64,000 nucleotides of DNA from Bacteroidota bacterium (GTDB lineage: Bacteria; Bacteroidota; Bacteroidia; CAILMK01; JACPUW01). Positions 1 to 64,000 of the stretch are shown here, piece by piece. Each line of letters starts with the position of its first letter. Positions within the stretch are counted from its first letter, which is position 1. The DNA is taken from positions 18,740 to 82,739 of the forward strand of contig JACPUW010000037.1 in NCBI GenBank assembly GCA_016192035.1, written 5' to 3'. The notes beneath the pieces are model-generated. The model saw only the letters and a list, made by a program, of their open reading frames with translations. It was not told where the DNA came from and made no database searches. A program made the translations under genes and the position numbers.

Positions 1-1
1 A

Positions 2-745
2 GAAGTGTCAATTTCAGGATTAGAAAATGACTATTGCATCAGTAATGATTCATTTTTAATAACTGGAACTCCTAGTGGCGGCATATTTACTGGAAATTCT
101 ATTATAGAAAAGAATAATAAAAAGTTTTTTGTCCCAGAAATTTCGGGCTTAGGTAAGACTTTAATAGTATATCAAGTCGATAACCATAATTTTTGTCCTT
201 CTATAGATAGTGTATGGATTCAGGTAAACAATACCCCAAAAGCTGATTTTGAATTTACCGCTTTAAATTATACATTGCCCATTTCGGTTAAGTTTACAGA
301 TTTAAGTATTGGAAATCCTGTTAAATGGAGTTGGAATGTTGAGAATGTTGATATAGATTCTTCATATTTACAAGATCCTGTTTTTTCTTTTAATGATAGC
401 ACATCTGTTTTTACGTCATTGACAATTTCTGATTCTAACTTTTGTCGTGATAGCATTAAGAAAAGGATTAATTTATCAGAATTTGTGGGAATAGACGACT
501 TAAACCATATTCATGACATCTATATCCAAATTGATTACGCCAGTAAGAAGCTGACCATAAAAAATAATTTAGTCCTTAATAATGTAAGCGTCATTTCGAT
601 TTTTTCATTTGATGGAAAGCTAACTAATCAATTTTTTGTAAATCAAAATACACGAGAAATTAATCTTAATAATCTACCTTCTGGATTTTATTTTTTACAT
701 GCTCAATTTGATAAATTGAATAAAATCTTTTTGATTACTCTATAA
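2..745 (+). CDS. Secreted PKD-like domain protein with T9SS type A C-terminal sorting domain (5' end outside window)
   Basis: The frame is open to the window edge. A PKD-like stretch (KADFEFT...VKFTDLSIGNPVKWSWN) is followed by a ~80-aa tail ending NLPSGFYFLHAQFDKLNKIFLITL, the usual Por/T9SS type A tail pattern. Codon usage is strongly AT-rich, unlike the rest of the window. Confidence 0.75.
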   Translation, partial: EVSISGLENDYCISNDSFLITGTPSGGIFTGNSIIEKNNKKFFVPEISGLGKTLIVYQVDNHNFCPSIDSVWIQVNNTPKADFEFTALNYTLPISVKFTDLSIGNPVKWSWNVENVDIDSSYLQDPVFSFNDSTSVFTSLTISDSNFCRDSIKKRINLSEFVGIDDLNHIHDIYIQIDYASKKLTIKNNLVLNNVSVISIFSFDGKLTNQFFVNQNTREINLNNLPSGFYFLHAQFDKLNKIFLITL

Positions 746-957
746 TTTTACACTAAAAATACAATCGCCCAAGTAAATATTATATCGAAACAAGAGAATA
801 ATTTCCTTTGGAAACCCTCATTTTTTCTTACTTCTCAAGTTTCGCACCCTAAACACGGCTTGATTATCAACAATTTATGTTGATAAAAAGTAGCATGGTT
901 TCCTAGCAAACACGCTGATATACAGTAAATTTGCTATAATTTCCAAAACAAAAAACC

Positions 958-1163
958 ATGCTACACCACAAAGATATAAAGAACATTTCGGAGCTGGGCA
1001 GGTATTGGAGCCCTAAACGCACCGAGTTTGAATCGCTTTATTCTATTATCAACGGAAAAGTATTCTCCAAGGTGTTTGATAAGTTTGCCAAGCAAAAAGC
1101 CAAGGCTATGATTTTAGGTACTTGATTACCATCATTGAGACCTTTGCAAAAGTTGTCGCTTGA
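958..1163 (+). pseudogene. Possible frameshifted N-terminal remnant of an IS4-like transposase
   Basis: A 56-codon ATG ORF (958-1128) encodes MLHHKDIKNISELGRYWSPKRTEFESLYSIINGKVFSKVFDKFAKQKAKAMILGT. Shifting one frame at ~1104 reads on as GYDFRYLITIIETFAKVVA, then stops at 1161-1163. The pattern resembles N-termini of IS4-type transposases as I remember them. It lies at the AT-rich/GC-normal boundary. No DDE domain follows. Confidence 0.3.
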
Positions 1164-1492
1164 GTTATCCTCCGATTGTTAATTGTGTAGGTAAATTTTT
1201 TCCATTGAGGGGTATAGCTTTGTCATGTGATCAAAATAACGAGTCAAATGTCATTTACCGGCTATGAGTCATGCAGGATACGTTTTTCTGTGCAAGCGCT
1301 AACATAGGGCCAGGGTCTAAACGGAATGAACTACCGTAGGCCCGGCGGCACGTAGGGCAGTGTAAGCGCATGGGCAGGGAATTATTCCTTACCTGCCTAC
1401 CCACATTCGTGTGCAACCAAGGTGCTTGGGGTTCTAATTTTGCCCCAGTGCTAGACCAACCCACCCACAATCCGAATGAACTCGGCAAGGAA

Positions 1493-2269
1493 ATGTCCTT
1501 CTTGGACCACCTGGAGGAATTGCGGTGGCACATTATCCGTTCGCTCATAGCCGTTTCCATTGGTACCATATTGGCCTTTATTGGGCGCAAATGGGTGGTG
1601 GCCATTATCATGGCCCCTGCCCAACTCGATTTTTGGACTTATGACATGATGTGCCGTTTGTCAAGGTACGTAGGTACCGATATGCTATGCATAGAAAAAC
1701 TGAATTTTAGCCTTATCAATCGCAAAATAATGGGGCAGTTTACCCAGCACCTGAGTATTTCGGTGGTGGTGGGCATCATCCTAGCCTTTCCCTATGTCTT
1801 AATTGAAGCCTGGCGATTCTTGAAACCTGCGCTAAAGTCTAGGGAGCGCCGCTATTTGAGGGGGATTATTTTTTCGGGCTCCCTACTGTTTTTCATGGGG
1901 GTCTGCTGTGGGTACTTCATGCTTGCTCCCATTTCCATTCAGTTTTTGGCCAACTACACCTTTATAGAAGAACTGGAAAACACCATTGATCTGCAGAGCT
2001 ATATTTCCCTCATATCAATGGTTACCCTGGCTGCCGCCCTGGTATTTGAGTTGCCCATGGTGGTATATTTCTTGGCAAAGGCAGGATTGGTAGGCCCACA
2101 GGTTATGCGCCACTATAGAAAACATGCCATCTTGATCATATTGATCGTATCCGCCGTCATCACCCCACCTGATGTGTTAAGCCAAATCATGCTGTCGATT
2201 CCGTTTTTTATATTGTATGAGGTATCTATTCTCATAGCCAGCCGAATAGAAAAGAAAAGGGAAGCTTAA
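1493..2269 (+). CDS. tatC: Twin-arginine translocase subunit TatC
   Basis: MSFLDHLEELRWHIIRSLIAV... is the canonical TatC N-terminus, followed by a multi-TM body. The ORF-track start at 1370 is an upstream extension, so I chose the ATG at 1493. Confidence 0.9.
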   Translation: MSFLDHLEELRWHIIRSLIAVSIGTILAFIGRKWVVAIIMAPAQLDFWTYDMMCRLSRYVGTDMLCIEKLNFSLINRKIMGQFTQHLSISVVVGIILAFPYVLIEAWRFLKPALKSRERRYLRGIIFSGSLLFFMGVCCGYFMLAPISIQFLANYTFIEELENTIDLQSYISLISMVTLAAALVFELPMVVYFLAKAGLVGPQVMRHYRKHAILIILIVSAVITPPDVLSQIMLSIPFFILYEVSILIASRIEKKREA

Positions 2270-2320
2270 ACCGTATGGGACCGCTTATTTTATCCCTGTA
2301 AGGGCTTATTGAGGTGTGGT

Positions 2321-5173
2321 TTACTTAAGTTTGGTCGCCAAGTATTTTGCCGTATGGCTTTGCTTTACGCCCAGTATGCCTGTTGGCAGGCCTTGGTAGA
2401 GCAACTGGCCGCCGTTCTTGCCGCCCTCAGGGCCCAGGTCTATCAACCAGTCAGCGCACTTTATTACCTCCAGGTTGTGCTCTATCACCAAAACCGTATG
2501 CCCCTGTGCCAATAGCTTATGGAATGCAGTTAGCAAGTGTTTTATATCGTGCACGTGCAAGCCGGTGGTAGGCTCGTCAAAGAAGAAAAATATGGAAGTA
2601 CCCTTTTGCCCTTCTGCCAAGAAATAGGCCAGTTTTATTCTCTGGGCTTCACCACCTGACAGGGTGCTGGATGACTGCCCAAGGCCCAAATATCCCAACC
2701 CGATTTCTTGTAAGATGGACAACCTACGGTGTATCTCGGGTTTATCGGAAAAAAAACCTACCCCCTCATCCACCGTCATGTCAAGCACCTCCCATATGTT
2801 TTTCCCCTTATAGGTTACGTCAAGCAGTTCGGGCTTGAACCTTTTGCCCGCGCACTCTTCACATTTTAGGTGCAGGTCGGCCATAAACTGCATTTCTACA
2901 GTGAGATAGCCATCACCCTGGCACGCATCGCAGCGACCACCATCCACATTAAAGGAAAAATGTGCCGGTGTATAGCCCCTTTGTTTGGAGAGGCCCTGTT
3001 GGGCAAATAATATGCGTATGGGGTCATAGGCTTTGATGTATGTTACCGGGTTTGAACGAGAGGAGCGGCCAATAGGGTTTTGGTCCACGTACTCTACCTG
3101 TTTTATCCTTAGGGTACTACCGGTTATGTCGGCACAGTTTTTTATCTCATCTCCCATGTGCTGCACCTTGGCAAGTAAGGAAGGATAGACTACCTCGCGC
3201 ACCAGGGTGGACTTGCCCGACCCACTTACGCCTGTTACCACAGTAAGTCTAAATAGCGGTATTTGCACGTCAAAACCCTTAAGGTTATGCTTAAATGCCC
3301 TCACTATTTGAAGCATGTGCTCTGGTGTGGCCTTTTTTGCAGGGGGTACTATGCCCATTTCGCCATTCATATACTTGGCGGTAAGTGTGTCATTTTGTGT
3401 GTCAAACACTGACTTGGGGCCCGAAAAGACCACTCGGCCACCTTGGTTTCCGGCTAGGGGGCCTATGTCAATGATATGGTCGGCATGGCGGATAATATCC
3501 TCGTCATGTTCCACCACAATTACGGTATTGCGCAGGTCGCGGAGACGTTTTAGTACGGCAATCAACTTTTCGGTATCCTTGGAATGAAGGCCTATGGACG
3601 GCTCGTCAAGGATATACATTGAGCCGGTAAGGTTGCTGCCAAGAGATGTAACCAATTGTATGCGTTGTGATTCACCTCCTGAAAGGGTTCGGGCATCCCG
3701 GTTTAGGGTAAGGTATCCCAGGCCTACTTCACACAGCATTTGCAAGCGGTTTTGTATTTCGAGCAGTATCCGCTTGGATACCGTTAGCCTGTGCGCATCA
3801 AGTTCCAAGCCCATAAAAAACACGCACAGTTCATCTATTGGCATCAATACCAGGTCTGAAATACTTTTTAGGCCTACTTTCACATAGGCTGCATCCTTGC
3901 GCAGCCGTGTTCCCCGGCAATCCGGACAGTTGGTCTTGCCCCTGTATCGCGACATAAGTACACGATATTGAATCTTATAGGCATTGGATTCTAGGTATTG
4001 GAAAAACTGGCTTATACCTTCACAGTGGCCCTGACCATTCCATAGCAGTCCCCGCTCTTGTTCACTTAGGTCCATATATGGCCTGTGTATAGGAAAACCC
4101 AATTTGCCTGCCTGTAAAAGAAAATCCCTCTTCCATTCCTGCATTTTTTCTCCACGCCAGCATACCACGGCATCGGCATACACAGAAAGGTTCTTGTCTG
4201 GCACCACTTTATCTTCATCTATGCCTATCACAGTGCCAAAACCTTCGCAGGTTTTACATGCTCCATACGGATTGTTAAAGGTAAAAAGATTGGTGCTGGG
4301 CTCTTCAAACTCCATCCCGTCAAGCTCAAACTTATTGCTAAACAGCAACATGGTGGGCTGCTCCCCTTCATACACATATACCATGCAAACACCCCCACCC
4401 TCGTTGAACGAGGTTTGTACCGAATCGGCAAGTCGTTCTTCGTATTCCTTATTGCCCTTATCCACAGCCAAACGGTCAATTACCAAGCGGAGCTGTTCAA
4501 ACATGGGAAGTACCTCCACGGCATGTGTGCGTGTCTTTCCTTTACCATTTCCGTGTTCCAGGAAACCCATTACCTCTTCAATTTTCATTACCCTGTCCTT
4601 TACCATTACCCTGGTAAACCCTTTCTGCCTTGCCGTTGACAACTCATCGGCGGCATTACGGCCTTGTTCGCGCACCAGTGGGGCCATTACCACCAGTTTT
4701 GTGCCGCCCGGATAGGCGTTTACCGCGTCAATCACATCACTTACGCTATGGCGCTTCACCTCGTTTCCGCTCATCGGTGATAGGGTTTGCCCTATCCGTG
4801 CATACAAGAGTTTTAAGTAGTCATACACCTCTGTGGTAGTCCCCACCGTGGACCGGGGATTGGTGGTATTCACTTTTTGCTGAATGGCAATGGCTGGTGA
4901 TAGGCCCCTGATAGAGTCAACCTCAGGTTTTTCTATTTTACCTACAAACTGCCTCACATAGGCCGATAGGCTCTCTATATACCTCCTTTGGCCTTCGGCA
5001 AATAGGGTGTCAAATGCCAACGAGGATTTGCCCGACCCACTAACACCCGTGATAACCACCAACTTGTTTTGGGGTATGTCAAGGTCAATGTTCTGCAGGT
5101 TATTCTGCCTTGCCCCACGTATTTCTATGCTTCTTTCCTTCCATGTGGGGTGGCCGTTGGTATGGGCATGCAT
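2321..5173 (-). CDS. uvrA: Excinuclease ABC subunit A (UvrA)
   Basis: 950 aa. It has IEIRGARQNNLQNIDLDIP, two Walker A sites (GVSGSGKSSLAF and GVSGSGKSTL), two ABC signatures (LSGGESQRI, LSGGEAQRI) and zinc-finger Cys clusters (CPDCRG, CDACQGDG...CEEC). Confidence 0.98.
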   Translation of the reverse strand: MHAHTNGHPTWKERSIEIRGARQNNLQNIDLDIPQNKLVVITGVSGSGKSSLAFDTLFAEGQRRYIESLSAYVRQFVGKIEKPEVDSIRGLSPAIAIQQKVNTTNPRSTVGTTTEVYDYLKLLYARIGQTLSPMSGNEVKRHSVSDVIDAVNAYPGGTKLVVMAPLVREQGRNAADELSTARQKGFTRVMVKDRVMKIEEVMGFLEHGNGKGKTRTHAVEVLPMFEQLRLVIDRLAVDKGNKEYEERLADSVQTSFNEGGGVCMVYVYEGEQPTMLLFSNKFELDGMEFEEPSTNLFTFNNPYGACKTCEGFGTVIGIDEDKVVPDKNLSVYADAVVCWRGEKMQEWKRDFLLQAGKLGFPIHRPYMDLSEQERGLLWNGQGHCEGISQFFQYLESNAYKIQYRVLMSRYRGKTNCPDCRGTRLRKDAAYVKVGLKSISDLVLMPIDELCVFFMGLELDAHRLTVSKRILLEIQNRLQMLCEVGLGYLTLNRDARTLSGGESQRIQLVTSLGSNLTGSMYILDEPSIGLHSKDTEKLIAVLKRLRDLRNTVIVVEHDEDIIRHADHIIDIGPLAGNQGGRVVFSGPKSVFDTQNDTLTAKYMNGEMGIVPPAKKATPEHMLQIVRAFKHNLKGFDVQIPLFRLTVVTGVSGSGKSTLVREVVYPSLLAKVQHMGDEIKNCADITGSTLRIKQVEYVDQNPIGRSSRSNPVTYIKAYDPIRILFAQQGLSKQRGYTPAHFSFNVDGGRCDACQGDGYLTVEMQFMADLHLKCEECAGKRFKPELLDVTYKGKNIWEVLDMTVDEGVGFFSDKPEIHRRLSILQEIGLGYLGLGQSSSTLSGGEAQRIKLAYFLAEGQKGTSIFFFFDEPTTGLHVHDIKHLLTAFHKLLAQGHTVLVIEHNLEVIKCADWLIDLGPEGGKNGGQLLYQGLPTGILGVKQSHTAKYLATKLK

Positions 5174-5337
5174 GTGTTTGGCTGTAAATAATTAATTGGA
5201 TGTGGTCAGTTTTGAACGAAAGCCTTATATTAGCCTCGGTTTTCACCAATAAAATCGCTCAAACTTACTTACAGAATACGCTTATAAGACAAGTTCTACG
5301 CTGACGAAACCTATTCAGGAACCTAAAACCAAACCAT

Positions 5338-5916
5338 ATGGGTCAGCGAACCATGAGCGATCAAGAACTTGTTCAACTCTATCTTACTGGACAAGAAAAG
5401 GCACTGGCAGTACTTATAGCACGCCACCAAGACAAACTGTTTTCAGCTATTTATGTACTGGTGAGAAACCGGGCCGTGGCAGAAGACATACTCCAAGATG
5501 CTTACTTCAAAATAGTTTCTACCCTTAAAGGCGGTAGGTACAATGAGGAGGGTAAGTTTATCCAGTGGGCCATGAGAATTGCCCGCAACTTGGTCATTGA
5601 CCACTTTAGGAGAGGCAACAAGTTTCCTACAGTCACTGACAGTGAAGGGAATGATATATTTACCTATATCAACATTCCCGAAGAAAACCAAGAAGACCGC
5701 TTGGTGGCAAATGAAAGGGACAGCAAGCTCAGACAGCTTATAGAACAACTCCCCGCCGAACAAAGGGAAGTACTGGTACTAAGGCACTATGCCGACTTGA
5801 GTTTTAAGGAGATAGCCGATCTAACGCAGGTGAGCATCAATACCGCTCTTGGCCGTATGCGGTATGCCCTCAACAATCTGCGAAAATTGATAGAGAAGCA
5901 CAACATAGCACTCTAG
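5338..5916 (+). CDS. ECF-type RNA polymerase sigma-70 family factor
   Basis: 192 aa. Region 2 (DILQDAYFKIV...FIQWAMRIARNLVIDHFRR) and region 4 HTH (REVLVLRHYADLSFKEIADLTQVSINTALGRMRYAL) are visible. An alternative ATG lies at 5353. Confidence 0.9.
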   Translation: MGQRTMSDQELVQLYLTGQEKALAVLIARHQDKLFSAIYVLVRNRAVAEDILQDAYFKIVSTLKGGRYNEEGKFIQWAMRIARNLVIDHFRRGNKFPTVTDSEGNDIFTYINIPEENQEDRLVANERDSKLRQLIEQLPAEQREVLVLRHYADLSFKEIADLTQVSINTALGRMRYALNNLRKLIEKHNIAL

Positions 5917-5984
5917 CAAGCCCGGACAATACTATCCCACTCTTTTGGGCGTTTCCCTTGGCATGAATCCCTTAATGGAGTTTT

Positions 5985-6212
5985 ATGACCAAAAAAATTA
6001 CCCAAGAGCGCATTATACAGTTTGTATATGGAGAATTGCCTTTTGAAGAAACGGCGGCCCTTTTCGATGAATTGGACAACGATACCGAAGGATTGGATTA
6101 TCTGGAAAGTGTTGCCGGAATAGGCACCTTGCTCGGTTCCCTTATGGTTAGTCCCAGCAAGGCCATTCGTGACAATGTATTGGCCTTTTCAGCGCATTTC
6201 ACGGAGGAGTAG
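5985..6212 (+). CDS. Small acidic protein, positional candidate for an anti-sigma factor or sigma partner
   Basis: A 75-aa ORF lies 69 nt downstream of the ECF sigma gene on the same strand (FVYGELPFEETAALFDELDNDTEG...). I saw no TM segment. The call is positional only. Confidence 0.4.
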   Translation: MTKKITQERIIQFVYGELPFEETAALFDELDNDTEGLDYLESVAGIGTLLGSLMVSPSKAIRDNVLAFSAHFTEE

Positions 6213-6305
6213 CCCAGCAAACGGGGCACTCGCCTTAACCGGTGGATTATTCTCAACAATACTGCCTTTGCTGGGGGGTAATATTGGCACATCCAAAAGA
6301 TTGCC

Positions 6306-7013
6306 ATGTCTTTATACAGCATCATTGTTTATACAAACCGAGTGCCCGATTATCAGGATTTTCAATCGCGTGCCCTATCGTTAGGCCATTCGGTTACTTA
6401 CTGCGCGCAGCTGGCCGAGATGGACGGTGACGCACTGGCCACCCAATTTAACCAAGTCATTTTGTTTGATTTGGAAGGTCAAAACGCCGGTGCGCTGGCT
6501 CAGATGGGTGAGCGGGTCGCCCAGAGGAAAACCCCTTTTTTTATTCTAGTTGGCTCAGGCACTGAATCTGAGCTACTAAGCCAAAAGTTGGCAAAACCTA
6601 CTGGTTACCTTTCTAAACCACTTAATAGCACCCTCGTGTTTGTCAACATAGAGCTGGCGCTGGAGCAGAGGCGTAGCGCCAAAGCCAAGGAGCACAAGCT
6701 AGAAGAGCTTTTTGTAAAGAATGGAAAGGAGTACGTGCGCATAAGCACCGATGATATACTCTGGGTACAAGCCAGCGGAAATTATATTGAAATCTTCACT
6801 GCACAGGAGAAGTGTTTTCTGCTAAGGGTGGGCCTAAAGGAACTTGAAGATAGACTACCGGAACAACAATTCATTAGGGTCCATAAGTCATACATTGTCA
6901 ATAAAAAGCACATCCTTAAATTTAACAGCGCGGCCATACGCACTGTGATGGGTGAGATACCACTGGCCAGGAGTTACTTTGGTTCGGTACTCACGGCCTT
7001 CACCGTTATTTAG
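6306..7013 (+). CDS. LytTR-family DNA-binding response regulator with atypical receiver domain
   Basis: The C-terminal LytTR domain reads ISTDDILWVQASGNYIEIFT...FIRVHKSYIVNKKHI. The N-terminal receiver-like domain keeps the putative acceptor Asp (VILFDLEG) and the YLSKP lysine. It has TN where the N-terminal acidic pair normally sits (IIVYTNRVPD). Confidence 0.85.
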   Translation: MSLYSIIVYTNRVPDYQDFQSRALSLGHSVTYCAQLAEMDGDALATQFNQVILFDLEGQNAGALAQMGERVAQRKTPFFILVGSGTESELLSQKLAKPTGYLSKPLNSTLVFVNIELALEQRRSAKAKEHKLEELFVKNGKEYVRISTDDILWVQASGNYIEIFTAQEKCFLLRVGLKELEDRLPEQQFIRVHKSYIVNKKHILKFNSAAIRTVMGEIPLARSYFGSVLTAFTVI

Positions 7014-7354
7014 TTCGGTCACATTCTTCACACCCCGAATTTGCTTCCCCTTTCAGCCGGGCGTTTTTGGGTGTATTGACATGTTTATGTCTTGTTCTGG
7101 GATGGGGGCATAAAACAAAGCCCAGTATTTTAGGGTTGAATAGGAAAATTTCATCGACTAAAATTCAAACTACTTCGGGCTAAAAAAAATATCCACAGGC
7201 TTTGCCAATTGGTACAAACATTGAGAAACCCAGTGCAGCTAATAAGGCACGAACAGTTGATCAAGATTTACCCATCAAGCTTCAAGGGCTTGTTCCCTAA
7301 CTGGAAGATAGGTAACTATTGCTATTTAACTGTTTCTCTTTTAATGGATAACAA

Positions 7355-10300
7355 ATGTACCCAAGCGCAAAACCTGTAGTTATGTACACAAGATTTACAC
7401 TCACTGAAACAAGCAAATTCCGCCCGCTGGCCAAGCTCTTCCTGGCCCTGGTGCTGGTACTGGGAATGGGCAGTTTCTCAAAATTGGAAGCAACCCATTA
7501 TCGGTATGGATCAATGAGTTGGCAGCCTACTTCAGGTAATACCGTCCAAATGAAGATCACCCAGGGATGGCGACGTAGCTTTTTTGGAAATCCCGTGGTA
7601 GGGGCCACCGTCAATACCGGCACCCTGTACTTCGGTGATGGAAGTTGGTCGGCCATTAACCTCACCGTTACTTCGGTTAACACAGTGGACGATTGGTTCT
7701 TTGGGGAGTTTACCGTAAACCACACCTACGCAACTTCAGGCAACTATACCGCATACTACCAAAGCTGCTGCCGTATAAGCACCCTTAAGAACAACAGGGA
7801 CGGTAATTTTAGGAGTGAGACAATCGTAACGGTAGGCACGGGCAACAGTTCGCCAGTAACCACCATTGCACCAATTATCAACCTGCAAACGAACCTTTCG
7901 GCAGCATCATTTTTTCTGCCCGCCAACGACCCCGATGGCGACCCGCTTACCTATAGGCTTGCAACCGCCAGCGAAGCGGCAGGTGGTTCATTTTCAAATC
8001 CGAGTGGAATATCCATTAACGCCTCTACCGGTGAAGTTACCTTCAACACCATAGGGACAACAGTAGGAGACCTATATAACGTGGCCCTGGTAGTTGAAGA
8101 CGGAAACACAAAGACTATGGCTGATTTTATCATTAAGATAGTCAACCAATCAACCCCTCCATATTTTGATTACTCGGTTACTCCCGCCAGTGGATATACC
8201 TACCAGGTGGCACCTGGCACCCCAGTGAGTTTTGACGTGTTGGCCCGCGACAATGATTTTGGCAGCACCGTGGTGCTCTCCGCAGTGGGCTTGCCTATAG
8301 GATCTACCATGAACCCAGGCTTGCCAGCAGGCCCATCCAACCCAGTATCCTCTACATTTTCATGGACTCCATCTTCTTCCCAGTTGGGCTCATTCGTAAT
8401 CAACTTTACCGCCCAAGACAACAATGGGGTACAAACCAGCACATCGATAAGCATTCAGGTAAGCCTAAAACCTGTGTTTGATGTTCCCCCTACTCCGGCT
8501 GCAGGGGTGCATTTGGTGTTTGCGCCTGGCGATATGATCCAATATACCGTTCAGGCATCCGATCCAGATTCCTTGGATATAGTTACGATCAACTTGGTAG
8601 AAGGCAAGGCCATGAATGGCACCCATATAGCCCTATACTCAGGTGCATCCTTCAGCCCAATTCCCACCACAGCTGCCAATCCCACTTCTGGCGTGTTTAC
8701 GTGGCAAACCCAAGCCTCTGATTGGGGGCACCGCCACGTGTTCTTTACCGCTGAAGACGGTTATGGAGATAAGGCCGTGCACGAAGTGAGCATGTTGCTT
8801 AACACCAACCCAGCTTTCCTTTCATCACCAATTTCATCAGTTAATATTGGCCAAACGTATTCCTATCTGGTAGTGACCAGCGATCCGGATACAGCCTATG
8901 GAGATTCACTTGAGCTATTCGGGTTCAACCTTCCTTCTTGGCTCACCTTTATAGACTATGGAAATGGCACCGGACTTCTTACTGGTACCCCGTCTATTTC
9001 CGATGTGGGCGCCTATAACGTGAATCTCGAAGTCCAAGACATTCACCACCATTCCAATGTGGGAGGTATTCCTTCACAAAACTTTACCATTACCGTTAAT
9101 CCTTGTGCCATAGTACTTGGCTACACCGTGGTTGATGAATCCTGTTTGGCTTCAAATGGATCTATTCACGTGACTGCCAATGGTGTTAACCTCCCTGCCC
9201 AGTATAGCTGGACTGGCTCAAATGGTTTCTCCGCCAGTAGTTTATCTATTTCGGGCGTCCCACAGGGCAACTATCAGCTATCAATTACAGACACTTTTGG
9301 TTGTACCGCTTCCCTAACCGCAGCAGTAGGTGGCATTGTAGATACGGTAAAACCTGTTTTCGCGGTGTATGATTACGTGGAGATTGGCCTCGATACAGCC
9401 GTGAACTATTCTTTTTCCAGTGGCGAACTGATCATGTCTTCCTATGATGGCTGCCCAGTTGCCACTACATACTTCCCTTCTAGTGTTAACTGTGATGATG
9501 CCGGTGTAATTGATACCATTATGGTGGTTCAGACCGATGTGTACGGCAATTCCGATTCGGCATTTGTGGCAGTTAAGCCTTTGGATATCACCGCTCCTAT
9601 AGTAAATATTTACCACAAAGTAGTGGTTCAGTTGGATGACGATGGCAATGCCATGGTATTCCCAAGCACCTTTGATAGCCTAACGTGGGACCGTTGTACA
9701 GACGTAGTCTTTACCCTTAGCCAAACCAAGTTTGACTGTACAGACTTGCCTATGGCAAATGTTACCCTCACGGTTGAAGATGAAAACGGCAACAGTGAAA
9801 GCGATATTTGGACTAGGGTAATTGCGGGCAATCAGATTTACTACCAAAAAACGGAATTGAATGACTACTACACGGTTACTGTATTTATCGATGACTGTAT
9901 CCCTCCGGTAGCCATTTGCAAGGACATAGAAGTGCAGCTAGATCAATTTGGCAAAGCGAGCATACTGCCAGATGATGTGAACGATGGGAGTTTTGACAAT
10001 TGCAACCTCTGGTACTTCACCCTGGACGACAGCACATTTACTTGTAGCGATGTGGGTAACCAATGGGTTAACCTACATGCCTACGATATGACCGGCAACA
10101 TGGCCTGCTGTCCGGTCCAGGTAACGGTTAGGGACACTATCAACCCGGTTGCCGTATGCAAGGACATTATAGTGTATCTGGATAGCGTTGGCTCAGTGGT
10201 AGTAAAGGGAAAAGACCTGGATGGCGGTACCACCGGTAACTGTGATGTAGAAACGTTTGAACTGAGCGATACGGCTTTTACCTGCGGTTCGCTTGGTGTC

Positions 10301-13300
10301 AATTTGGTGCAAATGACCGCGATTGACAATAACGGCAACCAATCTTCCTGCCACGCCAACGTAACCGTACTTGACTCACTCAAGCCAGTGGCTATTTGTC
10401 GAAATATCAGTGTTGGACTTGACAGCAATGGCATTGCACAGATTCAAGCTGCCGATATCGATGGGGGTAGTTTTGACAATTGCCAAATCGTTTCCATCAC
10501 CATCGACAAGTCTTCATTTACTTGTGGCGACCTAGGAAATAACTTGGTAAGATTGACAGTAACCGACCAATCGGGCAATTGGAGTGCCTGCGAGGCTTGG
10601 GTAAACGTTTATGATTCCATAGCGCCAAGCTTAGTGTGCCAGAACATCACGGCGCCGCTAGCGGCTAATGGTTATTCTACTATTACAGTGAACGATGTAA
10701 TCGCATCATACAGTGATAATTGTTCTTCAAATTACTTCACTGCATCGATAAGCGACTCTATATTTGATTGCACATCTGGCGGAGTATATAATGTTACGGT
10801 AAAGGTTTGGGATTCAGCAGGCAATGTAGATAGCTGCGTAGCTACTGTAACAGTAGTGGACAAACCAATCGCCGAGTGCAAAAACGCCACCATTTACCTA
10901 TCTGAGTCCGGTTCTGCCACCCTACAGGCAAACCAAGTGGACGGCGGTTCCTTTGATGCCTGTGGCATAGATACCATGTGGATTTCCAAATCCATGTTTA
11001 CCTGCGAAAATCTTGGTACAAACTCAGTAATGCTCACTGTTTGCGATGCCGACGGCAACTGCGACAGTTGCTTTGCTTCGGTAACTGTGCTGGACACCAA
11101 CGGTATGGGCACTAGCGCGCAAATACAGGATGTAAGCTGCTTTGGAGGTGCCAACGGCTCCATAGATTTGAGCGTAACGGGTGGAAATACCTTGGGCTGC
11201 CAAGGATTCTCTACCTTCACCCAAGGGGGGTGGAGCACCAGTTGCTCCGGCAATAACCCTGGCTGCTATCGCGATGCCCATTTTGCCAATGCATTCCCCG
11301 TAGGGCTTACCATAGGTTGTTCTACAGGTTTTAGTGCCACATTTACCTCATCTGCCGCCATAAGAAGTTTCTTGCCGGCAGGGGGTTCACCCTCCGTGCT
11401 AAATGCCAATCTTACCGATCCCTCCAGCACAAGCGCGGGTGTATTGGCTGGCCAGTTGGTTGCCGCAACCCTCAACATGACTTTTGATTCCTACGATTCC
11501 AGTTTTGCTTCATCCATGGGCCTACTGGCCAATAATACCATAAATCTACCTTCTTCGCCATTCCATGGAATGAAGGTTAGTGATGTAATTGACCTGGCAA
11601 ACCAGTTTATTGGTGGCTGCCTTTCAGGATTCAGCGCAAGTGATATTAATGTGGTGTTGACGAAGATCAACGAGAATTACAACCATGGCAATAACCAGCA
11701 CCTGAGGGCTCCCTACGCGTACTCTTGGAGCAATGGGGCTCACACAGAAGACTTAATCAATGTGCCAGCCGGCTCTTACACCGTTACCATAAGTGATTGT
11801 GGAAATTGCACTTATGTAGAGACTTTTGTTATTTCTCAACCAAGCCTACTGGAAGTGAGTGTTTCCGGAATAGATCCTACCTGCGCCACAGGCACCGACG
11901 GAAGCGCCAGTGCCTCTGTTACCGGCGGCACCGCCCCATATACCTACCTGTGGTCAAACCTCGACACATCAGCCTCTATTGTCGGACTGGCTGACGGTAC
12001 TTTCTCTGTAATGGTAACCGATGCCAATGGCTGTCAGGCAACTGGATCGGTTAGTATAGCACGGCCAGTATGTTGCAATGTGACTTCGGGTGGCAGCATA
12101 ACCGGCAATCAAGAGCACTGCGGCCCATTTGACCCTTCACCCATTGCCAGCAATGCACTACCATCTGGCGGACTTGGCGGCGTGGAATATATATGGATGC
12201 AGAGCAATGTGAATGTGCCCAATACGGTAGGTAACCCCTACTGGAGCCCCATACCGGGCAGCAATGGCCACACGTATGACCCAGGCTACATTTCGCAAAC
12301 TACCTATTATATCAGGTGTTCCAGGTCTATTGGCTGCACGTTCTGGGCGGGTGAGTCAAATGTTGTTGCTGTGATTGTAAATCCAATACCTGATGTAGCC
12401 ATTGCCTCTATATCCGATGTTTCTTGTGTATCAAACACTTGCCCAGATTTGGCCTACCAACGGTACGCCGATGCAAGTACGGGTTTGGCCGAGTTCAATG
12501 GCCTTTATTTCAGTGCAGAAGGAAGGAGCGGAAACAATGCCATGAGCGGCACTTTTGAATTGGATATCCATAAGATAACCCCTTATACACCAACAGTTTC
12601 ATCCAACTTCGTATGGCCAAACGGCACACAGGTGCCTTTCAGCATTGATTATGATCCAAGCCTGTCTGGAAACGATAGGTTTGTCTTTACCTTAGGTTCA
12701 GGTGCCAGCCAAACGGTACTGAAGTATGATCCACTTACGGTATTCCCAAATAATGTGAATGGGGTTTACCTCTATTCACGGACTGCGCCCAATACCAAAC
12801 TTATGATCACCGATTTGTCCGTAAACGGTAATTCGGTAGGCCAAGATTTTGGATATGCTTATCCTACCACAAGTTCGTTCGAGAATGTGGTTTTCAAGGG
12901 CACCGAATTCCAAAACGCGTTTACCATAACTGGAAATGTAGAATTTGCTTGGTCGGGCACCATACCCCAGAATTCCAACATGAACTTCAACTTCAAATTG
13001 GGCAATATAGACTGCACGGGCGGCAGCACCTGCGATGGGGCTGTTGACATAGATGTAACGAGCGGTACATCACCGTTTAGCTATGCCTGGAGCAATGGTC
13101 AAACATCACAAGATATTGATGACCTGTGTGCCGGTGACTATACCGTAGTGGTTACCGATGCCAAAGGGTGCGTGGCCACTGAAACCTTTACCGTGAACGA
13201 GCCATTGCCACTTACTGCCAGCTATACGGTGCTCCCGGCTACCTGTGCGGACAATAATGATGGTTCGGCTACCATAATACCTAGCGGAGGAAACCAACCT

Positions 13301-16300
13301 TATGGCTATGCATGGTCATCGGGCGCTACATCGGCCACGGCTGACAGCCTACTACCCGGTGTTTATTCTGTAATCATTACAGATTCAAAAGGTTGTCAAA
13401 TTACGGTAAACGTAACCGTAGGGTATGAAGACACACAAGACCCTATTGCCGTTTGCAAGAACATCTCCATATACCTTGATGCCAACGGCCAGGCCGCTAT
13501 TGTGGCTGCCGATGTGGACAATGGGTCTTATGACAATTGCGGAATTGGTAACATTTCCATTGACAAAGAAGATTTTACATGTGCTGACCTAGGTGCCAAT
13601 GCAATAACCCTTACCGTGACCGATGTAAACGGCAATTCTAGCACTTGCACAGCAACGGTTACCGTGGTGGACGATATGGATCCCGTGGTGCTTTGCAAGA
13701 ACATATCCGTGTTGCTGGACTCTAATGGCATGGCGTCCATTACCTATGCCGATATTGACTTTGGCACCACCGACAATTGTTCCATTGCCAGTAGGGTGCT
13801 CTCAAAATACAATTTCACTTGCGCTGACCTTGGCCAGGTTACCATCACTTATGAAGTAATAGACCAAAGCGGCAATTCTGCCATTTGCCAAAGCACGGTA
13901 ACCGTGCTTGACTACATTTCCCCAAGGCTTGTGCATATGCCGGGCAACATTTTAGTGGTGGCCGACAGCAGTGACTGTAGCCCCAGTGCAAACTGGACAC
14001 CTCCTACTGGAACTGACAACTGTTCTGTGGTAGTCACTTCAAGCCACAATCCTGGTGATGACTTCTCATTGGGAACTACTACGGTGACCTATACGGCCAC
14101 AGATGGGTCGGGCAACAGCACCAATGGAACCTTTACGGTAACTGTAACCAAAACCCCGCTTTCTATTACAACCACCTCCCTCAATGTAGATTGCTATGGA
14201 GCGGCTACCGGTTCGGCCAGCGTGCTGGTGAAAGGCGGCTGCCTGCCATACTCATACCAATGGTCCAGTGGCTCCACTAGCTATACAGCAACAGGTTTAA
14301 CCGCTGGTAATCACACCGTAACCGTGACCGATGGAAGCGGCGAAAGCCAAACCATCACCGTCACCATCACCCAGCCTTCTCAATTGTCGGCATCGGTTTC
14401 GGTGACCAATGTGAGCTGTGGCGGTAGTGTAGTGGATACCTGTGTGGTAACGCGTTACAACAGCAGTTCTCATGCTATATGGTTGCCAAACCTGCCAAAC
14501 GGCGTGAGCAACAAGTTCTGGTTTGCCGGCAACGGCGGTAGCTTGGTGCAGTACCCCGACGGCACTGCCCATCTTAGCGGTGAGATATACAATGCCAATG
14601 ATGCCAACAAGCGATTTGCCGTAAGTGTTTGGTTTGCCAACAAGCGCGATTGGGCTCAATGGTCGGCCTTGGGTAGGAGCTATAAGGACGAAGCCAACGT
14701 GGCCGGTTCCAACTATTTGAACTGGTGGTACTATGAAATGGACGTGAACAAATCAAATACCCTAACCGGATTGGCGGATTATTCAGGTGATGTGCTCTAT
14801 TTGGCCCATATGCCTTCCAATTACATGTATGGTTTCCAAGTAGGTACCGCCGCCAATTCCAAAGATTCCGATTACGGCATGAGCGGTTGGTTTACCTATA
14901 CCGGCGCATGGAGCGGACATGGTGACTTCAACTTTGATGGCAGCTGTGGCAATGCGGCCCAGTGTGACGGCGAAGCAAGCGTGACAGCGAGCGGTGGAAC
15001 CGCCCCATATACCTATCAGTGGTCAACAGGGGGAATCAGCACCGTTGAGGGCAACCTATGTGCAGGAACACACAGCGTGGTAGTGACCGATGCCAATGGT
15101 TGTGCCCTAATAAAAGACTTTACCGTAACAGCGCCCGCCGAACTGGTGGTTAGTGTATCGGGCAACGACCCTACCTGCGCTACTGGAACCAATGGTAGCG
15201 CTAGCGCATCCGTAACCGGTGGCACCGCGCCCTATTCTTACTTGTGGTCCACAGGGGGTACTTCTGCCTCCGTTAGCGGATTGTCTGATGGCACTTACTC
15301 TGTAATAGTGACCGATGCAAACGGATGCCAAGCCACGGGCTCGGTTAGCATAGCCAGGCCGGTGTGCTGCAACGTGACTTCTGGTGGCACCATTTCGGGC
15401 AACCAGGAAAACTGTGGCCCATTTGACCCATCGCCCATTGCCAGCAATGCACTGCCATCAGGTGGACTCGGTGGCGTGGAATATATTTGGATGCAAAGCC
15501 ATGTAAACGTGCCCAATACGGTGGGTAACCCCTACTGGAGCCCCATACCGGGCAGCAATGGCCCTACGTATGATCCAGGCTACATTACGCAAACTACTTA
15601 TTACATAAGGTGTTCTAGGTCAGTTGGCTGCACTTTCTGGGCCGGCGAATCAAATGTGGTTGCCTTGACAGTGAACCCAATTCCTGCCGCCAGCGGTATT
15701 GTGGTTCAAAATGTAAGCTGCTTTAGCGGCAATGACGGGTCGGCCAGCGTAAATGTTAGCGGTGGCACATCTCCTTATGCATATGCCTGGAGCAATAGTC
15801 AAACAGCCCAGACTATCAGTGGATTGATAGCAGGCACTTATAATGTGGTGGTTACCGACGCCAAAGGCTGCACGGTTTCTGCCCAAGTACAGATAGATGA
15901 ACCCAGTGAATTAACAGCGTCTTTATTGGCAGTAGATACCGTGTGCTTTGGTGGAAGTGATGGTTCCATTGATTTGACCATAGCGGGCGGAACTGCAACT
16001 TATGCCATAAACTGGACTAAGAATGGCAGCTACTATGCATCATCTGAAGACCTTACGGGCCTATCGGGAGGTACCTATATGGCTGCCATCACGGATGCCA
16101 ATGGTTGTTCCATAAGCCTGTCTCATACCATAATAGAACGTGCCGCCTTTGCCTTATCGGCTACGGTATCTAATGCTGTGTGCTTTGGAAGCAACACTGG
16201 CTCCATTGACTTAGAGGTAACGGGCGGCTCTTCCAGCTCTGCTTCTACCGATTTCTGGAAAGAGACTTTTGAAGACAACAACTTGTGTGCAACAAGCGAC

Positions 16301-19300
16301 AACGGAAGTACTGCGTGGTCAAGGTGGTATGGTTCAGGGAACAACTATGCCCATGTAACCAGCCGTAACGGCGGTAAAGCTTTTGAAATGTCAAATGGCG
16401 ATGCCAAGTGGTATTCCGAGTCCATAGACATTTCCTCTTACAACACGGTGGATGTATCCGTTGAGTTGGGCTCTGTACAGGGCAACCAATTGGAAGCAAG
16501 TGGCCCATACATTGACTGGGTAAAAGTGTACTACAAGCTTGACAACGGCAACTGGACGTACTTCCAAACCAATTACTACACTGCCGGTCAGCTGAGCAGC
16601 TCCAACATACACGCTACACTGAGCGGTATAAGCGGCAGCACCCTCGAAGTGAAAGTTTGGGCTCACAGCACCAGCAGCAATGAATACTACTTTGTGGACA
16701 ATGTAACGGTAACCGGTTATTCTTCAGCCAGTACCTATACCTATCAATGGAGCAATGCCGCTACTGGCCAAGATATTGACCAACTTGTGGCTGGAACATA
16801 CGTAGTTACCGTTACCAATGACCACGGATGCGTGGTTACCGATTCGTTTGAAGTAGGGCAGCCTACCGAACTGGTGATGGTAGCCGACGTGGTGGATGTG
16901 TCTTGTGGTTCAAATGCATCATGTGACGAGGGAATAGCCACACTCAAGATCAAGTTTACGGGCGACGATGGTGCTACTGTGGTAATCAAAGATGAAAATG
17001 GCAATCCCATAGACACTTTTACGAATCTCTCGGCCAATGACATACTCTCGGTAAGCGCATCAGGCATGACCAATGGCATTTTTGGTAACGCTATTCAATT
17101 ATGCCAAACCGAATGTGTGGGCATGGCATATGGAAACAATACCGCTAGCGGCTGCCGACCTGCAGTAAGCGCGTTGTTTAGCTGCGATAACCAGTCAGTG
17201 ACCACTTATTCAACCAAAGACCTATCAAATGTGGTATTGAAATTTGCCGATGGCACCGAATATAAGTTTGACAACCTAAACTGTGGTAAGTCAAAGAATT
17301 TTAGCGGTATTGGCACCAATGACGGAAAGGAAATCGTGGGTGTGTGGATCAAGTCGGGCTGCAATAGCAGCGGGGCAGGTCCAGGTTACGGTGAGTGGGT
17401 AGCCAATCCAAATGGCGTAAACTGTGTGTCCTTAAACACTCTTTGTACTGAAAATCTCATTGGCTCTGCCAGTGGCGATTTTGAGATTGTAGGCTATATT
17501 GATACCTATGGCCGAGAGGCAGACGGCAATGGCCCAACGGTGTACTGTGACGGCGCCATTGACCTGACCATTTCGGGCGGAACCGCTCCTTACGTGGTAA
17601 ACTGGGGCGATGGAGAAACTGGCAACGTACGGGGAGACCTATGTCAAGGCGACTATCTAGTGATGGTAACGGATGCCAATGGATGTGTGAAGTCCATGAC
17701 GGTAACCGTGGGCCAAACCCAATGCTGCAATGTGACCGACGCGGGTACCATAGCGCAATCACAAAACGGATGTGGCCCATTTGACCCGGCAATCCTATCG
17801 AATGCGGTAGGTGCATCAGGTGGTGACGGCACCTTAGAATACAAATGGTTGTACAGCACTTCAAGCAGCAGCTACTCGCACAATGACAGTTCTTGGATAG
17901 AATTGGTAGGTGCAACTGCCGAAAGCTATGACCCGGCTACAATAGGTCAAACTACCTATCTGGTACGTCTGGCCAAAAGGGGTAATTGTACGGCATGGTT
18001 GGCTTCTAATATTGTAGCACTCACGGTTAATCCAGTACCTAGCGTGCAGATTGTGATGGTGCAAGCTCCTACTTGTGCAGGCCAATTGGCCAGCTTGCAG
18101 GGTAGCATTAGCGGAAGCTATTCCAGCTATGAGTGGTTTTTCAACGGCCAACCATTAAACCATACCAGCTTGGATTTGGTGGGCGCACCTCAAGGCATTT
18201 ATGTGCTGGTAGCCTATGGCAACCTAGGTGGATGTACCAATGGCGACACACTGACAGTGGTTACCCCATCTGGGCCACAACTCACTGCCCAGATTACCAA
18301 TTCACAAGCCCAGGCAACATCAGCGTCCTGCGATTGCAATGGCAGGATGCGGAATTTCACCGTGATATATTCTGGTACATCAGGAGTGACCATCAAAGCA
18401 TATAATGCTAAGAAAAACACGGTAGTGGCCACGTTTACCAATGTACAGGACGGCGATACCCTTACGGTGAACGGTTTTGACAAGAGCAACAGGCTTGAGT
18501 CGAAAACCTTCCTGCGCATTGGCAGCAGCGCTACTTACACGGAGATACATACCTCATGCTCCATAGACATTCTCAACAAGACCTACGGTAGCTACTATGT
18601 AATATCCTACACCGATGGTGACGGCAACTACTGCAACGGTGGCGCAGGTTATGCTGCCTGTGATGTGAACTTTAACGGTCTGGCCCACGGTCAGCTAATC
18701 ACCAATCAGTTGGCATCAAATGGTATAAGCCTGTCGGTGAACAGTTATGGCAGCTATGTGGACAAGCTCATTGTGTTTGATACCGATGAGGACAACACTG
18801 CCGATCCTGATTTGGAAGTGAACATAGGGAATGTGTTGATTTTCCCAGAAAACACGGTTGACCAGAACAATGACGGTATATATGATAGCCCAGATGACCA
18901 ACCGGTAGGCGGCGAAATCACCATGGTGTTTGATGAGCTTAGGATCGTGAAGTCGTTCAAGTTTGTTGACAGCGAAAACAACCAGGGCCGGGCATATTGC
19001 TATGACGTGAATAACAACCTTCTTTCTACCACCACGATTGCTGCTACCGGCGATGGAACGGTGCAAACCGTGAATGTCAATACGAGTGGTGTAAAGAAGC
19101 TGAAAATCACCTTTACCACTTCAGGCGGCGTGGGCGACTTCAAGTTTGATTGCCCAAGCTCTGGCAACTGTGACGGGGAAATTGACCTTAGCATTGCCGG
19201 TGGCCAAGCGCCATACAGCGTTTCATGGTCCACCGGGGCCAGTGTTGAAGACTTGGATGGGGTATGCCCAGGCAACTACACGGTTACCGTAACCGATGCA

Positions 19301-19699
19301 AATGGCTGCACCAGCATAGAAACCTTTACCGTAGGCACCAGGACTACCTCAGCCCACAGCCAGAAAGCCGATAAGGAATACGATGTGGATGCCAGCGAAG
19401 AACAGGAATTTGGCAAGGTGGAGGGAGCAGGTATGGTTAGCTCATACGGGCTATACCCCAACCCCGCTACGCAAGTGGCCGTGGTGAGCTACGAACTCGT
19501 AAGCTCCATGGAAGTCAAGGTTTATATGACAGACCTTTCGGGTAGGTTGGTAACTACCATTTATGCCGGTGCCGTGGCAGGCGCGCAGGCCAACGCCCAC
19601 TCCATAGATCTAAGCCAAGTAATGGCTGGAACCTATCTGGTAATTATAGAAGGCACAAACGGGGACCGAAACATACAGCGCCTGGTAGTAGCCAAGTAG
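7355..19699 (+). CDS. Giant (4114 aa) cell-surface adhesin-like protein: Ig/cadherin-like, HYR-like and SprB-type repeats, T9SS type A C-terminal sorting domain
   Basis: Uninterrupted 12,345-nt ORF with an N-terminal hydrophobic signal-like segment (LAKLFLALVLVLGMG). It has Ig-like segments with DPDGDPLTY-type motifs. There are about ten ~80-aa HYR-like repeats (P[VI]AxCKNIxVxLDxxG...DGGSFDNC...LTVTDxxGN). There are more than 20 SprB-type repeats (CxGxxDGSxxxxVxGGTxPYxYxWSxG...VTVTDANGC). The C-terminal tail (YGLYPNPAT...GTYLVIIEGTNGDRNIQRLVVAK) has the T9SS type A pattern. Confidence 0.95.
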   Translation: MYPSAKPVVMYTRFTLTETSKFRPLAKLFLALVLVLGMGSFSKLEATHYRYGSMSWQPTSGNTVQMKITQGWRRSFFGNPVVGATVNTGTLYFGDGSWSAINLTVTSVNTVDDWFFGEFTVNHTYATSGNYTAYYQSCCRISTLKNNRDGNFRSETIVTVGTGNSSPVTTIAPIINLQTNLSAASFFLPANDPDGDPLTYRLATASEAAGGSFSNPSGISINASTGEVTFNTIGTTVGDLYNVALVVEDGNTKTMADFIIKIVNQSTPPYFDYSVTPASGYTYQVAPGTPVSFDVLARDNDFGSTVVLSAVGLPIGSTMNPGLPAGPSNPVSSTFSWTPSSSQLGSFVINFTAQDNNGVQTSTSISIQVSLKPVFDVPPTPAAGVHLVFAPGDMIQYTVQASDPDSLDIVTINLVEGKAMNGTHIALYSGASFSPIPTTAANPTSGVFTWQTQASDWGHRHVFFTAEDGYGDKAVHEVSMLLNTNPAFLSSPISSVNIGQTYSYLVVTSDPDTAYGDSLELFGFNLPSWLTFIDYGNGTGLLTGTPSISDVGAYNVNLEVQDIHHHSNVGGIPSQNFTITVNPCAIVLGYTVVDESCLASNGSIHVTANGVNLPAQYSWTGSNGFSASSLSISGVPQGNYQLSITDTFGCTASLTAAVGGIVDTVKPVFAVYDYVEIGLDTAVNYSFSSGELIMSSYDGCPVATTYFPSSVNCDDAGVIDTIMVVQTDVYGNSDSAFVAVKPLDITAPIVNIYHKVVVQLDDDGNAMVFPSTFDSLTWDRCTDVVFTLSQTKFDCTDLPMANVTLTVEDENGNSESDIWTRVIAGNQIYYQKTELNDYYTVTVFIDDCIPPVAICKDIEVQLDQFGKASILPDDVNDGSFDNCNLWYFTLDDSTFTCSDVGNQWVNLHAYDMTGNMACCPVQVTVRDTINPVAVCKDIIVYLDSVGSVVVKGKDLDGGTTGNCDVETFELSDTAFTCGSLGVNLVQMTAIDNNGNQSSCHANVTVLDSLKPVAICRNISVGLDSNGIAQIQAADIDGGSFDNCQIVSITIDKSSFTCGDLGNNLVRLTVTDQSGNWSACEAWVNVYDSIAPSLVCQNITAPLAANGYSTITVNDVIASYSDNCSSNYFTASISDSIFDCTSGGVYNVTVKVWDSAGNVDSCVATVTVVDKPIAECKNATIYLSESGSATLQANQVDGGSFDACGIDTMWISKSMFTCENLGTNSVMLTVCDADGNCDSCFASVTVLDTNGMGTSAQIQDVSCFGGANGSIDLSVTGGNTLGCQGFSTFTQGGWSTSCSGNNPGCYRDAHFANAFPVGLTIGCSTGFSATFTSSAAIRSFLPAGGSPSVLNANLTDPSSTSAGVLAGQLVAATLNMTFDSYDSSFASSMGLLANNTINLPSSPFHGMKVSDVIDLANQFIGGCLSGFSASDINVVLTKINENYNHGNNQHLRAPYAYSWSNGAHTEDLINVPAGSYTVTISDCGNCTYVETFVISQPSLLEVSVSGIDPTCATGTDGSASASVTGGTAPYTYLWSNLDTSASIVGLADGTFSVMVTDANGCQATGSVSIARPVCCNVTSGGSITGNQEHCGPFDPSPIASNALPSGGLGGVEYIWMQSNVNVPNTVGNPYWSPIPGSNGHTYDPGYISQTTYYIRCSRSIGCTFWAGESNVVAVIVNPIPDVAIASISDVSCVSNTCPDLAYQRYADASTGLAEFNGLYFSAEGRSGNNAMSGTFELDIHKITPYTPTVSSNFVWPNGTQVPFSIDYDPSLSGNDRFVFTLGSGASQTVLKYDPLTVFPNNVNGVYLYSRTAPNTKLMITDLSVNGNSVGQDFGYAYPTTSSFENVVFKGTEFQNAFTITGNVEFAWSGTIPQNSNMNFNFKLGNIDCTGGSTCDGAVDIDVTSGTSPFSYAWSNGQTSQDIDDLCAGDYTVVVTDAKGCVATETFTVNEPLPLTASYTVLPATCADNNDGSATIIPSGGNQPYGYAWSSGATSATADSLLPGVYSVIITDSKGCQITVNVTVGYEDTQDPIAVCKNISIYLDANGQAAIVAADVDNGSYDNCGIGNISIDKEDFTCADLGANAITLTVTDVNGNSSTCTATVTVVDDMDPVVLCKNISVLLDSNGMASITYADIDFGTTDNCSIASRVLSKYNFTCADLGQVTITYEVIDQSGNSAICQSTVTVLDYISPRLVHMPGNILVVADSSDCSPSANWTPPTGTDNCSVVVTSSHNPGDDFSLGTTTVTYTATDGSGNSTNGTFTVTVTKTPLSITTTSLNVDCYGAATGSASVLVKGGCLPYSYQWSSGSTSYTATGLTAGNHTVTVTDGSGESQTITVTITQPSQLSASVSVTNVSCGGSVVDTCVVTRYNSSSHAIWLPNLPNGVSNKFWFAGNGGSLVQYPDGTAHLSGEIYNANDANKRFAVSVWFANKRDWAQWSALGRSYKDEANVAGSNYLNWWYYEMDVNKSNTLTGLADYSGDVLYLAHMPSNYMYGFQVGTAANSKDSDYGMSGWFTYTGAWSGHGDFNFDGSCGNAAQCDGEASVTASGGTAPYTYQWSTGGISTVEGNLCAGTHSVVVTDANGCALIKDFTVTAPAELVVSVSGNDPTCATGTNGSASASVTGGTAPYSYLWSTGGTSASVSGLSDGTYSVIVTDANGCQATGSVSIARPVCCNVTSGGTISGNQENCGPFDPSPIASNALPSGGLGGVEYIWMQSHVNVPNTVGNPYWSPIPGSNGPTYDPGYITQTTYYIRCSRSVGCTFWAGESNVVALTVNPIPAASGIVVQNVSCFSGNDGSASVNVSGGTSPYAYAWSNSQTAQTISGLIAGTYNVVVTDAKGCTVSAQVQIDEPSELTASLLAVDTVCFGGSDGSIDLTIAGGTATYAINWTKNGSYYASSEDLTGLSGGTYMAAITDANGCSISLSHTIIERAAFALSATVSNAVCFGSNTGSIDLEVTGGSSSSASTDFWKETFEDNNLCATSDNGSTAWSRWYGSGNNYAHVTSRNGGKAFEMSNGDAKWYSESIDISSYNTVDVSVELGSVQGNQLEASGPYIDWVKVYYKLDNGNWTYFQTNYYTAGQLSSSNIHATLSGISGSTLEVKVWAHSTSSNEYYFVDNVTVTGYSSASTYTYQWSNAATGQDIDQLVAGTYVVTVTNDHGCVVTDSFEVGQPTELVMVADVVDVSCGSNASCDEGIATLKIKFTGDDGATVVIKDENGNPIDTFTNLSANDILSVSASGMTNGIFGNAIQLCQTECVGMAYGNNTASGCRPAVSALFSCDNQSVTTYSTKDLSNVVLKFADGTEYKFDNLNCGKSKNFSGIGTNDGKEIVGVWIKSGCNSSGAGPGYGEWVANPNGVNCVSLNTLCTENLIGSASGDFEIVGYIDTYGREADGNGPTVYCDGAIDLTISGGTAPYVVNWGDGETGNVRGDLCQGDYLVMVTDANGCVKSMTVTVGQTQCCNVTDAGTIAQSQNGCGPFDPAILSNAVGASGGDGTLEYKWLYSTSSSSYSHNDSSWIELVGATAESYDPATIGQTTYLVRLAKRGNCTAWLASNIVALTVNPVPSVQIVMVQAPTCAGQLASLQGSISGSYSSYEWFFNGQPLNHTSLDLVGAPQGIYVLVAYGNLGGCTNGDTLTVVTPSGPQLTAQITNSQAQATSASCDCNGRMRNFTVIYSGTSGVTIKAYNAKKNTVVATFTNVQDGDTLTVNGFDKSNRLESKTFLRIGSSATYTEIHTSCSIDILNKTYGSYYVISYTDGDGNYCNGGAGYAACDVNFNGLAHGQLITNQLASNGISLSVNSYGSYVDKLIVFDTDEDNTADPDLEVNIGNVLIFPENTVDQNNDGIYDSPDDQPVGGEITMVFDELRIVKSFKFVDSENNQGRAYCYDVNNNLLSTTTIAATGDGTVQTVNVNTSGVKKLKITFTTSGGVGDFKFDCPSSGNCDGEIDLSIAGGQAPYSVSWSTGASVEDLDGVCPGNYTVTVTDANGCTSIETFTVGTRTTSAHSQKADKEYDVDASEEQEFGKVEGAGMVSSYGLYPNPATQVAVVSYELVSSMEVKVYMTDLSGRLVTTIYAGAVAGAQANAHSIDLSQVMAGTYLVIIEGTNGDRNIQRLVVAK
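11849..12391 (+). repeat. Intragenic 543-nt module, copy 1 (SprB repeat plus Cys-rich CCNVT module)
   Basis: It encodes LEVSVSGIDPTCATGTDGSASASVTGGTAPYTYLWSN...CCNVTSGGSITGNQEHCGPFDPSPIASNALPSGGLGGVEYIWMQSN...YYIRCSRSIGCTFWAGESNVVAVIVNPIP. It is colinear with 15143-15685. Confidence 0.9.
15143..15685 (+). repeat. Intragenic 543-nt module, copy 2
   Basis: Same length and same frame as 11849-12391. The protein sequence is almost identical, with many synonymous nucleotide differences. A third, diverged copy of the CCNVT module lies at ~17720-18040. Confidence 0.9.
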
Positions 19700-19730
19700 C
19701 TGCCCCAAAGACTTACTGTTTTCATTGCAA

Positions 19731-19765
19731 AAAGCCCTGCCCATGTTGGCAGGGCTTTTCTTTTT
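19731..19765 (+). terminator. Rho-independent terminator of the giant adhesin gene
   Basis: AAAGCCCTGCC-catgtt-GGCAGGGCTTT is an 11-bp perfect stem, followed by TCTTTTT. It starts 32 nt after the stop codon. Confidence 0.85.
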
Positions 19766-19930
19766 ACGAGAGTTTGGGATGGGCCAACAGGAAATATACA
19801 TGACTAATTAAATATAAATCAATTAGTAAGAGAAAATATCCGGAATATTCAAGTTTGGCCTGATACTTGAGTTAAGCCCCAATGTTGATTGAAATTTAGC
19901 CCAATAATCGAAGCCTAGTTAGCCTGAAGA

Positions 19931-19964
19931 GCCCTTGGTCCCCAAACCAGGGGCTTTTCTTTTA
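19931..19964 (+). terminator. Second, orphan terminator-like hairpin
   Basis: GCCCTTGGT-ccccaa-ACCAGGGGC is a 9-bp stem with one G-U pair, followed by TTTTCTTTT on the + strand. No annotated + strand gene lies upstream of it. The stop of the - strand gene is at 19968-19970. Confidence 0.55.
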
Positions 19965-19967
19965 TTA

Positions 19968-21044
19968 TCAGTTGTAGCTCAAGTGATAGACCGTGGTCTT
20001 GGTCTTGCCCTCAAAGCTCACTATGCCTATGTCCATCAAATCGGCAAAATCCCGCTGTATGGTCTTGCGGTCGCAGCGGTGCTTCATCACCATCTCCTTA
20101 GTAGTAATACCCTGGTCAAGCGCTAGTTGAAACAAAATGGAGCGTTGCCGATCATTTAGCTTCCCTATGTTTTTAAAGAACTTGCCAAAACCCATTTCAA
20201 ACATGTAATTAAAACTGTTCTTTTGCTTGGACAGCAATTGCTTATAGCCTATGGCTTCCTTAACCGCTTCTATTACTTGTATTTCTATCTCGCTAAATCC
20301 CTCCAGCAACATCCTCAGGGTTTTTTCAAAAAAAACCGTAAGGTCGGCCTGTAGCCGTTCTTCTAAGCTTAGGGGAAACAAGGAACTAAGCTGTAAGGAT
20401 TGATAAGACTTATTGGAACCAAACACGTGTTTCTCAAATACCAATAGCCCATTGTACCCATACCCCAACCGGTGCATGATTTGGTTAAAATACACGGATG
20501 CCAAAAGCTGATTGAAACGAACAAATGGCTGGATCACATCAAACAAGTAGAACAGCGACAGCGATGTAAAAATGGGATGATCGGCAGATTCCGGTCGGTT
20601 TAACCTTTCTAATAGAAAATGCACGGGGTCAATGATTGAGGGCTGGGACTGTGGCAAGCGCGACTCCTGTAGCACCCCTGCATACTTTTCATAGGTTGTT
20701 CCCCTTAACAGTATTTCATGGCTTTTTATTAGCCTGTCCAATTCTATTTGACCTAGGCGCTGCAACACATACTTTTCGCATTTCTGTAAGTTGTGTACCA
20801 ATCTCTCTGCATCTGTCCCCACTTCGGTTTTCGAACTGGGCCTTAGGTAAATGGATGATGTATCTATCTGCTGTCCTTCTTGTTGTAGCACAGCATGGTA
20901 TCGGTCGGCTTGCGCCCTTGCCGACATAGGTTGCAAGCCTTGCGACACGGGCGCTACAAAGTCTATGAGCGACTTTAGGTATTCCGCCTTTTGCAAGGCA
21001 GTGCGCATGAATTTATTGGGTTCGTAATTGGGGAAATGGGTCAC
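19968..21044 (-). CDS. Fic/DOC-like protein with degenerate active-site motif and C-terminal winged-helix HTH
   Basis: 358 aa. HPIFTSLSLFYLFDVIQPFVRFNQLLASVYFNQIMHRLGY aligns by eye to the Fic core (hP...a..h..f..IHPFxDGNGRxxR...L...GY), but HPFxDGNGR is replaced by QPFVRFNQL. The C-terminus (LNDRQRSILFQLALDQGITTKEMVMKHRCDRKTIQRDFADLMDIGIV) looks like a DeoR/wHTH. Confidence 0.55.
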   Translation of the reverse strand: MTHFPNYEPNKFMRTALQKAEYLKSLIDFVAPVSQGLQPMSARAQADRYHAVLQQEGQQIDTSSIYLRPSSKTEVGTDAERLVHNLQKCEKYVLQRLGQIELDRLIKSHEILLRGTTYEKYAGVLQESRLPQSQPSIIDPVHFLLERLNRPESADHPIFTSLSLFYLFDVIQPFVRFNQLLASVYFNQIMHRLGYGYNGLLVFEKHVFGSNKSYQSLQLSSLFPLSLEERLQADLTVFFEKTLRMLLEGFSEIEIQVIEAVKEAIGYKQLLSKQKNSFNYMFEMGFGKFFKNIGKLNDRQRSILFQLALDQGITTKEMVMKHRCDRKTIQRDFADLMDIGIVSFEGKTKTTVYHLSYN

Positions 21045-21139
21045 CTAGGGGTCGAAAGTAACAAGCTGTTACTGTCACCGCCCTTGGCGTTATCCCTACC
21101 CCTGTGGCTAATCCACTTGTAGATTGGGTATATCTTGAT

Positions 21140-22429
21140 TTACAGGCTAAAGGCGGCCTTCACCCTATCCACGTAGTCTAGCTTTTCCCACGTAAACAAT
21201 TCCACATCCACGGTGGTATGCAGCCCCGCGTTGTTAAACGCTTTGGTTACCGTTTTGGGCTCCCTGCCCATATGGCCATAGGCCGCTGTTTCGCTATACA
21301 TGGGGCTTCGCAATTTCAGCCTTTGCTCTATGGCATAAGGCCTCATATCAAAAATATCGAGTATTTTCTTGGCCACTTCGCCATCGGGCAGTACGGCCCC
21401 CTGGCCATTGCGTACCCGGCAAGTGCCGTAGGTGTCAACAAACAAACCACAGGGTTTGGCCACGCCAATGGCGTAGGATACCTGTACCAGTGCTTCGTCG
21501 CAAACCCCGGCAGCCACCAGGTTTTTGGCTATGTGGCGGGTAGCGTAGGCAGCAGAGCGGTCCACCTTGCTGGGATCCTTGCCTGAAAAGGCACCGCCCC
21601 CATGTGCGCCCTTCCCACCGTAGGTATCAACAATTATTTTTCTGCCCGTCAAGCCCGTATCACCATGTGGGCCGCCTATCACAAATTTCCCGGTAGGATT
21701 TATGTGGTAGGTTATATCGTGCGTAAACAGTGCCTGTATGCTGGGCTTTAGCTTGTTCACCACCCTTGGAATGGCATATTCCACTATGTCTTTCTTAATG
21801 GTAGCCAACATGTCTTGGTCATTGCCAAAATCATCGTGCTGCGTGGATACCACTATGGTGTCTATGCGCAAGGGGCGGTTGTGGTCATCATATTCTATGG
21901 TTACCTGGCTCTTGGCATCGGGCCGCAAATAGGTCATTCGGGTATTTTCTCGGCGTATGTCAGCCAGTTCCTTTAGAATCTTGTGAGATAGGTCGAGTGC
22001 CAAGGGCATAAAGTTTTCGGTTTCCCTGGTGGCATAGCCAAACATCATTCCCTGATCGCCGGCACCCTGCGCGTTGGCGCGTGCTTCAAAACCTTCACCC
22101 GCGCTTCGGTCAACCCCTTGGTTTATGTCTTGGCTCTGTTCATGTATGGCCGAAAGAATACCGCATGAATCGGCCTCAAACATGTATTCACTTTTGGTGT
22201 AGCCTATTTTGCGCACCACCTCACGGGCTATGGTTTGCACATCCAGGTATATCTTAGACTTTACCTCGCCGGCCAGGATCACTTGGCCCGTGGTAACCAA
22301 GGTTTCACAGGCTACCTTGGCATTGGGATCAAAGGCCAAGAAGTGGTCAATCAGGGCGTCGGATATTTGGTCTGCTACCTTGTCGGGATGGCCTTCAGAT
22401 ACTGATTCTGAAGTAAATAAATATGGCAT
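21140..22429 (-). CDS. metK: S-adenosylmethionine synthetase
   Basis: [28 protein letters not shown]..., [12 protein letters not shown] and [19 protein letters not shown] are hallmark MetK motifs. Confidence 0.98.
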
Positions 22430-22483
22430 TAATGGAGTGTTTTCTTTTTGTATCTATTCTGCGTTGCAACATTACGAAGCGCA

Positions 22484-24538
22484 TTAATAATCCAACAATT
22501 GGCGCAAGGCCACAGCTACTTTTGAGGCTGAGGGAAGCATGGCGGCTTCAAGTCCGGCATTCATGGGCACGGCGGGAAGGTCTATGGCGCCAATGGTACG
22601 TACCGGCGCGTCCAGATGAGCAAAACAATGCTCCGCAATCCGGCCGCTAAGTGCCTGTGCAAACGAGTTGTACAAGGTTTCTTCTGTAAGGACCATACAC
22701 TTGCCATGCACTTTCACCCTTTCATATACCATCTCATCATCCACCGGGTTGATTGACCTTAGGTCAAGTATTTCTACCATTCCGTCCAGCTCTTTGGAGG
22801 CGTGGAGTGCCCAGTGTACTCCCATGCCATAGGTTACTACCAGCACACTATTGCCTTCAGCTATATGTTGCCCATCGGCTGCCTTGAAGATCCGTCCTTT
22901 GCCTATCGGCACCACATAATGCTCGTCAGGTTCAGTGCATTTGGCGGCATTGGTGCCAGGCACCTTGCTCCAGTACAGGCCTTTATGCTCTAGTATCACT
23001 ACTGGGTTGGGGTCATAATAGGCAGCCTTCAATAAACCTTTCATGTCGGCAGCATTGCTGGGGTACACCACTTTAATGCCCTTGATACAGGTTAAGGTGC
23101 TTTCATGGGAACCGCTGTGGTATGGCCCGCCACCGCCATAGGCGCCTATGGGCACCCTTAAAATGGCGTGTACCGGATATTTCCCCTGGCTTAGGTAGCA
23201 ACTCTTGCTTAATTCGGTGATCAACTGATTTATGCCCGTGAAAATATAATCGCAAAACTGAACTTCAACAATGGGTTTCAAGCCCACAGCCGACATACCC
23301 GCCGTGGATCCAAAGATGTAGGCCTCCTGAATGGGGGTATTAAAAACCCTGTCATCACCAAATTTCTCAGCCAGGGTGGCGGCTTCGCGAAACACCCCTC
23401 CCAGTCGCCTTCCCACGTCTTGTCCGTAGAGCAATACGTTCACATCCTTTTCCATCAGTTCCTGGCAGGCATAGAGCGCGGCGTCAACCATGATTATCTC
23501 GCGTCCGCCCTGTGGGCTTCTTTCACCGCCCTCCTCTGCAATGGGGCTGGGCGCAAACACGTGTTCCCTAAGTGTATCAGGATTGGGTTCAGGAGCCTGT
23601 ACCGCTTTTTCAAAGGCTTCCAACACATAGTTTTCGGCATCTTTTGCCAAATGTTGCAGCTCTTCAAGCCCAAAACCATTTGAACGCAAATAGGCCTCAA
23701 ATCGTGGATAAGGATCGTCCAAACCATGCTTGGCCAAGTCTTCGGTAGTTCGGTAAAACTCTTTCCTAACCCCAGAAGTGTGGTGGCCAAGAAGGGGCAC
23801 TTTGGCGTGGAGCAGTACCGGTTTTCGCTCATGGCGCACATAGTGGAGGCACTCCTCCACCGCTTGAAATGAAGCGCTAAAATCTGCACCATCCGTTCGC
23901 ATTCGGCGCATCCCCTTAAATCCGGCAGCAAACTCATAGGCATCCATGGCCCGCATTTCTTCTTTGCTTACTGAAATGCCCCAATCGTTATCCTGTACCA
24001 GGTACATAATGGGCAATTGGTGCAATACCGCCATTTGAAAAGCTTCTGATACTTCTCCCTCGGTCACCGAACCATCACCCAACGAACACACTACCACCGG
24101 AGGTTCAGGACTGTTTTCTAGCCCCCTTCCTTCTTTGTATTTAATGCCTTGGGCCACGCCAGTGGTGGGTATGGCCTGCATCCCCGTGGCGCTCGATTGG
24201 TGGATAATGCGCGGAAATCGGTCACGTGACAGACTAGGATGCGAATAATAGGTCCTGCCTCCGGAAAATGGATCATCACCCTTGGCCAAGAGCTGCAGCA
24301 TGAGCTCATATGGGTCTATACCCATGCCCAAGAGTATGCTTTCATCTCGGTAGTAGGGTGATACCCAGTCGCTGGGCCTTAATTGCACGCCCAGGGCCAA
24401 CTGTATGGCTTCGTGGCCCATGGAGGTAGAATGTACATATTTGGTCACCGTTCGGTGGTGGTCATAGGTACGGGCCATGGCCCTGGCCCACGACATGAGG
24501 GTATATATCTTAGATAGGAATTTCTTATCGCTGAGCAT
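22484..24538 (-). CDS. 2-oxoacid (branched-chain alpha-keto acid) dehydrogenase E1 component, fused alpha/beta subunits
   Basis: 684 aa. The N-terminal half carries the TPP-binding E1-alpha pattern (VCSLGDGSVTEGEVSEAFQMA...DNDWGIS). The C-terminal half is transketolase-like E1-beta (VFNTPIQEAYIFGSTAGMSAVGLKPIVEVQFCDYI). Confidence 0.9.
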   Translation of the reverse strand: MLSDKKFLSKIYTLMSWARAMARTYDHHRTVTKYVHSTSMGHEAIQLALGVQLRPSDWVSPYYRDESILLGMGIDPYELMLQLLAKGDDPFSGGRTYYSHPSLSRDRFPRIIHQSSATGMQAIPTTGVAQGIKYKEGRGLENSPEPPVVVCSLGDGSVTEGEVSEAFQMAVLHQLPIMYLVQDNDWGISVSKEEMRAMDAYEFAAGFKGMRRMRTDGADFSASFQAVEECLHYVRHERKPVLLHAKVPLLGHHTSGVRKEFYRTTEDLAKHGLDDPYPRFEAYLRSNGFGLEELQHLAKDAENYVLEAFEKAVQAPEPNPDTLREHVFAPSPIAEEGGERSPQGGREIIMVDAALYACQELMEKDVNVLLYGQDVGRRLGGVFREAATLAEKFGDDRVFNTPIQEAYIFGSTAGMSAVGLKPIVEVQFCDYIFTGINQLITELSKSCYLSQGKYPVHAILRVPIGAYGGGGPYHSGSHESTLTCIKGIKVVYPSNAADMKGLLKAAYYDPNPVVILEHKGLYWSKVPGTNAAKCTEPDEHYVVPIGKGRIFKAADGQHIAEGNSVLVVTYGMGVHWALHASKELDGMVEILDLRSINPVDDEMVYERVKVHGKCMVLTEETLYNSFAQALSGRIAEHCFAHLDAPVRTIGAIDLPAVPMNAGLEAAMLPSASKVAVALRQLLDY

Positions 24539-24713
24539 TCCTGTTTTTTGGGGTGGGCAAAATTAGGCCCCTGGGTATTAAGCCCTGGAAAGGGCTGCCC
24601 TACTAAGTAAGCCTTCCATATAGGGCAGTACATGCCTGCTAAACCCCTACACGTAATTTTACCTTGCTGCATTGGTTCTCCGTTTTACTTTCGCCCTCCT
24701 AAATGGCATACAA

Positions 24714-25091
24714 ATGAACATACCTGAATCACTCAAGTACACCAAAGAACACGAATGGGTAAGAATGGATGGCGACATGGCGGTTATCGGCATCACCGAT
24801 TTTGCCCAAGGAGAACTGGGCGATATAGTCTATGTGGAGGTAGAAACCATAGGCGATAGCTTATCGGCCGGCGACACCTTTGGCACCGTAGAGGCGGTGA
24901 AAACCGTATCTGACCTGTACATGCCCCTATCGGGTGATGTGGTAGAATTTAACAAATCACTTGAATCTGAGCCTGAAAAAGTGAACAGCGACCCATACGG
25001 GGATGGCTGGATGGTGAAAATAAAGGTGTCAAACCCATCAGAGCTAAATGGCCTGCTCGATGCAGCGGCATATGCCGATCTGATTTCATAG
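24714..25091 (+). CDS. gcvH: Glycine cleavage system protein H
   Basis: [20 protein letters not shown]...[15 protein letters not shown] contains the lipoyl-lysine motif EAVK. The ORF-track start at 24672 is a non-ATG extension. Confidence 0.95.
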
Positions 25092-25129
25092 GAATACTGG
25101 AGAACCGGCAGGTCATACCGCATTTTCCT

Positions 25130-25519
25130 GTGATATTCAGGTATATATGGTTTCCCGTTTTTTGGACCATGCTATTGGTTATGGCTCATGCCATACCAGG
25201 AAATCAATTGCGGCTCCCATCTTGGGATATGTTGGCATTTGATAAGTTGGGCCATGTTTTCCTCTTTGCCATGTTCTCCTTTAGTTGGATCAATGGTTTT
25301 TACAAACAATCGTACAGTTATAAACTGAAAGTGTACGGCCCTAAGGTACTTGTTGTTGTTTCCTTAATCTTGGGCCTAGTTTTGGAAGCCATGCAACAAG
25401 CTATTTTTGTCGAACGCTACTTTGAATGGCCCGATTGGATAGCCGATGGCATGGGAAGTTTCGCCGGAGTGGTTGTTTTTTATAGCCTTTACGGCAAGGT
25501 TTTAAAGTACACATCTTAA
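25130..25519 (+). CDS. VanZ-like family membrane protein
   Basis: 129 aa with four hydrophobic segments. AFDKLGHVFLFAMFSF and DWIADGMGSFAGVVVF resemble VanZ-like conserved patches. The exact start is uncertain. Confidence 0.6.
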   Translation: MIFRYIWFPVFWTMLLVMAHAIPGNQLRLPSWDMLAFDKLGHVFLFAMFSFSWINGFYKQSYSYKLKVYGPKVLVVVSLILGLVLEAMQQAIFVERYFEWPDWIADGMGSFAGVVVFYSLYGKVLKYTS

Positions 25520-25531
25520 ATTCTAAAGCAC

Positions 25532-26209
25532 ATGGAACCAAAAAAATCACCGTCTGCTGACGTCGAGCGATGGTCGGGTGTTTACCGCGACCTAGGCTTG
25601 GTCATTGCCTTGGCCCTGGTGCTTTCGGCTTTCACCTACCGAAAGACCACGGTCATTGAGAACACGCTCACGAGCAACATCGTCTTTGACGAAGAAGAAG
25701 ACTTGGCCGACATTACCAAGGAAGAACAAAAGCCACCACCGCCACCGCCACCACCGGAAATACAAGTGGTGGAAGATGAGGAAATCATTGAAGAAAAGCA
25801 ACCCGAATTTGAAGAGGTGGATATTGACGTGGATTTTGAGCAAGACCTGGAGGAGCCCGTAATTGAAGATGAAGCCGATGAACCGGTATTTGCCGTGGTT
25901 GAAGAAATGCCTGAGTTTCCAGGCGGTCAAGCCGCGCTTATTCAGTTCCTGAGCAAGTACGTGGTATATCCTGAAATGGAGAAGCAAAACGACATAGAAG
26001 GGGTATCATATGTGCAGTTTGTGGTGGATAAGGATGGAAACATTACCAATGTGAAGATCCTGCCGGGCACAGAGAGCAAAGGCACCCAGAACATGCACAA
26101 CGAAGCCATGAGGGTAATTACCTCCATGCCAAAATGGAAACCTGGCAAACAAAGGGGCAAAGCGGTAAAAGTTAGTTACCAAATACCTGTGCGTTTTAAG
26201 CTTAGGTAA
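25532..26209 (+). CDS. TonB-family energy transducer
   Basis: It has an N-terminal TM anchor, an acidic and Pro-rich linker (KPPPPPPPPE), and a C-terminal TonB_C pattern (EEMPEFPGGQAALIQFLSKYVVYPEME...GVSYVQFVVDKDGNITNVKIL...VSYQIPVRFKL). Confidence 0.9.
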   Translation: MEPKKSPSADVERWSGVYRDLGLVIALALVLSAFTYRKTTVIENTLTSNIVFDEEEDLADITKEEQKPPPPPPPPEIQVVEDEEIIEEKQPEFEEVDIDVDFEQDLEEPVIEDEADEPVFAVVEEMPEFPGGQAALIQFLSKYVVYPEMEKQNDIEGVSYVQFVVDKDGNITNVKILPGTESKGTQNMHNEAMRVITSMPKWKPGKQRGKAVKVSYQIPVRFKLR

Positions 26210-26234
26210 AACCCATTGCGCACATAAAATCATC

Positions 26235-26267
26235 AAACCCCGCCTCACCTAGCGGGGTTTGTTGTTT
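26235..26267 (+). terminator. Rho-independent terminator after the tonB-like gene
   Basis: AAACCCCGC-ctcaccta-GCGGGGTTT is a 9-bp stem followed by GTTGTTT. Confidence 0.65.
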
Positions 26268-26280
26268 AATTTCACTTGAC

Positions 26281-28284
26281 ATGAACCGACTGCAATTTGA
26301 AAAAAGCCCATACCTGCGCCAGCACATGCACAACCCAGTAGATTGGCACCCCTGGGGCCCAGGTACGCTGCAATTGGCCCGTGAACAGGGCAAGCCCCTG
26401 CTCATAAGCATTGGCTATGCCACCTGCCATTGGTGCCATGTCATGGAAAAAGAGTGTTTTGAAGACACCGAAGTGGCCCAGCTCATGAATGCCCATTTTG
26501 TTAACGTGAAAGTGGACAGGGAGGAAAGACCTGAGGTGGATGACTACTATATGGACGCGGTACACCTCATGGGCCAGGGTGGAGGGTGGCCCCTTAACTG
26601 CGTGGCCATGCCTGATGGAAGGCCCATCTGGGGCGGCACTTACCTGCCCAAAGCCAGGTGGATGGACGTGTTGTCACAACTGGTGGACTTGTTTCTACTC
26701 AAACCCGAAAATGCCGAACAGTACGCCAGTGAGATGCATCAAACCATTGCCAGGATTAACCAGGGTGTGAGCACAGGGAGCCATTCGCAAGTGCCTAATC
26801 CAGCATCGGAAACCATTTGGGTTAAGCAGTTGATGCAAAGTGCCGACCGCCAATCAGGTGGCTTTGGGCACGCGCCTAAGTTTCCCATGCCCCATCTGTA
26901 CCAATTCCTTATCAGGTATTTGTTGCATGAGGCACAGGATACAGTGCAAGAACACCTGGCCCTAAGCCTTGACCAAATGGCTGCCGGCGGACTGCATGAT
27001 GTGGTAGGCGGCGGTTTTTCGCGCTATTCTACCGATGGGGACTGGTGGGTGCCCCACTTTGAAAAAATGCTCTATGACAATGCCCAACTTTTATCTCTCT
27101 ACAGCGAAGGGTACGCACTAGGCCGAAATCCTTGGTACCGGCTTGTGGCCGAGCGAATTGTCGGCTTTTTGGAGCGCGAGTTATTAGGCGCAGACGGCGC
27201 TTTTCACAGCGCACTTGATGCCGACAGTGAAGGCGAAGAAGGAAGGTACTACGTGTGGACATACCAAGATGTGGTAGGGAAAGTGGGTCACCTAGGTGCC
27301 AATTGGGCACAAATACTGCAACTGAGCAAGCAGGGCAACTGGGAACAGGGGAAAAATATTCCCCGTGTGGACAGGACGGCGCTCCGGGATAATGCGCGAA
27401 ATGAAAATGACCTCCTGCAAGTTTTTGAGGTGCTGCTAAAGGCCCGTAACCAGCGCACCAGGCCTTTGCTTGACGACAAAGTGATAACATCATGGAATGC
27501 GCTGGCCGTGATTGGATTGATAGATGCGGCCAATTATCTGAATGAACCCAGGTATGCGCTATTGGCGGCCAATACCCTGGCCCATATTGCAGCGCGCCTA
27601 CACCATGCGCCAATTGGACTTCTTAGGCTTAACCACCAAAATGACAGTGCCTGGATTCCCGCTTATCTGGAAGACTATGCCTACTACATTGCGGCACTGA
27701 TAAAAGCATTCGAACACCATCAAAACAGGGATTACCTATTATTGGCCAGGGAATTACTGGATACTGCGCTGCAAGTATTTCCCATGGAGGGCGGCCCCTT
27801 GCTATTGGCATCACAGGCGGGTACCGACATTCCGGTGAGAAAACTGCATGTACATGACAATGTAATGCCCTCGGCCAATGCGGTCATGGCTGAAAACCTA
27901 TTCCTGCTTGGCCATTATTTTTCCCAACCTGCCTATATGTCCCGCAGCCAGGACATGCTCCAGGCCGCCGTGGGTGCCTATCCGGGCGAACTCAGTTTTT
28001 TCTCCTATTGGGCCAGGGTACACCACCTTTGGTCTCACCCTTTCTTTGAACTGGTGCTCACGGGGCCACAAGCACAGGATATGGCCAGGGAAATACGGTC
28101 TTGGCTCCTGCCCAATAAGATCCTGGTGATAGCACAAGACCACGATACACTGGCACTGACTATTGGAAAGGCCCACGCCACCGAAAACCGCATCTATCCC
28201 TGTGAGTTTGGTGTATGCCACCGCGCACTTGGCTCTACACAGGGCCTGCGCGCATTTATTAAGGAACAGGGATTTAGAGGGTAA
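26281..28284 (+). CDS. Thioredoxin-domain protein of the DUF255/YyaL family (N-terminal thioredoxin fold plus six-hairpin glycosidase-like domain)
   Basis: MNRLQFEKSPYLRQHMHNPVDWHPWGP...LLISIGYATCHWCHVMEKECFED is the characteristic DUF255 N-terminus. Total length is 667 aa. Confidence 0.85.
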   Translation: MNRLQFEKSPYLRQHMHNPVDWHPWGPGTLQLAREQGKPLLISIGYATCHWCHVMEKECFEDTEVAQLMNAHFVNVKVDREERPEVDDYYMDAVHLMGQGGGWPLNCVAMPDGRPIWGGTYLPKARWMDVLSQLVDLFLLKPENAEQYASEMHQTIARINQGVSTGSHSQVPNPASETIWVKQLMQSADRQSGGFGHAPKFPMPHLYQFLIRYLLHEAQDTVQEHLALSLDQMAAGGLHDVVGGGFSRYSTDGDWWVPHFEKMLYDNAQLLSLYSEGYALGRNPWYRLVAERIVGFLERELLGADGAFHSALDADSEGEEGRYYVWTYQDVVGKVGHLGANWAQILQLSKQGNWEQGKNIPRVDRTALRDNARNENDLLQVFEVLLKARNQRTRPLLDDKVITSWNALAVIGLIDAANYLNEPRYALLAANTLAHIAARLHHAPIGLLRLNHQNDSAWIPAYLEDYAYYIAALIKAFEHHQNRDYLLLARELLDTALQVFPMEGGPLLLASQAGTDIPVRKLHVHDNVMPSANAVMAENLFLLGHYFSQPAYMSRSQDMLQAAVGAYPGELSFFSYWARVHHLWSHPFFELVLTGPQAQDMAREIRSWLLPNKILVIAQDHDTLALTIGKAHATENRIYPCEFGVCHRALGSTQGLRAFIKEQGFRG

Positions 28285-29062
28285 TTGCCAAATACATACC
28301 GCCAGGGTACGGCATCAAAGTGACTCCTTTGTGCTTTCCACCTGCGTGCAAACGAGGCACAGCCCAGCCCACCGCGCCCCCCAGCAACATGCCAGCCGCT
28401 ACATCACTCACAAAGTGCTTACCCGCCACAACCCTTAGGGCTGCGGTACCCAAGGCCAGGGAGCAAAGTCCCGCCAATGCCCAAACGGGTTTGAACGATT
28501 GTTTGTTAAGCCGGTGCCATGTTACCGCGGTAAACACCACTAACGAACTGGCTACCGCTGTATGACCGGATACAAACGAGTGGTATGAATCAGGGCTGTG
28601 TGGGCCATAGGGCGAGGGCGAATAGTACAAATAGGGCCTGGGACGGGCCACAGCCCATTTAAGGCCAAACACCACCGCCGAAGTGTAAACCGCCGTTTCA
28701 AAAGCCATTACCGCCAGGGTAAAGCGTTGGCTTCGTTCGCGGCTGACCAATAGCAGGCCCAGGGGGGTGGCCGCAGCCAGAAGTGCCGTGGCATCGCTCA
28801 CAGGATCGGCCCAGGCCCGTGGCGGCGACGCAAAGACCCTATCAAAAGCCCATACTGCCCCAATATTATTGTGTTGATTGTAATCTACTACCAAACCTGC
28901 CTGATGGTTGGCCATGCCATAGGATAAGCCCAGTAGCCCCAGGCCTCCTACCAGTACCAGGGGGTCGGCCCCTTTGTGTAGTTTGTATGCATTTCCTTGG
29001 GCATGTGCCAATTGGGGTGTGCCGAGGGCAATGAGATACAAGCCGGTTAGGATAACTTTCAA
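28274..29062 (-). CDS. PAP2-superfamily phosphatase (membrane)
   Basis: All three PAP2 motifs are visible: KWAVARPRP, SFVSGHT and RVVAGKHFVSDV. The 3' end overlaps the convergent yyaL-like gene by 11 nt. Confidence 0.85.
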   Translation of the reverse strand: MKVILTGLYLIALGTPQLAHAQGNAYKLHKGADPLVLVGGLGLLGLSYGMANHQAGLVVDYNQHNNIGAVWAFDRVFASPPRAWADPVSDATALLAAATPLGLLLVSRERSQRFTLAVMAFETAVYTSAVVFGLKWAVARPRPYLYYSPSPYGPHSPDSYHSFVSGHTAVASSLVVFTAVTWHRLNKQSFKPVWALAGLCSLALGTAALRVVAGKHFVSDVAAGMLLGGAVGWAVPRLHAGGKHKGVTLMPYPGGMYLAITL

Positions 29063-29149
29063 GCTGGTTCCTTAAATTGTTGCGAATTTACCCGCCGCAT
29101 ATTGAGCATTAGCTAAATATTTGTGCTGTTGGCGCAGCTATTATCCTTT

Positions 29150-31306
29150 ATGGTACACAAGCTTTTGGACTTGGACAAATCCTTGCCTGGCATAGCTGTC
29201 TGCGTGATTTCCTTTTGGCCTATGGGTGCGGGACTATACGCCCAAACCAACGAGGGAGTGAATGAAGAACTAAGTTCTAAGCTAACAACAAATTTTTCAC
29301 CTACATACAGGCAATATCTATCCAGTGATACCACCCGCACCAATGCCGTGAATTTTGACCAGTTCACCGGCAAAAAATTGATTTTCTATGATAACTTTAT
29401 AGACAACCGCAATACCTGGCCCTACTGGTCAAGCATGGGCGACTCCATCCTGCAAGAATGTTTGGGCATAGACAACAATTTCATTTGCCGTACCCAGGGC
29501 ACCAGATTGGCCGACTCTTATACCGACATGGCCGATGGCCAAAAGGTATTGGCTTGCTACACCCCTGAAAGACTGTTTAGGTACACCAACCAGGTGAAGC
29601 TGGGTAAAAACTATGTGGTGACACTGAACCCTTTATCCATCAAACAAGTATCACAATTGCCTTCAAGCTACTATGAGGGCTACTGTGAACATACCACCAG
29701 GGTGCACCGCAGTTTCAACGGCAAGGATTTCGCCATAGAAACACAGGTAGCGCAGGCCGTGGGCAACTGGGGCATCTTGTTTGGCGACATGGATTCTGAC
29801 CGTCCGTACTACCTGTACAGGCTCAATACGGAGGGCTCGTGGGCTTTTTTTGCAGTGTATCCCAATAACAGGAACAAACCGGTGCAACTTGAAAGCGGGT
29901 CGCTGAACATTCCCTTTGCCCAGGTCCACAAAGTAGGACTGGTGTTTGTCAGCAATGGTCAGGGGGGGTTTAAGTTGGAGTTTTTTATTAACGACAAAAA
30001 GGCCGGCCAAACCAATGTTACCCGCATGCCGCTTGAGGTTATGGACATAGGATACCGACTGGACCACAATTCAATAGATGGCAACAACATACTAATAGCA
30101 CGTGACCTGGCGGTATATGAAATACCGTTGGACACCTACCTGGAAGACCATTTGAGGCTTACCGGTGGATGGAACGGGGCCGTGTTGAGAAACAACAACG
30201 AGGTGTTGTACCACGTGAAAGGCTATTTCAACGAAGACCATACCGGCAACATTACCGGGCGCTTGGTTTTTACCCATGCCAAGTTTAGCGACATAGTAGT
30301 AACAAAGAAATTGAGGGCCAAGAGGACCAAAAACATTGTCAATTTTGAGGAAACCTCCTGCACCGTCAAGGGCATTCGCAACAAGGTGATACTATTCTCG
30401 GTGCTGCAAAAGGGGCATATGGACATTCAGAATCCCGATTCCCTCATCATTTCCTCCTGCTTGGCCAGCAATCTCCACCGCTACGGTGAATTTGACAGCC
30501 GGATAGACCTGCACACCGATAAGTTGTATATGGGCCGGGCAAAAAGAACAACCAAATCGGCAAGCATAGCCAAGTATGACTCCATCAATGTTAATAAATT
30601 AATAGAAATCAAGCGACTGTATTTTATACCCAATAGCGCTGAATTGGAAATGGGCGAGGAAACCAAGATAAGCCTGGACAACCTGGCCCGCGAACTGCGA
30701 CGGTACTATGCCCGCAACAAGGAGGCGGTACTCATCATTCACGGCCATACCGACCTGGGAATTGAACAAACCTATTCATTGATCCGCGCCAAAAGCATTC
30801 AGGCCGAATTGGAATCCAGGGGCATTAGGGCCCCAATTTTCTGTATAGGTCACGGTTTTAGCCAGCGCGTTTCGGCCATACACGGCGATCCGCGAAACAG
30901 AAGGGTAGAGGTAGAACTGGTACAGGTAGATTCGGCCTGGGTAGATAATGACGCGCTATTTATGGGGCAGGGTGCCAAAAGCGAGTTAATCAAGAATTTA
31001 CCTGATGAGTATATTGTCACGGCCCAGTTTAAACTGGCACCTGGTGCCGATGTGCGCATAGTAATGGCACACAAAACGGGGGGGGCGCCCCTGGTGTGGC
31101 AAATACCCAATGTGGCCGGCGGACAGATGCAAACCTTAAAGGTGCGAAAAAGATACCGTGCCGATCACGATGCCATTATCCTTGAGTTTGTGCTTGATGA
31201 TATAAACTATCTATCGCAAACCCTAACGGGGTATGGATCATTTGGGTTTGATGTGCGAACAGGCTCAATGGAACTCAACAACCTGGTTATTTTTGGCCCG
31301 GAATGA
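29150..31306 (+). CDS. Secreted multidomain protein with OmpA-like peptidoglycan-binding domain
   Basis: Signal-like N-terminus (GIAVCVISFWPMGAGLYAQ). The OmpA_C-like domain reads LYFIPNSAELEMGEE...VLIIHGHTDLGIEQTYSLIRAKSIQAELESRGI...NRRVEVELV. N- and C-terminal flanking domains are unassigned. I chose the ATG at 29150 over the GTG at 29123. Confidence 0.75.
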   Translation: MVHKLLDLDKSLPGIAVCVISFWPMGAGLYAQTNEGVNEELSSKLTTNFSPTYRQYLSSDTTRTNAVNFDQFTGKKLIFYDNFIDNRNTWPYWSSMGDSILQECLGIDNNFICRTQGTRLADSYTDMADGQKVLACYTPERLFRYTNQVKLGKNYVVTLNPLSIKQVSQLPSSYYEGYCEHTTRVHRSFNGKDFAIETQVAQAVGNWGILFGDMDSDRPYYLYRLNTEGSWAFFAVYPNNRNKPVQLESGSLNIPFAQVHKVGLVFVSNGQGGFKLEFFINDKKAGQTNVTRMPLEVMDIGYRLDHNSIDGNNILIARDLAVYEIPLDTYLEDHLRLTGGWNGAVLRNNNEVLYHVKGYFNEDHTGNITGRLVFTHAKFSDIVVTKKLRAKRTKNIVNFEETSCTVKGIRNKVILFSVLQKGHMDIQNPDSLIISSCLASNLHRYGEFDSRIDLHTDKLYMGRAKRTTKSASIAKYDSINVNKLIEIKRLYFIPNSAELEMGEETKISLDNLARELRRYYARNKEAVLIIHGHTDLGIEQTYSLIRAKSIQAELESRGIRAPIFCIGHGFSQRVSAIHGDPRNRRVEVELVQVDSAWVDNDALFMGQGAKSELIKNLPDEYIVTAQFKLAPGADVRIVMAHKTGGAPLVWQIPNVAGGQMQTLKVRKRYRADHDAIILEFVLDDINYLSQTLTGYGSFGFDVRTGSMELNNLVIFGPE

Positions 31307-32064
31307 CAAGCGCAAGCCACCTGCCAGGGTCACAAGCCCCTGAAACCTGGCTTGTGGGCAATAGCACCCCGCTACTGATGGCTTTCTTGATAGACAAGGG
31401 GTTCATGCACCAACTTCTGCCACAGGAACACGCAGTGGAATTTTTTTCGCCATTGGGAAATAAGGTGATTAAACTCGGCCTGCCCTTGGTGTGGCCAGCC
31501 CTACAAGGGCACGAAAGCCTAGATGGGTATATGGAACATGGTGATGGGCCCCAGCCGGGCCAGCTGTCATGGGTGCTGCTGGTACGCGCAGGTGAGGCGG
31601 CACTGGGGTGGGTAATTCAGGGTAAATTGATGAAATACAAGGTGGTGAGAAAGTATATGGTGAGAAAAAAACAGGGAAAAGCCCAGGTAAGCCATCTCAA
31701 GACCAAGGGTAAATCAAGGGCGGGGTCGCGCATCAGATTGGCCCAAACGGAGGCTTTTTTTGAGGAAATCAACCACAAGCTACAGGAGTGGAAACAGCAA
31801 GAAGAGCCTCAATTGATAGTGATGGGCGTGGCACCCACCCTAAAGGCAGCCTGGGCCCAGCATCCCAGCGCCCGCGCCTTTGAGTTTGACGATCCCAGGC
31901 TGCGACGGGTCAACTGGACAGTGGGTTTGCCCCGTGAAAATGAGTTAAAGAAAGCCATTTGGCACTTGGACAAGGCGCGGCTAAGCATCTTTGACCCGCA
32001 GCTGGCCTCCCTGTTGGCCAGCATTGCCAATGCACATGGCCAGATTTACCGCCAAAACACTTAA
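31303..32064 (+). CDS. Vms1/ANKZF1-like release factor (VLRF1) domain protein, putative peptidyl-tRNA hydrolase
   Basis: 253 aa. WVLLVRAGEAALGWVIQGKLMKYKVVRKYMVRKKQGKAQVSHLKTKGKSRAGSRIRLAQTEAFFEEINHKLQEW...RVNWTVGLPRENELKKAIWHLDKARLSI is colinear, by eye and from memory, with the eukaryotic Vms1 VLRF1 core (HRY..R.KQGGSQS...KGK..SAGS.lRRYNE...). Its ATG overlaps the stop of the upstream gene (ATGA at 31303-31306). Confidence 0.65.
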   Translation: MTSASHLPGSQAPETWLVGNSTPLLMAFLIDKGFMHQLLPQEHAVEFFSPLGNKVIKLGLPLVWPALQGHESLDGYMEHGDGPQPGQLSWVLLVRAGEAALGWVIQGKLMKYKVVRKYMVRKKQGKAQVSHLKTKGKSRAGSRIRLAQTEAFFEEINHKLQEWKQQEEPQLIVMGVAPTLKAAWAQHPSARAFEFDDPRLRRVNWTVGLPRENELKKAIWHLDKARLSIFDPQLASLLASIANAHGQIYRQNT

Positions 32065-33184
32065 AGGGCTAGAGCCTATACTGGCTGCAGAGCTATTGGC
32101 GCTGGGTGCCGAACACGTGAGCCCAGGCCGCCGGGTGGTGTCGTTTGCCGGCGACAAGGAAGTGCTGTACAAAGCCAATCTATGCCTGCGCACCGCCCTA
32201 AACATACTTGTGCCCATACACACCGTGGAACTCACCCATGCGGGTGACTTGTACCCGGCCATGCGCCAGGTTAACTGGTCAGCTTACCTACGGGTGGAGC
32301 AAACCTTTGCCATAAAGGCTACCGTGTTTTCTAACCTATTTGCCCACTCCAATTTCCCCGCACTCAAACTAAAGGATGCCATAGCCGACTGGTTTAGGGA
32401 CAAATACGGGCGAAGGCCATCGGTGGATGCGGCAAGGCCCAACGTCCTTTTTGACTTGCACATTTCAGAACAAACGCTTACGGTCTCCATTGACAGTTCA
32501 GGCGATACGCTCAACAAAAGGGGGTACCGGCTCCACGGCGGCATGGCCCCACTCAATGAGGTACTGGCCGCAGGTATGCTCATCATGGCCGGTTGGCCAC
32601 ACCTGGGCCCCTTGCATGTGCCTATGTGCGGTTCGGGAACCCTGGCCATAGAGGCCGCCTGTATGAGCGCCGGCCTACCCGCCAACCGACTGCGCAAGTC
32701 GTTTGGATTTCACGAATGGCCTGACTTTGACCCCGCCCTATGGAATAGGGTGTACAGTGATTGCGCCATGCCAGTGCCTAAGGCAACGCTGCAGCCCACC
32801 ATCATGGCCAGTGACCTGGCACCCGACATGGTGAGGCTTGCCAGACAAAACGCCACCACGGCAGGCGTGGAGCATCTTATAAGCTGGGCAACAGGCGATT
32901 TTGAGAAGTGCAAACCCAATACCGACCATGGACTTGTGGTAGTGAACCCACCCTATGGCGAAAGGCTAAAGGAAGATGATTTGATGGCACTCTACAAGCG
33001 CATGGGCGATTTCTTGAAACGTTCTTTCACGGGTTTTGATGCTTGGATCCTGAGTTCCAATGCCGAGGCACTGAAGTCGGTAGGCTTGAAACCAAGTGCC
33101 AAAATAACCCTTTTTAACGGCAAGTTGGAATCCAAATATGTCAAATTTGAACTGTACAGAGGAACCAAAAAACAAAAGGAATGA
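32036..33184 (+). CDS. THUMP-domain class I SAM-dependent RNA methyltransferase (RlmL/UPF0020-like)
   Basis: MARFTAKTLKGLEPILAAELLALGA is a THUMP-family start. It also has the SAM pocket PMCGSGTLAIEAA and the catalytic VVNPPYGERL (N/DPPY) motif. It overlaps the preceding ORF by 29 nt. Confidence 0.85.
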   Translation: MARFTAKTLKGLEPILAAELLALGAEHVSPGRRVVSFAGDKEVLYKANLCLRTALNILVPIHTVELTHAGDLYPAMRQVNWSAYLRVEQTFAIKATVFSNLFAHSNFPALKLKDAIADWFRDKYGRRPSVDAARPNVLFDLHISEQTLTVSIDSSGDTLNKRGYRLHGGMAPLNEVLAAGMLIMAGWPHLGPLHVPMCGSGTLAIEAACMSAGLPANRLRKSFGFHEWPDFDPALWNRVYSDCAMPVPKATLQPTIMASDLAPDMVRLARQNATTAGVEHLISWATGDFEKCKPNTDHGLVVVNPPYGERLKEDDLMALYKRMGDFLKRSFTGFDAWILSSNAEALKSVGLKPSAKITLFNGKLESKYVKFELYRGTKKQKE

Positions 33185-34626
33185 TAGATAAGGCAAAACT
33201 GGCCCTGGTACTGCTGGCCTCCTGCAGCACCATGGGTTGCATTCAGGCGTCAAAACCGGGGTTGGCCACCATAAACGGCAAATCTGATCTGAACAACCAG
33301 TGGCTCTATTTGGTAGAGCCCAATCCCTGGGCCACCGCCGTGCATATATTGGATTCCACCAAAACAGATGCCAATGGCGCGTTTGCCCTTGAGGCCAACA
33401 TACCTACCATGGGCGAATACATCATTTCGGGAAGGGGATTTTTTTTGGCTACGGTGTTTTTGGAAAACGGGTTTGAAATACAAATGAACGTAGGGGGCAC
33501 CGGCAGCAACGGGACCGCCAAAAAGGTGGATTTCTCGGGCAATGGAAGCAACCTGAGCGCTTTTTGGCAAAACATGAATAAGCGCTATTACCAAAATGGA
33601 GGCTATGGCAACCGGTACAAAAAGCGGGTAGAGGCCAATGGGCCGGCGGAATTTGCCGCACTTACTTCGGCGCTCACCACTGAGCAAATCGGTGTGATTG
33701 ACAGTTTTGTCAAAGCGGCCAGGCCCGCGCCCTTTTTTGCCAAATGGGCTACTTCCTTTGCCTATCACAGCGGGCTCAACCGGCACTTTACCTATCTATA
33801 TCACAAACCGCGCATGGAGGCCAAGCCGGGCACCAATTACCTAGTGGTTGACGACAGCTATTATGGATTTCTTGACAAGGTGGACCTAATGGAAGCACCG
33901 GAATTCACCCATAGCGCCTTCAATGAGTTTGTTTATTTCTACATATCCGACCACAGGTTGCGCCAGCAAGGCGGCATGGAAGCCTCGGTGGAATCGGTGG
34001 CTCAATGGGCAAGGGCCAATATGCACCCCATTTTGGCCGACTTGGCCATAGCCCACGTTATCAAGGATTTGATTCAAAATGCTTCGGGCAAAAGCGATTA
34101 TGACCAACTGCGGGATGCACTCGCTTCTTATGCCGAATTGGCCATGGGCCGGGCGTATTTGGAGTTCCTGCAAAAGGAATTTGCCCAGAAAGCGGTCCTG
34201 GCTCCAGGCTCTCCGGCCCCTGGTTTCACCCTTGCCGACCTGTACGGAGCAAATGTGTCGCTGGCCGATTTTAAGGGCAAGATTGTGGTGATAGATTTCT
34301 GGGGCACATGGTGTGGCCCTTGCAAACGCGAGTTGCCCTATTCCCGCGAACTGGAAACGCACTTTAAGGACAGGGATGATTTGGCATTTGTATTTGTGGC
34401 CCTAGAGCGCGGGGGGCGCGACTACTGGAAGCAATTCGTGGAATCCAACGACCTTCCAGGGGTTCAACTATATGCTACCAACGACATAAAAAGCCTGCGA
34501 CCCTATAAAATCACCTCGGTACCCCGCTATGTACTGGTTGACAAGGATGGGAACATCATTGATGCTTTTGCCTCAAGGCCCAGCCAGAATATGAAGCAGC
34601 AAATAGAAAAGGCACTGGGCTTGTGA
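33181..34626 (+). CDS. Lipoprotein with C-terminal TlpA/ResA-like thioredoxin-fold (thiol-disulfide oxidoreductase) domain
   Basis: The lipobox-like N-terminus is LVLLASCSTMGC. The C-terminus reads GKIVVIDFWGTWCGPCKRELPY (CxxC redoxin motif). Its ATG overlaps the upstream stop (ATGA at 33181-33184). Confidence 0.85.
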   Translation: MIDKAKLALVLLASCSTMGCIQASKPGLATINGKSDLNNQWLYLVEPNPWATAVHILDSTKTDANGAFALEANIPTMGEYIISGRGFFLATVFLENGFEIQMNVGGTGSNGTAKKVDFSGNGSNLSAFWQNMNKRYYQNGGYGNRYKKRVEANGPAEFAALTSALTTEQIGVIDSFVKAARPAPFFAKWATSFAYHSGLNRHFTYLYHKPRMEAKPGTNYLVVDDSYYGFLDKVDLMEAPEFTHSAFNEFVYFYISDHRLRQQGGMEASVESVAQWARANMHPILADLAIAHVIKDLIQNASGKSDYDQLRDALASYAELAMGRAYLEFLQKEFAQKAVLAPGSPAPGFTLADLYGANVSLADFKGKIVVIDFWGTWCGPCKRELPYSRELETHFKDRDDLAFVFVALERGGRDYWKQFVESNDLPGVQLYATNDIKSLRPYKITSVPRYVLVDKDGNIIDAFASRPSQNMKQQIEKALGL

Positions 34627-34652
34627 GCCTTGCAAACCCAGCCACACGATTG

Positions 34653-35054
34653 TTAGCGTAGCCCCCAAAGGGCAAAGAGGTGGTTTATATAGAAGTTCTC
34701 CTCCTTTGAAAAGGAATTGTCAGCTATGATAAGCCTTTTGGCATACTCTATAAACAATTCCCTTTCTACCTGGGTGGTCACCTGATAAAATGACCTGGCA
34801 GCATCTTCAAAAATGGCGAGCCTACTCACGGCTTCATGCGACTGATAAAACGCCAACGATGTGTCCCTAAAATGTGCAAGAATTTGATAATCATCTAATT
34901 CTAGGAATAATGGGTTCTCGTGTTGGGTGCCTATATACGGTCGGTGCATTTCCCTAAGGTATCCCAGGATTACCAGGCCTTCCCTGTCCACAAAATCACC
35001 ATCCACCACGGCCAGTATCATCATCATATGGTAGGCCGATTCGTATCGGTTCAT
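34653..35054 (-). CDS. Hypothetical protein, possibly TerB-like
   Basis: 133 aa. MILAVVDGDFVDREGLVILGYL and RLIIADNSFSKEENFYINHLFALWGL resemble the duplicated TerB-like ADG...E pattern. The assignment is weak. Confidence 0.4.
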   Translation of the reverse strand: MNRYESAYHMMMILAVVDGDFVDREGLVILGYLREMHRPYIGTQHENPLFLELDDYQILAHFRDTSLAFYQSHEAVSRLAIFEDAARSFYQVTTQVERELFIEYAKRLIIADNSFSKEENFYINHLFALWGLR

Positions 35055-35115
35055 GCGCGCATTTTAGGGTAAAAGTACGGTGAAATGATACTTTTGACCA
35101 ATACACTATCCCCAT

Positions 35116-36618
35116 ATGGACATCTACAAGTACCTTATCCTGGCGGCCTATTTTGCTGTGCTTTTTGTTATTGGCATACTGGCATCCCGCCGTATCAAAG
35201 GGCTGGACGACTTTTTTGTGGGCGGCAAAAACATGGGATTCTGGTTGGTATCCTTTTCTTCCAGGGCCACGGGGGAGTCGGCCTGGCTTTTATTGGGGCT
35301 AAGCGGGTTGGCTGCTACCATTGGCTATAAGTCCCTGTGGGTAGTGGCCGGTGAAATGCTGGGCGTAGGTTTGTCATGGGTGCTCATGGCCAAACCTTTC
35401 AAACGGCTCACCGACAAGTATCAAAGCATTACCATACCCGATTTTTTTGAAGACCACCTAAAACCAAAAGGACACGCGCTGCGCCTGGTGGCGGCCACTG
35501 CGCTTACCCTGTTTGTGATAATTTATGTGAGTGCCCAGATTGATGCCACCGGTTCGGCCTTTGAATCTTTTCTGGGCTGGGACTACCTGGTGGGGGCCGT
35601 AGTTGGCTTTGCCATTGTGGTGGTATATAGTTTTATTGGTGGTTATGTGGCAGTGGTGTGGTCTGATGTGTTTCAGGGTGCCCTTATGCTCCTGGGCTTG
35701 GTAGCACTACCCCTGGTGGCAATTACCCAGTTTAGTTTCACTTCTTTGGGCGCAGGGTTGAAACTCATAGATCCGGGTTTGACCAGCGCCTGGGGCACCG
35801 GGGGCCTTACCGCGCTCAACTTCCTGTCGGCCATGGGCCTGTTGTTTATTGGGCTGGGTTATTTGGGTGCCCCACAGGTTTTTGTCCGCTTTATTTCTGT
35901 TAAAAACGAAAAAGAGCTCGACAAAGGGAAGTGGGTAGCCATAGCCTATACCTTGTTGGCCAACCTGGGCGCCATAGGCATTGGCCTACTGGCACGAGTG
36001 GTATTTAGGGACCAAGGTATTGATGCGCTGGGCAAAGGCGGTGAGGGTTCGCTTATGCTTATGATTGAGCGTTTTATGCCTCCAATTATGGTCGGCGTGT
36101 ATATTGCCGTAGTGCTCTCTGCCATCATGTCAACCATAGATTCGCTCCTGGTGGTGGCAGCCAGCACGGTTACCCGGGACTTTTACCACAAGATTTTCCA
36201 TCCGCACATGAAGCAAGAAACCATGGCCAACCTTTCGCGCAGGTTTACACTAATCATGGCATTGGTAGCCCTGGCCTTGGCTATATGTGTGGCTACCTTA
36301 AGCCCCAACCGAACCGTGTTTTGGTTTGTCATTTTTGGATGGAGTGGCATTACCGCCACCTTTTGCCCTTCCATGATCTTGTCCTTGGGTTGGCGCCGTT
36401 TTACCGCAAATGGGGCATTGGCCAGTATGATCGTGGGTTTCGCCGCTGTCCCTTTGTTTAAGTTCGCCATGCCAGCCCTGCCCGTTATGGGGCCTTATTT
36501 TGCCGAGCTCGGTGAAATATTTCCATCCTTTATCCTGTCGCTATTGGCTGGAATCATGGCTTCATTGTGGCCTACACGTCATCAAGAGGCTAGTGGGACC
36601 GGATCAAAGCTTGGTTGA
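35116..36618 (+). CDS. Sodium:solute symporter family transporter (PutP-like)
   Basis: 500 aa and polytopic. DDFFVGGKNMGFWLVSFSSRATGESAWLLLGLSG matches the SSS N-terminal signature. Confidence 0.85.
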   Translation: MDIYKYLILAAYFAVLFVIGILASRRIKGLDDFFVGGKNMGFWLVSFSSRATGESAWLLLGLSGLAATIGYKSLWVVAGEMLGVGLSWVLMAKPFKRLTDKYQSITIPDFFEDHLKPKGHALRLVAATALTLFVIIYVSAQIDATGSAFESFLGWDYLVGAVVGFAIVVVYSFIGGYVAVVWSDVFQGALMLLGLVALPLVAITQFSFTSLGAGLKLIDPGLTSAWGTGGLTALNFLSAMGLLFIGLGYLGAPQVFVRFISVKNEKELDKGKWVAIAYTLLANLGAIGIGLLARVVFRDQGIDALGKGGEGSLMLMIERFMPPIMVGVYIAVVLSAIMSTIDSLLVVAASTVTRDFYHKIFHPHMKQETMANLSRRFTLIMALVALALAICVATLSPNRTVFWFVIFGWSGITATFCPSMILSLGWRRFTANGALASMIVGFAAVPLFKFAMPALPVMGPYFAELGEIFPSFILSLLAGIMASLWPTRHQEASGTGSKLG

Positions 36619-37972
36619 AGGAACTGCCAGTCCAGAGTTTTTCCAAGGCTTGTAGCTGTTTGTCCAGTTCGTCAAAACCACGCTGGTGACCGCTCAACTC
36701 ATTGAAACCATATCGGTTAAGGGTTAGCGCCATATCTACAAAACGCATTTGGCCCACCTCCATGGCAGGCAGGTAGGTAGTGGGTGTTCCCGCTATGGGG
36801 GCTATGAGCTTGGCTTGAAGCAATCGCTGTACGTTCTGCTCTACCAGCGAAACCGGATAGTGCAGCGTTTCGGCCAACTGGTTTATATGCGGCGCCGCTT
36901 TTCTTTGGGTAAATGCCTGTGCAATTTCTGTAAGAAGGTGTAGGCTTATCAACAGTTCCAGCCTGGGGCTCAGCTTCTTATTGGCGTATCCAGACAGCAA
37001 TAAACTGGATTGCTGCACGGCCCGGGTGATTTCGGCACCAAAAAGGATGATGAGCCAGCTTATTTGGAGCCAGATCAAAAAGAGGGGAAGTGCCGCAAAA
37101 CTGCCGTAAATGGCGTTGTAGCGGGACATGGCCAACTGGAAATACACATACCCGTTTTGTAAAAAGGCAAAGGCGGTGCCTGCCAAAACACCCCCTGCCA
37201 CGGCTGAGGTAAATTTCACAGATATATTGGGGATTACCAAGTACAAGAAGGTGAACAACACCCAGGTGGACACAAACGGGGCAAACTGCATTAGGCTGAG
37301 CAATACGGTACTGGTCATGGCCACCAGTTGGCCCCCGTTTGACAACTGGCTCACCGAGGTATTGATATACAGCGTGAGGCTGCTGCTGATAAAGATGAAA
37401 ATGGGCCCTACCAGCATGAGGGTGAGGTAGTCGGTAAACTTGCGCAGGAAGGGCCTGGATTTCTCCAGGTTCCAGATTACATTAAACGCCGTTTCTATGT
37501 GGTTGAGCAACTTGATGACCGACCAAAGGAGAAACAAGATGGAAATGCCGGCTACCAGGCCGCCGCTCACATTGCTCAGCGTGCTTTGTGAGAATTCCAA
37601 TATTTTGCTCACCACCTCTTCCTGCCCCGCAAAGGTGGTTCTTACCTGTGACTCCAGTCGTTCTTCAAACCCAAAGCCCTGGGCTATGCCGAATGCCACG
37701 GCAAAAACCGGCACTATGGACAGTGTGGCGTAGAAGGTGAGCGCCGATGCCCGCATGGAATTGTGGTTGGTGGCATATGACCGAAATGAAACGGTGAGCA
37801 CCCGCATTGATTGGAAAAACCATCTATTGAACACGCCTTTGCTATGGGCGGGTTTCCAGATGGTATAGTTGATGAAATGGTGGAATCGCTTGAGTAGCTT
37901 CAATGTAAGTCTGCCTTGGTGTTTCAAATATACCAGGGCTGCTTGGCTAAACCGTTTGGCAACGCAGCACAT
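36590..37972 (-). CDS. YihY/BrkB-family membrane protein with C-terminal winged-helix-like extension
   Basis: MRASALTFYATLSIVPVFAVAFGIAQGFGF and FGAEITRA are YihY-type motifs. The C-terminal ~130 aa are soluble (HINQLAETLHYPVSLVEQNVQRLLQAKLIAPIAG) and resemble an Rrf2/wHTH. The 3' end overlaps the convergent symporter gene by 29 nt. Confidence 0.75.
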   Translation of the reverse strand: MCCVAKRFSQAALVYLKHQGRLTLKLLKRFHHFINYTIWKPAHSKGVFNRWFFQSMRVLTVSFRSYATNHNSMRASALTFYATLSIVPVFAVAFGIAQGFGFEERLESQVRTTFAGQEEVVSKILEFSQSTLSNVSGGLVAGISILFLLWSVIKLLNHIETAFNVIWNLEKSRPFLRKFTDYLTLMLVGPIFIFISSSLTLYINTSVSQLSNGGQLVAMTSTVLLSLMQFAPFVSTWVLFTFLYLVIPNISVKFTSAVAGGVLAGTAFAFLQNGYVYFQLAMSRYNAIYGSFAALPLFLIWLQISWLIILFGAEITRAVQQSSLLLSGYANKKLSPRLELLISLHLLTEIAQAFTQRKAAPHINQLAETLHYPVSLVEQNVQRLLQAKLIAPIAGTPTTYLPAMEVGQMRFVDMALTLNRYGFNELSGHQRGFDELDKQLQALEKLWTGSSFNQALIRSH

Positions 37973-38247
37973 ATACGCGCCCGACCAAGGCTGTGGTCTT
38001 GGTGGTAGGCCCCGATGGCGTATTTTGGGATTTGCGCGCTTAATTCAGGAGAATAGTGCAGATTTTGGAATATTCTGCTTGACTGCATCCCCACGGATGC
38101 GTTATGGGGAAAGGACAACTATTGCCCATCGCTTTTTTGACTTGGTCCGTCCACGGTTTTGGCCTTTTCATCCACCGCCCCTCCGAATTGCGTCGGCACT
38201 GGCACGTGCTGGTATCCCATTTGACAACCGTAGGTCAAAACGAATTC

Positions 38248-40065
38248 ATGTACCTCCCAAAAACTATAGGATTTCTCTTGGTGGGCTTGTCATGGGCCGT
38301 ATGGGCCACCGGGCAGTGCACTACCTGCCACACCACCATAAGCAACAATCAGAGCGGTAGCATCACGGTATCGGCCGGCCAAACACTATGTATCACTTCA
38401 AGCGGTTCATTTACGGGAACCATCACCTTGCGGGCAAACAGCACCCTGTGCAACCAAGGTACCGTTAGTGCCAGCAGCCTTACCACCAATAGCTCTTCAA
38501 CCATAGAGAATCATGGCAATTTTGCATTAGGCAACAGCATAAATCTCAATGGATTGCTAACCAATACCGGTTTATTTGAGGCTACCGGCACGTTTACCAG
38601 CAATGCAGCCATAGTAAACTCAGGTACTTTTTACAACACGGGCAATTTTAACAACAGCACCTCCGGCAATACATCGCTTTCAAACACCGGCGATTTTACC
38701 GTGGATGGCAATTTTAGCAACAACAATGATTTGAGCAATGACCTGGGAGCCGAATTTTACTGCTCCGGGACTTTTTCCAACACATCAGCAGGTGGGGCTT
38801 CGCTTATAAATGATGGCAGTCTTGCGGTGGGTGCGGGATTTACCAATAGCAATGACTTGGAAAACACGGGCACACTCACTATAGATGGGGATTTCAACAA
38901 TACCAGTTCTGGCGCTGCCACCATTGTCAATTCTGGCTCGGCCACGATAAAGGGGGATTTTATCAATAGCAATGACCTAAACAATGCAGGCGACTTTACC
39001 ATTAGCGGCGACTTTTCTCAGTCAAATACCGGGAGCGCCGAGATAAACAATGAAGGAAACCTATACTTTGAACAAGACGTGTATTCTGACAATGACATAT
39101 TTAATGAGGGTTTCATCACCGTAGGGGGCACTTTTACCAACAAGAAATGGAGCGGCGCCTACTACTCGGCCCCCAATAGCTTATTGGTAGTCGATTCACT
39201 GGTGAATGAAAACACCATTACCTCCACCACCAACGAGTATGGACAAATTCAGGTGGTGAGTTACAGCCAGAATTCAGGATCGGTAGCCACCTATTTGGAC
39301 GTGTGCATACTGGGCAACGGAGGCAACTGGAACAGCAATACCGGTACCGTAAATGGTAACGTAACGTACTGCACCACGCCAGTGGAAACACCCATGTATA
39401 GTTTGAATATCAAGGTGTTTCTTGAAAGTTGTTACAACCCTACAAATGGCCAGATGACCACTGCCCTTAGGAGCCATAGAGTGCTTCCGGCCCATACCCC
39501 GTTTAGCAAGGCCCCTTGGGGCCGAAACCTTGACTGCGAAGTAGAAGATTCCGTGGAGGACATTTCTACCGACATGGTGGACTGGGTGTTGGTAGAATTA
39601 AGGACGGGTACCTCACCGGACACCAAGTTCTTTGAAAAGTCCTTTTTCTTGACCCGTACGGGCAGCCTTACCGATGCAAAGGGCAATCCTGCCGCCATTG
39701 ACACCTTTGCCCAGGCCTCCTTTTATATAGTGGTAGAGGCCAGAAACCACCTTGGTGTGATGTCGGCCAGCCAAGTGAGCGTGATTGGGGGGGCCATTCA
39801 GTACGATTTTACTGCTGACCTAGACCAGGCCTACTCTACTGGCGCTCCCGCCATGGTGGAGGTGGAACCTGGGGTTTTTGCCCTTATTGGCGGCGACGCC
39901 AATGCCGATGGCACCATAAATGCCCTGGATGCGATGGACTGGCATGATAACAACAATGACACCGGCTATCTAAATGCCGATTTGAACTTTGATAACCTGG
40001 TGAACAACAGCGATAAGAACATTTGGAAAACCCGCAATGGGCTGTCCATACAATACCCTAAATAA
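38248..40065 (+). CDS. Secreted beta-helix repeat protein with C-terminal dockerin-like (EF-hand pair) module
   Basis: Signal peptide MYLPKTIGFLLVGLSWAVWATGQC. About 330 aa of degenerate ~24-aa N/G/S/T/F-rich repeats follow (NTGDFTVDGNFSNNNDLSN..., NTGTLTIDGDFNNTSSG...). The C-terminus GDANADGTINALDAMDW...ADLNFDNLVNNSDKNIW matches the duplicated DxNxDGxIxxxD dockerin pattern. I chose the ATG at 38248 over the ORF-track start at 38104. Confidence 0.75.
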   Translation: MYLPKTIGFLLVGLSWAVWATGQCTTCHTTISNNQSGSITVSAGQTLCITSSGSFTGTITLRANSTLCNQGTVSASSLTTNSSSTIENHGNFALGNSINLNGLLTNTGLFEATGTFTSNAAIVNSGTFYNTGNFNNSTSGNTSLSNTGDFTVDGNFSNNNDLSNDLGAEFYCSGTFSNTSAGGASLINDGSLAVGAGFTNSNDLENTGTLTIDGDFNNTSSGAATIVNSGSATIKGDFINSNDLNNAGDFTISGDFSQSNTGSAEINNEGNLYFEQDVYSDNDIFNEGFITVGGTFTNKKWSGAYYSAPNSLLVVDSLVNENTITSTTNEYGQIQVVSYSQNSGSVATYLDVCILGNGGNWNSNTGTVNGNVTYCTTPVETPMYSLNIKVFLESCYNPTNGQMTTALRSHRVLPAHTPFSKAPWGRNLDCEVEDSVEDISTDMVDWVLVELRTGTSPDTKFFEKSFFLTRTGSLTDAKGNPAAIDTFAQASFYIVVEARNHLGVMSASQVSVIGGAIQYDFTADLDQAYSTGAPAMVEVEPGVFALIGGDANADGTINALDAMDWHDNNNDTGYLNADLNFDNLVNNSDKNIWKTRNGLSIQYPK

Positions 40066-40074
40066 TAAAGGCAC

Positions 40075-41157
40075 ATGAAACGCACAACCCTTCTTCTCTT
40101 TATTGTTTCCCTTATATACCACACAGAGGCCGGGGCACAGGCCTACGACCTCCGGTTGGAAACGGTGACCAATGACGCGGTAACCAATGGACATTTTGAT
40201 GTCAAGGTCCAAATCAAGTCAAGCACCGGTTCTTTTAACCTTGGCCTTGGAAACCTGGCCTTTGCCTATAACGCCGAGGGATTGTACGCTTCGGTATCGC
40301 CCGATGACGGCAGTAAGGCCCCTGAGATTTACCAAGCATATAATTTTAATTCAGGCAACTACGATCCGCTCACCCTTACCGAACCAGTTAGGGGCCTACT
40401 CTCCCTAAATGTGAACTATGATTTTGAATCGTCGGGCAATGGACAAACCGTGGGAACTTCATGGATGGATGTGGCCACAATTCGGTTTACCATACGCAAC
40501 ACTATGGAAAACACTGGCTTGGAGTGGCAAGATGATGTAGCCGGAGGTGATTTGAACCCGGTGATCGTGTATAATGACGCACTACCGGGAACGGTGGTAT
40601 CTCGCAGCTCTGCCACCGGCAATGCCACCGCCCTGCCGGTAAGCTACCTCTTCTTTACCGCTGCCGCCAGCGAAGCCGAAAACCTGCTAGAATGGGCTAC
40701 CGCAACCGAGGAGAACTGCGAACGTTTTGACATAGAGTGCTCTGTAAATGCCCTAGATTGGGAAACGATAGGGGAGGTGCCGGGAAGTGGCAACAGCATC
40801 AATATATTGTACTACCAATATGCCCACCGGACTTCTTACATGGGTACGGTGTATTACCGTCTTAAACAATGGGACTATGACGGCAGCGCACACTACTCCA
40901 TGGTAGTGAAAGTGGAAGGGGCGCAAATAGGCCAGCAGGTGGCCTTGTATCCCAACCCGGCGCGCCACCAGGTACAGGTAGTATTGAGTGGCTATGGCAA
41001 AGCCAGTGAGTATTTCATCTATAGCCCCAATGGTGTACCGGTGCTGGAAGGCTGCCTACCCGAAGGTGAACAAAAGGTGGATATAAGTGGCATATCGCCA
41101 GGGTTCTATATAATGGCAATAACGGGGTTGGGAAACTATCCGCTCATGGTAGAGTAG
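40075..41157 (+). CDS. Cohesin-like domain protein with T9SS type A C-terminal sorting domain
   Basis: Signal peptide (LLLFIVSLIYHTEAGAQA). The N-terminal domain has a cohesin-like strand pattern (GHFDVKVQIKSSTGSFNLGLGNLAFAYNAEGL...WMDVATIRFTI). A middle domain reads LEWATATEENCERFDIECS...YYRLKQWDYDGS. The C-terminal tail is ALYPNPARHQVQVV...GFYIMAITGLGNYPLMVE. It starts 10 nt after the upstream gene. Confidence 0.7.
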   Translation: MKRTTLLLFIVSLIYHTEAGAQAYDLRLETVTNDAVTNGHFDVKVQIKSSTGSFNLGLGNLAFAYNAEGLYASVSPDDGSKAPEIYQAYNFNSGNYDPLTLTEPVRGLLSLNVNYDFESSGNGQTVGTSWMDVATIRFTIRNTMENTGLEWQDDVAGGDLNPVIVYNDALPGTVVSRSSATGNATALPVSYLFFTAAASEAENLLEWATATEENCERFDIECSVNALDWETIGEVPGSGNSINILYYQYAHRTSYMGTVYYRLKQWDYDGSAHYSMVVKVEGAQIGQQVALYPNPARHQVQVVLSGYGKASEYFIYSPNGVPVLEGCLPEGEQKVDISGISPGFYIMAITGLGNYPLMVE

Positions 41158-41364
41158 CGGCACGTATGGCCAGCGCGGATCTTGTAACAGGGCCATTGGC
41201 TAAGGGTTGTGCGTAAGGACATGGCAAGGCCCCATAAGGTCATAATCCTACTGGCTATGTTATGGGCCGTTCATGGTTTCGTCTGTGACCGGCCAAAGCC
41301 GAAACCCATTGTTAATCTGTTACAAAGAACCCACGAAAGGGGTGTCAGTATAATAGTCTCGGCC

Positions 41365-41750
41365 GCAGCGGGGCACAGGGCCTAGGGGTTTAAGGGTTTA
41401 GGGGTGTAGGGGGTGTATCGCAAAGAACGCAAAGGGATTAAGAAAAACAACGGGCGCAGCGGGGCACAGGGCCTAGGGATTAGGGCGTAGGGGTGTAGGG
41501 GCGTGTATCGCAAAGAACGCAAAGGGATTAAGAAAAACAACGGGCGCAGCGGGGCCTAGGGGTGTAGGGGTTTAAGGGTTTAGGGGTTTAAGGGTTTAGG
41601 GGTGTAGGGGGTGTATCGCAAAGAACGCAAAGGGATTAAGAAAAACCATGAACGCAGCGGGGCACAGGGCCTAGGGGTTTAAGGGTTTAGGGGTGTAGGG
41701 GGTGTATCGCAAAGAACGCAAAGGGATTAAGAAAAACCAAGGGCGCAGCC
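41365..41750. repeat. Four-unit tandem repeat (units 91, 90, 108 and 91 nt) with nested G-rich microsatellite-like core
   Basis: Units start at 41365, 41456, 41546 and 41654. Each has a variable G-tract block (GCAGCGGGGCACAGGGCCTAGGGGTTTAAGGGTTTAGGGGTGTAGGGGGTG) plus a constant block (TATCGCAAAGAACGCAAAGGGATTAAGAAAAAC). Unit 3 carries extra GGGTTTAAGGGTTTAGG sub-repeats. No plausible coding ORF spans it. Confidence 0.95.
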
Positions 41751-42144
41751 CGTGGTTCAGGGCCCGCCATTCGTTCCAAACCCCTGTTAGGGGTGACATA
41801 TTCTCTACACAATCAGGATATTAAAATGGCATTTTCCGTGTCTTATTTAACCATCCCATTGCCCCTTAACCCTAATTATGCAAGGGGAGCGCAAGCCCAG
41901 AAACCCGCCGCAACCGTACGCCCCGGGCAAAGGGCACAGGGCGCACTGCTAAGAAGGCCTATAGTTGGTGGGGGTTTGGAATTTGAGTAACCAGACCGCA
42001 TGGTTTGCCGCTTGTCTTTTCAATAGAAGAATAAACAAGAATGGGGGGGGGAACACTTGCCAGACAACACTACACGAAATGTAGCCAAGCTATGTACAAG
42101 TGGGCCAGGGCTTTGCAGGGCCATCCGAGATCGAGGCCATTCAA

Positions 42145-42175
42145 GGGAAAAAGCCGCGTCCCCACGCGGCTTTCC
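42145..42175 (-). terminator. Rho-independent terminator of the type B sorting-domain gene
   Basis: On the - strand the sequence AAAGCCGCGT-gggg-ACGCGGCTTT is followed by TTCCC, so the U-run (TTTTT) includes the last three stem bases. It lies ~40 nt after the stop at 42213. Confidence 0.8.
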
Positions 42176-42212
42176 TGAAAAAAGCATTGTATGTGTGTTT
42201 TATATGTGCTAT

Positions 42213-45200
42213 TTATTGTAGCAGCGTGATACTGCCTTCGGCGTGGGTAAATTTTCCGCTTTTGTCCCTAAGTACCACCCGGTACCTATATACACCTATG
42301 GCAACACGCTGGCCGTGGTAAAAACCATTCCAGCCCTGTGCTATGTCGGTTGACTCATACACCACCTCGCTCCAGCGGTTAAATATGGTCAACCTAAAGT
42401 TGTCAAATTCTGCCTCGCTGCCATTGAGCGCACCGGAGCCACTCACCATAAATACGTCGTTTACCCCGTCGCCATTGGGCGAAAAGGCATTGGGAATGAA
42501 CACTTTCATATCGGGCAGGGTACTTACCGTATTGCTCCAAGCCTGTCTTTCTCCGTGTTGGGCACGTATCCGGTAGCGCAGGTTTTCGCCGCTCTTTTGA
42601 TACACCTCTTCATCGGCAAACTGGGTAGCTGTTTGTGTGCTGTATATGGTTTCAAAATATCCGTCCTCACCCGCCCGCTCCAGGTAATACCAAGTGCCTA
42701 TGGGCCATCCTTGAGCTAGGTTCCACTCGGCAACGGTGTGTAAATCATCGCGTTGTAACGCAATAACTACGGAGCCAATAGACGCGCTGGGGTCGGTTGG
42801 GCTATTGCAGTAGTCTGACCCTGTTATTTGATAACTATAGATATCGCGATCGGGATAAACCCGTATGGTGTCGAGGTAAAAAGTGTCGTACACCAGGGCA
42901 TGGTTTGTTACTGTGCCAAAGTTTGGGTCGGTGCGCGTGACCACATAGCGGTTTACCTGTGGGTGTGGGTGCCTTTGCCAGGTGGTAAGCAGGTATTTAT
43001 TGTCAATTACGGTGGTAACCCACATTTGATTGCTTCCTACAGGGGCTTGGTAATCAGGGCTTATGGTGTCGGTGTTGCTATACGTGGTATAGTTTGGGGC
43101 AGACCGGATGGCTTGCACCGAGTAGGTGTAGCGTTGTTGGCAGACTTGTGAATCGGTAAAGGCGCGCGAACCGGGGGGGAGGCTTGCCAACAGTTCCGGT
43201 TTTTCGCCGTTGGTGCTCCTAAATACTTGGTAGGCCGATATGTTGTCCCACCCTTCGTAGGCTGTCCACTCTAGCGTAGGAAAAAAATTGGCATCTCCTG
43301 GCGTGATGGTCAGCCGCACGGGGCGGTGTGCCGTGCCCACCTCCACCGTATCGCCACAGTCATTTACCGTGCTGAGTTGATAGGCCGGTTGGCTTGACAG
43401 TGGGCGAAACAAATGGGCACCAGGGCCCAGCAAACTGTCGCGCGGCCGGCCAATGGCAAACAATGCCTGGGGGCCTTGCGGCAACAATTCATGGGCCATA
43501 AACCCATGGGTGCCTTCTAGGTTGTCATTTTCTATATGCAAGCGTATCACCTTGTTATCATCATAACTGGCCAGGCCTATGCCCCCATGGAGTATGGGCC
43601 TTGGAGTGGTGATCAAAAGGGTATCTGACCAGGTTTTTTCTGCCTGGCAGCCAAACGCATCGCGCACCGTGAGCCTGATGGCCTTGAAACCTGCTTCCTT
43701 AAAAAGACGGACAACCCGTGCCCCGCTTGAGGTATCCGTGAGGGGACTAATTGGATTAAAATCCCACACATGTTTGGTAATGGGATTGTCGGCCAATGAC
43801 AGATCGGTGAACGTAAGGGTGTGGTCGGTGCACTGCCGCAGTTTGTCCAGGCCAATGGCTACCATGGGGTTTCTAAACACCTGGATATAGGCAGGTTTCT
43901 TTTCGGTGCTGGCTATGCCTGCCACGTTATATGCCTTGAGTGTAATGGAGTGGAGACCAGGGCCTAAGATTAATTGAGGATTGCGCTCGTGGCTAAATGC
44001 GCTGTCGTCCTTGTTGAGGTACCAAGCAAAACTGTCGGTAAATGTGCTAAAGTTTTTAAGCTGAACGCTTAAGTGGCCGCAGCCTACCAGTGTGTCGGCC
44101 AAAAAACGGGCCTGCGCTGCGCTGTACACCCGTATGGGCAGTCCATCAAAGGAGCGGGAACATCCCCTGTCGTCAAAAGCCACCATGCGCGGGCGATACT
44201 CGGTGTACAACATGGAAGTGTCGCCGGCCAGGTAGAGGTGCGGACGGATCGTGTTGCTGTCCACGCTGCTCTGGTCGCCGTAGTCAAACAGGTAGTAGCT
44301 CACCCCTTCGTTAAAGGAGAAAAACTCCACGCTGAGCCGCTCGCTGCCCAGGGTGGTGTCGGCCACAAACCGGGGCCTGGGCCCGGCCATTTTTATAAAT
44401 GAATCCTTTGATAGGGTATCGGCACAGCCGTGCTTGGATAGTGCCACCAGTTTCACATCAAAGTAGTATTCGTATTCATTGTCAAGGTTTAGTATGTCAT
44501 AGAAATGTCCGGTTTGTTGCATGGAGGTGCCCAGGCTGCTCCCATCGCCAAAAAGCCAAACAAAGGAATCGACATTGGTATGGACTATGTCAAACTTGAC
44601 CAAGGCCGGGGCGCATAACAAGCTCTTGGATTCATCTGAGGCAAATCCAAAATCAAAGTCAATCACGTGGATGTCGCGGTAGGTGGTATCGGCGCATCCC
44701 AGGTCGTTGGTGGCCACCAGGCCTACCTTGTGTTGGCCGGTGGAGCTAAATACCAGCTTGGGCGACGGGGCCCTAGGTTTGGGTTTGACCATACTGGAGG
44801 TATCAAATACCAACCACTGAAACTTATTGGCCCCCAGCTTTGATGTGTTGCTGGTGGCCAATGGGATATCTATACAGGCGGTGCTGTTGGATGCAAATGA
44901 AGCGATTACCCCCGCTTCATAAGCCCTGGTGTGGGTAAACTGGGTAACACAGCCTTCGCCGTTGGTGAGCTTGATGGTAAGGCCGTAGTAATCACTCTTG
45001 TCAATATAGATTTCCGTGGTGTCGTTATAGGGTTGGGTTATGCTGATGCCCGATGAATTGGTACTGCCCCAGGAATACCGTACTGAGGGATTTGGCTGTG
45101 TATGCTGCACGTTGTACAGGAGTAATACATGTGCCTGGTCGGTAAACGGCACGCACGAAGCCCTTGTGGAGGTGCGTATTTCCGCTTTGGCGCCGCTCAC

Positions 45201-47147
45201 CTTAAACTGGCCGGGGAGCACTACCGTGTCGGCGCATAAATTGTTGAGCCGGGCTATCATATACACGTCAAAGGTGCCGGCCTCGGTGATGGGGAACTTG
45301 AGCCCGGTGCCTGTGCCGGTAAATCGGGATTTGGTATTGGGGTCGATCAGGGTCCATTGGTTGGTAGTAGCTATGTTAAAGGGCGCGTTGCTGCTCGTCA
45401 ATTCTACCTCGCTGCCCATGCACAGGTATTGGCCCGAAGTAGTGACCGAACTTTTTATTTGGTACGATTTCAGGGTGTTATAGATTGTTTTGGAATCTGA
45501 GCAGCCGCTTTTGTTTTTTACGTATAGTGTGAGGGAGTAAAGCCCTGGCTGGGTAGGGGTGTAGTTAAACTTGCCGCCTAGCTGTGTGGCTACCACTTGC
45601 CCGTTTTTATCGGTAAGTGTCCAGAGAATAGTGTCTATGTTGTACAGGCAGGTGGTTTTTTCATTCACCGTGGCTTCAAATGGTTCTCCCAGGCAGAGAT
45701 TCTCGGCATTGGTGGTAAAATCGGCCTTTAGCGGGCTTAGTTTCACCTTTTGGCTGGCCTCCGACTGGCAGCCCTTTTTGCCTGTTGCCACCAGCTTTAG
45801 GGTATATTCGCCGTAGCGGGGCAATTGAAATTGGGGTTCGGCCTCCTTGCTGGTAATGATTACTTTACCGTTTTTATCGGTAATGGCCCATTCATACCGT
45901 ACTTGGTCCATTGGGTCGCTTGACTTGGATTTGTTTACTACGGTAAGTTGGCCCGGTGAGCAATGACAGGCGTATGCCGTGCTAAAGGCAGCCGTAACCT
46001 GTGTTACAATCAGCGTGTCTTCATATACCAGGGAGGTGAGGCAGCCACCCACTTGGTAGTCCACGCCCACCGAATAGGTGCCGCTGGCCGGGTAGCTAAT
46101 GCGTTTCAACGTGTTGGCACCATTGGTCGAAAGGGTTTTTGCGCTAGGCAGGTTCCAAGTAATGGCAGTCTTATCCAATTGATTTCCTGATAGCAAAAGT
46201 TGTATTTCTTGACCGGCGCACACATTCGTTGGGTCAAGGCTAAGCCGCAGTTTTTCTTCGCTTCCTATCACCACGGCATCACTCATTTCAAACACTTCTG
46301 AGCATCCTTCATTGTTGCTAATGGTGAGTTTGGTGGGGTATTTCCCTTTGCCTTCATAGGCTATATTGCTTGGGTTGGGCAATTGCGAGGTGGAGGGTTG
46401 GCCCCCGGTAAACTCCCAGGCATAGCTTACCGAAGCGCTGTGGCTTAGGGTTGAGGTGTAGTTGACGGTTTTTTTATCGCAGGTCAAAGGATCGCTCACC
46501 GTAAAACTTGGCTTGGGTAGGTCAAAGGCTTTAAGCATGGAATCCACTACTACGTTTGTCTTACAGCCATTTGCGTTTTCAATTTCTAGAATCACCCTCT
46601 TGTACCCAGGGTGGTATATGGTGTGGCTCACTGCCGCTTTGGCCGATCGGGAGCGGTATAGATAGTCCAGGGCACCGTTGCCATGGGTTTCTATTATATA
46701 GGTGTACCATAGTCCAGACCCTCCTCCCTTGGCCGTGATGGTCACCGTGGCGGGCAGTTCACATAGCTCAGCGCCGGGTTTGGCCTCCAATGATAGCTTA
46801 TCGGGTTTGCCCACCACCTCTATGGAGCCGCTGCCGCCCAATTCTACCTTACAACTCAGGTTCAGTGGGGTTTTCACCATGAGGTAAGGCTTAAACTCAC
46901 CTGTTTTTATGGCCAGAAACCTCACTGAGTCCAGGTCGTCGTCTATAGTTTGGTTGCCAAAATACCAGGTATAATCACTGCCCGTGGGCACGCCCTGGGC
47001 CTGTAGCACCAGTGAATTATCCAGGCATACCTTGCTGCTGGGAGTAGAGATTGACATGGTGCCACACTGCGCATGTAGCCGTGTGGCACACAAGGAGCAA
47101 CATAGGACAAGTATGACGGGGTAAGACTGGGGTAAAAGGGATTTCAT
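42213..47147 (-). CDS. Large PKD-repeat surface protein with T9SS type B (gliding-motility-associated, CHU_C-type) C-terminal sorting domain
   Basis: 1644 aa with signal peptide MKSLLPQSYPVILVLCCSLCATRLHAQ. It has multiple PKD-like modules (...YAWEFTGGQPSTS..., ...FVWLFGDGSSLGT..., ...HVWDFNP...). The C-terminus VFIPNAFSPNGDGVNDVFMVSG...LTIFNRWSEVVYES...WNGFYHGQRVAIGVYRYRVVL is the type B sorting-domain signature. Confidence 0.92.
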   Translation of the reverse strand: MKSLLPQSYPVILVLCCSLCATRLHAQCGTMSISTPSSKVCLDNSLVLQAQGVPTGSDYTWYFGNQTIDDDLDSVRFLAIKTGEFKPYLMVKTPLNLSCKVELGGSGSIEVVGKPDKLSLEAKPGAELCELPATVTITAKGGGSGLWYTYIIETHGNGALDYLYRSRSAKAAVSHTIYHPGYKRVILEIENANGCKTNVVVDSMLKAFDLPKPSFTVSDPLTCDKKTVNYTSTLSHSASVSYAWEFTGGQPSTSQLPNPSNIAYEGKGKYPTKLTISNNEGCSEVFEMSDAVVIGSEEKLRLSLDPTNVCAGQEIQLLLSGNQLDKTAITWNLPSAKTLSTNGANTLKRISYPASGTYSVGVDYQVGGCLTSLVYEDTLIVTQVTAAFSTAYACHCSPGQLTVVNKSKSSDPMDQVRYEWAITDKNGKVIITSKEAEPQFQLPRYGEYTLKLVATGKKGCQSEASQKVKLSPLKADFTTNAENLCLGEPFEATVNEKTTCLYNIDTILWTLTDKNGQVVATQLGGKFNYTPTQPGLYSLTLYVKNKSGCSDSKTIYNTLKSYQIKSSVTTSGQYLCMGSEVELTSSNAPFNIATTNQWTLIDPNTKSRFTGTGTGLKFPITEAGTFDVYMIARLNNLCADTVVLPGQFKVSGAKAEIRTSTRASCVPFTDQAHVLLLYNVQHTQPNPSVRYSWGSTNSSGISITQPYNDTTEIYIDKSDYYGLTIKLTNGEGCVTQFTHTRAYEAGVIASFASNSTACIDIPLATSNTSKLGANKFQWLVFDTSSMVKPKPRAPSPKLVFSSTGQHKVGLVATNDLGCADTTYRDIHVIDFDFGFASDESKSLLCAPALVKFDIVHTNVDSFVWLFGDGSSLGTSMQQTGHFYDILNLDNEYEYYFDVKLVALSKHGCADTLSKDSFIKMAGPRPRFVADTTLGSERLSVEFFSFNEGVSYYLFDYGDQSSVDSNTIRPHLYLAGDTSMLYTEYRPRMVAFDDRGCSRSFDGLPIRVYSAAQARFLADTLVGCGHLSVQLKNFSTFTDSFAWYLNKDDSAFSHERNPQLILGPGLHSITLKAYNVAGIASTEKKPAYIQVFRNPMVAIGLDKLRQCTDHTLTFTDLSLADNPITKHVWDFNPISPLTDTSSGARVVRLFKEAGFKAIRLTVRDAFGCQAEKTWSDTLLITTPRPILHGGIGLASYDDNKVIRLHIENDNLEGTHGFMAHELLPQGPQALFAIGRPRDSLLGPGAHLFRPLSSQPAYQLSTVNDCGDTVEVGTAHRPVRLTITPGDANFFPTLEWTAYEGWDNISAYQVFRSTNGEKPELLASLPPGSRAFTDSQVCQQRYTYSVQAIRSAPNYTTYSNTDTISPDYQAPVGSNQMWVTTVIDNKYLLTTWQRHPHPQVNRYVVTRTDPNFGTVTNHALVYDTFYLDTIRVYPDRDIYSYQITGSDYCNSPTDPSASIGSVVIALQRDDLHTVAEWNLAQGWPIGTWYYLERAGEDGYFETIYSTQTATQFADEEVYQKSGENLRYRIRAQHGERQAWSNTVSTLPDMKVFIPNAFSPNGDGVNDVFMVSGSGALNGSEAEFDNFRLTIFNRWSEVVYESTDIAQGWNGFYHGQRVAIGVYRYRVVLRDKSGKFTHAEGSITLLQ

Positions 47148-47751
47148 GGAACATCAATTTATTGGGTCAATACAATGCTTTACCGACCAAAAGTAAATTT
47201 ACATCGATTGATCTACCCCATTGACCGACCGAATACAAGCTACTTTTTTTTGAAAAGCACGTATTTTTTACGTGGTGGCCTTTTGCGCAAGTGTGTTTTC
47301 GATGAATGGGCCCCAAGGCCTGCCCTTGTTTGGTGGTGGGAATGCACGAGGAAGGATATGCCATCTCAAGGGCGCTTATTTAATTGCCAGTAAGATAGAG
47401 AGATGCGAAACGGAGTGGCGCGGATGGAGTGATCCTGGAACGGCAATGGCCCGGCATAATTTTGAAGTCAATTGATCCATGACATTGGTTATCAGCCGGT
47501 AAGACGGGTGTTATGGAGTAGGGACAAAATTTGGCCATAGGGCGCGTGCAGTCATTACAAATGATGGTGCCCCTATATTTTTACTGAACATAAACATGTA
47601 TGAAACAAGGGAATAGAATAGAATTTTCGGTGATTGAGGCCAAACCGCCCCTGGAACGGATATAGCAAAGCGCTATTTGTGAAAACACAGACCGCACGCG
47701 GATGGGGTAGCGCTGTGATAGCCCAAAAAGCAGGAGTGAGGCTTGGGCAAA

Positions 47752-47782
47752 TAAAAAAAGCCCCTTGACTTAGTCAAGGGGC
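47752..47782 (-). terminator. Rho-independent terminator of yceI-like gene
   Basis: On the - strand GCCCCTTGAC-taa-GTCAAGGGGC is a 10-bp perfect stem followed by TTTTTTT. It lies 36 nt after the stop at 47818. Confidence 0.85.
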
Positions 47783-47817
47783 TCGGTTCAAGTAATATTT
47801 GACTTGGGTGTTGTTCC

Positions 47818-48480
47818 TTATTTGCTGGCAACCAATTCTATCTGGAGCTCAATGTTGTCTTTTAGCAACACATCTTTCATAAAGTGGGCCCATGCCACAC
47901 CGTATTTCTGGCGGTCGAACACCAATTTGCCCTTGGCCGAAACGGTACCATCTGGGTTCACGGTGGCATTTTTCAATACTACCGTTTCTTCATTGGTTAC
48001 GCCCCTTATGGTCAAATCGCCTTTCAACTCAGTGTCAGTGGCTGAGGTGATTTTGAAACTGGCAGTTGGGTGCTCTTCTACCAAAAAGAAATCGCCCGTG
48101 GCCAAGTGACCTACCAGTTTTTCAGGGGTATTCTCTTCGTTGTACCCATCATCCTTGGGGCTAATGGAGGCCATGTCCACCACAAATTCACCGCCGGTTA
48201 TCTTGTCGCCGGTCACCTCAAGGTTGCCGCTCTGTAGGGCTATATGGCCCCAGTGTGAGTAAACGGTTACACCTGAAGTGCCACCTTCCCAGCGAACAAC
48301 CGAGCTCTCGGTATTCACTGCATAGGTTTCTGGTGTCGCCGTTGCGTGATCGTGTGTTGCCCCGTCCTCGTGGTCGTGGGCAGTTGCTGTTTCGGCAGGT
48401 TTGTTCCCGCCACAGGAAGCCACCACAAAGGCAGCTGCCATCAATGCAATTCCGAATTTTGTCTTCATTTTTGAAATCAA
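47818..48480 (-). CDS. YceI-family lipoprotein with His/Asp-rich N-terminal linker
   Basis: Lipobox ALMAAAFVVASCGG. The linker reads TATAHDHEDGATHDHATATPE. The YceI-like body includes SSVVRWEGG...GEFVVDMASI...HLATGDFFLVEEHPTASFKITS...GDLTIRGVT. Confidence 0.85.
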   Translation of the reverse strand: MISKMKTKFGIALMAAAFVVASCGGNKPAETATAHDHEDGATHDHATATPETYAVNTESSVVRWEGGTSGVTVYSHWGHIALQSGNLEVTGDKITGGEFVVDMASISPKDDGYNEENTPEKLVGHLATGDFFLVEEHPTASFKITSATDTELKGDLTIRGVTNEETVVLKNATVNPDGTVSAKGKLVFDRQKYGVAWAHFMKDVLLKDNIELQIELVASK

Positions 48481-48515
48481 TTTTGAGGGCGCAAATATAT
48501 GGGTGTTCCAAACAA

Positions 48516-48537
48516 ATTACATGTCATGACATGTAAT
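48516..48537. promoter_or_regulatory. Perfect 22-bp palindrome, candidate operator in a divergent promoter region
   Basis: ATTACATGTCATGACATGTAAT equals its own reverse complement (checked base by base). It lies 36 nt from the yceI ATG (48480, - strand) and 18 nt from the ATG at 48555 (+ strand). Confidence 0.6.
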
Positions 48538-48554
48538 ATTTTTTCAATCTATTC

Positions 48555-49154
48555 ATGTTTAACTTGTTAAATAGGTTTATTAACATATTTTTCGCAAATC
48601 AACAATGGATTACCATGTTGATAATCAGTTTGCTGGCAAAAGGAGCAGACGCGGTTCCTTATCAAAAAGGTTACATAGTGATGACACAAGGTGACACCCT
48701 GTGGGGAATGGTAAGGTACCTCCGCATAGACGTACCTAAAAAGGTGCGCTTTTACCAAGAAGCCTCGGGGTACAAAAGGGTCTATGCGCCAGATGAACTC
48801 AGTTCATTCTGTTATGGTACAAGGGAAATATGGCGATCGGTGCCGTATTATGAGCAGGAGATAGGATGGAGCGACCGGTTTTTTATGAAGGTGCGGGCCG
48901 CAGCGCCAGGGGTGGAATTGCTACTGGGCAAGATAACGGCAGAAGGATGTCACTGTAGCGGGAGTCAATTTGATGTGCGGTACAACTGGGTGCTCTACGA
49001 CCCGCTCACCGACGAAAAGGCCATTATTTCACATAACCGATTTGGACACATAAGGTTAAACGAAGATGTATGGGCTTTTTTGTCGGCCCGCAATTGGGCG
49101 GCCTTGCCCCCCAGGGTACCCAGGGCCAAGCACTTGGTTCCCTATATTCACTAA
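48555..49154 (+). CDS. Hypothetical protein
   Basis: 199-aa ORF with a possible signal-like start at M21 (MLIISLLAKGADA). I recognised no family. Confidence 0.55.
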   Translation: MFNLLNRFINIFFANQQWITMLIISLLAKGADAVPYQKGYIVMTQGDTLWGMVRYLRIDVPKKVRFYQEASGYKRVYAPDELSSFCYGTREIWRSVPYYEQEIGWSDRFFMKVRAAAPGVELLLGKITAEGCHCSGSQFDVRYNWVLYDPLTDEKAIISHNRFGHIRLNEDVWAFLSARNWAALPPRVPRAKHLVPYIH

Positions 49155-49352
49155 ACTTGACCACTGTATGAACAATGCGCTAAGTGTTGGCGGTTGGGGG
49201 GTAGGCCTTTTCTGTAGTGGCACTGAATTTGTTTGCTTGGCCCCCACAGAGCCATTCACCACCAGATTTTAATGTTTGCTAAAATGAATACCCCGCTTGC
49301 AGCGTTAGCAACCACTTTTGTATCCTTCCTGCGCTTGACCTACCCTTTCAAC

Positions 49353-49676
49353 ATGTGGCATAAAATCCTCGCCTTCCTCCTTATCCTTTCCATTGTGGCG
49401 ACCCAATTTTCAGGGGCTCACGCCCATGATTTATTGCCCAAGGGCCAAAGGATCATATCATACCAAGTGAACAACAAACTGGTGATTGAGCTAAGCTCTA
49501 TCAATACCGATGGCCTTCGTTTGCAGCTATTTAGTGAGTCGGGCGATATGGTAGAGTCTGTGCTGCTACGGGCAGGTACCGCCAGCCATCAAATGGAAAA
49601 ACCCACCGCTGGGGTATATCTGCTGTTTCTTAAAAAAGAGAGTGCAGTAGCTATTAAGCGGCTAAGGGTAAACTAA
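49353..49676 (+). CDS. Small secreted protein consisting essentially of a signal peptide plus a T9SS type A-like C-terminal domain
   Basis: Signal peptide MWHKILAFLLILSIVATQFSGAHA. It is followed by ~80 aa with a tail-like pattern (NNKLVIELSS...LRLQLFSESGDMVESVLL...AGVYLLFLKKESAVAIKRLRVN). The ORF-track start at 49233 is probably an extension. Confidence 0.5.
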   Translation: MWHKILAFLLILSIVATQFSGAHAHDLLPKGQRIISYQVNNKLVIELSSINTDGLRLQLFSESGDMVESVLLRAGTASHQMEKPTAGVYLLFLKKESAVAIKRLRVN

Positions 49677-51106
49677 TTATATAGACTCACCATCCAGTTT
49701 TCCAGCTCCTTGCGCATGTCAGTGGCCGAACACGAATAGCTGTTGGCCATTGCGCAGAATGTCAATTTATCCCCTTGATTATTCACTAGGTAACCGCTGT
49801 AGCTTCTCACTTTGTCCATATACCCACTCTTGGCGCGCAAATTTCCCTCGGCCAGGGTGCCTTTAAACATGGAGGCTATGGACCCACTTATTCCAGCCAC
49901 GGGCAAACTGGCGTAAAAGGTTTGCGGACCGCTCTTATTGGCCATGTATAGAAGCACCCTGCACATGGTTTCCGCTCCTATGCCATTGAACCGCGAAAGG
50001 CCCGATCCATCGTATAAATTGCACATATCCATATCTATACCTTTCTCTTTCCAGTATTCCTTTAGTGCATCAACCCCTGCTTGTGTGCCCCATTCGCCCT
50101 TTTTCACAAGGCCTATTTGGCTCAGTAGGGCCTCGGCAAACAGGTTATTGCTTTCCATATTGGTTATCTTCACTATGTCAGCCAGTTTGGGGCCCACAAT
50201 CTCCCCTACCAAGTGTAAATCGGTGGAGGCAGGCAAAACCGGACTGCTTGTTCCCATGCCTTGACTGAGGGCTATGCCCGCTTTTTGTATGGCCAGGTAT
50301 GCCCCGCGCAATGCCGGAAATTCGGGTTCGGGCAAGGAGGCCTTTATCACAAAGCCTTTTCTATGCTCGGGCAGTGCTCCGCCTATCCAACGTCCGTACT
50401 GGCCAGGCCCCCCATACACGTAGGCATTGTCGTATCCTATTCGGGCCGCCACTACATGGTTTTCAAATTGTAGGTGGGGAACCCACGGCCTGTACGACAC
50501 CAGGGTGCTTAGGCCACCGGCCTCGGCAGTGTTGAAAGTGAGCCATATGCTGTTGTCGGCATAGTTGAGCGGGGCCAATGAGGCGCCGTAGTAATTGCCC
50601 AGGTCTAGGTATGACCATGTTGGAGGTATGCGGTGGCGCGTGTCGCCAGGCATCGGCAGCATACGCAGTGCCCCTTCCACTTGGTTGATTCCCATGTTTT
50701 TCAATTGATTGATCCAATCGTTAAACATAATAAGGGTATCGGTGGCCGTAAAATACCGGGAGCCCCAGGTGGGGTCGCCCCCTGGCTTTACATACAAATC
50801 TCCGTGTAGCACACCCTTTTCTATTATTCCGCTATGGTACAGCTCAGTGGTAAACCTAAAGTCATCACCCAGTACTTCCAGGGCGGTGGCCGTGGTAATG
50901 GCCTTAAGGCTTGATGCGGGGGCCAGGTTCAACTGCGCCTGATATGCGTGTAAAACAGCCCCCTTAGAATTCAGCACACAGAACCCCAGTACGCTCTCAG
51001 GGTGTCGGTTGGCAATTTCACGGCCTACCTGGGTAGCGCTGGGCCCGCCTAGGTTACCTGCCATAAGTGCCGTGCAGGTAATGAGTGCAATTTTATGAAA
51101 CATCAT
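49673..51106 (-). CDS. dacB: D-alanyl-D-alanine carboxypeptidase/endopeptidase (PBP4, peptidase S13)
   Basis: 477 aa with the SxxK active site in PASSLKAITTATALEVLG. It also has a typical PBP4 length and the C-terminal KSGYM (KTG-like) motif. Confidence 0.85.
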   Translation of the reverse strand: MMFHKIALITCTALMAGNLGGPSATQVGREIANRHPESVLGFCVLNSKGAVLHAYQAQLNLAPASSLKAITTATALEVLGDDFRFTTELYHSGIIEKGVLHGDLYVKPGGDPTWGSRYFTATDTLIMFNDWINQLKNMGINQVEGALRMLPMPGDTRHRIPPTWSYLDLGNYYGASLAPLNYADNSIWLTFNTAEAGGLSTLVSYRPWVPHLQFENHVVAARIGYDNAYVYGGPGQYGRWIGGALPEHRKGFVIKASLPEPEFPALRGAYLAIQKAGIALSQGMGTSSPVLPASTDLHLVGEIVGPKLADIVKITNMESNNLFAEALLSQIGLVKKGEWGTQAGVDALKEYWKEKGIDMDMCNLYDGSGLSRFNGIGAETMCRVLLYMANKSGPQTFYASLPVAGISGSIASMFKGTLAEGNLRAKSGYMDKVRSYSGYLVNNQGDKLTFCAMANSYSCSATDMRKELENWMVSLYN

Positions 51107-52226
51107 GATTTTCAGTAATATACTTTGCCATTGCCCTGCCGGCCTCCCGAAGGGCCGTTTCAGGATCAGCCATGGATTGTTCTACACTTATCCCACTTTC
51201 AATTATTGAGTGTATATACCTGGCACTCAAATTTTCCCGGACCAAATGGGCATTTAAAATGCTACCGCAAACCAATAGAAGGGGTTTTCCATGGGCCTGG
51301 CACAGGGCTGCCAAGCCATGCACCACCTTGCCATCAAGGGTTTGGCTGTCTATCTGTCCTTCCCCCCCAATAACCCAGTTGCAGGCTGCAAGGCTTTGTT
51401 CAAGCCTAAGTGCGCCTGCCACTACTTTAAATCCAGGCTTTCCTTGGGCTCCAAGTAGGTTTCTGAGCCCAAAACCCATGCCTCCCGCTGCACCGTCGCC
51501 CGGGTGATGGGCCACATCCCTGTCCATTTGCTTAAGGCACTGGCTCACTTGCCTAAACCCTTTGGTTAGCAAGTCTATATCTCCTTGGTTAGCTCCTTTT
51601 TGTGGGGCATAGCGGTCTAGGCAGTTGTTGGGCCCTAGCAGGGGCACGTCCACGTCATATAAATAGGTTATGTCTATGCCAGCGGGTTTGTTCATGGCCA
51701 TTATCCTGTGTGCCTTTAAGAAATCCTCGGGTCTATGCCCAAGCATAATGCCCTGTTCATCGTGCATTTGTAGCCCAAGGCGTGTCAGGGCGCCCAAGCC
51801 CATATCACAAGTGGCACTCCCCCCAAGCCCTATCCATAGGTGCCGGGCCCCCTTTTCCATGGCATGGGCCATCATTTGTCCTGTGCCATACGTGCTTGCA
51901 AATAGCGGGTTTCGTTCGGCGGCCGCCAGGAGGCTTAGACCGGATGCCGATGCCATATCCATCACGGCCAGGCTTTTTTCTTCATGAAAATACCAGCCTG
52001 ATCTAAGCGGTCGTCCAAGTGGGTCGGATACTTCCACTTCCAGGTAGTCCATATGTAGGGCCATGCCCAGCGTGTGTGCGGTACCCTCCCCGCCGTCGGC
52101 TAAGGGCTGGGTAACAATATTGGCCGGTGAAAGGCCTCCTTCCACCAAACCTTGTTTGATGGCTGCCGCTACCCCAGGAGCATCCAGGCTTCCCTTAAAG
52201 GAATCAGGGGCTATAAGTACCTTCAT
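51093..52226 (-). CDS. glxK: Glycerate kinase
   Basis: MKVLIAPDSFKGSLDAPGVAAAI is the canonical glycerate kinase start. It also has ADGGEGT and the GEGQIDSQTLDGKV motif. The ORF-track start at 52436 is a 70-codon extension that overlaps the upstream gene. The chosen ATG forms an ATGA overlap with that gene's stop. Confidence 0.9.
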   Translation of the reverse strand: MKVLIAPDSFKGSLDAPGVAAAIKQGLVEGGLSPANIVTQPLADGGEGTAHTLGMALHMDYLEVEVSDPLGRPLRSGWYFHEEKSLAVMDMASASGLSLLAAAERNPLFASTYGTGQMMAHAMEKGARHLWIGLGGSATCDMGLGALTRLGLQMHDEQGIMLGHRPEDFLKAHRIMAMNKPAGIDITYLYDVDVPLLGPNNCLDRYAPQKGANQGDIDLLTKGFRQVSQCLKQMDRDVAHHPGDGAAGGMGFGLRNLLGAQGKPGFKVVAGALRLEQSLAACNWVIGGEGQIDSQTLDGKVVHGLAALCQAHGKPLLLVCGSILNAHLVRENLSARYIHSIIESGISVEQSMADPETALREAGRAMAKYITENHDVS

Positions 52227-53197
52227 GCCACGCGGTGCTGCACCCGGTGGTTCAAGAAGCCAAGAATATTTGCCAACGAAATGTCCATGAGCCGTTTGCG
52301 TGATTCCAAACTTGCCCAGGCCATGTGTGGGGTTACCAAGCACCGGTGAGCGGTAAGCAGGGGGCTTGCGCCAATTGGTGGTTCCTGCTTCAACACGTCT
52401 ATGCCCGCTCCACCCAGCTTTCCGCTGTTCAGCCATTGGGCCAAGGCCGTTTCGTCTATTAGCCCCCCACGGGCTGTGTTAATTAGTATGGCCCCCTGTT
52501 TCATTTGGGCCAGGAAGGAGCTGTTCACCATTTCCCGGGTTTCTGTGTTCAAAGGGCAGTGTAGCGAAACCACATCGGATTGGGCCAGTAGCTGTGGGAG
52601 TGAGCAGTACAACACTCCCTTTGGGGAGGGTAGGCCCTGCTGCCTTCGGTGGGCTACCACCTGCATGCCAAAAGCCAGGGCTATGCGGGCCACCTCCGTA
52701 CCTATCTGTCCGAAACCAATAAGCCCCAGTGTTTTGCCCCTTAACTCCGAAACTGTGCCCAAGGTATAGCTAAAGTGTTCTTGAGCAGCCCATTGGCCCA
52801 TTTGCACAGCATCCTGGTGATGTTGGTACGGTCTATTCGTTATGGACAGAAGCAAGGCAAATACATGTTGCGCTACGGAGTGGCTGCTATATCCCGCAGC
52901 ATTGCACACCACTACGCCTTTATGTTTGGCGGCCTGTATGTCCACCACATCATACCCCGTAGCCAACACGTTGATCAACTTCAAGCTGTCAAGTTTTTCA
53001 ATGACCCGGGCTGATATGGGAGTTTTATTGGTAGCCACCACCTGGGCACCCTGTGCGCGTTCCAGCACCAGCGATGGCGGGGTGTAGGAGAACACCTGGA
53101 GGTGGAATTGTTGGTGCCATTCCTCCCATGACAAGTCGCCGGGGTTAAGCGTTTGCCCGTCGAGCACCACTACAGATACAGGGTATGCGGTTGGCAA
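52223..53197 (-). CDS. D-isomer-specific 2-hydroxyacid dehydrogenase (glycerate dehydrogenase / hydroxypyruvate reductase-like)
   Basis: NAD-binding motif GLIGFGQIGTEVARIALAFGMQVVAH. Catalytic region reads LINTARGGLIDETAL...TPHMAWAS. Confidence 0.88.
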   Translation of the reverse strand: MPTAYPVSVVVLDGQTLNPGDLSWEEWHQQFHLQVFSYTPPSLVLERAQGAQVVATNKTPISARVIEKLDSLKLINVLATGYDVVDIQAAKHKGVVVCNAAGYSSHSVAQHVFALLLSITNRPYQHHQDAVQMGQWAAQEHFSYTLGTVSELRGKTLGLIGFGQIGTEVARIALAFGMQVVAHRRQQGLPSPKGVLYCSLPQLLAQSDVVSLHCPLNTETREMVNSSFLAQMKQGAILINTARGGLIDETALAQWLNSGKLGGAGIDVLKQEPPIGASPLLTAHRCLVTPHMAWASLESRKRLMDISLANILGFLNHRVQHRVA

Positions 53198-53209
53198 TGT
53201 GTATGTTGT

Positions 53210-53473
53210 TTAATGAAATAGAAAGCGTTTTATTGGCTTGGTAATCAAATTCAAAAGCATGAAAACCCTGATTGGGGCAGAAATGGGGTGATAAAGGGCC
53301 ATTCCTCCTCTGCCAATCCTCATTTGGCCTGGCTGGTTGCCAAACACATGGAAATTATGGCCCTCAAAGAGCCTAACTATACAGGGCCAGACTAGCAAGA
53401 CACCGGCTGCCATGGCCACTTTTCCTATGAGTTGGTGCACAAAACAAATATAGATGACTGCCGTGAATGCCAA
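53210..53473 (-). CDS. Possible small hydrophobic protein (uncertain)
   Basis: An 87-codon ORF ends 12 nt upstream of the dehydrogenase start on the same strand. It has a hydrophobic N-terminus and no recognisable family. Confidence 0.25.
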   Translation of the reverse strand: MAFTAVIYICFVHQLIGKVAMAAGVLLVWPCIVRLFEGHNFHVFGNQPGQMRIGRGGMALYHPISAPIRVFMLLNLITKPIKRFLFH

Positions 53474-53482
53474 TTTTGGCGC

Positions 53483-54127
53483 ATGGACACAAAAGAGTTG
53501 CGGGTAGTGGTGCGGCGCACCGCTAGGGTATATGCCAGGGGTATGGGCGGAGGTGAAACTTCCCAGTTATGGATAGCACTGCATGGCTACGGCCAGTTGG
53601 CTGCCCATTTTGCACAAAAATTTGAGGCTTTGCCATACAATACGCATTATGTCCTTGTCCCTGAGGCCATGTCGCGGTTTTACCTGTCGGGCACCGAAGG
53701 CAGGGTAGGGGCTAGCTGGATGACCAAGGAGGCACGGCTGGATGACATAGCCGACTATGTGGCCTACCTGGATAGCACCGTGCAGTTGGCACCTGAGGGG
53801 GTGGCCAAAAGGGTGGTACTAGGATTTAGCCAGGGCGCAGCCACGGCAGTGCGCTGGGCGGTAATGGGCCATAAACTGCCCGATGTGCTGGTGCTATGGG
53901 CGGGCTCATTCCCCCCCGACTTAGACCAAGTACACATCAATAGGCTCAGAAACACAGAAATATGGCTGGTGAGGGGGAGTGATGACCCGTATATAAGCCA
54001 CGCTCAACTCGCCACCATGGAACAGGTAATGTCTGCTGCTGAATTGGAATACAAGAACTTACACTACAAGGGCGGTCACCGCCTGTATCCTGAGGTAGTC
54101 ATGGAGTTGGCCCAAAAGATTGGGTAG
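53483..54127 (+). CDS. Alpha/beta hydrolase (phospholipase/carboxylesterase family)
   Basis: WIALHGYGQ..., the nucleophile elbow GFSQGAA, and a C-terminal GGHRL are visible. I chose the ATG at 53483 over the TTG at 53432. Confidence 0.8.
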   Translation: MDTKELRVVVRRTARVYARGMGGGETSQLWIALHGYGQLAAHFAQKFEALPYNTHYVLVPEAMSRFYLSGTEGRVGASWMTKEARLDDIADYVAYLDSTVQLAPEGVAKRVVLGFSQGAATAVRWAVMGHKLPDVLVLWAGSFPPDLDQVHINRLRNTEIWLVRGSDDPYISHAQLATMEQVMSAAELEYKNLHYKGGHRLYPEVVMELAQKIG

Positions 54128-54129
54128 GG

Positions 54130-54501
54130 TCAGTGGTTTTTTCGCGGATTGGGATAGTTGTCCGCCTCGTCTTCGCCCCGCTGTGGGTTTATGCAGGCAT
54201 AGTCCTTTTCAACCAAAATGTGCAGGGAGTCACCACCTTCCAGGGATTGTACATGCTCAAAGTGGACCATTTCGTCATCAATTGCCCATTTTTCGCCTAT
54301 TTCATAGGGCACCTCTATGGAGAGGGTATTATTGGTGAGGTAGGCATTTGGCTGCTCCACCTCGGCCATATGTACTTGATAGATAAGGGCGGTGTTGCCC
54401 AGTTGTACCTTGTCAAAGCAAATTTCGGTTTCCCTAAACTGTTTGACCTCTGACTGTGTGAGGCGCAATCGGATGGTGTTTCCTTTTATTCTCAGCTTCA
54501 T
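54130..54501 (-). CDS. Conserved hypothetical protein (DUF7009-like by recollection)
   Basis: 123 aa, MKLRIKGNTIRLRLTQSEVKQF.... The gene starts 4 nt after the fdhD stop on the same strand. Confidence 0.6.
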   Translation of the reverse strand: MKLRIKGNTIRLRLTQSEVKQFRETEICFDKVQLGNTALIYQVHMAEVEQPNAYLTNNTLSIEVPYEIGEKWAIDDEMVHFEHVQSLEGGDSLHILVEKDYACINPQRGEDEADNYPNPRKNH

Positions 54502-54505
54502 ATAT

Positions 54506-55363
54506 TCACATATTTAATTCAATTCTCTGGTGGTGGCTATACACATTAAATCGGTCGTGGGCAAGAAAACCGACCAAGGTCATACCTAAGTCGTTAGCGG
54601 TTTGTACGGCCAGGCTTGAGGGGGCACCCACGGCTACCACAACAGGAACCCTGGCCATGGCCGCCTTTTGAATTAGTTCAAAGCTAACCCTTCCGCTCAA
54701 TATTAAAATGCTTTCGCTCATGTTCACGGAATTATTTGCCATACATGCGCCTATCAGCTTATCCAATGCATTGTGACGGCCTACATCTTCGCGCAACAGG
54801 TGTATCTGTCCGTCAAAGGTAAAAAAGGCGCAGCCATGTAGGCTACCTGTGTGCTCAAACACGGCCTGCCGCTGCCTGAGTACCAGTGGGAGTTTGCATA
54901 GCGTTTGCCGCTTCACCTGATGGCTTTTAGGGCTTAGGGCTTCGCGCCCGGCAAATGTTTTTAGCGCCTCAATCGCCCGCTTGCCGCATACCCCACAGCT
55001 TGATGAAATGTAAAAGTTGCGCTCTAAGGATGAAAGGTTTACCTCCATACCAGGCCTCAAATCTACCATCAAGGTGTTTTGCCAGGCTTCGGGCATTTCG
55101 GTTTCGGTGCAGTAGCGCATATGGACTATATCAGTGGCATTTGCCACTATGCCTTCGGTAAACAAAAAACCCATGGCAAGTTCAAAATCGTGGCCAGGCG
55201 TGCGCATGGTAATGGCCACCGGCTGCTTCACCCTTTCGCCTGCCGGCCCATGTACCAGCCTAATTTCCAGGGGTTCCTCTACCGATACCAAGTCTGGTTG
55301 GCGCAACACCCCTTGGGGGTTTACTTTGGTTACCTGCACAGAGGCTACACTGGCTTTCATCAT
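54506..55363 (-). CDS. fdhD: Formate dehydrogenase accessory sulfurtransferase FdhD
   Basis: 285 aa. SSSCGVCGK is the catalytic Cys loop. The C-terminal LSGRVSFELIQKAAMARVPVVVAVGAPSSLAV is also typical. Confidence 0.9.
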   Translation of the reverse strand: MMKASVASVQVTKVNPQGVLRQPDLVSVEEPLEIRLVHGPAGERVKQPVAITMRTPGHDFELAMGFLFTEGIVANATDIVHMRYCTETEMPEAWQNTLMVDLRPGMEVNLSSLERNFYISSSCGVCGKRAIEALKTFAGREALSPKSHQVKRQTLCKLPLVLRQRQAVFEHTGSLHGCAFFTFDGQIHLLREDVGRHNALDKLIGACMANNSVNMSESILILSGRVSFELIQKAAMARVPVVVAVGAPSSLAVQTANDLGMTLVGFLAHDRFNVYSHHQRIELNM

Positions 55364-56007
55364 TAGTCAGCAATTTTTATGGCAGCCATTATTCCATCGC
55401 GTATGGGCAGCACCACGTTGAGTAGGCCGGGGTGATTTTGTACAAGCAGGTTGAATTGGCGCAGCCCGTCGGTATCCTTATCCTGAGCGGTGTCATCTAC
55501 CACCTTACCACTCCAGAGCACATTGTCGGCCAGGAGCAGCCCGCCTCGTCTCATTTTTTGGTACACCTGCTGTAAATAGTGGGGGTAGTTTACTTTATCG
55601 GCATCTATAAACACCAGGTCAAAACCATCGGGCAGCGTGGGAATGATGTCAATGGCCTTGCCCAGGTGCAGGTGGCATTGCTGGCGGCAACCGGCCAATG
55701 CCCAGTATTTTTTGATCATTGTTTCACGCTCGGGGTCTATTTCTATGCTGTGCAACTGCCCGTTGTCATCCATGCCCTGGGTTAGACAAATGGACGAATA
55801 CCCAGTGAACGTGCCTATTTCCAGTATATATCGGGGCTTGCAAAGCAGTGACAATAACCGCAACAACTGCCCTTGGTGATGGCCTGAGAGCATTTGGGGC
55901 GTGTTCACCTTGAGGTGGGTTTCGCGGCAGAGTTGGCCCAGCAGCGCGGGTTCCTCGCCACTGTGCGCCTCCATATAGAGCACTAATTCTGGCGGCCAAA
56001 AGTCCAT
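55363..56007 (-). CDS. Class I SAM-dependent O-methyltransferase (caffeoyl-CoA OMT / YrrM-like)
   Basis: ILEIGTFTGYSSICL (SAM motif I) and FIDADKVNY are visible. Its stop TAA shares one base with the fdhD ATG (TAATG). Confidence 0.85.
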   Translation of the reverse strand: MDFWPPELVLYMEAHSGEEPALLGQLCRETHLKVNTPQMLSGHHQGQLLRLLSLLCKPRYILEIGTFTGYSSICLTQGMDDNGQLHSIEIDPERETMIKKYWALAGCRQQCHLHLGKAIDIIPTLPDGFDLVFIDADKVNYPHYLQQVYQKMRRGGLLLADNVLWSGKVVDDTAQDKDTDGLRQFNLLVQNHPGLLNVVLPIRDGIMAAIKIAD

Positions 56008-56008
56008 A

Positions 56009-57262
56009 TTATGCCTCGTTGTTTCCTATATACACCAACTGGTTCAAATTGTTTGGGGCAAACACCTCAGCGGCTACCTGGAGCAGGTCGTCACTGCTTA
56101 CCTCCTCTATCAAGTCAAAGAGTTCGCGCAGCAAAACTACCTTGTTGAAATGCAGTATTCCTTTGGCCATGTTTTGCATTTGCATTCCAGGGCTTTCATT
56201 GGCTATGGCCAGGCTTCCCTGGAGTTGGCGCTTGGCCTTGGCCAGGAGTAAGGGGCCCAAGGCCTTGCTTTTCAGTTTGTCCAATTCTTTGTGTACTATG
56301 TTCAGGGTAGGCTGAAGGTTTTTCTCGTCGCAGCCAAAACTCACCATAAAGACCCCTGTATCGTCAAAAGCCTGGTAACTGGCGTTTATATTGTAGCAAT
56401 AACCATATTTCTCACGTACCGAGAGATTTAGCCTGGAACCCATGTTATTGCCGCCGAGCAGATTGGTTAAAAGCATCAAGGCAAACCGCTTGGGATGGTA
56501 CCGGTGGTACGCCAACCCGCCAAGGATGCAGTGCGTTTGCTGGAAGTCTTTGTTAAAACTAAGCTGGAAATGTGGGGCAGGGCTGGGGCAGGCCCTGGGG
56601 GCCAATGACAGGTTAGAAGACTGGGTAGAGAGGTATTTATCAACCAATTGTTCCACCCGGCCATGTGGCAGGTTGCCCACCACGCCCAGTACCATGTGGG
56701 CCGGGGTATAGTGTTGTTTCATAAACAAAGCCAACTCTTTAGGGCCAATGGAAGCCAAGGATTGCTTGGTGCCCAATATATTGAAACCCAGTGGGTGGGT
56801 CGGAAAAAGCCGAGAAAAAAACTCGTCGTAGATGGAGTCGTCGGGGCTATCTTCATACATCTCGATTTCCTCAAAAATCACTTGACGCTCCTTATCAAGC
56901 TCGTGGCCAGGCAGGGCAGGGTGAAAGCACATATCGGCGAGCAGGTCTATGCCCCTATCTACGTACTTCTTGAGGCCAGAAGCATAAAATGCCGTGTTTT
57001 CTCTTGTGGTATAGGCATTTAATTCACCGCCCACCGATTCAATTAAGTCAAATAATTGCGCCGGACGCCGCCGGGTGGTACCCTTAAACAGTGCATGCTC
57101 AATAAAATGGGCGGAACCATTGGTGCTCTCGTCTTCATCTCGGCTGCCAGTTTTTATAAAGAGACCACAATGAACCAATTGAGTAGTCTTTAGGCGCAAG
57201 TGAACGACCCTAAGGCCGTTGGAAAGGGTAAAAAGTTGAACCTGTGATTTATTGTTGGGCAT
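56009..57262 (-). CDS. M16-family (pitrilysin/insulinase-like) zinc peptidase
   Basis: The inverted zinc motif HFIEH occurs in GSAHFIEHALFKGT, with a downstream E in ENTAFYA. Length is 417 aa. Confidence 0.88.
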   Translation of the reverse strand: MPNNKSQVQLFTLSNGLRVVHLRLKTTQLVHCGLFIKTGSRDEDESTNGSAHFIEHALFKGTTRRRPAQLFDLIESVGGELNAYTTRENTAFYASGLKKYVDRGIDLLADMCFHPALPGHELDKERQVIFEEIEMYEDSPDDSIYDEFFSRLFPTHPLGFNILGTKQSLASIGPKELALFMKQHYTPAHMVLGVVGNLPHGRVEQLVDKYLSTQSSNLSLAPRACPSPAPHFQLSFNKDFQQTHCILGGLAYHRYHPKRFALMLLTNLLGGNNMGSRLNLSVREKYGYCYNINASYQAFDDTGVFMVSFGCDEKNLQPTLNIVHKELDKLKSKALGPLLLAKAKRQLQGSLAIANESPGMQMQNMAKGILHFNKVVLLRELFDLIEEVSSDDLLQVAAEVFAPNNLNQLVYIGNNEA

Positions 57263-57497
57263 GGTAAAGCTGGTCCATTATCCGCGCCAGCGCGTGGTCT
57301 TTATCTGTTATGGTATTGCCCTGGCTATGGGTGCATAGGGTCACCGAAACCCGGTTCCAATGATTGGTCCATTCAGGGTGATGGTCTATTTTTTCTGCCC
57401 ATAGGGCCACTTTGGTCATCCAAGAAAAGGCTTCAATAAAATCGCTGAAGACAAACTCTTTGAACATTTTGCCGTTGCGGTTGCTCCATTCGTGCAT
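57249..57497 (-). CDS. phhB: Pterin-4-alpha-carbinolamine dehydratase
   Basis: FKEFVFSDFIEAFSWMTKVALWAEKIDHHPEWTNHWNRVSVTLCTHS carries the PCD signature DHHPE...TH. I chose M28 of the ORF-track translation as the start. It overlaps the M16 gene start by 14 nt. Confidence 0.85.
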   Translation of the reverse strand: MHEWSNRNGKMFKEFVFSDFIEAFSWMTKVALWAEKIDHHPEWTNHWNRVSVTLCTHSQGNTITDKDHALARIMDQLYHAQQ

Positions 57498-57595
57498 GTT
57501 GCGCAAAGGTATGCCCACCGGTCCATGCGCTTTTTTTGGATGTGGCCTTTGGGAAAACGACAATGCAAGTGGAGGCACTCCCTATTTTTACGTGT

Positions 57596-58312
57596 ATGAA
57601 CAGAATGGTGTTTTTGCTGGTGGCCATGCCCATGCTAGGGGGGTGGGCCCATGCCCAGGTGCCCCCATGGAGCCTTGATCTGGGTATGTACGGATATTAT
57701 TACCGGGCCCCGCTCACCATTTCACTAGGGGGAGCTTCGGTACAGGGCCAGTCCCGGCGGGCCGACTTGGACGCCCAGCTAGGAGTCTTTGTTTTTACCA
57801 ATTTGGCAGCGGGCATCAGGTATAGCCAGTCTTATGATTTTTTGCAGGTGGAGCAGCAGTTTTTCAATTCTGCCACCTCAAGCTATGAAGACTATTTTCA
57901 ATTGGCCAACCGATGGATAGCGGGTGTGTATGCCAGGTATTACTTTGACCTGTGGCCCATACTATCAGTTCTGGCCCATGCAGAATTCGGCAAAGGCCAA
58001 GGAGCGCTGAAGTACAACCAGGAAGATGGCAATGGCGGGATTGAGGTAGTGCAACTGCCCCGTAACCTGGACGATGTGGCTTTTGGGCTTGGTGTTTCCC
58101 TGAGGCCGCACCCCGATGTGGGTTTGGAGTTCATGGTCTTGCGGCGTTTCCGCAATGAGTATTACCAGCCCACAGGAGCAGGGCTTACGGGCTTGCTACA
58201 GGTAGAGCAGTACCAGGGCACCGAATTAAGGGTAGGCCTGCGCATCCATCTTGATGTTGTCCACATGCTTGGATCTAAGGAAAAGCCCAGCTCAAGGCCT
58301 GTTATCCGTTGA
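57596..58312 (+). CDS. Putative outer-membrane beta-barrel protein
   Basis: Signal peptide MNRMVFLLVAMPMLGGWAHAQ. It is followed by alternating-hydrophobicity strands rich in Y, G and R. No specific family was recognised. Confidence 0.5.
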   Translation: MNRMVFLLVAMPMLGGWAHAQVPPWSLDLGMYGYYYRAPLTISLGGASVQGQSRRADLDAQLGVFVFTNLAAGIRYSQSYDFLQVEQQFFNSATSSYEDYFQLANRWIAGVYARYYFDLWPILSVLAHAEFGKGQGALKYNQEDGNGGIEVVQLPRNLDDVAFGLGVSLRPHPDVGLEFMVLRRFRNEYYQPTGAGLTGLLQVEQYQGTELRVGLRIHLDVVHMLGSKEKPSSRPVIR

Positions 58313-58559
58313 GCCAATATTAAATTTTCCTGTAGTTCACCGAAAAAAAGGTAAACTATGGGAGGGGTAAGAAACCTTGCCTTTATGTTTACGTTAAATC
58401 TGCATTCAACCCACTAAAGTTTGCGCCCATGAGAACCGTAATCCTGCTGCTTATCTACCTTGTAGCGTATGTAATTTATTTGGTTCTCAATATACTATAT
58501 GCTCCCCTAAAGGCCATTGAAAAGTCACAGGCACTGGTGAGCCGCATAGGAGGGGCGGC

Positions 58560-59801
58560 CTAGCGCACCTCATACTGCAGCACTAGCCTGGACTTGCCAA
58601 ATTGCAGTGCTATACTGCCATTGCTGCCAAGCACATCTAGGGAACCCACCCAAGTGTCCATCACGGCTTCGCCAAACACTCCGTCACTTTCCACTACCGA
58701 TATTTCCCACCTTTCGCCACCTATTTTCAGCGATTGACTGAGTGAATAGGCTAAGGGGAGCACATCCTTGGTTACATCATTTTCTACGCTGGTATTGAGC
58801 GCGTTGTCGCTGCCTCTTTTAAGGCGGATGCTTATGTCGGGCTCAGGCCCTATGCCCGGTATGGGCAGGGGGAAAGGCAATTCGGGGTCCCAGGTGTTGC
58901 CGTCAGCCGAAAGGATGGGATAATCAAGCAAGACTACATTGGCGAGGTATCTGTCACCCACCTTTATACGCAAGGAAGTAGTATCAGTAAGGGCTCCGTT
59001 GGCCGATTCGGCCTGCAACACCACCCGGTATTTGCCGGGCTGCAGATAGGTATGGGCAGGGTTCAGTTTGGTACTTTGGGTGCCATCACCCATTTCCCAG
59101 ATAAACCTAAAAGCATTTTCTGAACAATTTAGAAAGGAAATCTCTTGTCCGGGCGTGGCAAGTGTGGTACTGGGCGCAAAACAGGCCACCGGCAATCCCA
59201 TGTCTTCAACCAGCACGTTAAGCGTTTGTACTTTATTGGTGTTGGTTCCCGGTTCATAGGCTGTGAGCGTTACAGGGTAAGTACCGGGTGCCGCATATTG
59301 GTGCGTGGGGTTGATTTGGGTTGATTGTTCCCCATCGCCAAACTGCCAAGTATAGCGTGAGGCCCCCTCAGAGCAATTGATAAAAAACACTTCCAATAGA
59401 GGCAATACTTGGGGCAGGAAACAAGCCTTAAGTGCTCCGGTATTGGGATCTTTTGCCACGCTAACCTCCTGTGTTTGCACCGATACATCCTGGATTGGAT
59501 CTAAGGGGTAAGCTATAAGGGTAATGGTGAATGTGCCTACTTGTTCAAACACGTAGTCCACCTCCTTTTTTTTGGTAAGCAGGGGGCCTTTGCCAAAATA
59601 GAGTTCAGTATAGAGGGCGTTTTTGCTGCAGTCGGTTATTCGTATGGTATCGCCCAGGGCAATGGCGTTGGCACTAAGTTGCAAGCAAGCCTCAGGCGAA
59701 GGGCCTGGTTCATGGGGTTTTCGGCAGGATAGCAGGGCTATTAACCAAGCCAATACAACCAATAGGGCGGAGCGGGCAACAAGGCGCTGGTGTGGTATCA
59801 T
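58560..59801 (-). CDS. Lipoprotein with two PKD domains
   Basis: Lipobox LIALLSCRK. The two PKD modules are FINCSEGASRYTWQFGDGEQSTQINPTHQYAAPGTYPVTLTAY and FLNCSENAFRFIWEMGDGTQSTKLNPAHTYLQPGKYRVVLQA. Confidence 0.85.
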   Translation of the reverse strand: MIPHQRLVARSALLVVLAWLIALLSCRKPHEPGPSPEACLQLSANAIALGDTIRITDCSKNALYTELYFGKGPLLTKKKEVDYVFEQVGTFTITLIAYPLDPIQDVSVQTQEVSVAKDPNTGALKACFLPQVLPLLEVFFINCSEGASRYTWQFGDGEQSTQINPTHQYAAPGTYPVTLTAYEPGTNTNKVQTLNVLVEDMGLPVACFAPSTTLATPGQEISFLNCSENAFRFIWEMGDGTQSTKLNPAHTYLQPGKYRVVLQAESANGALTDTTSLRIKVGDRYLANVVLLDYPILSADGNTWDPELPFPLPIPGIGPEPDISIRLKRGSDNALNTSVENDVTKDVLPLAYSLSQSLKIGGERWEISVVESDGVFGEAVMDTWVGSLDVLGSNGSIALQFGKSRLVLQYEVR

Positions 59802-59863
59802 ACTGCAAATAAAAGAAATAAAGGAAAGGACGGGCTAGCAGGCGGCCAAAGCCGTTGAACATA

Positions 59864-60247
59864 TTAAAACATCAAGCGCCAAAGGCCTCTGCCCGCCAAT
59901 ATCATGGCCAGGCTTCCTATGATGTTTAACCCAAAAAAGGCCAAGTTTTTTAGCCACTGGCCCTGTAGGGCCATTTGAATCACTTCATATGAAAAGGTGG
60001 ACATGGTGGTAAGCGAGCCACAAAATCCAATGGCCAAGAAAAAACGCATGGAATCTGATAAAACGCGGTGGGGTAGTGCGCCCAAGAGTAAAAAACCGAG
60101 TAATAAACTGCCCACTAGATTGGCCAGAAGGGTGCCCCAGGGCAGATGTGGGTAGATGGAAAAGAAATGCGCTAAGCCAAAGCGGGCCAAAGCACCCAAA
60201 AAACCGCCTAATCCAACATAAGCGCAATGCAGCAGCACGGTTGACAT
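59864..60247 (-). CDS. crcB: Fluoride ion channel CrcB/FluC
   Basis: 127 aa with four TM segments. GGFLGALARF and GFCGSLTTMSTFSYE are CrcB signatures. Confidence 0.92.
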   Translation of the reverse strand: MSTVLLHCAYVGLGGFLGALARFGLAHFFSIYPHLPWGTLLANLVGSLLLGFLLLGALPHRVLSDSMRFFLAIGFCGSLTTMSTFSYEVIQMALQGQWLKNLAFFGLNIIGSLAMILAGRGLWRLMF

Positions 60248-60267
60248 ATCAAAACCGGGTAAAAGGT

Positions 60268-61965
60268 TTATATAAACTCATCGCGATAACTGTTTATGGT
60301 GGTTTTCACCTCCTTGCGCAGCCAGAGAATACCTATCAGGTTGGGTATGGTCATAAGGGCAATGGCAATTCCTGAAAATGTCCATATGAGCTGTGTATCG
60401 GTAAACGAGGCCAAAAAGAAACCCAACACATAGAGCAAGCGGTAGGGCAATACCCATTTGGCCCCCAATAAGAAGATAACGGCGCGGTCACCGTAGTATG
60501 ACCATGATATGGCGGTGGAAAAGGCAAACAGCAGGAGGGCTATGGTAACGATATAGGCGCCGCTTTGGCCAAACAAACCTTTGCTAAAGGCTATACTGGT
60601 GAGCGGCGCGCTGTGAACCAGTGATTTGCCTGTTATTTGGATGCCCGAATTGTTTGACACATCCCCTTGCTGTATGTGCAGGTCGCCGGTAAACGGCTTA
60701 GGGTCATTGGCATCTTGAAGCACCCGAACGTCACTGGCTACCGACCGGGCGTGTAGTATGGTGATACCCTGAGGCAAGGTACCGTTGTCAATATGGACCA
60801 AGCCGGTGTACCGCGAAAGTTGTTCTCCCCCGTTGAAATGCGCATAGAGTCGGTCAAGGTCTGTGGATTCCTGTAGGCTGCCTTCCACCACGGTGATTTC
60901 AGAAAACTGAAAAGCGTTTTCGTATTTTTCTTTCCAAACACCTGATGCCAAAATGGTGATGCCGGTGAGGCTACAAATGATAATGGTGTCGATAAATGGC
61001 TCTAAAATGGCCACCATTCCTTCTGATACCGGTTCATGGGCCTTGGCAGAGGCATGGGCTATGGGAGCAGATCCTTGGCCGGCCTCATTGGAAAAGAGGC
61101 CCCGGTTCACACCCCTGTTGAAAGCGTAGGCCACCGAAGCCCCTAGGAACCCCCCGGCTGCTGCCGTGCCGTTAAATACATGGGCAAAAACAGAAACAAT
61201 GGCAGGTAGGATATTGTCATAGTTGTGAATGAGGACCGAAATGGCGCCAAAGAAATAGATGAAGGCCATGGCCGGCACCAGTTTTTCTGATACCTTAGCT
61301 ATGCGCCGTATGCCACCTACTATCACTAAACCCAGGCATACGGCCAAAACGCCTCCGGTTACCATATGGCCAATGCCAAAAGTGGCTGACACCGCATTGG
61401 CTATGCTGTTAATCTGTGGAAGGTTACCGGTGCCAAAAGACGAAACGATGGTGGCCACGGCAAACATGGCTGCCATCCATGATAGGTTGACCTTCTTGCC
61501 AAAAAGCCTGAAATCGGCTTTTTTCATAAAGTACATGGCCCCCCCGGCCATAGTGCCATCACTTACTTTTTCGCGGTATTTGTGTGACAAGGTTACCTCT
61601 ACAAACTTGGTGGTCATGCCCAGAAAAGCGGTGACCAACATCCAGAACAGGGCTGAGGGCCCTCCAAGGTGAATGGCAAAGGCCACTCCGGCTATGTTAC
61701 CCGTGCCCACGGTGCCCGAAAGTGCGGTTGCCAATGCCTGAAAATGAGAGGTATCACCCTCATCCCCTTGTTTGTCGTACTTACCCCTTAAAATGCGGAT
61801 TGCCCTACCGAAGTACCTAATCTGCGGAAAACCAAGGTACAAGGTGAAAAAAAGTCCGGTGAAAAGCAGGAAAAACACAAACCACGGGCTACCACCTATA
61901 TATCCATCTATGGTGGCGAGCAAGTCATTGAGATTTTGCATGGAAGGCATTAAAGCGTTGGGCAA
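60268..61965 (-). CDS. Alanine/glycine:cation symporter (AGCS) family transporter with ~100-aa soluble insertion
   Basis: [35 protein letters not shown] is the AGCS signature. At 565 aa it exceeds the ~450-480 aa I recall for typical members. The extra segment maps to ~60631-60936. Confidence 0.88.
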
Positions 61966-62132
61966 TGATACTTTTTTTATTGTAATACGCCCAAATCTTG
62001 GCTGGATTGATGATTATCAGCCTGGTCAATTTTGGTTCGGGTAGCTTTGGCCCTTAATTAAAGTTCAACACCATTTCACGCATAGTACTTCATCTAAAGG
62101 CAAAGTGGGGCCTTCGCACGGGTTGGCAGGTA

Positions 62133-62405
62133 GTGGTCATTTTCATCGTATTTGCCATTACGGGAACCCTGAGCGTGCGGGTCGGTGTCCCTGTGCTGGA
62201 ATGGTGTGGCGTGGATAGGGCCCATATGTCGCCCTGGTTGTACTGGCCATTGCGCCTGCTTATTATATTCCCTATTTATCAGGTTTTACTCATACTGGTA
62301 GGTACCGCCTTTGGCCAATTCAAGTTTTTTTACCTGGTGGAAAAGAAAATGCTGGGGCGGTTGCTCCCCTTCCTTTTTTCGTCGAAGGAGGGCGACGTAG
62401 CCTAA
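62133..62405 (+). CDS. Small two-TM membrane protein of unknown function
   Basis: 90 aa with two hydrophobic helices and the motif FGQFKFFYLVEKKMLGR. The start is a GTG and is uncertain. Confidence 0.5.
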   Translation: MVIFIVFAITGTLSVRVGVPVLEWCGVDRAHMSPWLYWPLRLLIIFPIYQVLLILVGTAFGQFKFFYLVEKKMLGRLLPFLFSSKEGDVA

Positions 62406-62408
62406 CCT

Positions 62409-63170
62409 CTAGATTTTGTACGCAAAGCCATTGGTGAGCCTATAGGTAAATGCCGGTACAAGTGCATTGTCCACAGGATTAGAATCGTAGTTCATGCCAA
62501 ATCGGGTAAGCATGGATAGCCTATGGTTAAGTTTAATCTCCAGGCTGCTGTTCACCATTACCCTATAGTCGGTCACATTGCGAAAAAGCGGTTGATAATA
62601 CGCGGTATTATACCAGTGTAGCCATTCTTTCAAGGTAAATTTAAGGTTTAGGTAGGTGCTAAGCCGCATGTAGGCCTCACCCGTTGAACTATTGATTTCT
62701 TGTTCATACTCGCCCATGGCGGTTATGCCATAATAGGTTGCCAACAATCCCTTTTCCATAAACATAAGGCGGAGCCCAGCCCCTGCCAGCAGGCGGTGTT
62801 TTATGCGCTGTATTTTGTCATACTGGTTTTGAACAAAGGCCTCCAAAACCAGCGGGCTATCCACCATCCATCCATAGCGCAAGTGCTGAAAAGTGTTTTG
62901 TTCAAAATTGAATGTGCTTGACATGTTGATGTTGATGTCGTGGAGCAATAGCCATCTATGAGGGCCTTTTACAAACTGAGTCCGCAGCTTGTTGTTGAGT
63001 TGAAACAAATGGGCATTGTTTTTCAATGCCATAAAATTCAGGTCCACCAAACCCTGCCAACCCGATTGGTTTTCGTCAAGACGCGCTGATTCTACGTTGA
63101 CAATCTGGCCTTTGAGTACGTGGTGAACGAGAATGAGGCAGGCTAGCAAGCCTAATGACCGCAAGGACAT
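62409..63170 (-). CDS. Putative outer-membrane beta-barrel protein (DUF481-like)
   Basis: Signal peptide MSLRSLGLLACLILVHHVLKGQ. The body is rich in aromatic/alternating strands, and the C-terminus reads ...YRLTNGFAYKI. The family assignment is tentative. Confidence 0.5.
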   Translation of the reverse strand: MSLRSLGLLACLILVHHVLKGQIVNVESARLDENQSGWQGLVDLNFMALKNNAHLFQLNNKLRTQFVKGPHRWLLLHDININMSSTFNFEQNTFQHLRYGWMVDSPLVLEAFVQNQYDKIQRIKHRLLAGAGLRLMFMEKGLLATYYGITAMGEYEQEINSSTGEAYMRLSTYLNLKFTLKEWLHWYNTAYYQPLFRNVTDYRVMVNSSLEIKLNHRLSMLTRFGMNYDSNPVDNALVPAFTYRLTNGFAYKI

Positions 63171-64000
63171 TTACTGTAAAAGAAACTTCTTAAGGCCCAA
63201 TATGTTGGGAATTTGTGAAGAATCACGGCGGTTGGCATGGGCTATCTGTAATGATAGCCAGTCAAAAAGATAAATTCCTTCCAACAGGGCACTTAGGGAA
63301 TCCGTTGCAAGTTCCAAGCAAATGTAGTTATGCCCTTGTTCCCTAAGTACTTGCTCAAGGTAGTCAAACCGGAGCAAATTTCTTGGGTGCTTGCCTGACT
63401 TTACCAGGATCCAAGGCCCCATACGGGTTTCTCCTGTTATGGCTTCTATGGCATTATGGCACATTTCGGGCACTTCATGCACTTGCGCAAAGAGCTTACT
63501 GTTTTCGTTTAGCTGCTGTTGTGCGCGTATGCACATGGCGGCGCCGGGCGCATCTACGGCAATATGTACAATCTTTTGGCTATCAAGTGACAATTGACCC
63601 ATCAAAGCCAGTGACCGGGCTTTTATTCCTTCTTCCTTTTCCCTTAGGCCACGCATGGCATTGCGCAGTTCCACATCCATGGGTACACCACCAATTTCAC
63701 CTAGTATAAGGCATAGGTAGGTGAGCGAATATCCAAGCGCCATGCGGGGCTGCATACCGCCTACTGATTTGTACAGGGGGTGCCCATTTTCTGCCGCCCA
63801 ATCAGATAACTGGCCGCCACTGCTGATGCACAATATTTTACACCCCAATGCTTGTGCCTGCTTATAGCAAGACAAGGTTTCTTCTGTTTGCCCGGAATAG
63901 GAGCTACAAATCACCAGTGTTTGCTGGCGGATATTGGCCGGAAGGGTATAGTCAGCCACCAACTCAATAATAAGGGCGCTGCGGCTGGAAAAGTAGTTTT
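63171..64000 (-). CDS. SIS-domain bifunctional phosphoglucose/phosphomannose isomerase-like protein (5' end probably outside window)
   Basis: VICSSYSGQTEETLSCYKQAQALGCKILCISSGGQL is the SIS/PGI-PMI motif. The reading frame stays open from the TTG at 63962 to the window edge (…NYFSSRSALIIEL…), so the true start likely lies beyond 64000. Confidence 0.8.
   Translation of the reverse strand, partial: NYFSSRSALIIELVADYTLPANIRQQTLVICSSYSGQTEETLSCYKQAQALGCKILCISSGGQLSDWAAENGHPLYKSVGGMQPRMALGYSLTYLCLILGEIGGVPMDVELRNAMRGLREKEEGIKARSLALMGQLSLDSQKIVHIAVDAPGAAMCIRAQQQLNENSKLFAQVHEVPEMCHNAIEAITGETRMGPWILVKSGKHPRNLLRFDYLEQVLREQGHNYICLELATDSLSALLEGIYLFDWLSLQIAHANRRDSSQIPNILGLKKFLLQ

What the first reader, a model, noticed from the sequence alone, without database searches (positions are those of the whole stretch)
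31303..32064. Bacterial Vms1/ANKZF1-like release-factor (VLRF1) protein overlapping a 23S-rRNA-type methyltransferase gene
In eukaryotes the VLRF1 domain of Vms1/ANKZF1 releases nascent chains from tRNA on stalled 60S subunits, using a Gln in a GxQ loop related to the eRF1 GGQ. The product here shows, in the same order, a strand motif WVLLVRAGEAALGWV, the basic loop RKYMVRKKQGKAQV (nt 31663-31689, candidate catalytic Gln at 31684-31686), then KGKSRAGSRIRLAQTEAFFEEI, and a C-terminal ...LPRENELKKAIWHL.... From memory this parallels yeast Vms1 (...HRYTTRRKQGGSQS...KGKANSAGSALRRYNE...). Bacterial VLRF1-type clades have been noted in comparative genomics. To my knowledge they have no experimentally defined role. 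The 29-nt overlap with a THUMP/RlmL-like methyltransferase gives a concrete ribosome-linked hypothesis: a rescue or quality-control factor acting on the large subunit.
Basis: partly seen in the sequence, partly recalled or inferred. Interest (0 to 1): 0.7.

Follow-up and report, generated by a model that had tools for sequence, protein, structure and literature searches.

The report
Bacterial Vms1-like ribosome rescue gene
This gene encodes a small bacterial relative of Vms1/ANKZF1, the eukaryotic protein that cuts stuck nascent chains off stalled large ribosomal subunits; the family is already catalogued (Pfam bVLRF1) but I found no experiment on a bacterial member, and its overlap with an rRNA methyltransferase gene is confined to one lineage.

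Summary
ORF 31303-32064 (+, 253 aa) carries every quoted motif, and CAG at 31684-31686 encodes Gln128.

- Sequence: Pfam PF18826 bVLRF1, E=2.3e-25. A profile of 61 homologues hits yeast Vms1 at E=1.4e-9.
- Fold: a confident AlphaFold model (pLDDT 88.7) has four Vms1 structures as its best PDB matches.
- Loop: the G-x-small-Q loop is present in all 205 homologues examined.

The family was named in 2019, so this is a new member of a known kind.

The overlap with the RlmL-type methyltransferase is real and is kept in all 11 loci of the window's own Bacteroidia clade. It is absent from 78 of 78 other bVLRF1 loci. bVLRF1 is also absent from 80 of 80 loci holding other orthologues of the methyltransferase. 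The overlap is therefore weak evidence of function.

Elsewhere in the family, bVLRF1 is fused to or adjacent to parts of the CCA-adding/repair enzyme: its HD domain in six clusters, its nucleotidyltransferase head in one protein, and a divergent gene pair in Oligoflexus. This favours Vms1-like cleavage of the tRNA CCA end followed by tRNA repair. Nothing has been tested experimentally.

The parts
31303..32064 (+). bVLRF1 gene (253 aa), a bacterial Vms1-like member of the aeRF1 superfamily
   Evidence: ORF. Pfam PF18826, E=2.3e-25, residues 91-226. Profile vs PDB Vms1, E=1.4e-9. AlphaFold2 pLDDT 88.7 and pTM 0.84. Foldseek top four hits are Vms1. The start at 31303 overlaps the upstream stop codon (ATGA). 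It is favoured over Met26, the start used by the database gene call P0001 (228 aa), because strand 14-18 is modelled with high confidence and homologues have the equivalent N-terminus.
31342..31542 (+). N-terminal alpha/beta extension (residues 14-80)
   Evidence: The model shows strands 14-18, 35-39, 44-48 and 54-59 and helices 22-31 and 73-79, with block pLDDT of 88-97. This corresponds to the 'distinctive N-terminal extension' shared by bVLRF-1 and eukaryotic VLRF-1 in PMC6514570. It lies outside the Pfam model match.
31564..31992 (+). RNase H-like core of the release-factor domain (residues 88-230)
   Evidence: Order of elements in the model: three strands (88-95, 98-105, 108-116), the loop, a long helix 139-166, strand 171-176, helix 178-185, strand 200-202, helix 212-222, strand 225-229. 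It matches the Vms1, eRF1/aRF1, Balon and Pelota central domains.
31654..31686 (+). Basic catalytic loop Y118-M-V-R121-K-K-Q-G125-K-A-Q128 (GxuQ motif; candidate catalytic Gln at 31684-31686)
   Evidence: Y118, R121, G125 and Q128 are invariant in 61 aligned homologues. G-x-small-Q is present in 120 of 120 database homologues and 85 of 85 proteins read from loci. The loop aligns to Vms1 R-Y-T-T-R-R-K-Q-G-G-S-Q, which includes the Gln mutated in PDB 6R84, 'Vms1 (Q295L)'. pLDDT of about 60 here fits a flexible loop.
31708..31740 (+). Invariant G136-K-S-R-A-G-S-R-I-R-L146 block at the start of the long helix (predicted RNA contact)
   Evidence: G136, K137, S138, G141, S142, R143, R145 and L146 are invariant. 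[quoted passage not shown] Residues 109-150 hold 14 K+R and 1 D+E; the whole protein has pI 9.8.
32036..33184 (+). RlmL-type THUMP RNA methyltransferase gene (382 aa from ATG 32036), overlapping the 3' end of bVLRF1
   Evidence: Pfam RlmL_1st, THUMP and UPF0020. NCBIfam RlmK/RlmL N-terminal half, 330.6 bits. PDB E. coli RlmL 3V97 at E=1.9e-58, against Trm14 at 1e-7.
32036..32064 (+). 29-nt overlap of the two genes (the methyltransferase is in the +1 frame relative to bVLRF1)
   Evidence: Sequence. An overlap of 11-50 nt is called in every relative of the clade that was examined with gene calls.
29123..31306 (+). Upstream gene of the same tightly packed cluster: 727-aa protein with a weak OmpA-like C-terminus
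   Evidence: Its stop codon overlaps the bVLRF1 start by 4 nt. No Pfam hit; NCBIfam OmpA-like at E=5e-5. Syntenic in 9 of the 10 related loci.
33181..34626 (+). Downstream gene of the cluster: 481-aa thioredoxin/redoxin-like protein
   Evidence: Its start overlaps the methyltransferase stop by 4 nt. Pfam Redoxin, AhpC-TSA and Thioredoxin_8. Syntenic in the clade.

Best explanation
The gene encodes a standalone bVLRF1 protein, the bacterial sister family of eukaryotic Vms1/ANKZF1. I propose that it needs no stop codon and binds large ribosomal subunits that still carry a peptidyl-tRNA after a stalled ribosome has been split. Its basic surface (R121, the GKSRAGSRIRL helix) would hold rRNA and tRNA, and the flexible loop would place the invariant Gln128 (G-K-A-Q) at the peptidyl-transferase centre. 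There it would sever the nascent chain from the body of the tRNA. The most likely chemistry is that of ANKZF1: cutting off the 3'-CCA and leaving a 2',3'-cyclic phosphate. The cell's CCA-adding/repair enzyme would then heal the tRNA, with its HD domain removing the phosphate and its nucleotidyltransferase rebuilding CCA.

Shown here: family membership, fold, invariance of the loop, and the association of the family with Cca domains. Inferred: ribosome binding, the substrate and the chemistry.

In this Bacteroidia lineage the gene lies in a tightly packed four-gene cluster (OmpA-like, bVLRF1, RlmL-type methyltransferase, thioredoxin-like). It is probably co-transcribed and translationally coupled with the methyltransferase gene, but that arrangement looks like a local gene order rather than a functional partnership.
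For: Membership:
- Pfam PF18826 scores 89.7 bits against a cut-off of 27.
- 586 homologues were found; all 120 listed are annotated PF18826.
- The family profile hits yeast Vms1 at E=1.4e-9 across the loop and core.

Fold:
- The model has pLDDT 88.7.
- The top four Foldseek hits are Vms1 (6R84, 6R87, 6R86, 5WHG; E from 5e-7 to 1e-5), followed by eRF1/aRF1, Balon and Pelota.

Catalytic loop:
- Y118, R121, G125 and Q128 are invariant.
- The motif is present in 205 of 205 homologues.
- It matches the GxuQ motif that defines bVLRF-1 and eVLRF-1.

Architecture:
- There is no codon-recognition or C-terminal eRF1 domain, which fits action without mRNA decoding.

Chemistry:
- Vms1/ANKZF1 cleaves off CCA and leaves a 2',3'-cyclic phosphate. 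ELAC1 and TRNT1 then repair the tRNA.
- Within the bVLRF1 family, six sequence clusters at 51-63% identity (P0222, P0238-P0242) are fusions of bVLRF1 with an HD domain.
- That HD domain's best NCBIfam match is positions 178-350 of 'multifunctional CCA addition/repair protein' (E=2.4e-18). Its nearest unfused relatives are CCA-adding enzymes.
- In these fusions the GKSQ loop is invariant, and the HD signatures are conserved in the members that cover them.
- One Oligoflexia protein (P0135) fuses bVLRF1 to positions 1-125 of the same Cca model (E=1.3e-47).
- In an Oligoflexus genome a standalone HD protein of this type lies head-to-head with an intact standalone bVLRF1, 74 bp away, in two independent assemblies.
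- The E. coli Cca HD domain removes 2',3'-cyclic phosphates from tRNA ends.

Open niche:
Against: - No experiment on any bacterial VLRF1 was found, so ribosome binding, substrate and chemistry are all inferred from eukaryotic relatives.
- The authors who defined the family argued for peptidyl hydrolase activity.
- The Cca/HD associations are rare: seven fusion clusters and one gene pair, against 1393 family representatives. Where taxonomy is known they come from one group (Oligoflexia). None of the other 87 loci, nor the window, has a Cca-like gene within reach.
- No RQC partner lies nearby. PMC6514570 states that prokaryotic VLRF-1 proteins occur independently of other RQC components.
- In B. 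subtilis the general peptidyl-tRNA hydrolase Pth suffices for release.
- Global superposition on Vms1 is only moderate (TM 0.41-0.48, large rmsd).
- The family is sparse: 395 loci matched in a scan of one genome for each of 185,579 species. It cannot be a general solution.
Confidence: 0.55

Rival explanations
1. The setting is the same (stalled large subunit carrying a peptidyl-tRNA), but the protein is a true peptidyl-tRNA ester hydrolase like eRF1. Gln128 would position water, and an intact deacylated tRNA would be released.
For: The authors who defined the family hold this view. They compare GxuQ with GGQ and argue that the small residues give the loop flexibility. The protein belongs to the aeRF1 superfamily, whose founding members are hydrolases. 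Most bVLRF1 genes have no tRNA-repair gene nearby.
Against: Later papers describe the closest characterised relatives, Vms1 and ANKZF1, as CCA endonucleases. A hydrolase leaves nothing to repair, so it gives no reason for repeated fusion or adjacency with the cyclic-phosphodiesterase and nucleotidyltransferase parts of Cca.
Confidence: 0.2
2. The protein works together with the overlapping RlmL-type methyltransferase. It could act as a checkpoint or release factor tied to large-subunit assembly or modification near the peptidyl-transferase centre. Alternatively, the NPPY-type methyltransferase could methylate Gln128, as PrmC methylates the GGQ glutamine.
For: The two genes overlap by 11-50 nt in all 11 loci of the clade. 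In L084 the pair persists although the upstream genes differ. Nine of the linked proteins form a clade with 97 of 100 bootstrap support. The methyltransferase is RlmL-type and shows weak similarity to PrmC/HemK (E=6e-6).
Against: No such methyltransferase lies within 6 kb in 78 of 78 other bVLRF1 loci, which span Cytophagales, Calditrichota, Myxococcota and Spirochaetia. bVLRF1 is absent from 80 of 80 loci that hold orthologues of the methyltransferase at 43-48% identity, so each gene normally exists without the other. The cluster also holds an OmpA-like gene and a thioredoxin-like gene, so tight packing here does not imply a shared function. The L084 methyltransferase ORF is disrupted or chimeric after residue 264. 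THUMP is an RNA-binding domain, which argues against a protein substrate (the domain's role is from general knowledge).
Confidence: 0.07
3. The protein is an off-ribosome tRNA 3'-end nuclease that trims CCA from free or charged tRNAs, for example as a stress or conflict response, with HD/Cca reversing the damage.
For: The associations with HD and the Cca head show a link to tRNA 3' ends but not to ribosomes. Gene neighbourhoods differ even among Pontibacter species.
Against: The fold and the conserved arginine helix belong to ribosome-bound A-site factors. Vms1 was solved bound to the 60S subunit. Fusing a damaging nuclease to its own repair enzyme makes more sense if cleavage is an unavoidable by-product of release. 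There is no match to any PADLOC defence model.
Confidence: 0.08
4. The protein is a non-catalytic occupant of the ribosomal A site, such as a hibernation or inhibitory factor like Balon.
For: Balon is a bacterial aeRF1 homologue and appears among the structural matches (8RD8, 8V9J). There is a faint NCBIfam hit to the Balon family model (E=0.017). Many bacterial aeRF1-like families are thought to be inactive.
Against: Those inactive families have lost the glutamine, whereas here it is invariant in 205 of 205 proteins. The Balon model scores 14.6 bits against a cut-off of 330. The protein lacks the flanking domains of Balon and eRF1.
Confidence: 0.05

Closest known systems
Pfam PF18826 bVLRF1 / 'bVLRF-1 family' of Burroughs and Aravind 2019 (PMC6514570)
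   Same: The protein is a full member. It scores above the Pfam cut-off and has the GxuQ loop, the conserved arginine helix and the N-terminal extension. It has the typical standalone size of about 210-255 aa and comes from a Bacteroidota host.
   Different: Nothing essential differs. This subclade has its own C-terminal tail, whose coding sequence overlaps an RlmL-type gene. The 2019 paper calls prokaryotic VLRF-1 proteins standalone and never mentions an HD domain or CCA.
Yeast Vms1 / human ANKZF1 (eukaryotic VLRF-1; PDB 5WHG, 6R84, 6R86, 6R87)
   Same: These are the best sequence and structure matches among solved structures. The catalytic loop aligns residue for residue, including the Gln mutated in 6R84, and the downstream KGK..AGS block and the core also align. 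A shared mechanism is presumed.
   Different: The Rei1-type zinc finger, ankyrin repeats, VTC domain and VIM/Cdc48-binding motif listed for the eukaryotic proteins are not detected here. Sequence identity is only 14-16% in the structural alignments, and TM-scores are 0.41-0.48. The substrate would be bacterial 50S, not 60S.
Classical eRF1/aRF1 and Pelota/Dom34
   Same: The RNase H-like central domain is shared, with a glutamine-bearing loop after the third strand.
   Different: The motif is G-K-A-Q rather than GGQ. There is no stop-codon-recognition N domain and no C domain, so the protein cannot read codons or act as a full tRNA mimic.
Balon (AOC03_06830 family ribosome hibernation factor)
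   Same: It is another bacterial offshoot of the aeRF1 superfamily that binds the A site, and it is a structural match.
   Different: The family model scores 14.6 bits against a cut-off of 330. Balon does not depend on a catalytic Gln, whereas bVLRF1 keeps its Gln invariant.
Bacterial nascent-chain release on 50S by Pth, and the codon-independent release factor ArfB
   Same: The proposed job is the same: freeing a nascent chain from a peptidyl-tRNA that the normal termination route cannot reach.
   Different: The folds are unrelated. Pth and ArfB hydrolyse the ester bond. Pth is essential and near-universal, whereas bVLRF1 is rare.
E. coli-type multifunctional CCA addition/repair protein (Cca: nucleotidyltransferase head + HD domain)
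   Same: It is the partner found fused or adjacent to bVLRF1 in some lineages. It supplies the two activities that ELAC1 and TRNT1 supply after ANKZF1 cleavage.
   Different: It is not encoded next to the window's gene or anywhere in the 64-kb window.

Membership tests
bVLRF1 (Pfam PF18826; bVLRF-1 of PMC6514570) | Score above the curated gathering threshold of the family model | tested here: met
   89.7 bits against a cut-off of 27, E=2.3e-25, covering model positions 3-141 of 145.
bVLRF1 (Pfam PF18826; bVLRF-1 of PMC6514570) | GxuQ loop: invariant Gly, a small residue before the Gln, invariant Gln | tested here: met
   G125-K-A-Q128. G and Q are invariant in 61 sequences, and the motif is present in 205 of 205 homologues.
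bVLRF1 (Pfam PF18826; bVLRF-1 of PMC6514570) | Conserved arginines at the start of the helix that follows the three core strands | tested here: met
   R143 and R145 are invariant and R139 is at least 90% conserved. The helix spans 139-166 in the model.
bVLRF1 (Pfam PF18826; bVLRF-1 of PMC6514570) | Distinctive N-terminal extension in place of a stop-codon-binding domain; standalone protein | tested here: met
   A confidently modelled alpha/beta extension covers residues 14-80 and no other Pfam domain is found. Nearly all family representatives are 210-255 aa.
aeRF1 superfamily (RNase H-like release-factor fold) | The fold of the central domain matches solved members | tested here: met
   Foldseek finds Vms1 at E=5e-7 and eRF1, aRF1, Balon and Pelota at E from 1e-4 to 1e-2, with probabilities of 0.9-1.0.
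Eukaryotic Vms1/ANKZF1 (eVLRF-1) | Accessory domains: Rei1-type zinc finger, ankyrin repeats, VTC, VIM (Cdc48 binding) | tested here: not met
   No such Pfam domains were found. The protein is 253 aa and consists of the extension plus the core only.
Eukaryotic Vms1/ANKZF1 (eVLRF-1) | Cleavage of peptidyl-tRNA on the large subunit, dependent on the loop Gln | not testable with these tools
   This needs biochemistry. Only indirect support is available, from fusion or adjacency with Cca domains in the family.
Classical eRF1/aRF1 | GGQ motif plus N (codon recognition) and C domains | tested here: not met
   The loop is G-K-A-Q. No eRF1 domain families were hit and the length is 253 aa.
Balon (NCBIfam NF052287) | Score above the equivalog cut-off | tested here: not met
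   14.6 bits against a cut-off of 330.
RlmL (23S rRNA m2G2445 methyltransferase), for the overlapping neighbour gene | RlmL_1st + THUMP + UPF0020 architecture and closest similarity to RlmL | tested here: met
   All three Pfam domains are present. E. coli RlmL 3V97 scores E=1.9e-58 over residues 5-374, against 1e-7 for Trm14.
RlmL (23S rRNA m2G2445 methyltransferase), for the overlapping neighbour gene | NCBIfam equivalog cut-off (the model is the fused RlmK/RlmL protein) | tested here: not met
   330.6 bits against a cut-off of 466. The match covers only model positions 2-388 of 704, because the RlmK half is absent. The substrate was not tested.
Anti-phage defence systems (PADLOC) | Match to any defence-system protein model | tested here: not met
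   There are no hits for bVLRF1. The methyltransferase has only a generic methylase hit (mad2, E=2.5e-9).

The most novel reading that the evidence does not exclude
bVLRF1 is the dedicated nascent-chain release factor of bacterial ribosome-associated quality control that is reported as still missing, at least in the lineages that carry it. [quoted passage not shown] The fusion proteins would then be single-chain 'cut and heal' enzymes. The eukaryotic ANKZF1, ELAC1, TRNT1 sequence of steps would have been inherited from bacteria together with the VLRF1 domain.
Probability: 0.35. Interest if true: 0.75.

Novelty: new member of a known kind. Interest (0 to 1): 0.42.

Why it matters
For this window the result is mostly housekeeping. 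The gene is correctly identified and belongs to a family described in 2019 that has its own Pfam model. The eye-catching overlap with an rRNA methyltransferase gene is a local gene order.

The family itself remains an open problem. It is the closest bacterial relative, and the proposed ancestor, of the eukaryotic RQC release factor. I found no experiment on it. Reviews of bacterial RQC still list the release step as lacking a dedicated factor.

The fusions and the gene pair with Cca domains found here turn the long-running question of hydrolase versus CCA nuclease into a simple prediction for the bacterial proteins. They also identify compact proteins (P0238-type fusions of about 350 aa) and cultured hosts (Pontibacter, Rufibacter, Echinicola) in which it can be tested.

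Tried and rejected
1. Methyltransferase linkage as a family-wide association: rejected. It is found in 0 of 78 other bVLRF1 loci, and bVLRF1 is near 0 of 80 other orthologues of the methyltransferase.

2. Any other conserved neighbour: rejected.
- All-against-all clustering of 846 ORFs from 81 loci gave no cluster shared across phyla next to bVLRF1.
- Recurrent clusters are an aminotransferase, an L,D-transpeptidase, an SDR, a GSDH, LiaF-like, DUF2911, UvrA-like, a PAS kinase and a Zn-ADH.
- Tightly coupled singleton neighbours are heterogeneous. They include TruA in some Pontibacter, RelA_SpoT-TPR in one Calditrichales genome, a 5_nucleotid_C protein, DUF188, FTHFS, HAD, an amidohydrolase and MatE.
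- By my rough estimate, about three RNA-related neighbours among about 30 is what chance would give.

3. L084 as clean proof that the pair survives rearrangement: downgraded. Its methyltransferase ORF diverges after residue 264 into unrelated sequence, so the contig may be chimeric.

4. The neighbour as a tRNA m2G6 (Trm14/TrmN) enzyme, which would have tied it to tRNA acceptor ends: rejected in favour of RlmL.

5. Defence-system role: no PADLOC hit.

6. Promoter and terminator scans around the cluster: at shuffle level and uninformative.

7. tRNA and Rfam scans of the window: nothing found.

8. Cca or HD genes near bVLRF1 in the window or in the 88 bVLRF1-bearing loci held at the time: only L024 itself. 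The standalone HD protein P0244 has no bVLRF1 on its 9-kb contig.

9. Monophyly of all ten linked proteins: seen in the point-estimate tree but with only 25 of 100 bootstraps. Nine of them have 97 of 100; L087 floats. The first tree script timed out.

Full report
**Observation**

The window has an ORF at 31303-32064 on the + strand (ATG start, 253 aa). Gln128 is CAG at 31684-31686.

The only slip concerns the coordinates of the basic loop. The range 31663-31689 covers RKKQGKAQV, whereas the 14-residue string starts at 31648.

The ATG overlaps the stop codon of the upstream gene (ATGA). A database gene call for the same protein starts at Met26 instead (P0001, 228 aa). I favour the longer form for two reasons. 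The structure model places a confident strand at residues 14-18, and homologues have the equivalent N-terminal segment.

The downstream ORF is an RlmL_1st + THUMP + UPF0020 methyltransferase. The overlap is 29 nt if it starts at ATG 32036, which gives an N-terminus MARFTAKTLKGLE. It is 35 nt from ATG 32030 and 74 nt for the longest mechanical ORF.

**What it is**

- Pfam assigns residues 91-226 to PF18826 'Bacteroidetes VLRF1 release factor', at E=2.3e-25 and 89.7 bits against a cut-off of 27. The sister family acVLRF1 is a weak second.
- A single-sequence search of PDB sequences finds only yeast Vms1 (E about 0.02). It aligns RKYMVRKKQGKAQ with HRYTTRRKQGGSQ.
- A profile of 61 homologues raises that match to E=1.4e-9.
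- An AlphaFold2 model built on the same alignment is confident (pLDDT 88.7, pTM 0.84). It shows an N-terminal alpha/beta extension (residues 14-80) and an RNase H-like core. The core has three strands, then a low-confidence loop at 117-138, then a long helix.
- The four best Foldseek matches in the PDB are Vms1 structures (E from 5e-7 to 1e-5). eRF1, aRF1, Balon and Pelota follow. Global TM-scores are moderate (0.41-0.48).

**Conservation**

In 61 aligned homologues (29-52% identical to the window protein), 15 columns are invariant: G97, Y118, R121, G125, Q128, G136, K137, S138, G141, S142, R143, R145, L146, F152 and P210.

A motif count over all sequences held gave G-x-small-Q in 120 of 120 database proteins and in 85 of 85 proteins read from genomic loci. 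That figure comes after inspecting the eight that a too-strict pattern had missed. The third position is mostly A or S.

The loop-to-helix segment (residues 109-150) has 14 K+R against 1 D+E, and the whole protein has pI 9.8.

**What is already known**

Burroughs and Aravind (2019, PMC6514570) named the VLRF-1 clade and its bVLRF-1 family. They described the GxuQ motif and the shared N-terminal extension. They proposed that eukaryotic Vms1 derives from the bacteroidete family. They also stated that prokaryotic members are standalone and occur independently of other RQC components.

My full-text searches found no experimental study of a bacterial member.

The family is small:
- An exhaustive profile search of 1.84 billion representative proteins gives 1393 hits at E<=1e-3 and 258 at E<=1e-30.
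- A pattern-seeded scan of one genome for each of 185,579 species finds 395 loci.
- By record title, the best 80 loci are 60 Bacteroidota (26 of them Pontibacter), 11 Calditrichota, 5 Deltaproteobacteria/Myxococcota/Oligoflexia, 2 Spirochaetia and 2 unclassified. That is somewhat wider than 'predominantly Bacteroidetes'.

**The methyltransferase link**

I tested the link in both directions.

*From bVLRF1.* Only 2 of the 80 genome loci (L001, L002) have a relative of the methyltransferase within 6 kb. They are the closest relatives and share the whole order OmpA-like / bVLRF1 / methyltransferase / thioredoxin-like.

Seven metagenomic relatives at 39-47% identity were then looked up. All have the overlapping pair, with overlaps of 11-50 nt, and six also keep the flanking genes. 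The exception is L084, which has different upstream genes. Its methyltransferase ORF, however, departs into unrelated sequence after residue 264, so that contig may be chimeric.

Nine of the ten linked proteins in the tree form a clade with 97 of 100 bootstrap support. The tenth, L087, floats.

*From the methyltransferase.* 356 metagenome loci encode orthologues. The best 80 are 43-48% identical, and none has bVLRF1 within 4 kb.

The methyltransferase is clearly RlmL-type: E. coli RlmL at E=1.9e-58, against Trm14 at 1e-7.

*Conclusion.* The pair is a stable, probably co-translated arrangement inside one uncultured Bacteroidia lineage, within a four-gene cluster that also holds two envelope-type genes. 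It is not a property of the family, so it says little about function.

**Other neighbours**

Clustering 846 ORFs from 81 loci found nothing conserved next to bVLRF1 across lineages. Even Pontibacter species differ.

Recurrent clusters and tightly coupled singleton neighbours are mostly metabolic or envelope genes. The few that are RNA-related are TruA in some Pontibacter and a RelA_SpoT-TPR protein in one Calditrichales genome. There is no defence-system match.

**A lead on mechanism from elsewhere in the family**

Among the 150 best representatives, two are longer than the rest.

*P0222 (375 aa)* is bVLRF1 plus an HD domain.
- A homology search with it found five more clusters with the same two domains, at 51-63% identity. 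One of them is seen on 7 contigs in several samples. This is a maintained fusion, not an assembly error.
- In these proteins the GKSQ loop is invariant. The HD signatures (WHPEGDVW.HT, LCHDLGKP, EAD.SGRPP) are conserved in the members that cover them.
- The HD part best matches positions 178-350 of NCBIfam NF008137 'multifunctional CCA addition/repair protein' (E=2.4e-18).
- Its nearest unfused relatives are annotated CCA-adding enzymes and standalone HD proteins of about 275 aa.

*P0135* comes from an Oligoflexia MAG. It is bVLRF1 running in one ORF into positions 1-125 of the same Cca model (E=1.3e-47), where the contig ends. It is a singleton.

*A gene pair in Oligoflexus.* The closest standalone HD protein with a named source (P0247, Oligoflexus sp.) lies head-to-head, 74 bp away, with an intact standalone bVLRF1. 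This is seen in two independent assemblies. A second standalone HD protein, P0244, has no bVLRF1 on its short contig.

The 2019 paper does not mention an HD domain or CCA.

**Why that matters**

Reviews and recent papers describe Vms1/ANKZF1 as an endonuclease that removes the 3'-CCA of the peptidyl-tRNA and leaves a 2',3'-cyclic phosphate at N73. ELAC1 removes the phosphate and TRNT1 rebuilds CCA.

In E. coli, the HD domain of Cca removes such cyclic phosphates.

A hydrolase that releases intact tRNA would have no need of these partners. A CCA-cutting enzyme would. I therefore favour the nuclease chemistry for bVLRF1.

The caveats are that these associations are rare, that they come from one group where taxonomy is known, and that they are not present at the window's locus.

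**Mechanism proposed for the window's protein**

*Shown:* membership, fold, the invariant loop and the basic surface.

*Inferred:*
- The protein binds 50S subunits that carry a peptidyl-tRNA. It needs no codon, since it has no decoding domain.
- It inserts the Gln128 loop at the peptidyl-transferase centre and severs the chain from the tRNA, probably by cutting off CCA.
- The cellular Cca repairs the tRNA.

A 2024 paper states that no dedicated RQC termination factor is known in bacteria and that Pth performs the step in B. subtilis. bVLRF1 would therefore be a lineage-restricted alternative. I put 0.55 on this explanation as a whole.

**Rivals**

| Rival | Confidence |
|---|---|
| True ester hydrolase in the same setting | 0.2 |
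| Off-ribosome tRNA-end nuclease | 0.08 |
| Role tied to RlmL | 0.07 |
| Non-catalytic A-site factor like Balon | 0.05 |

**Verdict**

The finding is real and correctly interpreted, but it is a new member of a known, already named family. Its most distinctive local feature, the gene overlap, is lineage-specific.

The interest is moderate. It rests on the family being uncharacterised in bacteria and on the Cca-domain associations, which make its chemistry directly testable.

Noticed in passing
P0222, P0238-P0242 (loci L170-L173); P0135 (L024 = L169, 2360-3544); L174 4279-5624 and L175 2461-3806: bVLRF1 occurs fused to a Cca-type HD domain (six clusters) and once fused to the nucleotidyltransferase head of Cca. 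In Oligoflexus it also forms a divergent gene pair with a standalone Cca-type HD gene. The 2019 family description does not mention any of this.
   Followed up: yes
L174 5601-6422 (-) and L175 3783-4604 (-): A 273-aa GIY-YIG nuclease-domain protein overlaps the 3' end of the HD gene that pairs with bVLRF1 in Oligoflexus. Whether it belongs with the pair is unknown.
   Followed up: no
L084 5064-6566: The methyltransferase ORF next to bVLRF1 matches RlmL-type proteins only up to residue 264. It then continues into unrelated sequence with an ACR_tran hit. This is either a chimeric contig or a real disruption.
   Followed up: partly
L019-L080 (26 Pontibacter loci): The genes flanking bVLRF1 differ widely even within the genus Pontibacter. 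A TruA-type tRNA pseudouridine synthase is immediately upstream in two loci and within 6 kb in six. A UvrA-like ABC ATPase and a PAS histidine kinase also recur.
   Followed up: partly
L003 3288-5312 (+); L027 6676-7959 (+); L060 5361-5834 (+): Single cases of tightly coupled neighbours that could relate to RNA ends or ribosomes. A 674-aa 5_nucleotid_C protein overlaps the bVLRF1 start by 4 nt. A RelA_SpoT + TPR protein lies 12 nt downstream. A DUF188 (YaiI) gene overlaps by 26 nt.
   Followed up: partly
window 29123-31306 (+): The 727-aa protein upstream of bVLRF1 has no Pfam match and only a weak OmpA-like C-terminus. It is nevertheless conserved at 45-58% identity and syntenic in 9 of the 10 related loci. 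Its N-terminal part of about 500 residues is uncharacterised.
   Followed up: partly
window 31303 vs 31378: The database gene call for this protein (P0001, 228 aa) starts at Met26. The 253-aa form starting at the ATGA overlap fits the structure model and the homologues better.
   Followed up: yes
window 7355-19699 (+) and 42213-47147 (-): Two very large type IX secretion cargo proteins are present. One has 4114 aa with SprB repeats, HYR and a Por_Secre_tail. The other has 1644 aa with PKD domains and a CHU_C signal. Both are typical of gliding Bacteroidota.
   Followed up: partly
window 2321-5173 (-): A 950-aa UvrA-like ABC ATPase lies 26 kb from bVLRF1. A UvrA-like protein is also a recurrent neighbour of bVLRF1 in 11 loci from Pontibacter. 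This is probably coincidence.
   Followed up: no
window 1-64000: No tRNA or tmRNA gene and no Rfam family at gathering threshold was found in the whole 64 kb. The G+C content is 49.5%.
   Followed up: yes
window 32036-33184 (+): The RlmL-type methyltransferase gives a PADLOC 'mad2' hit (E=2.5e-9) over its methylase core. I read this as generic methyltransferase similarity, not as a defence system.
   Followed up: partly
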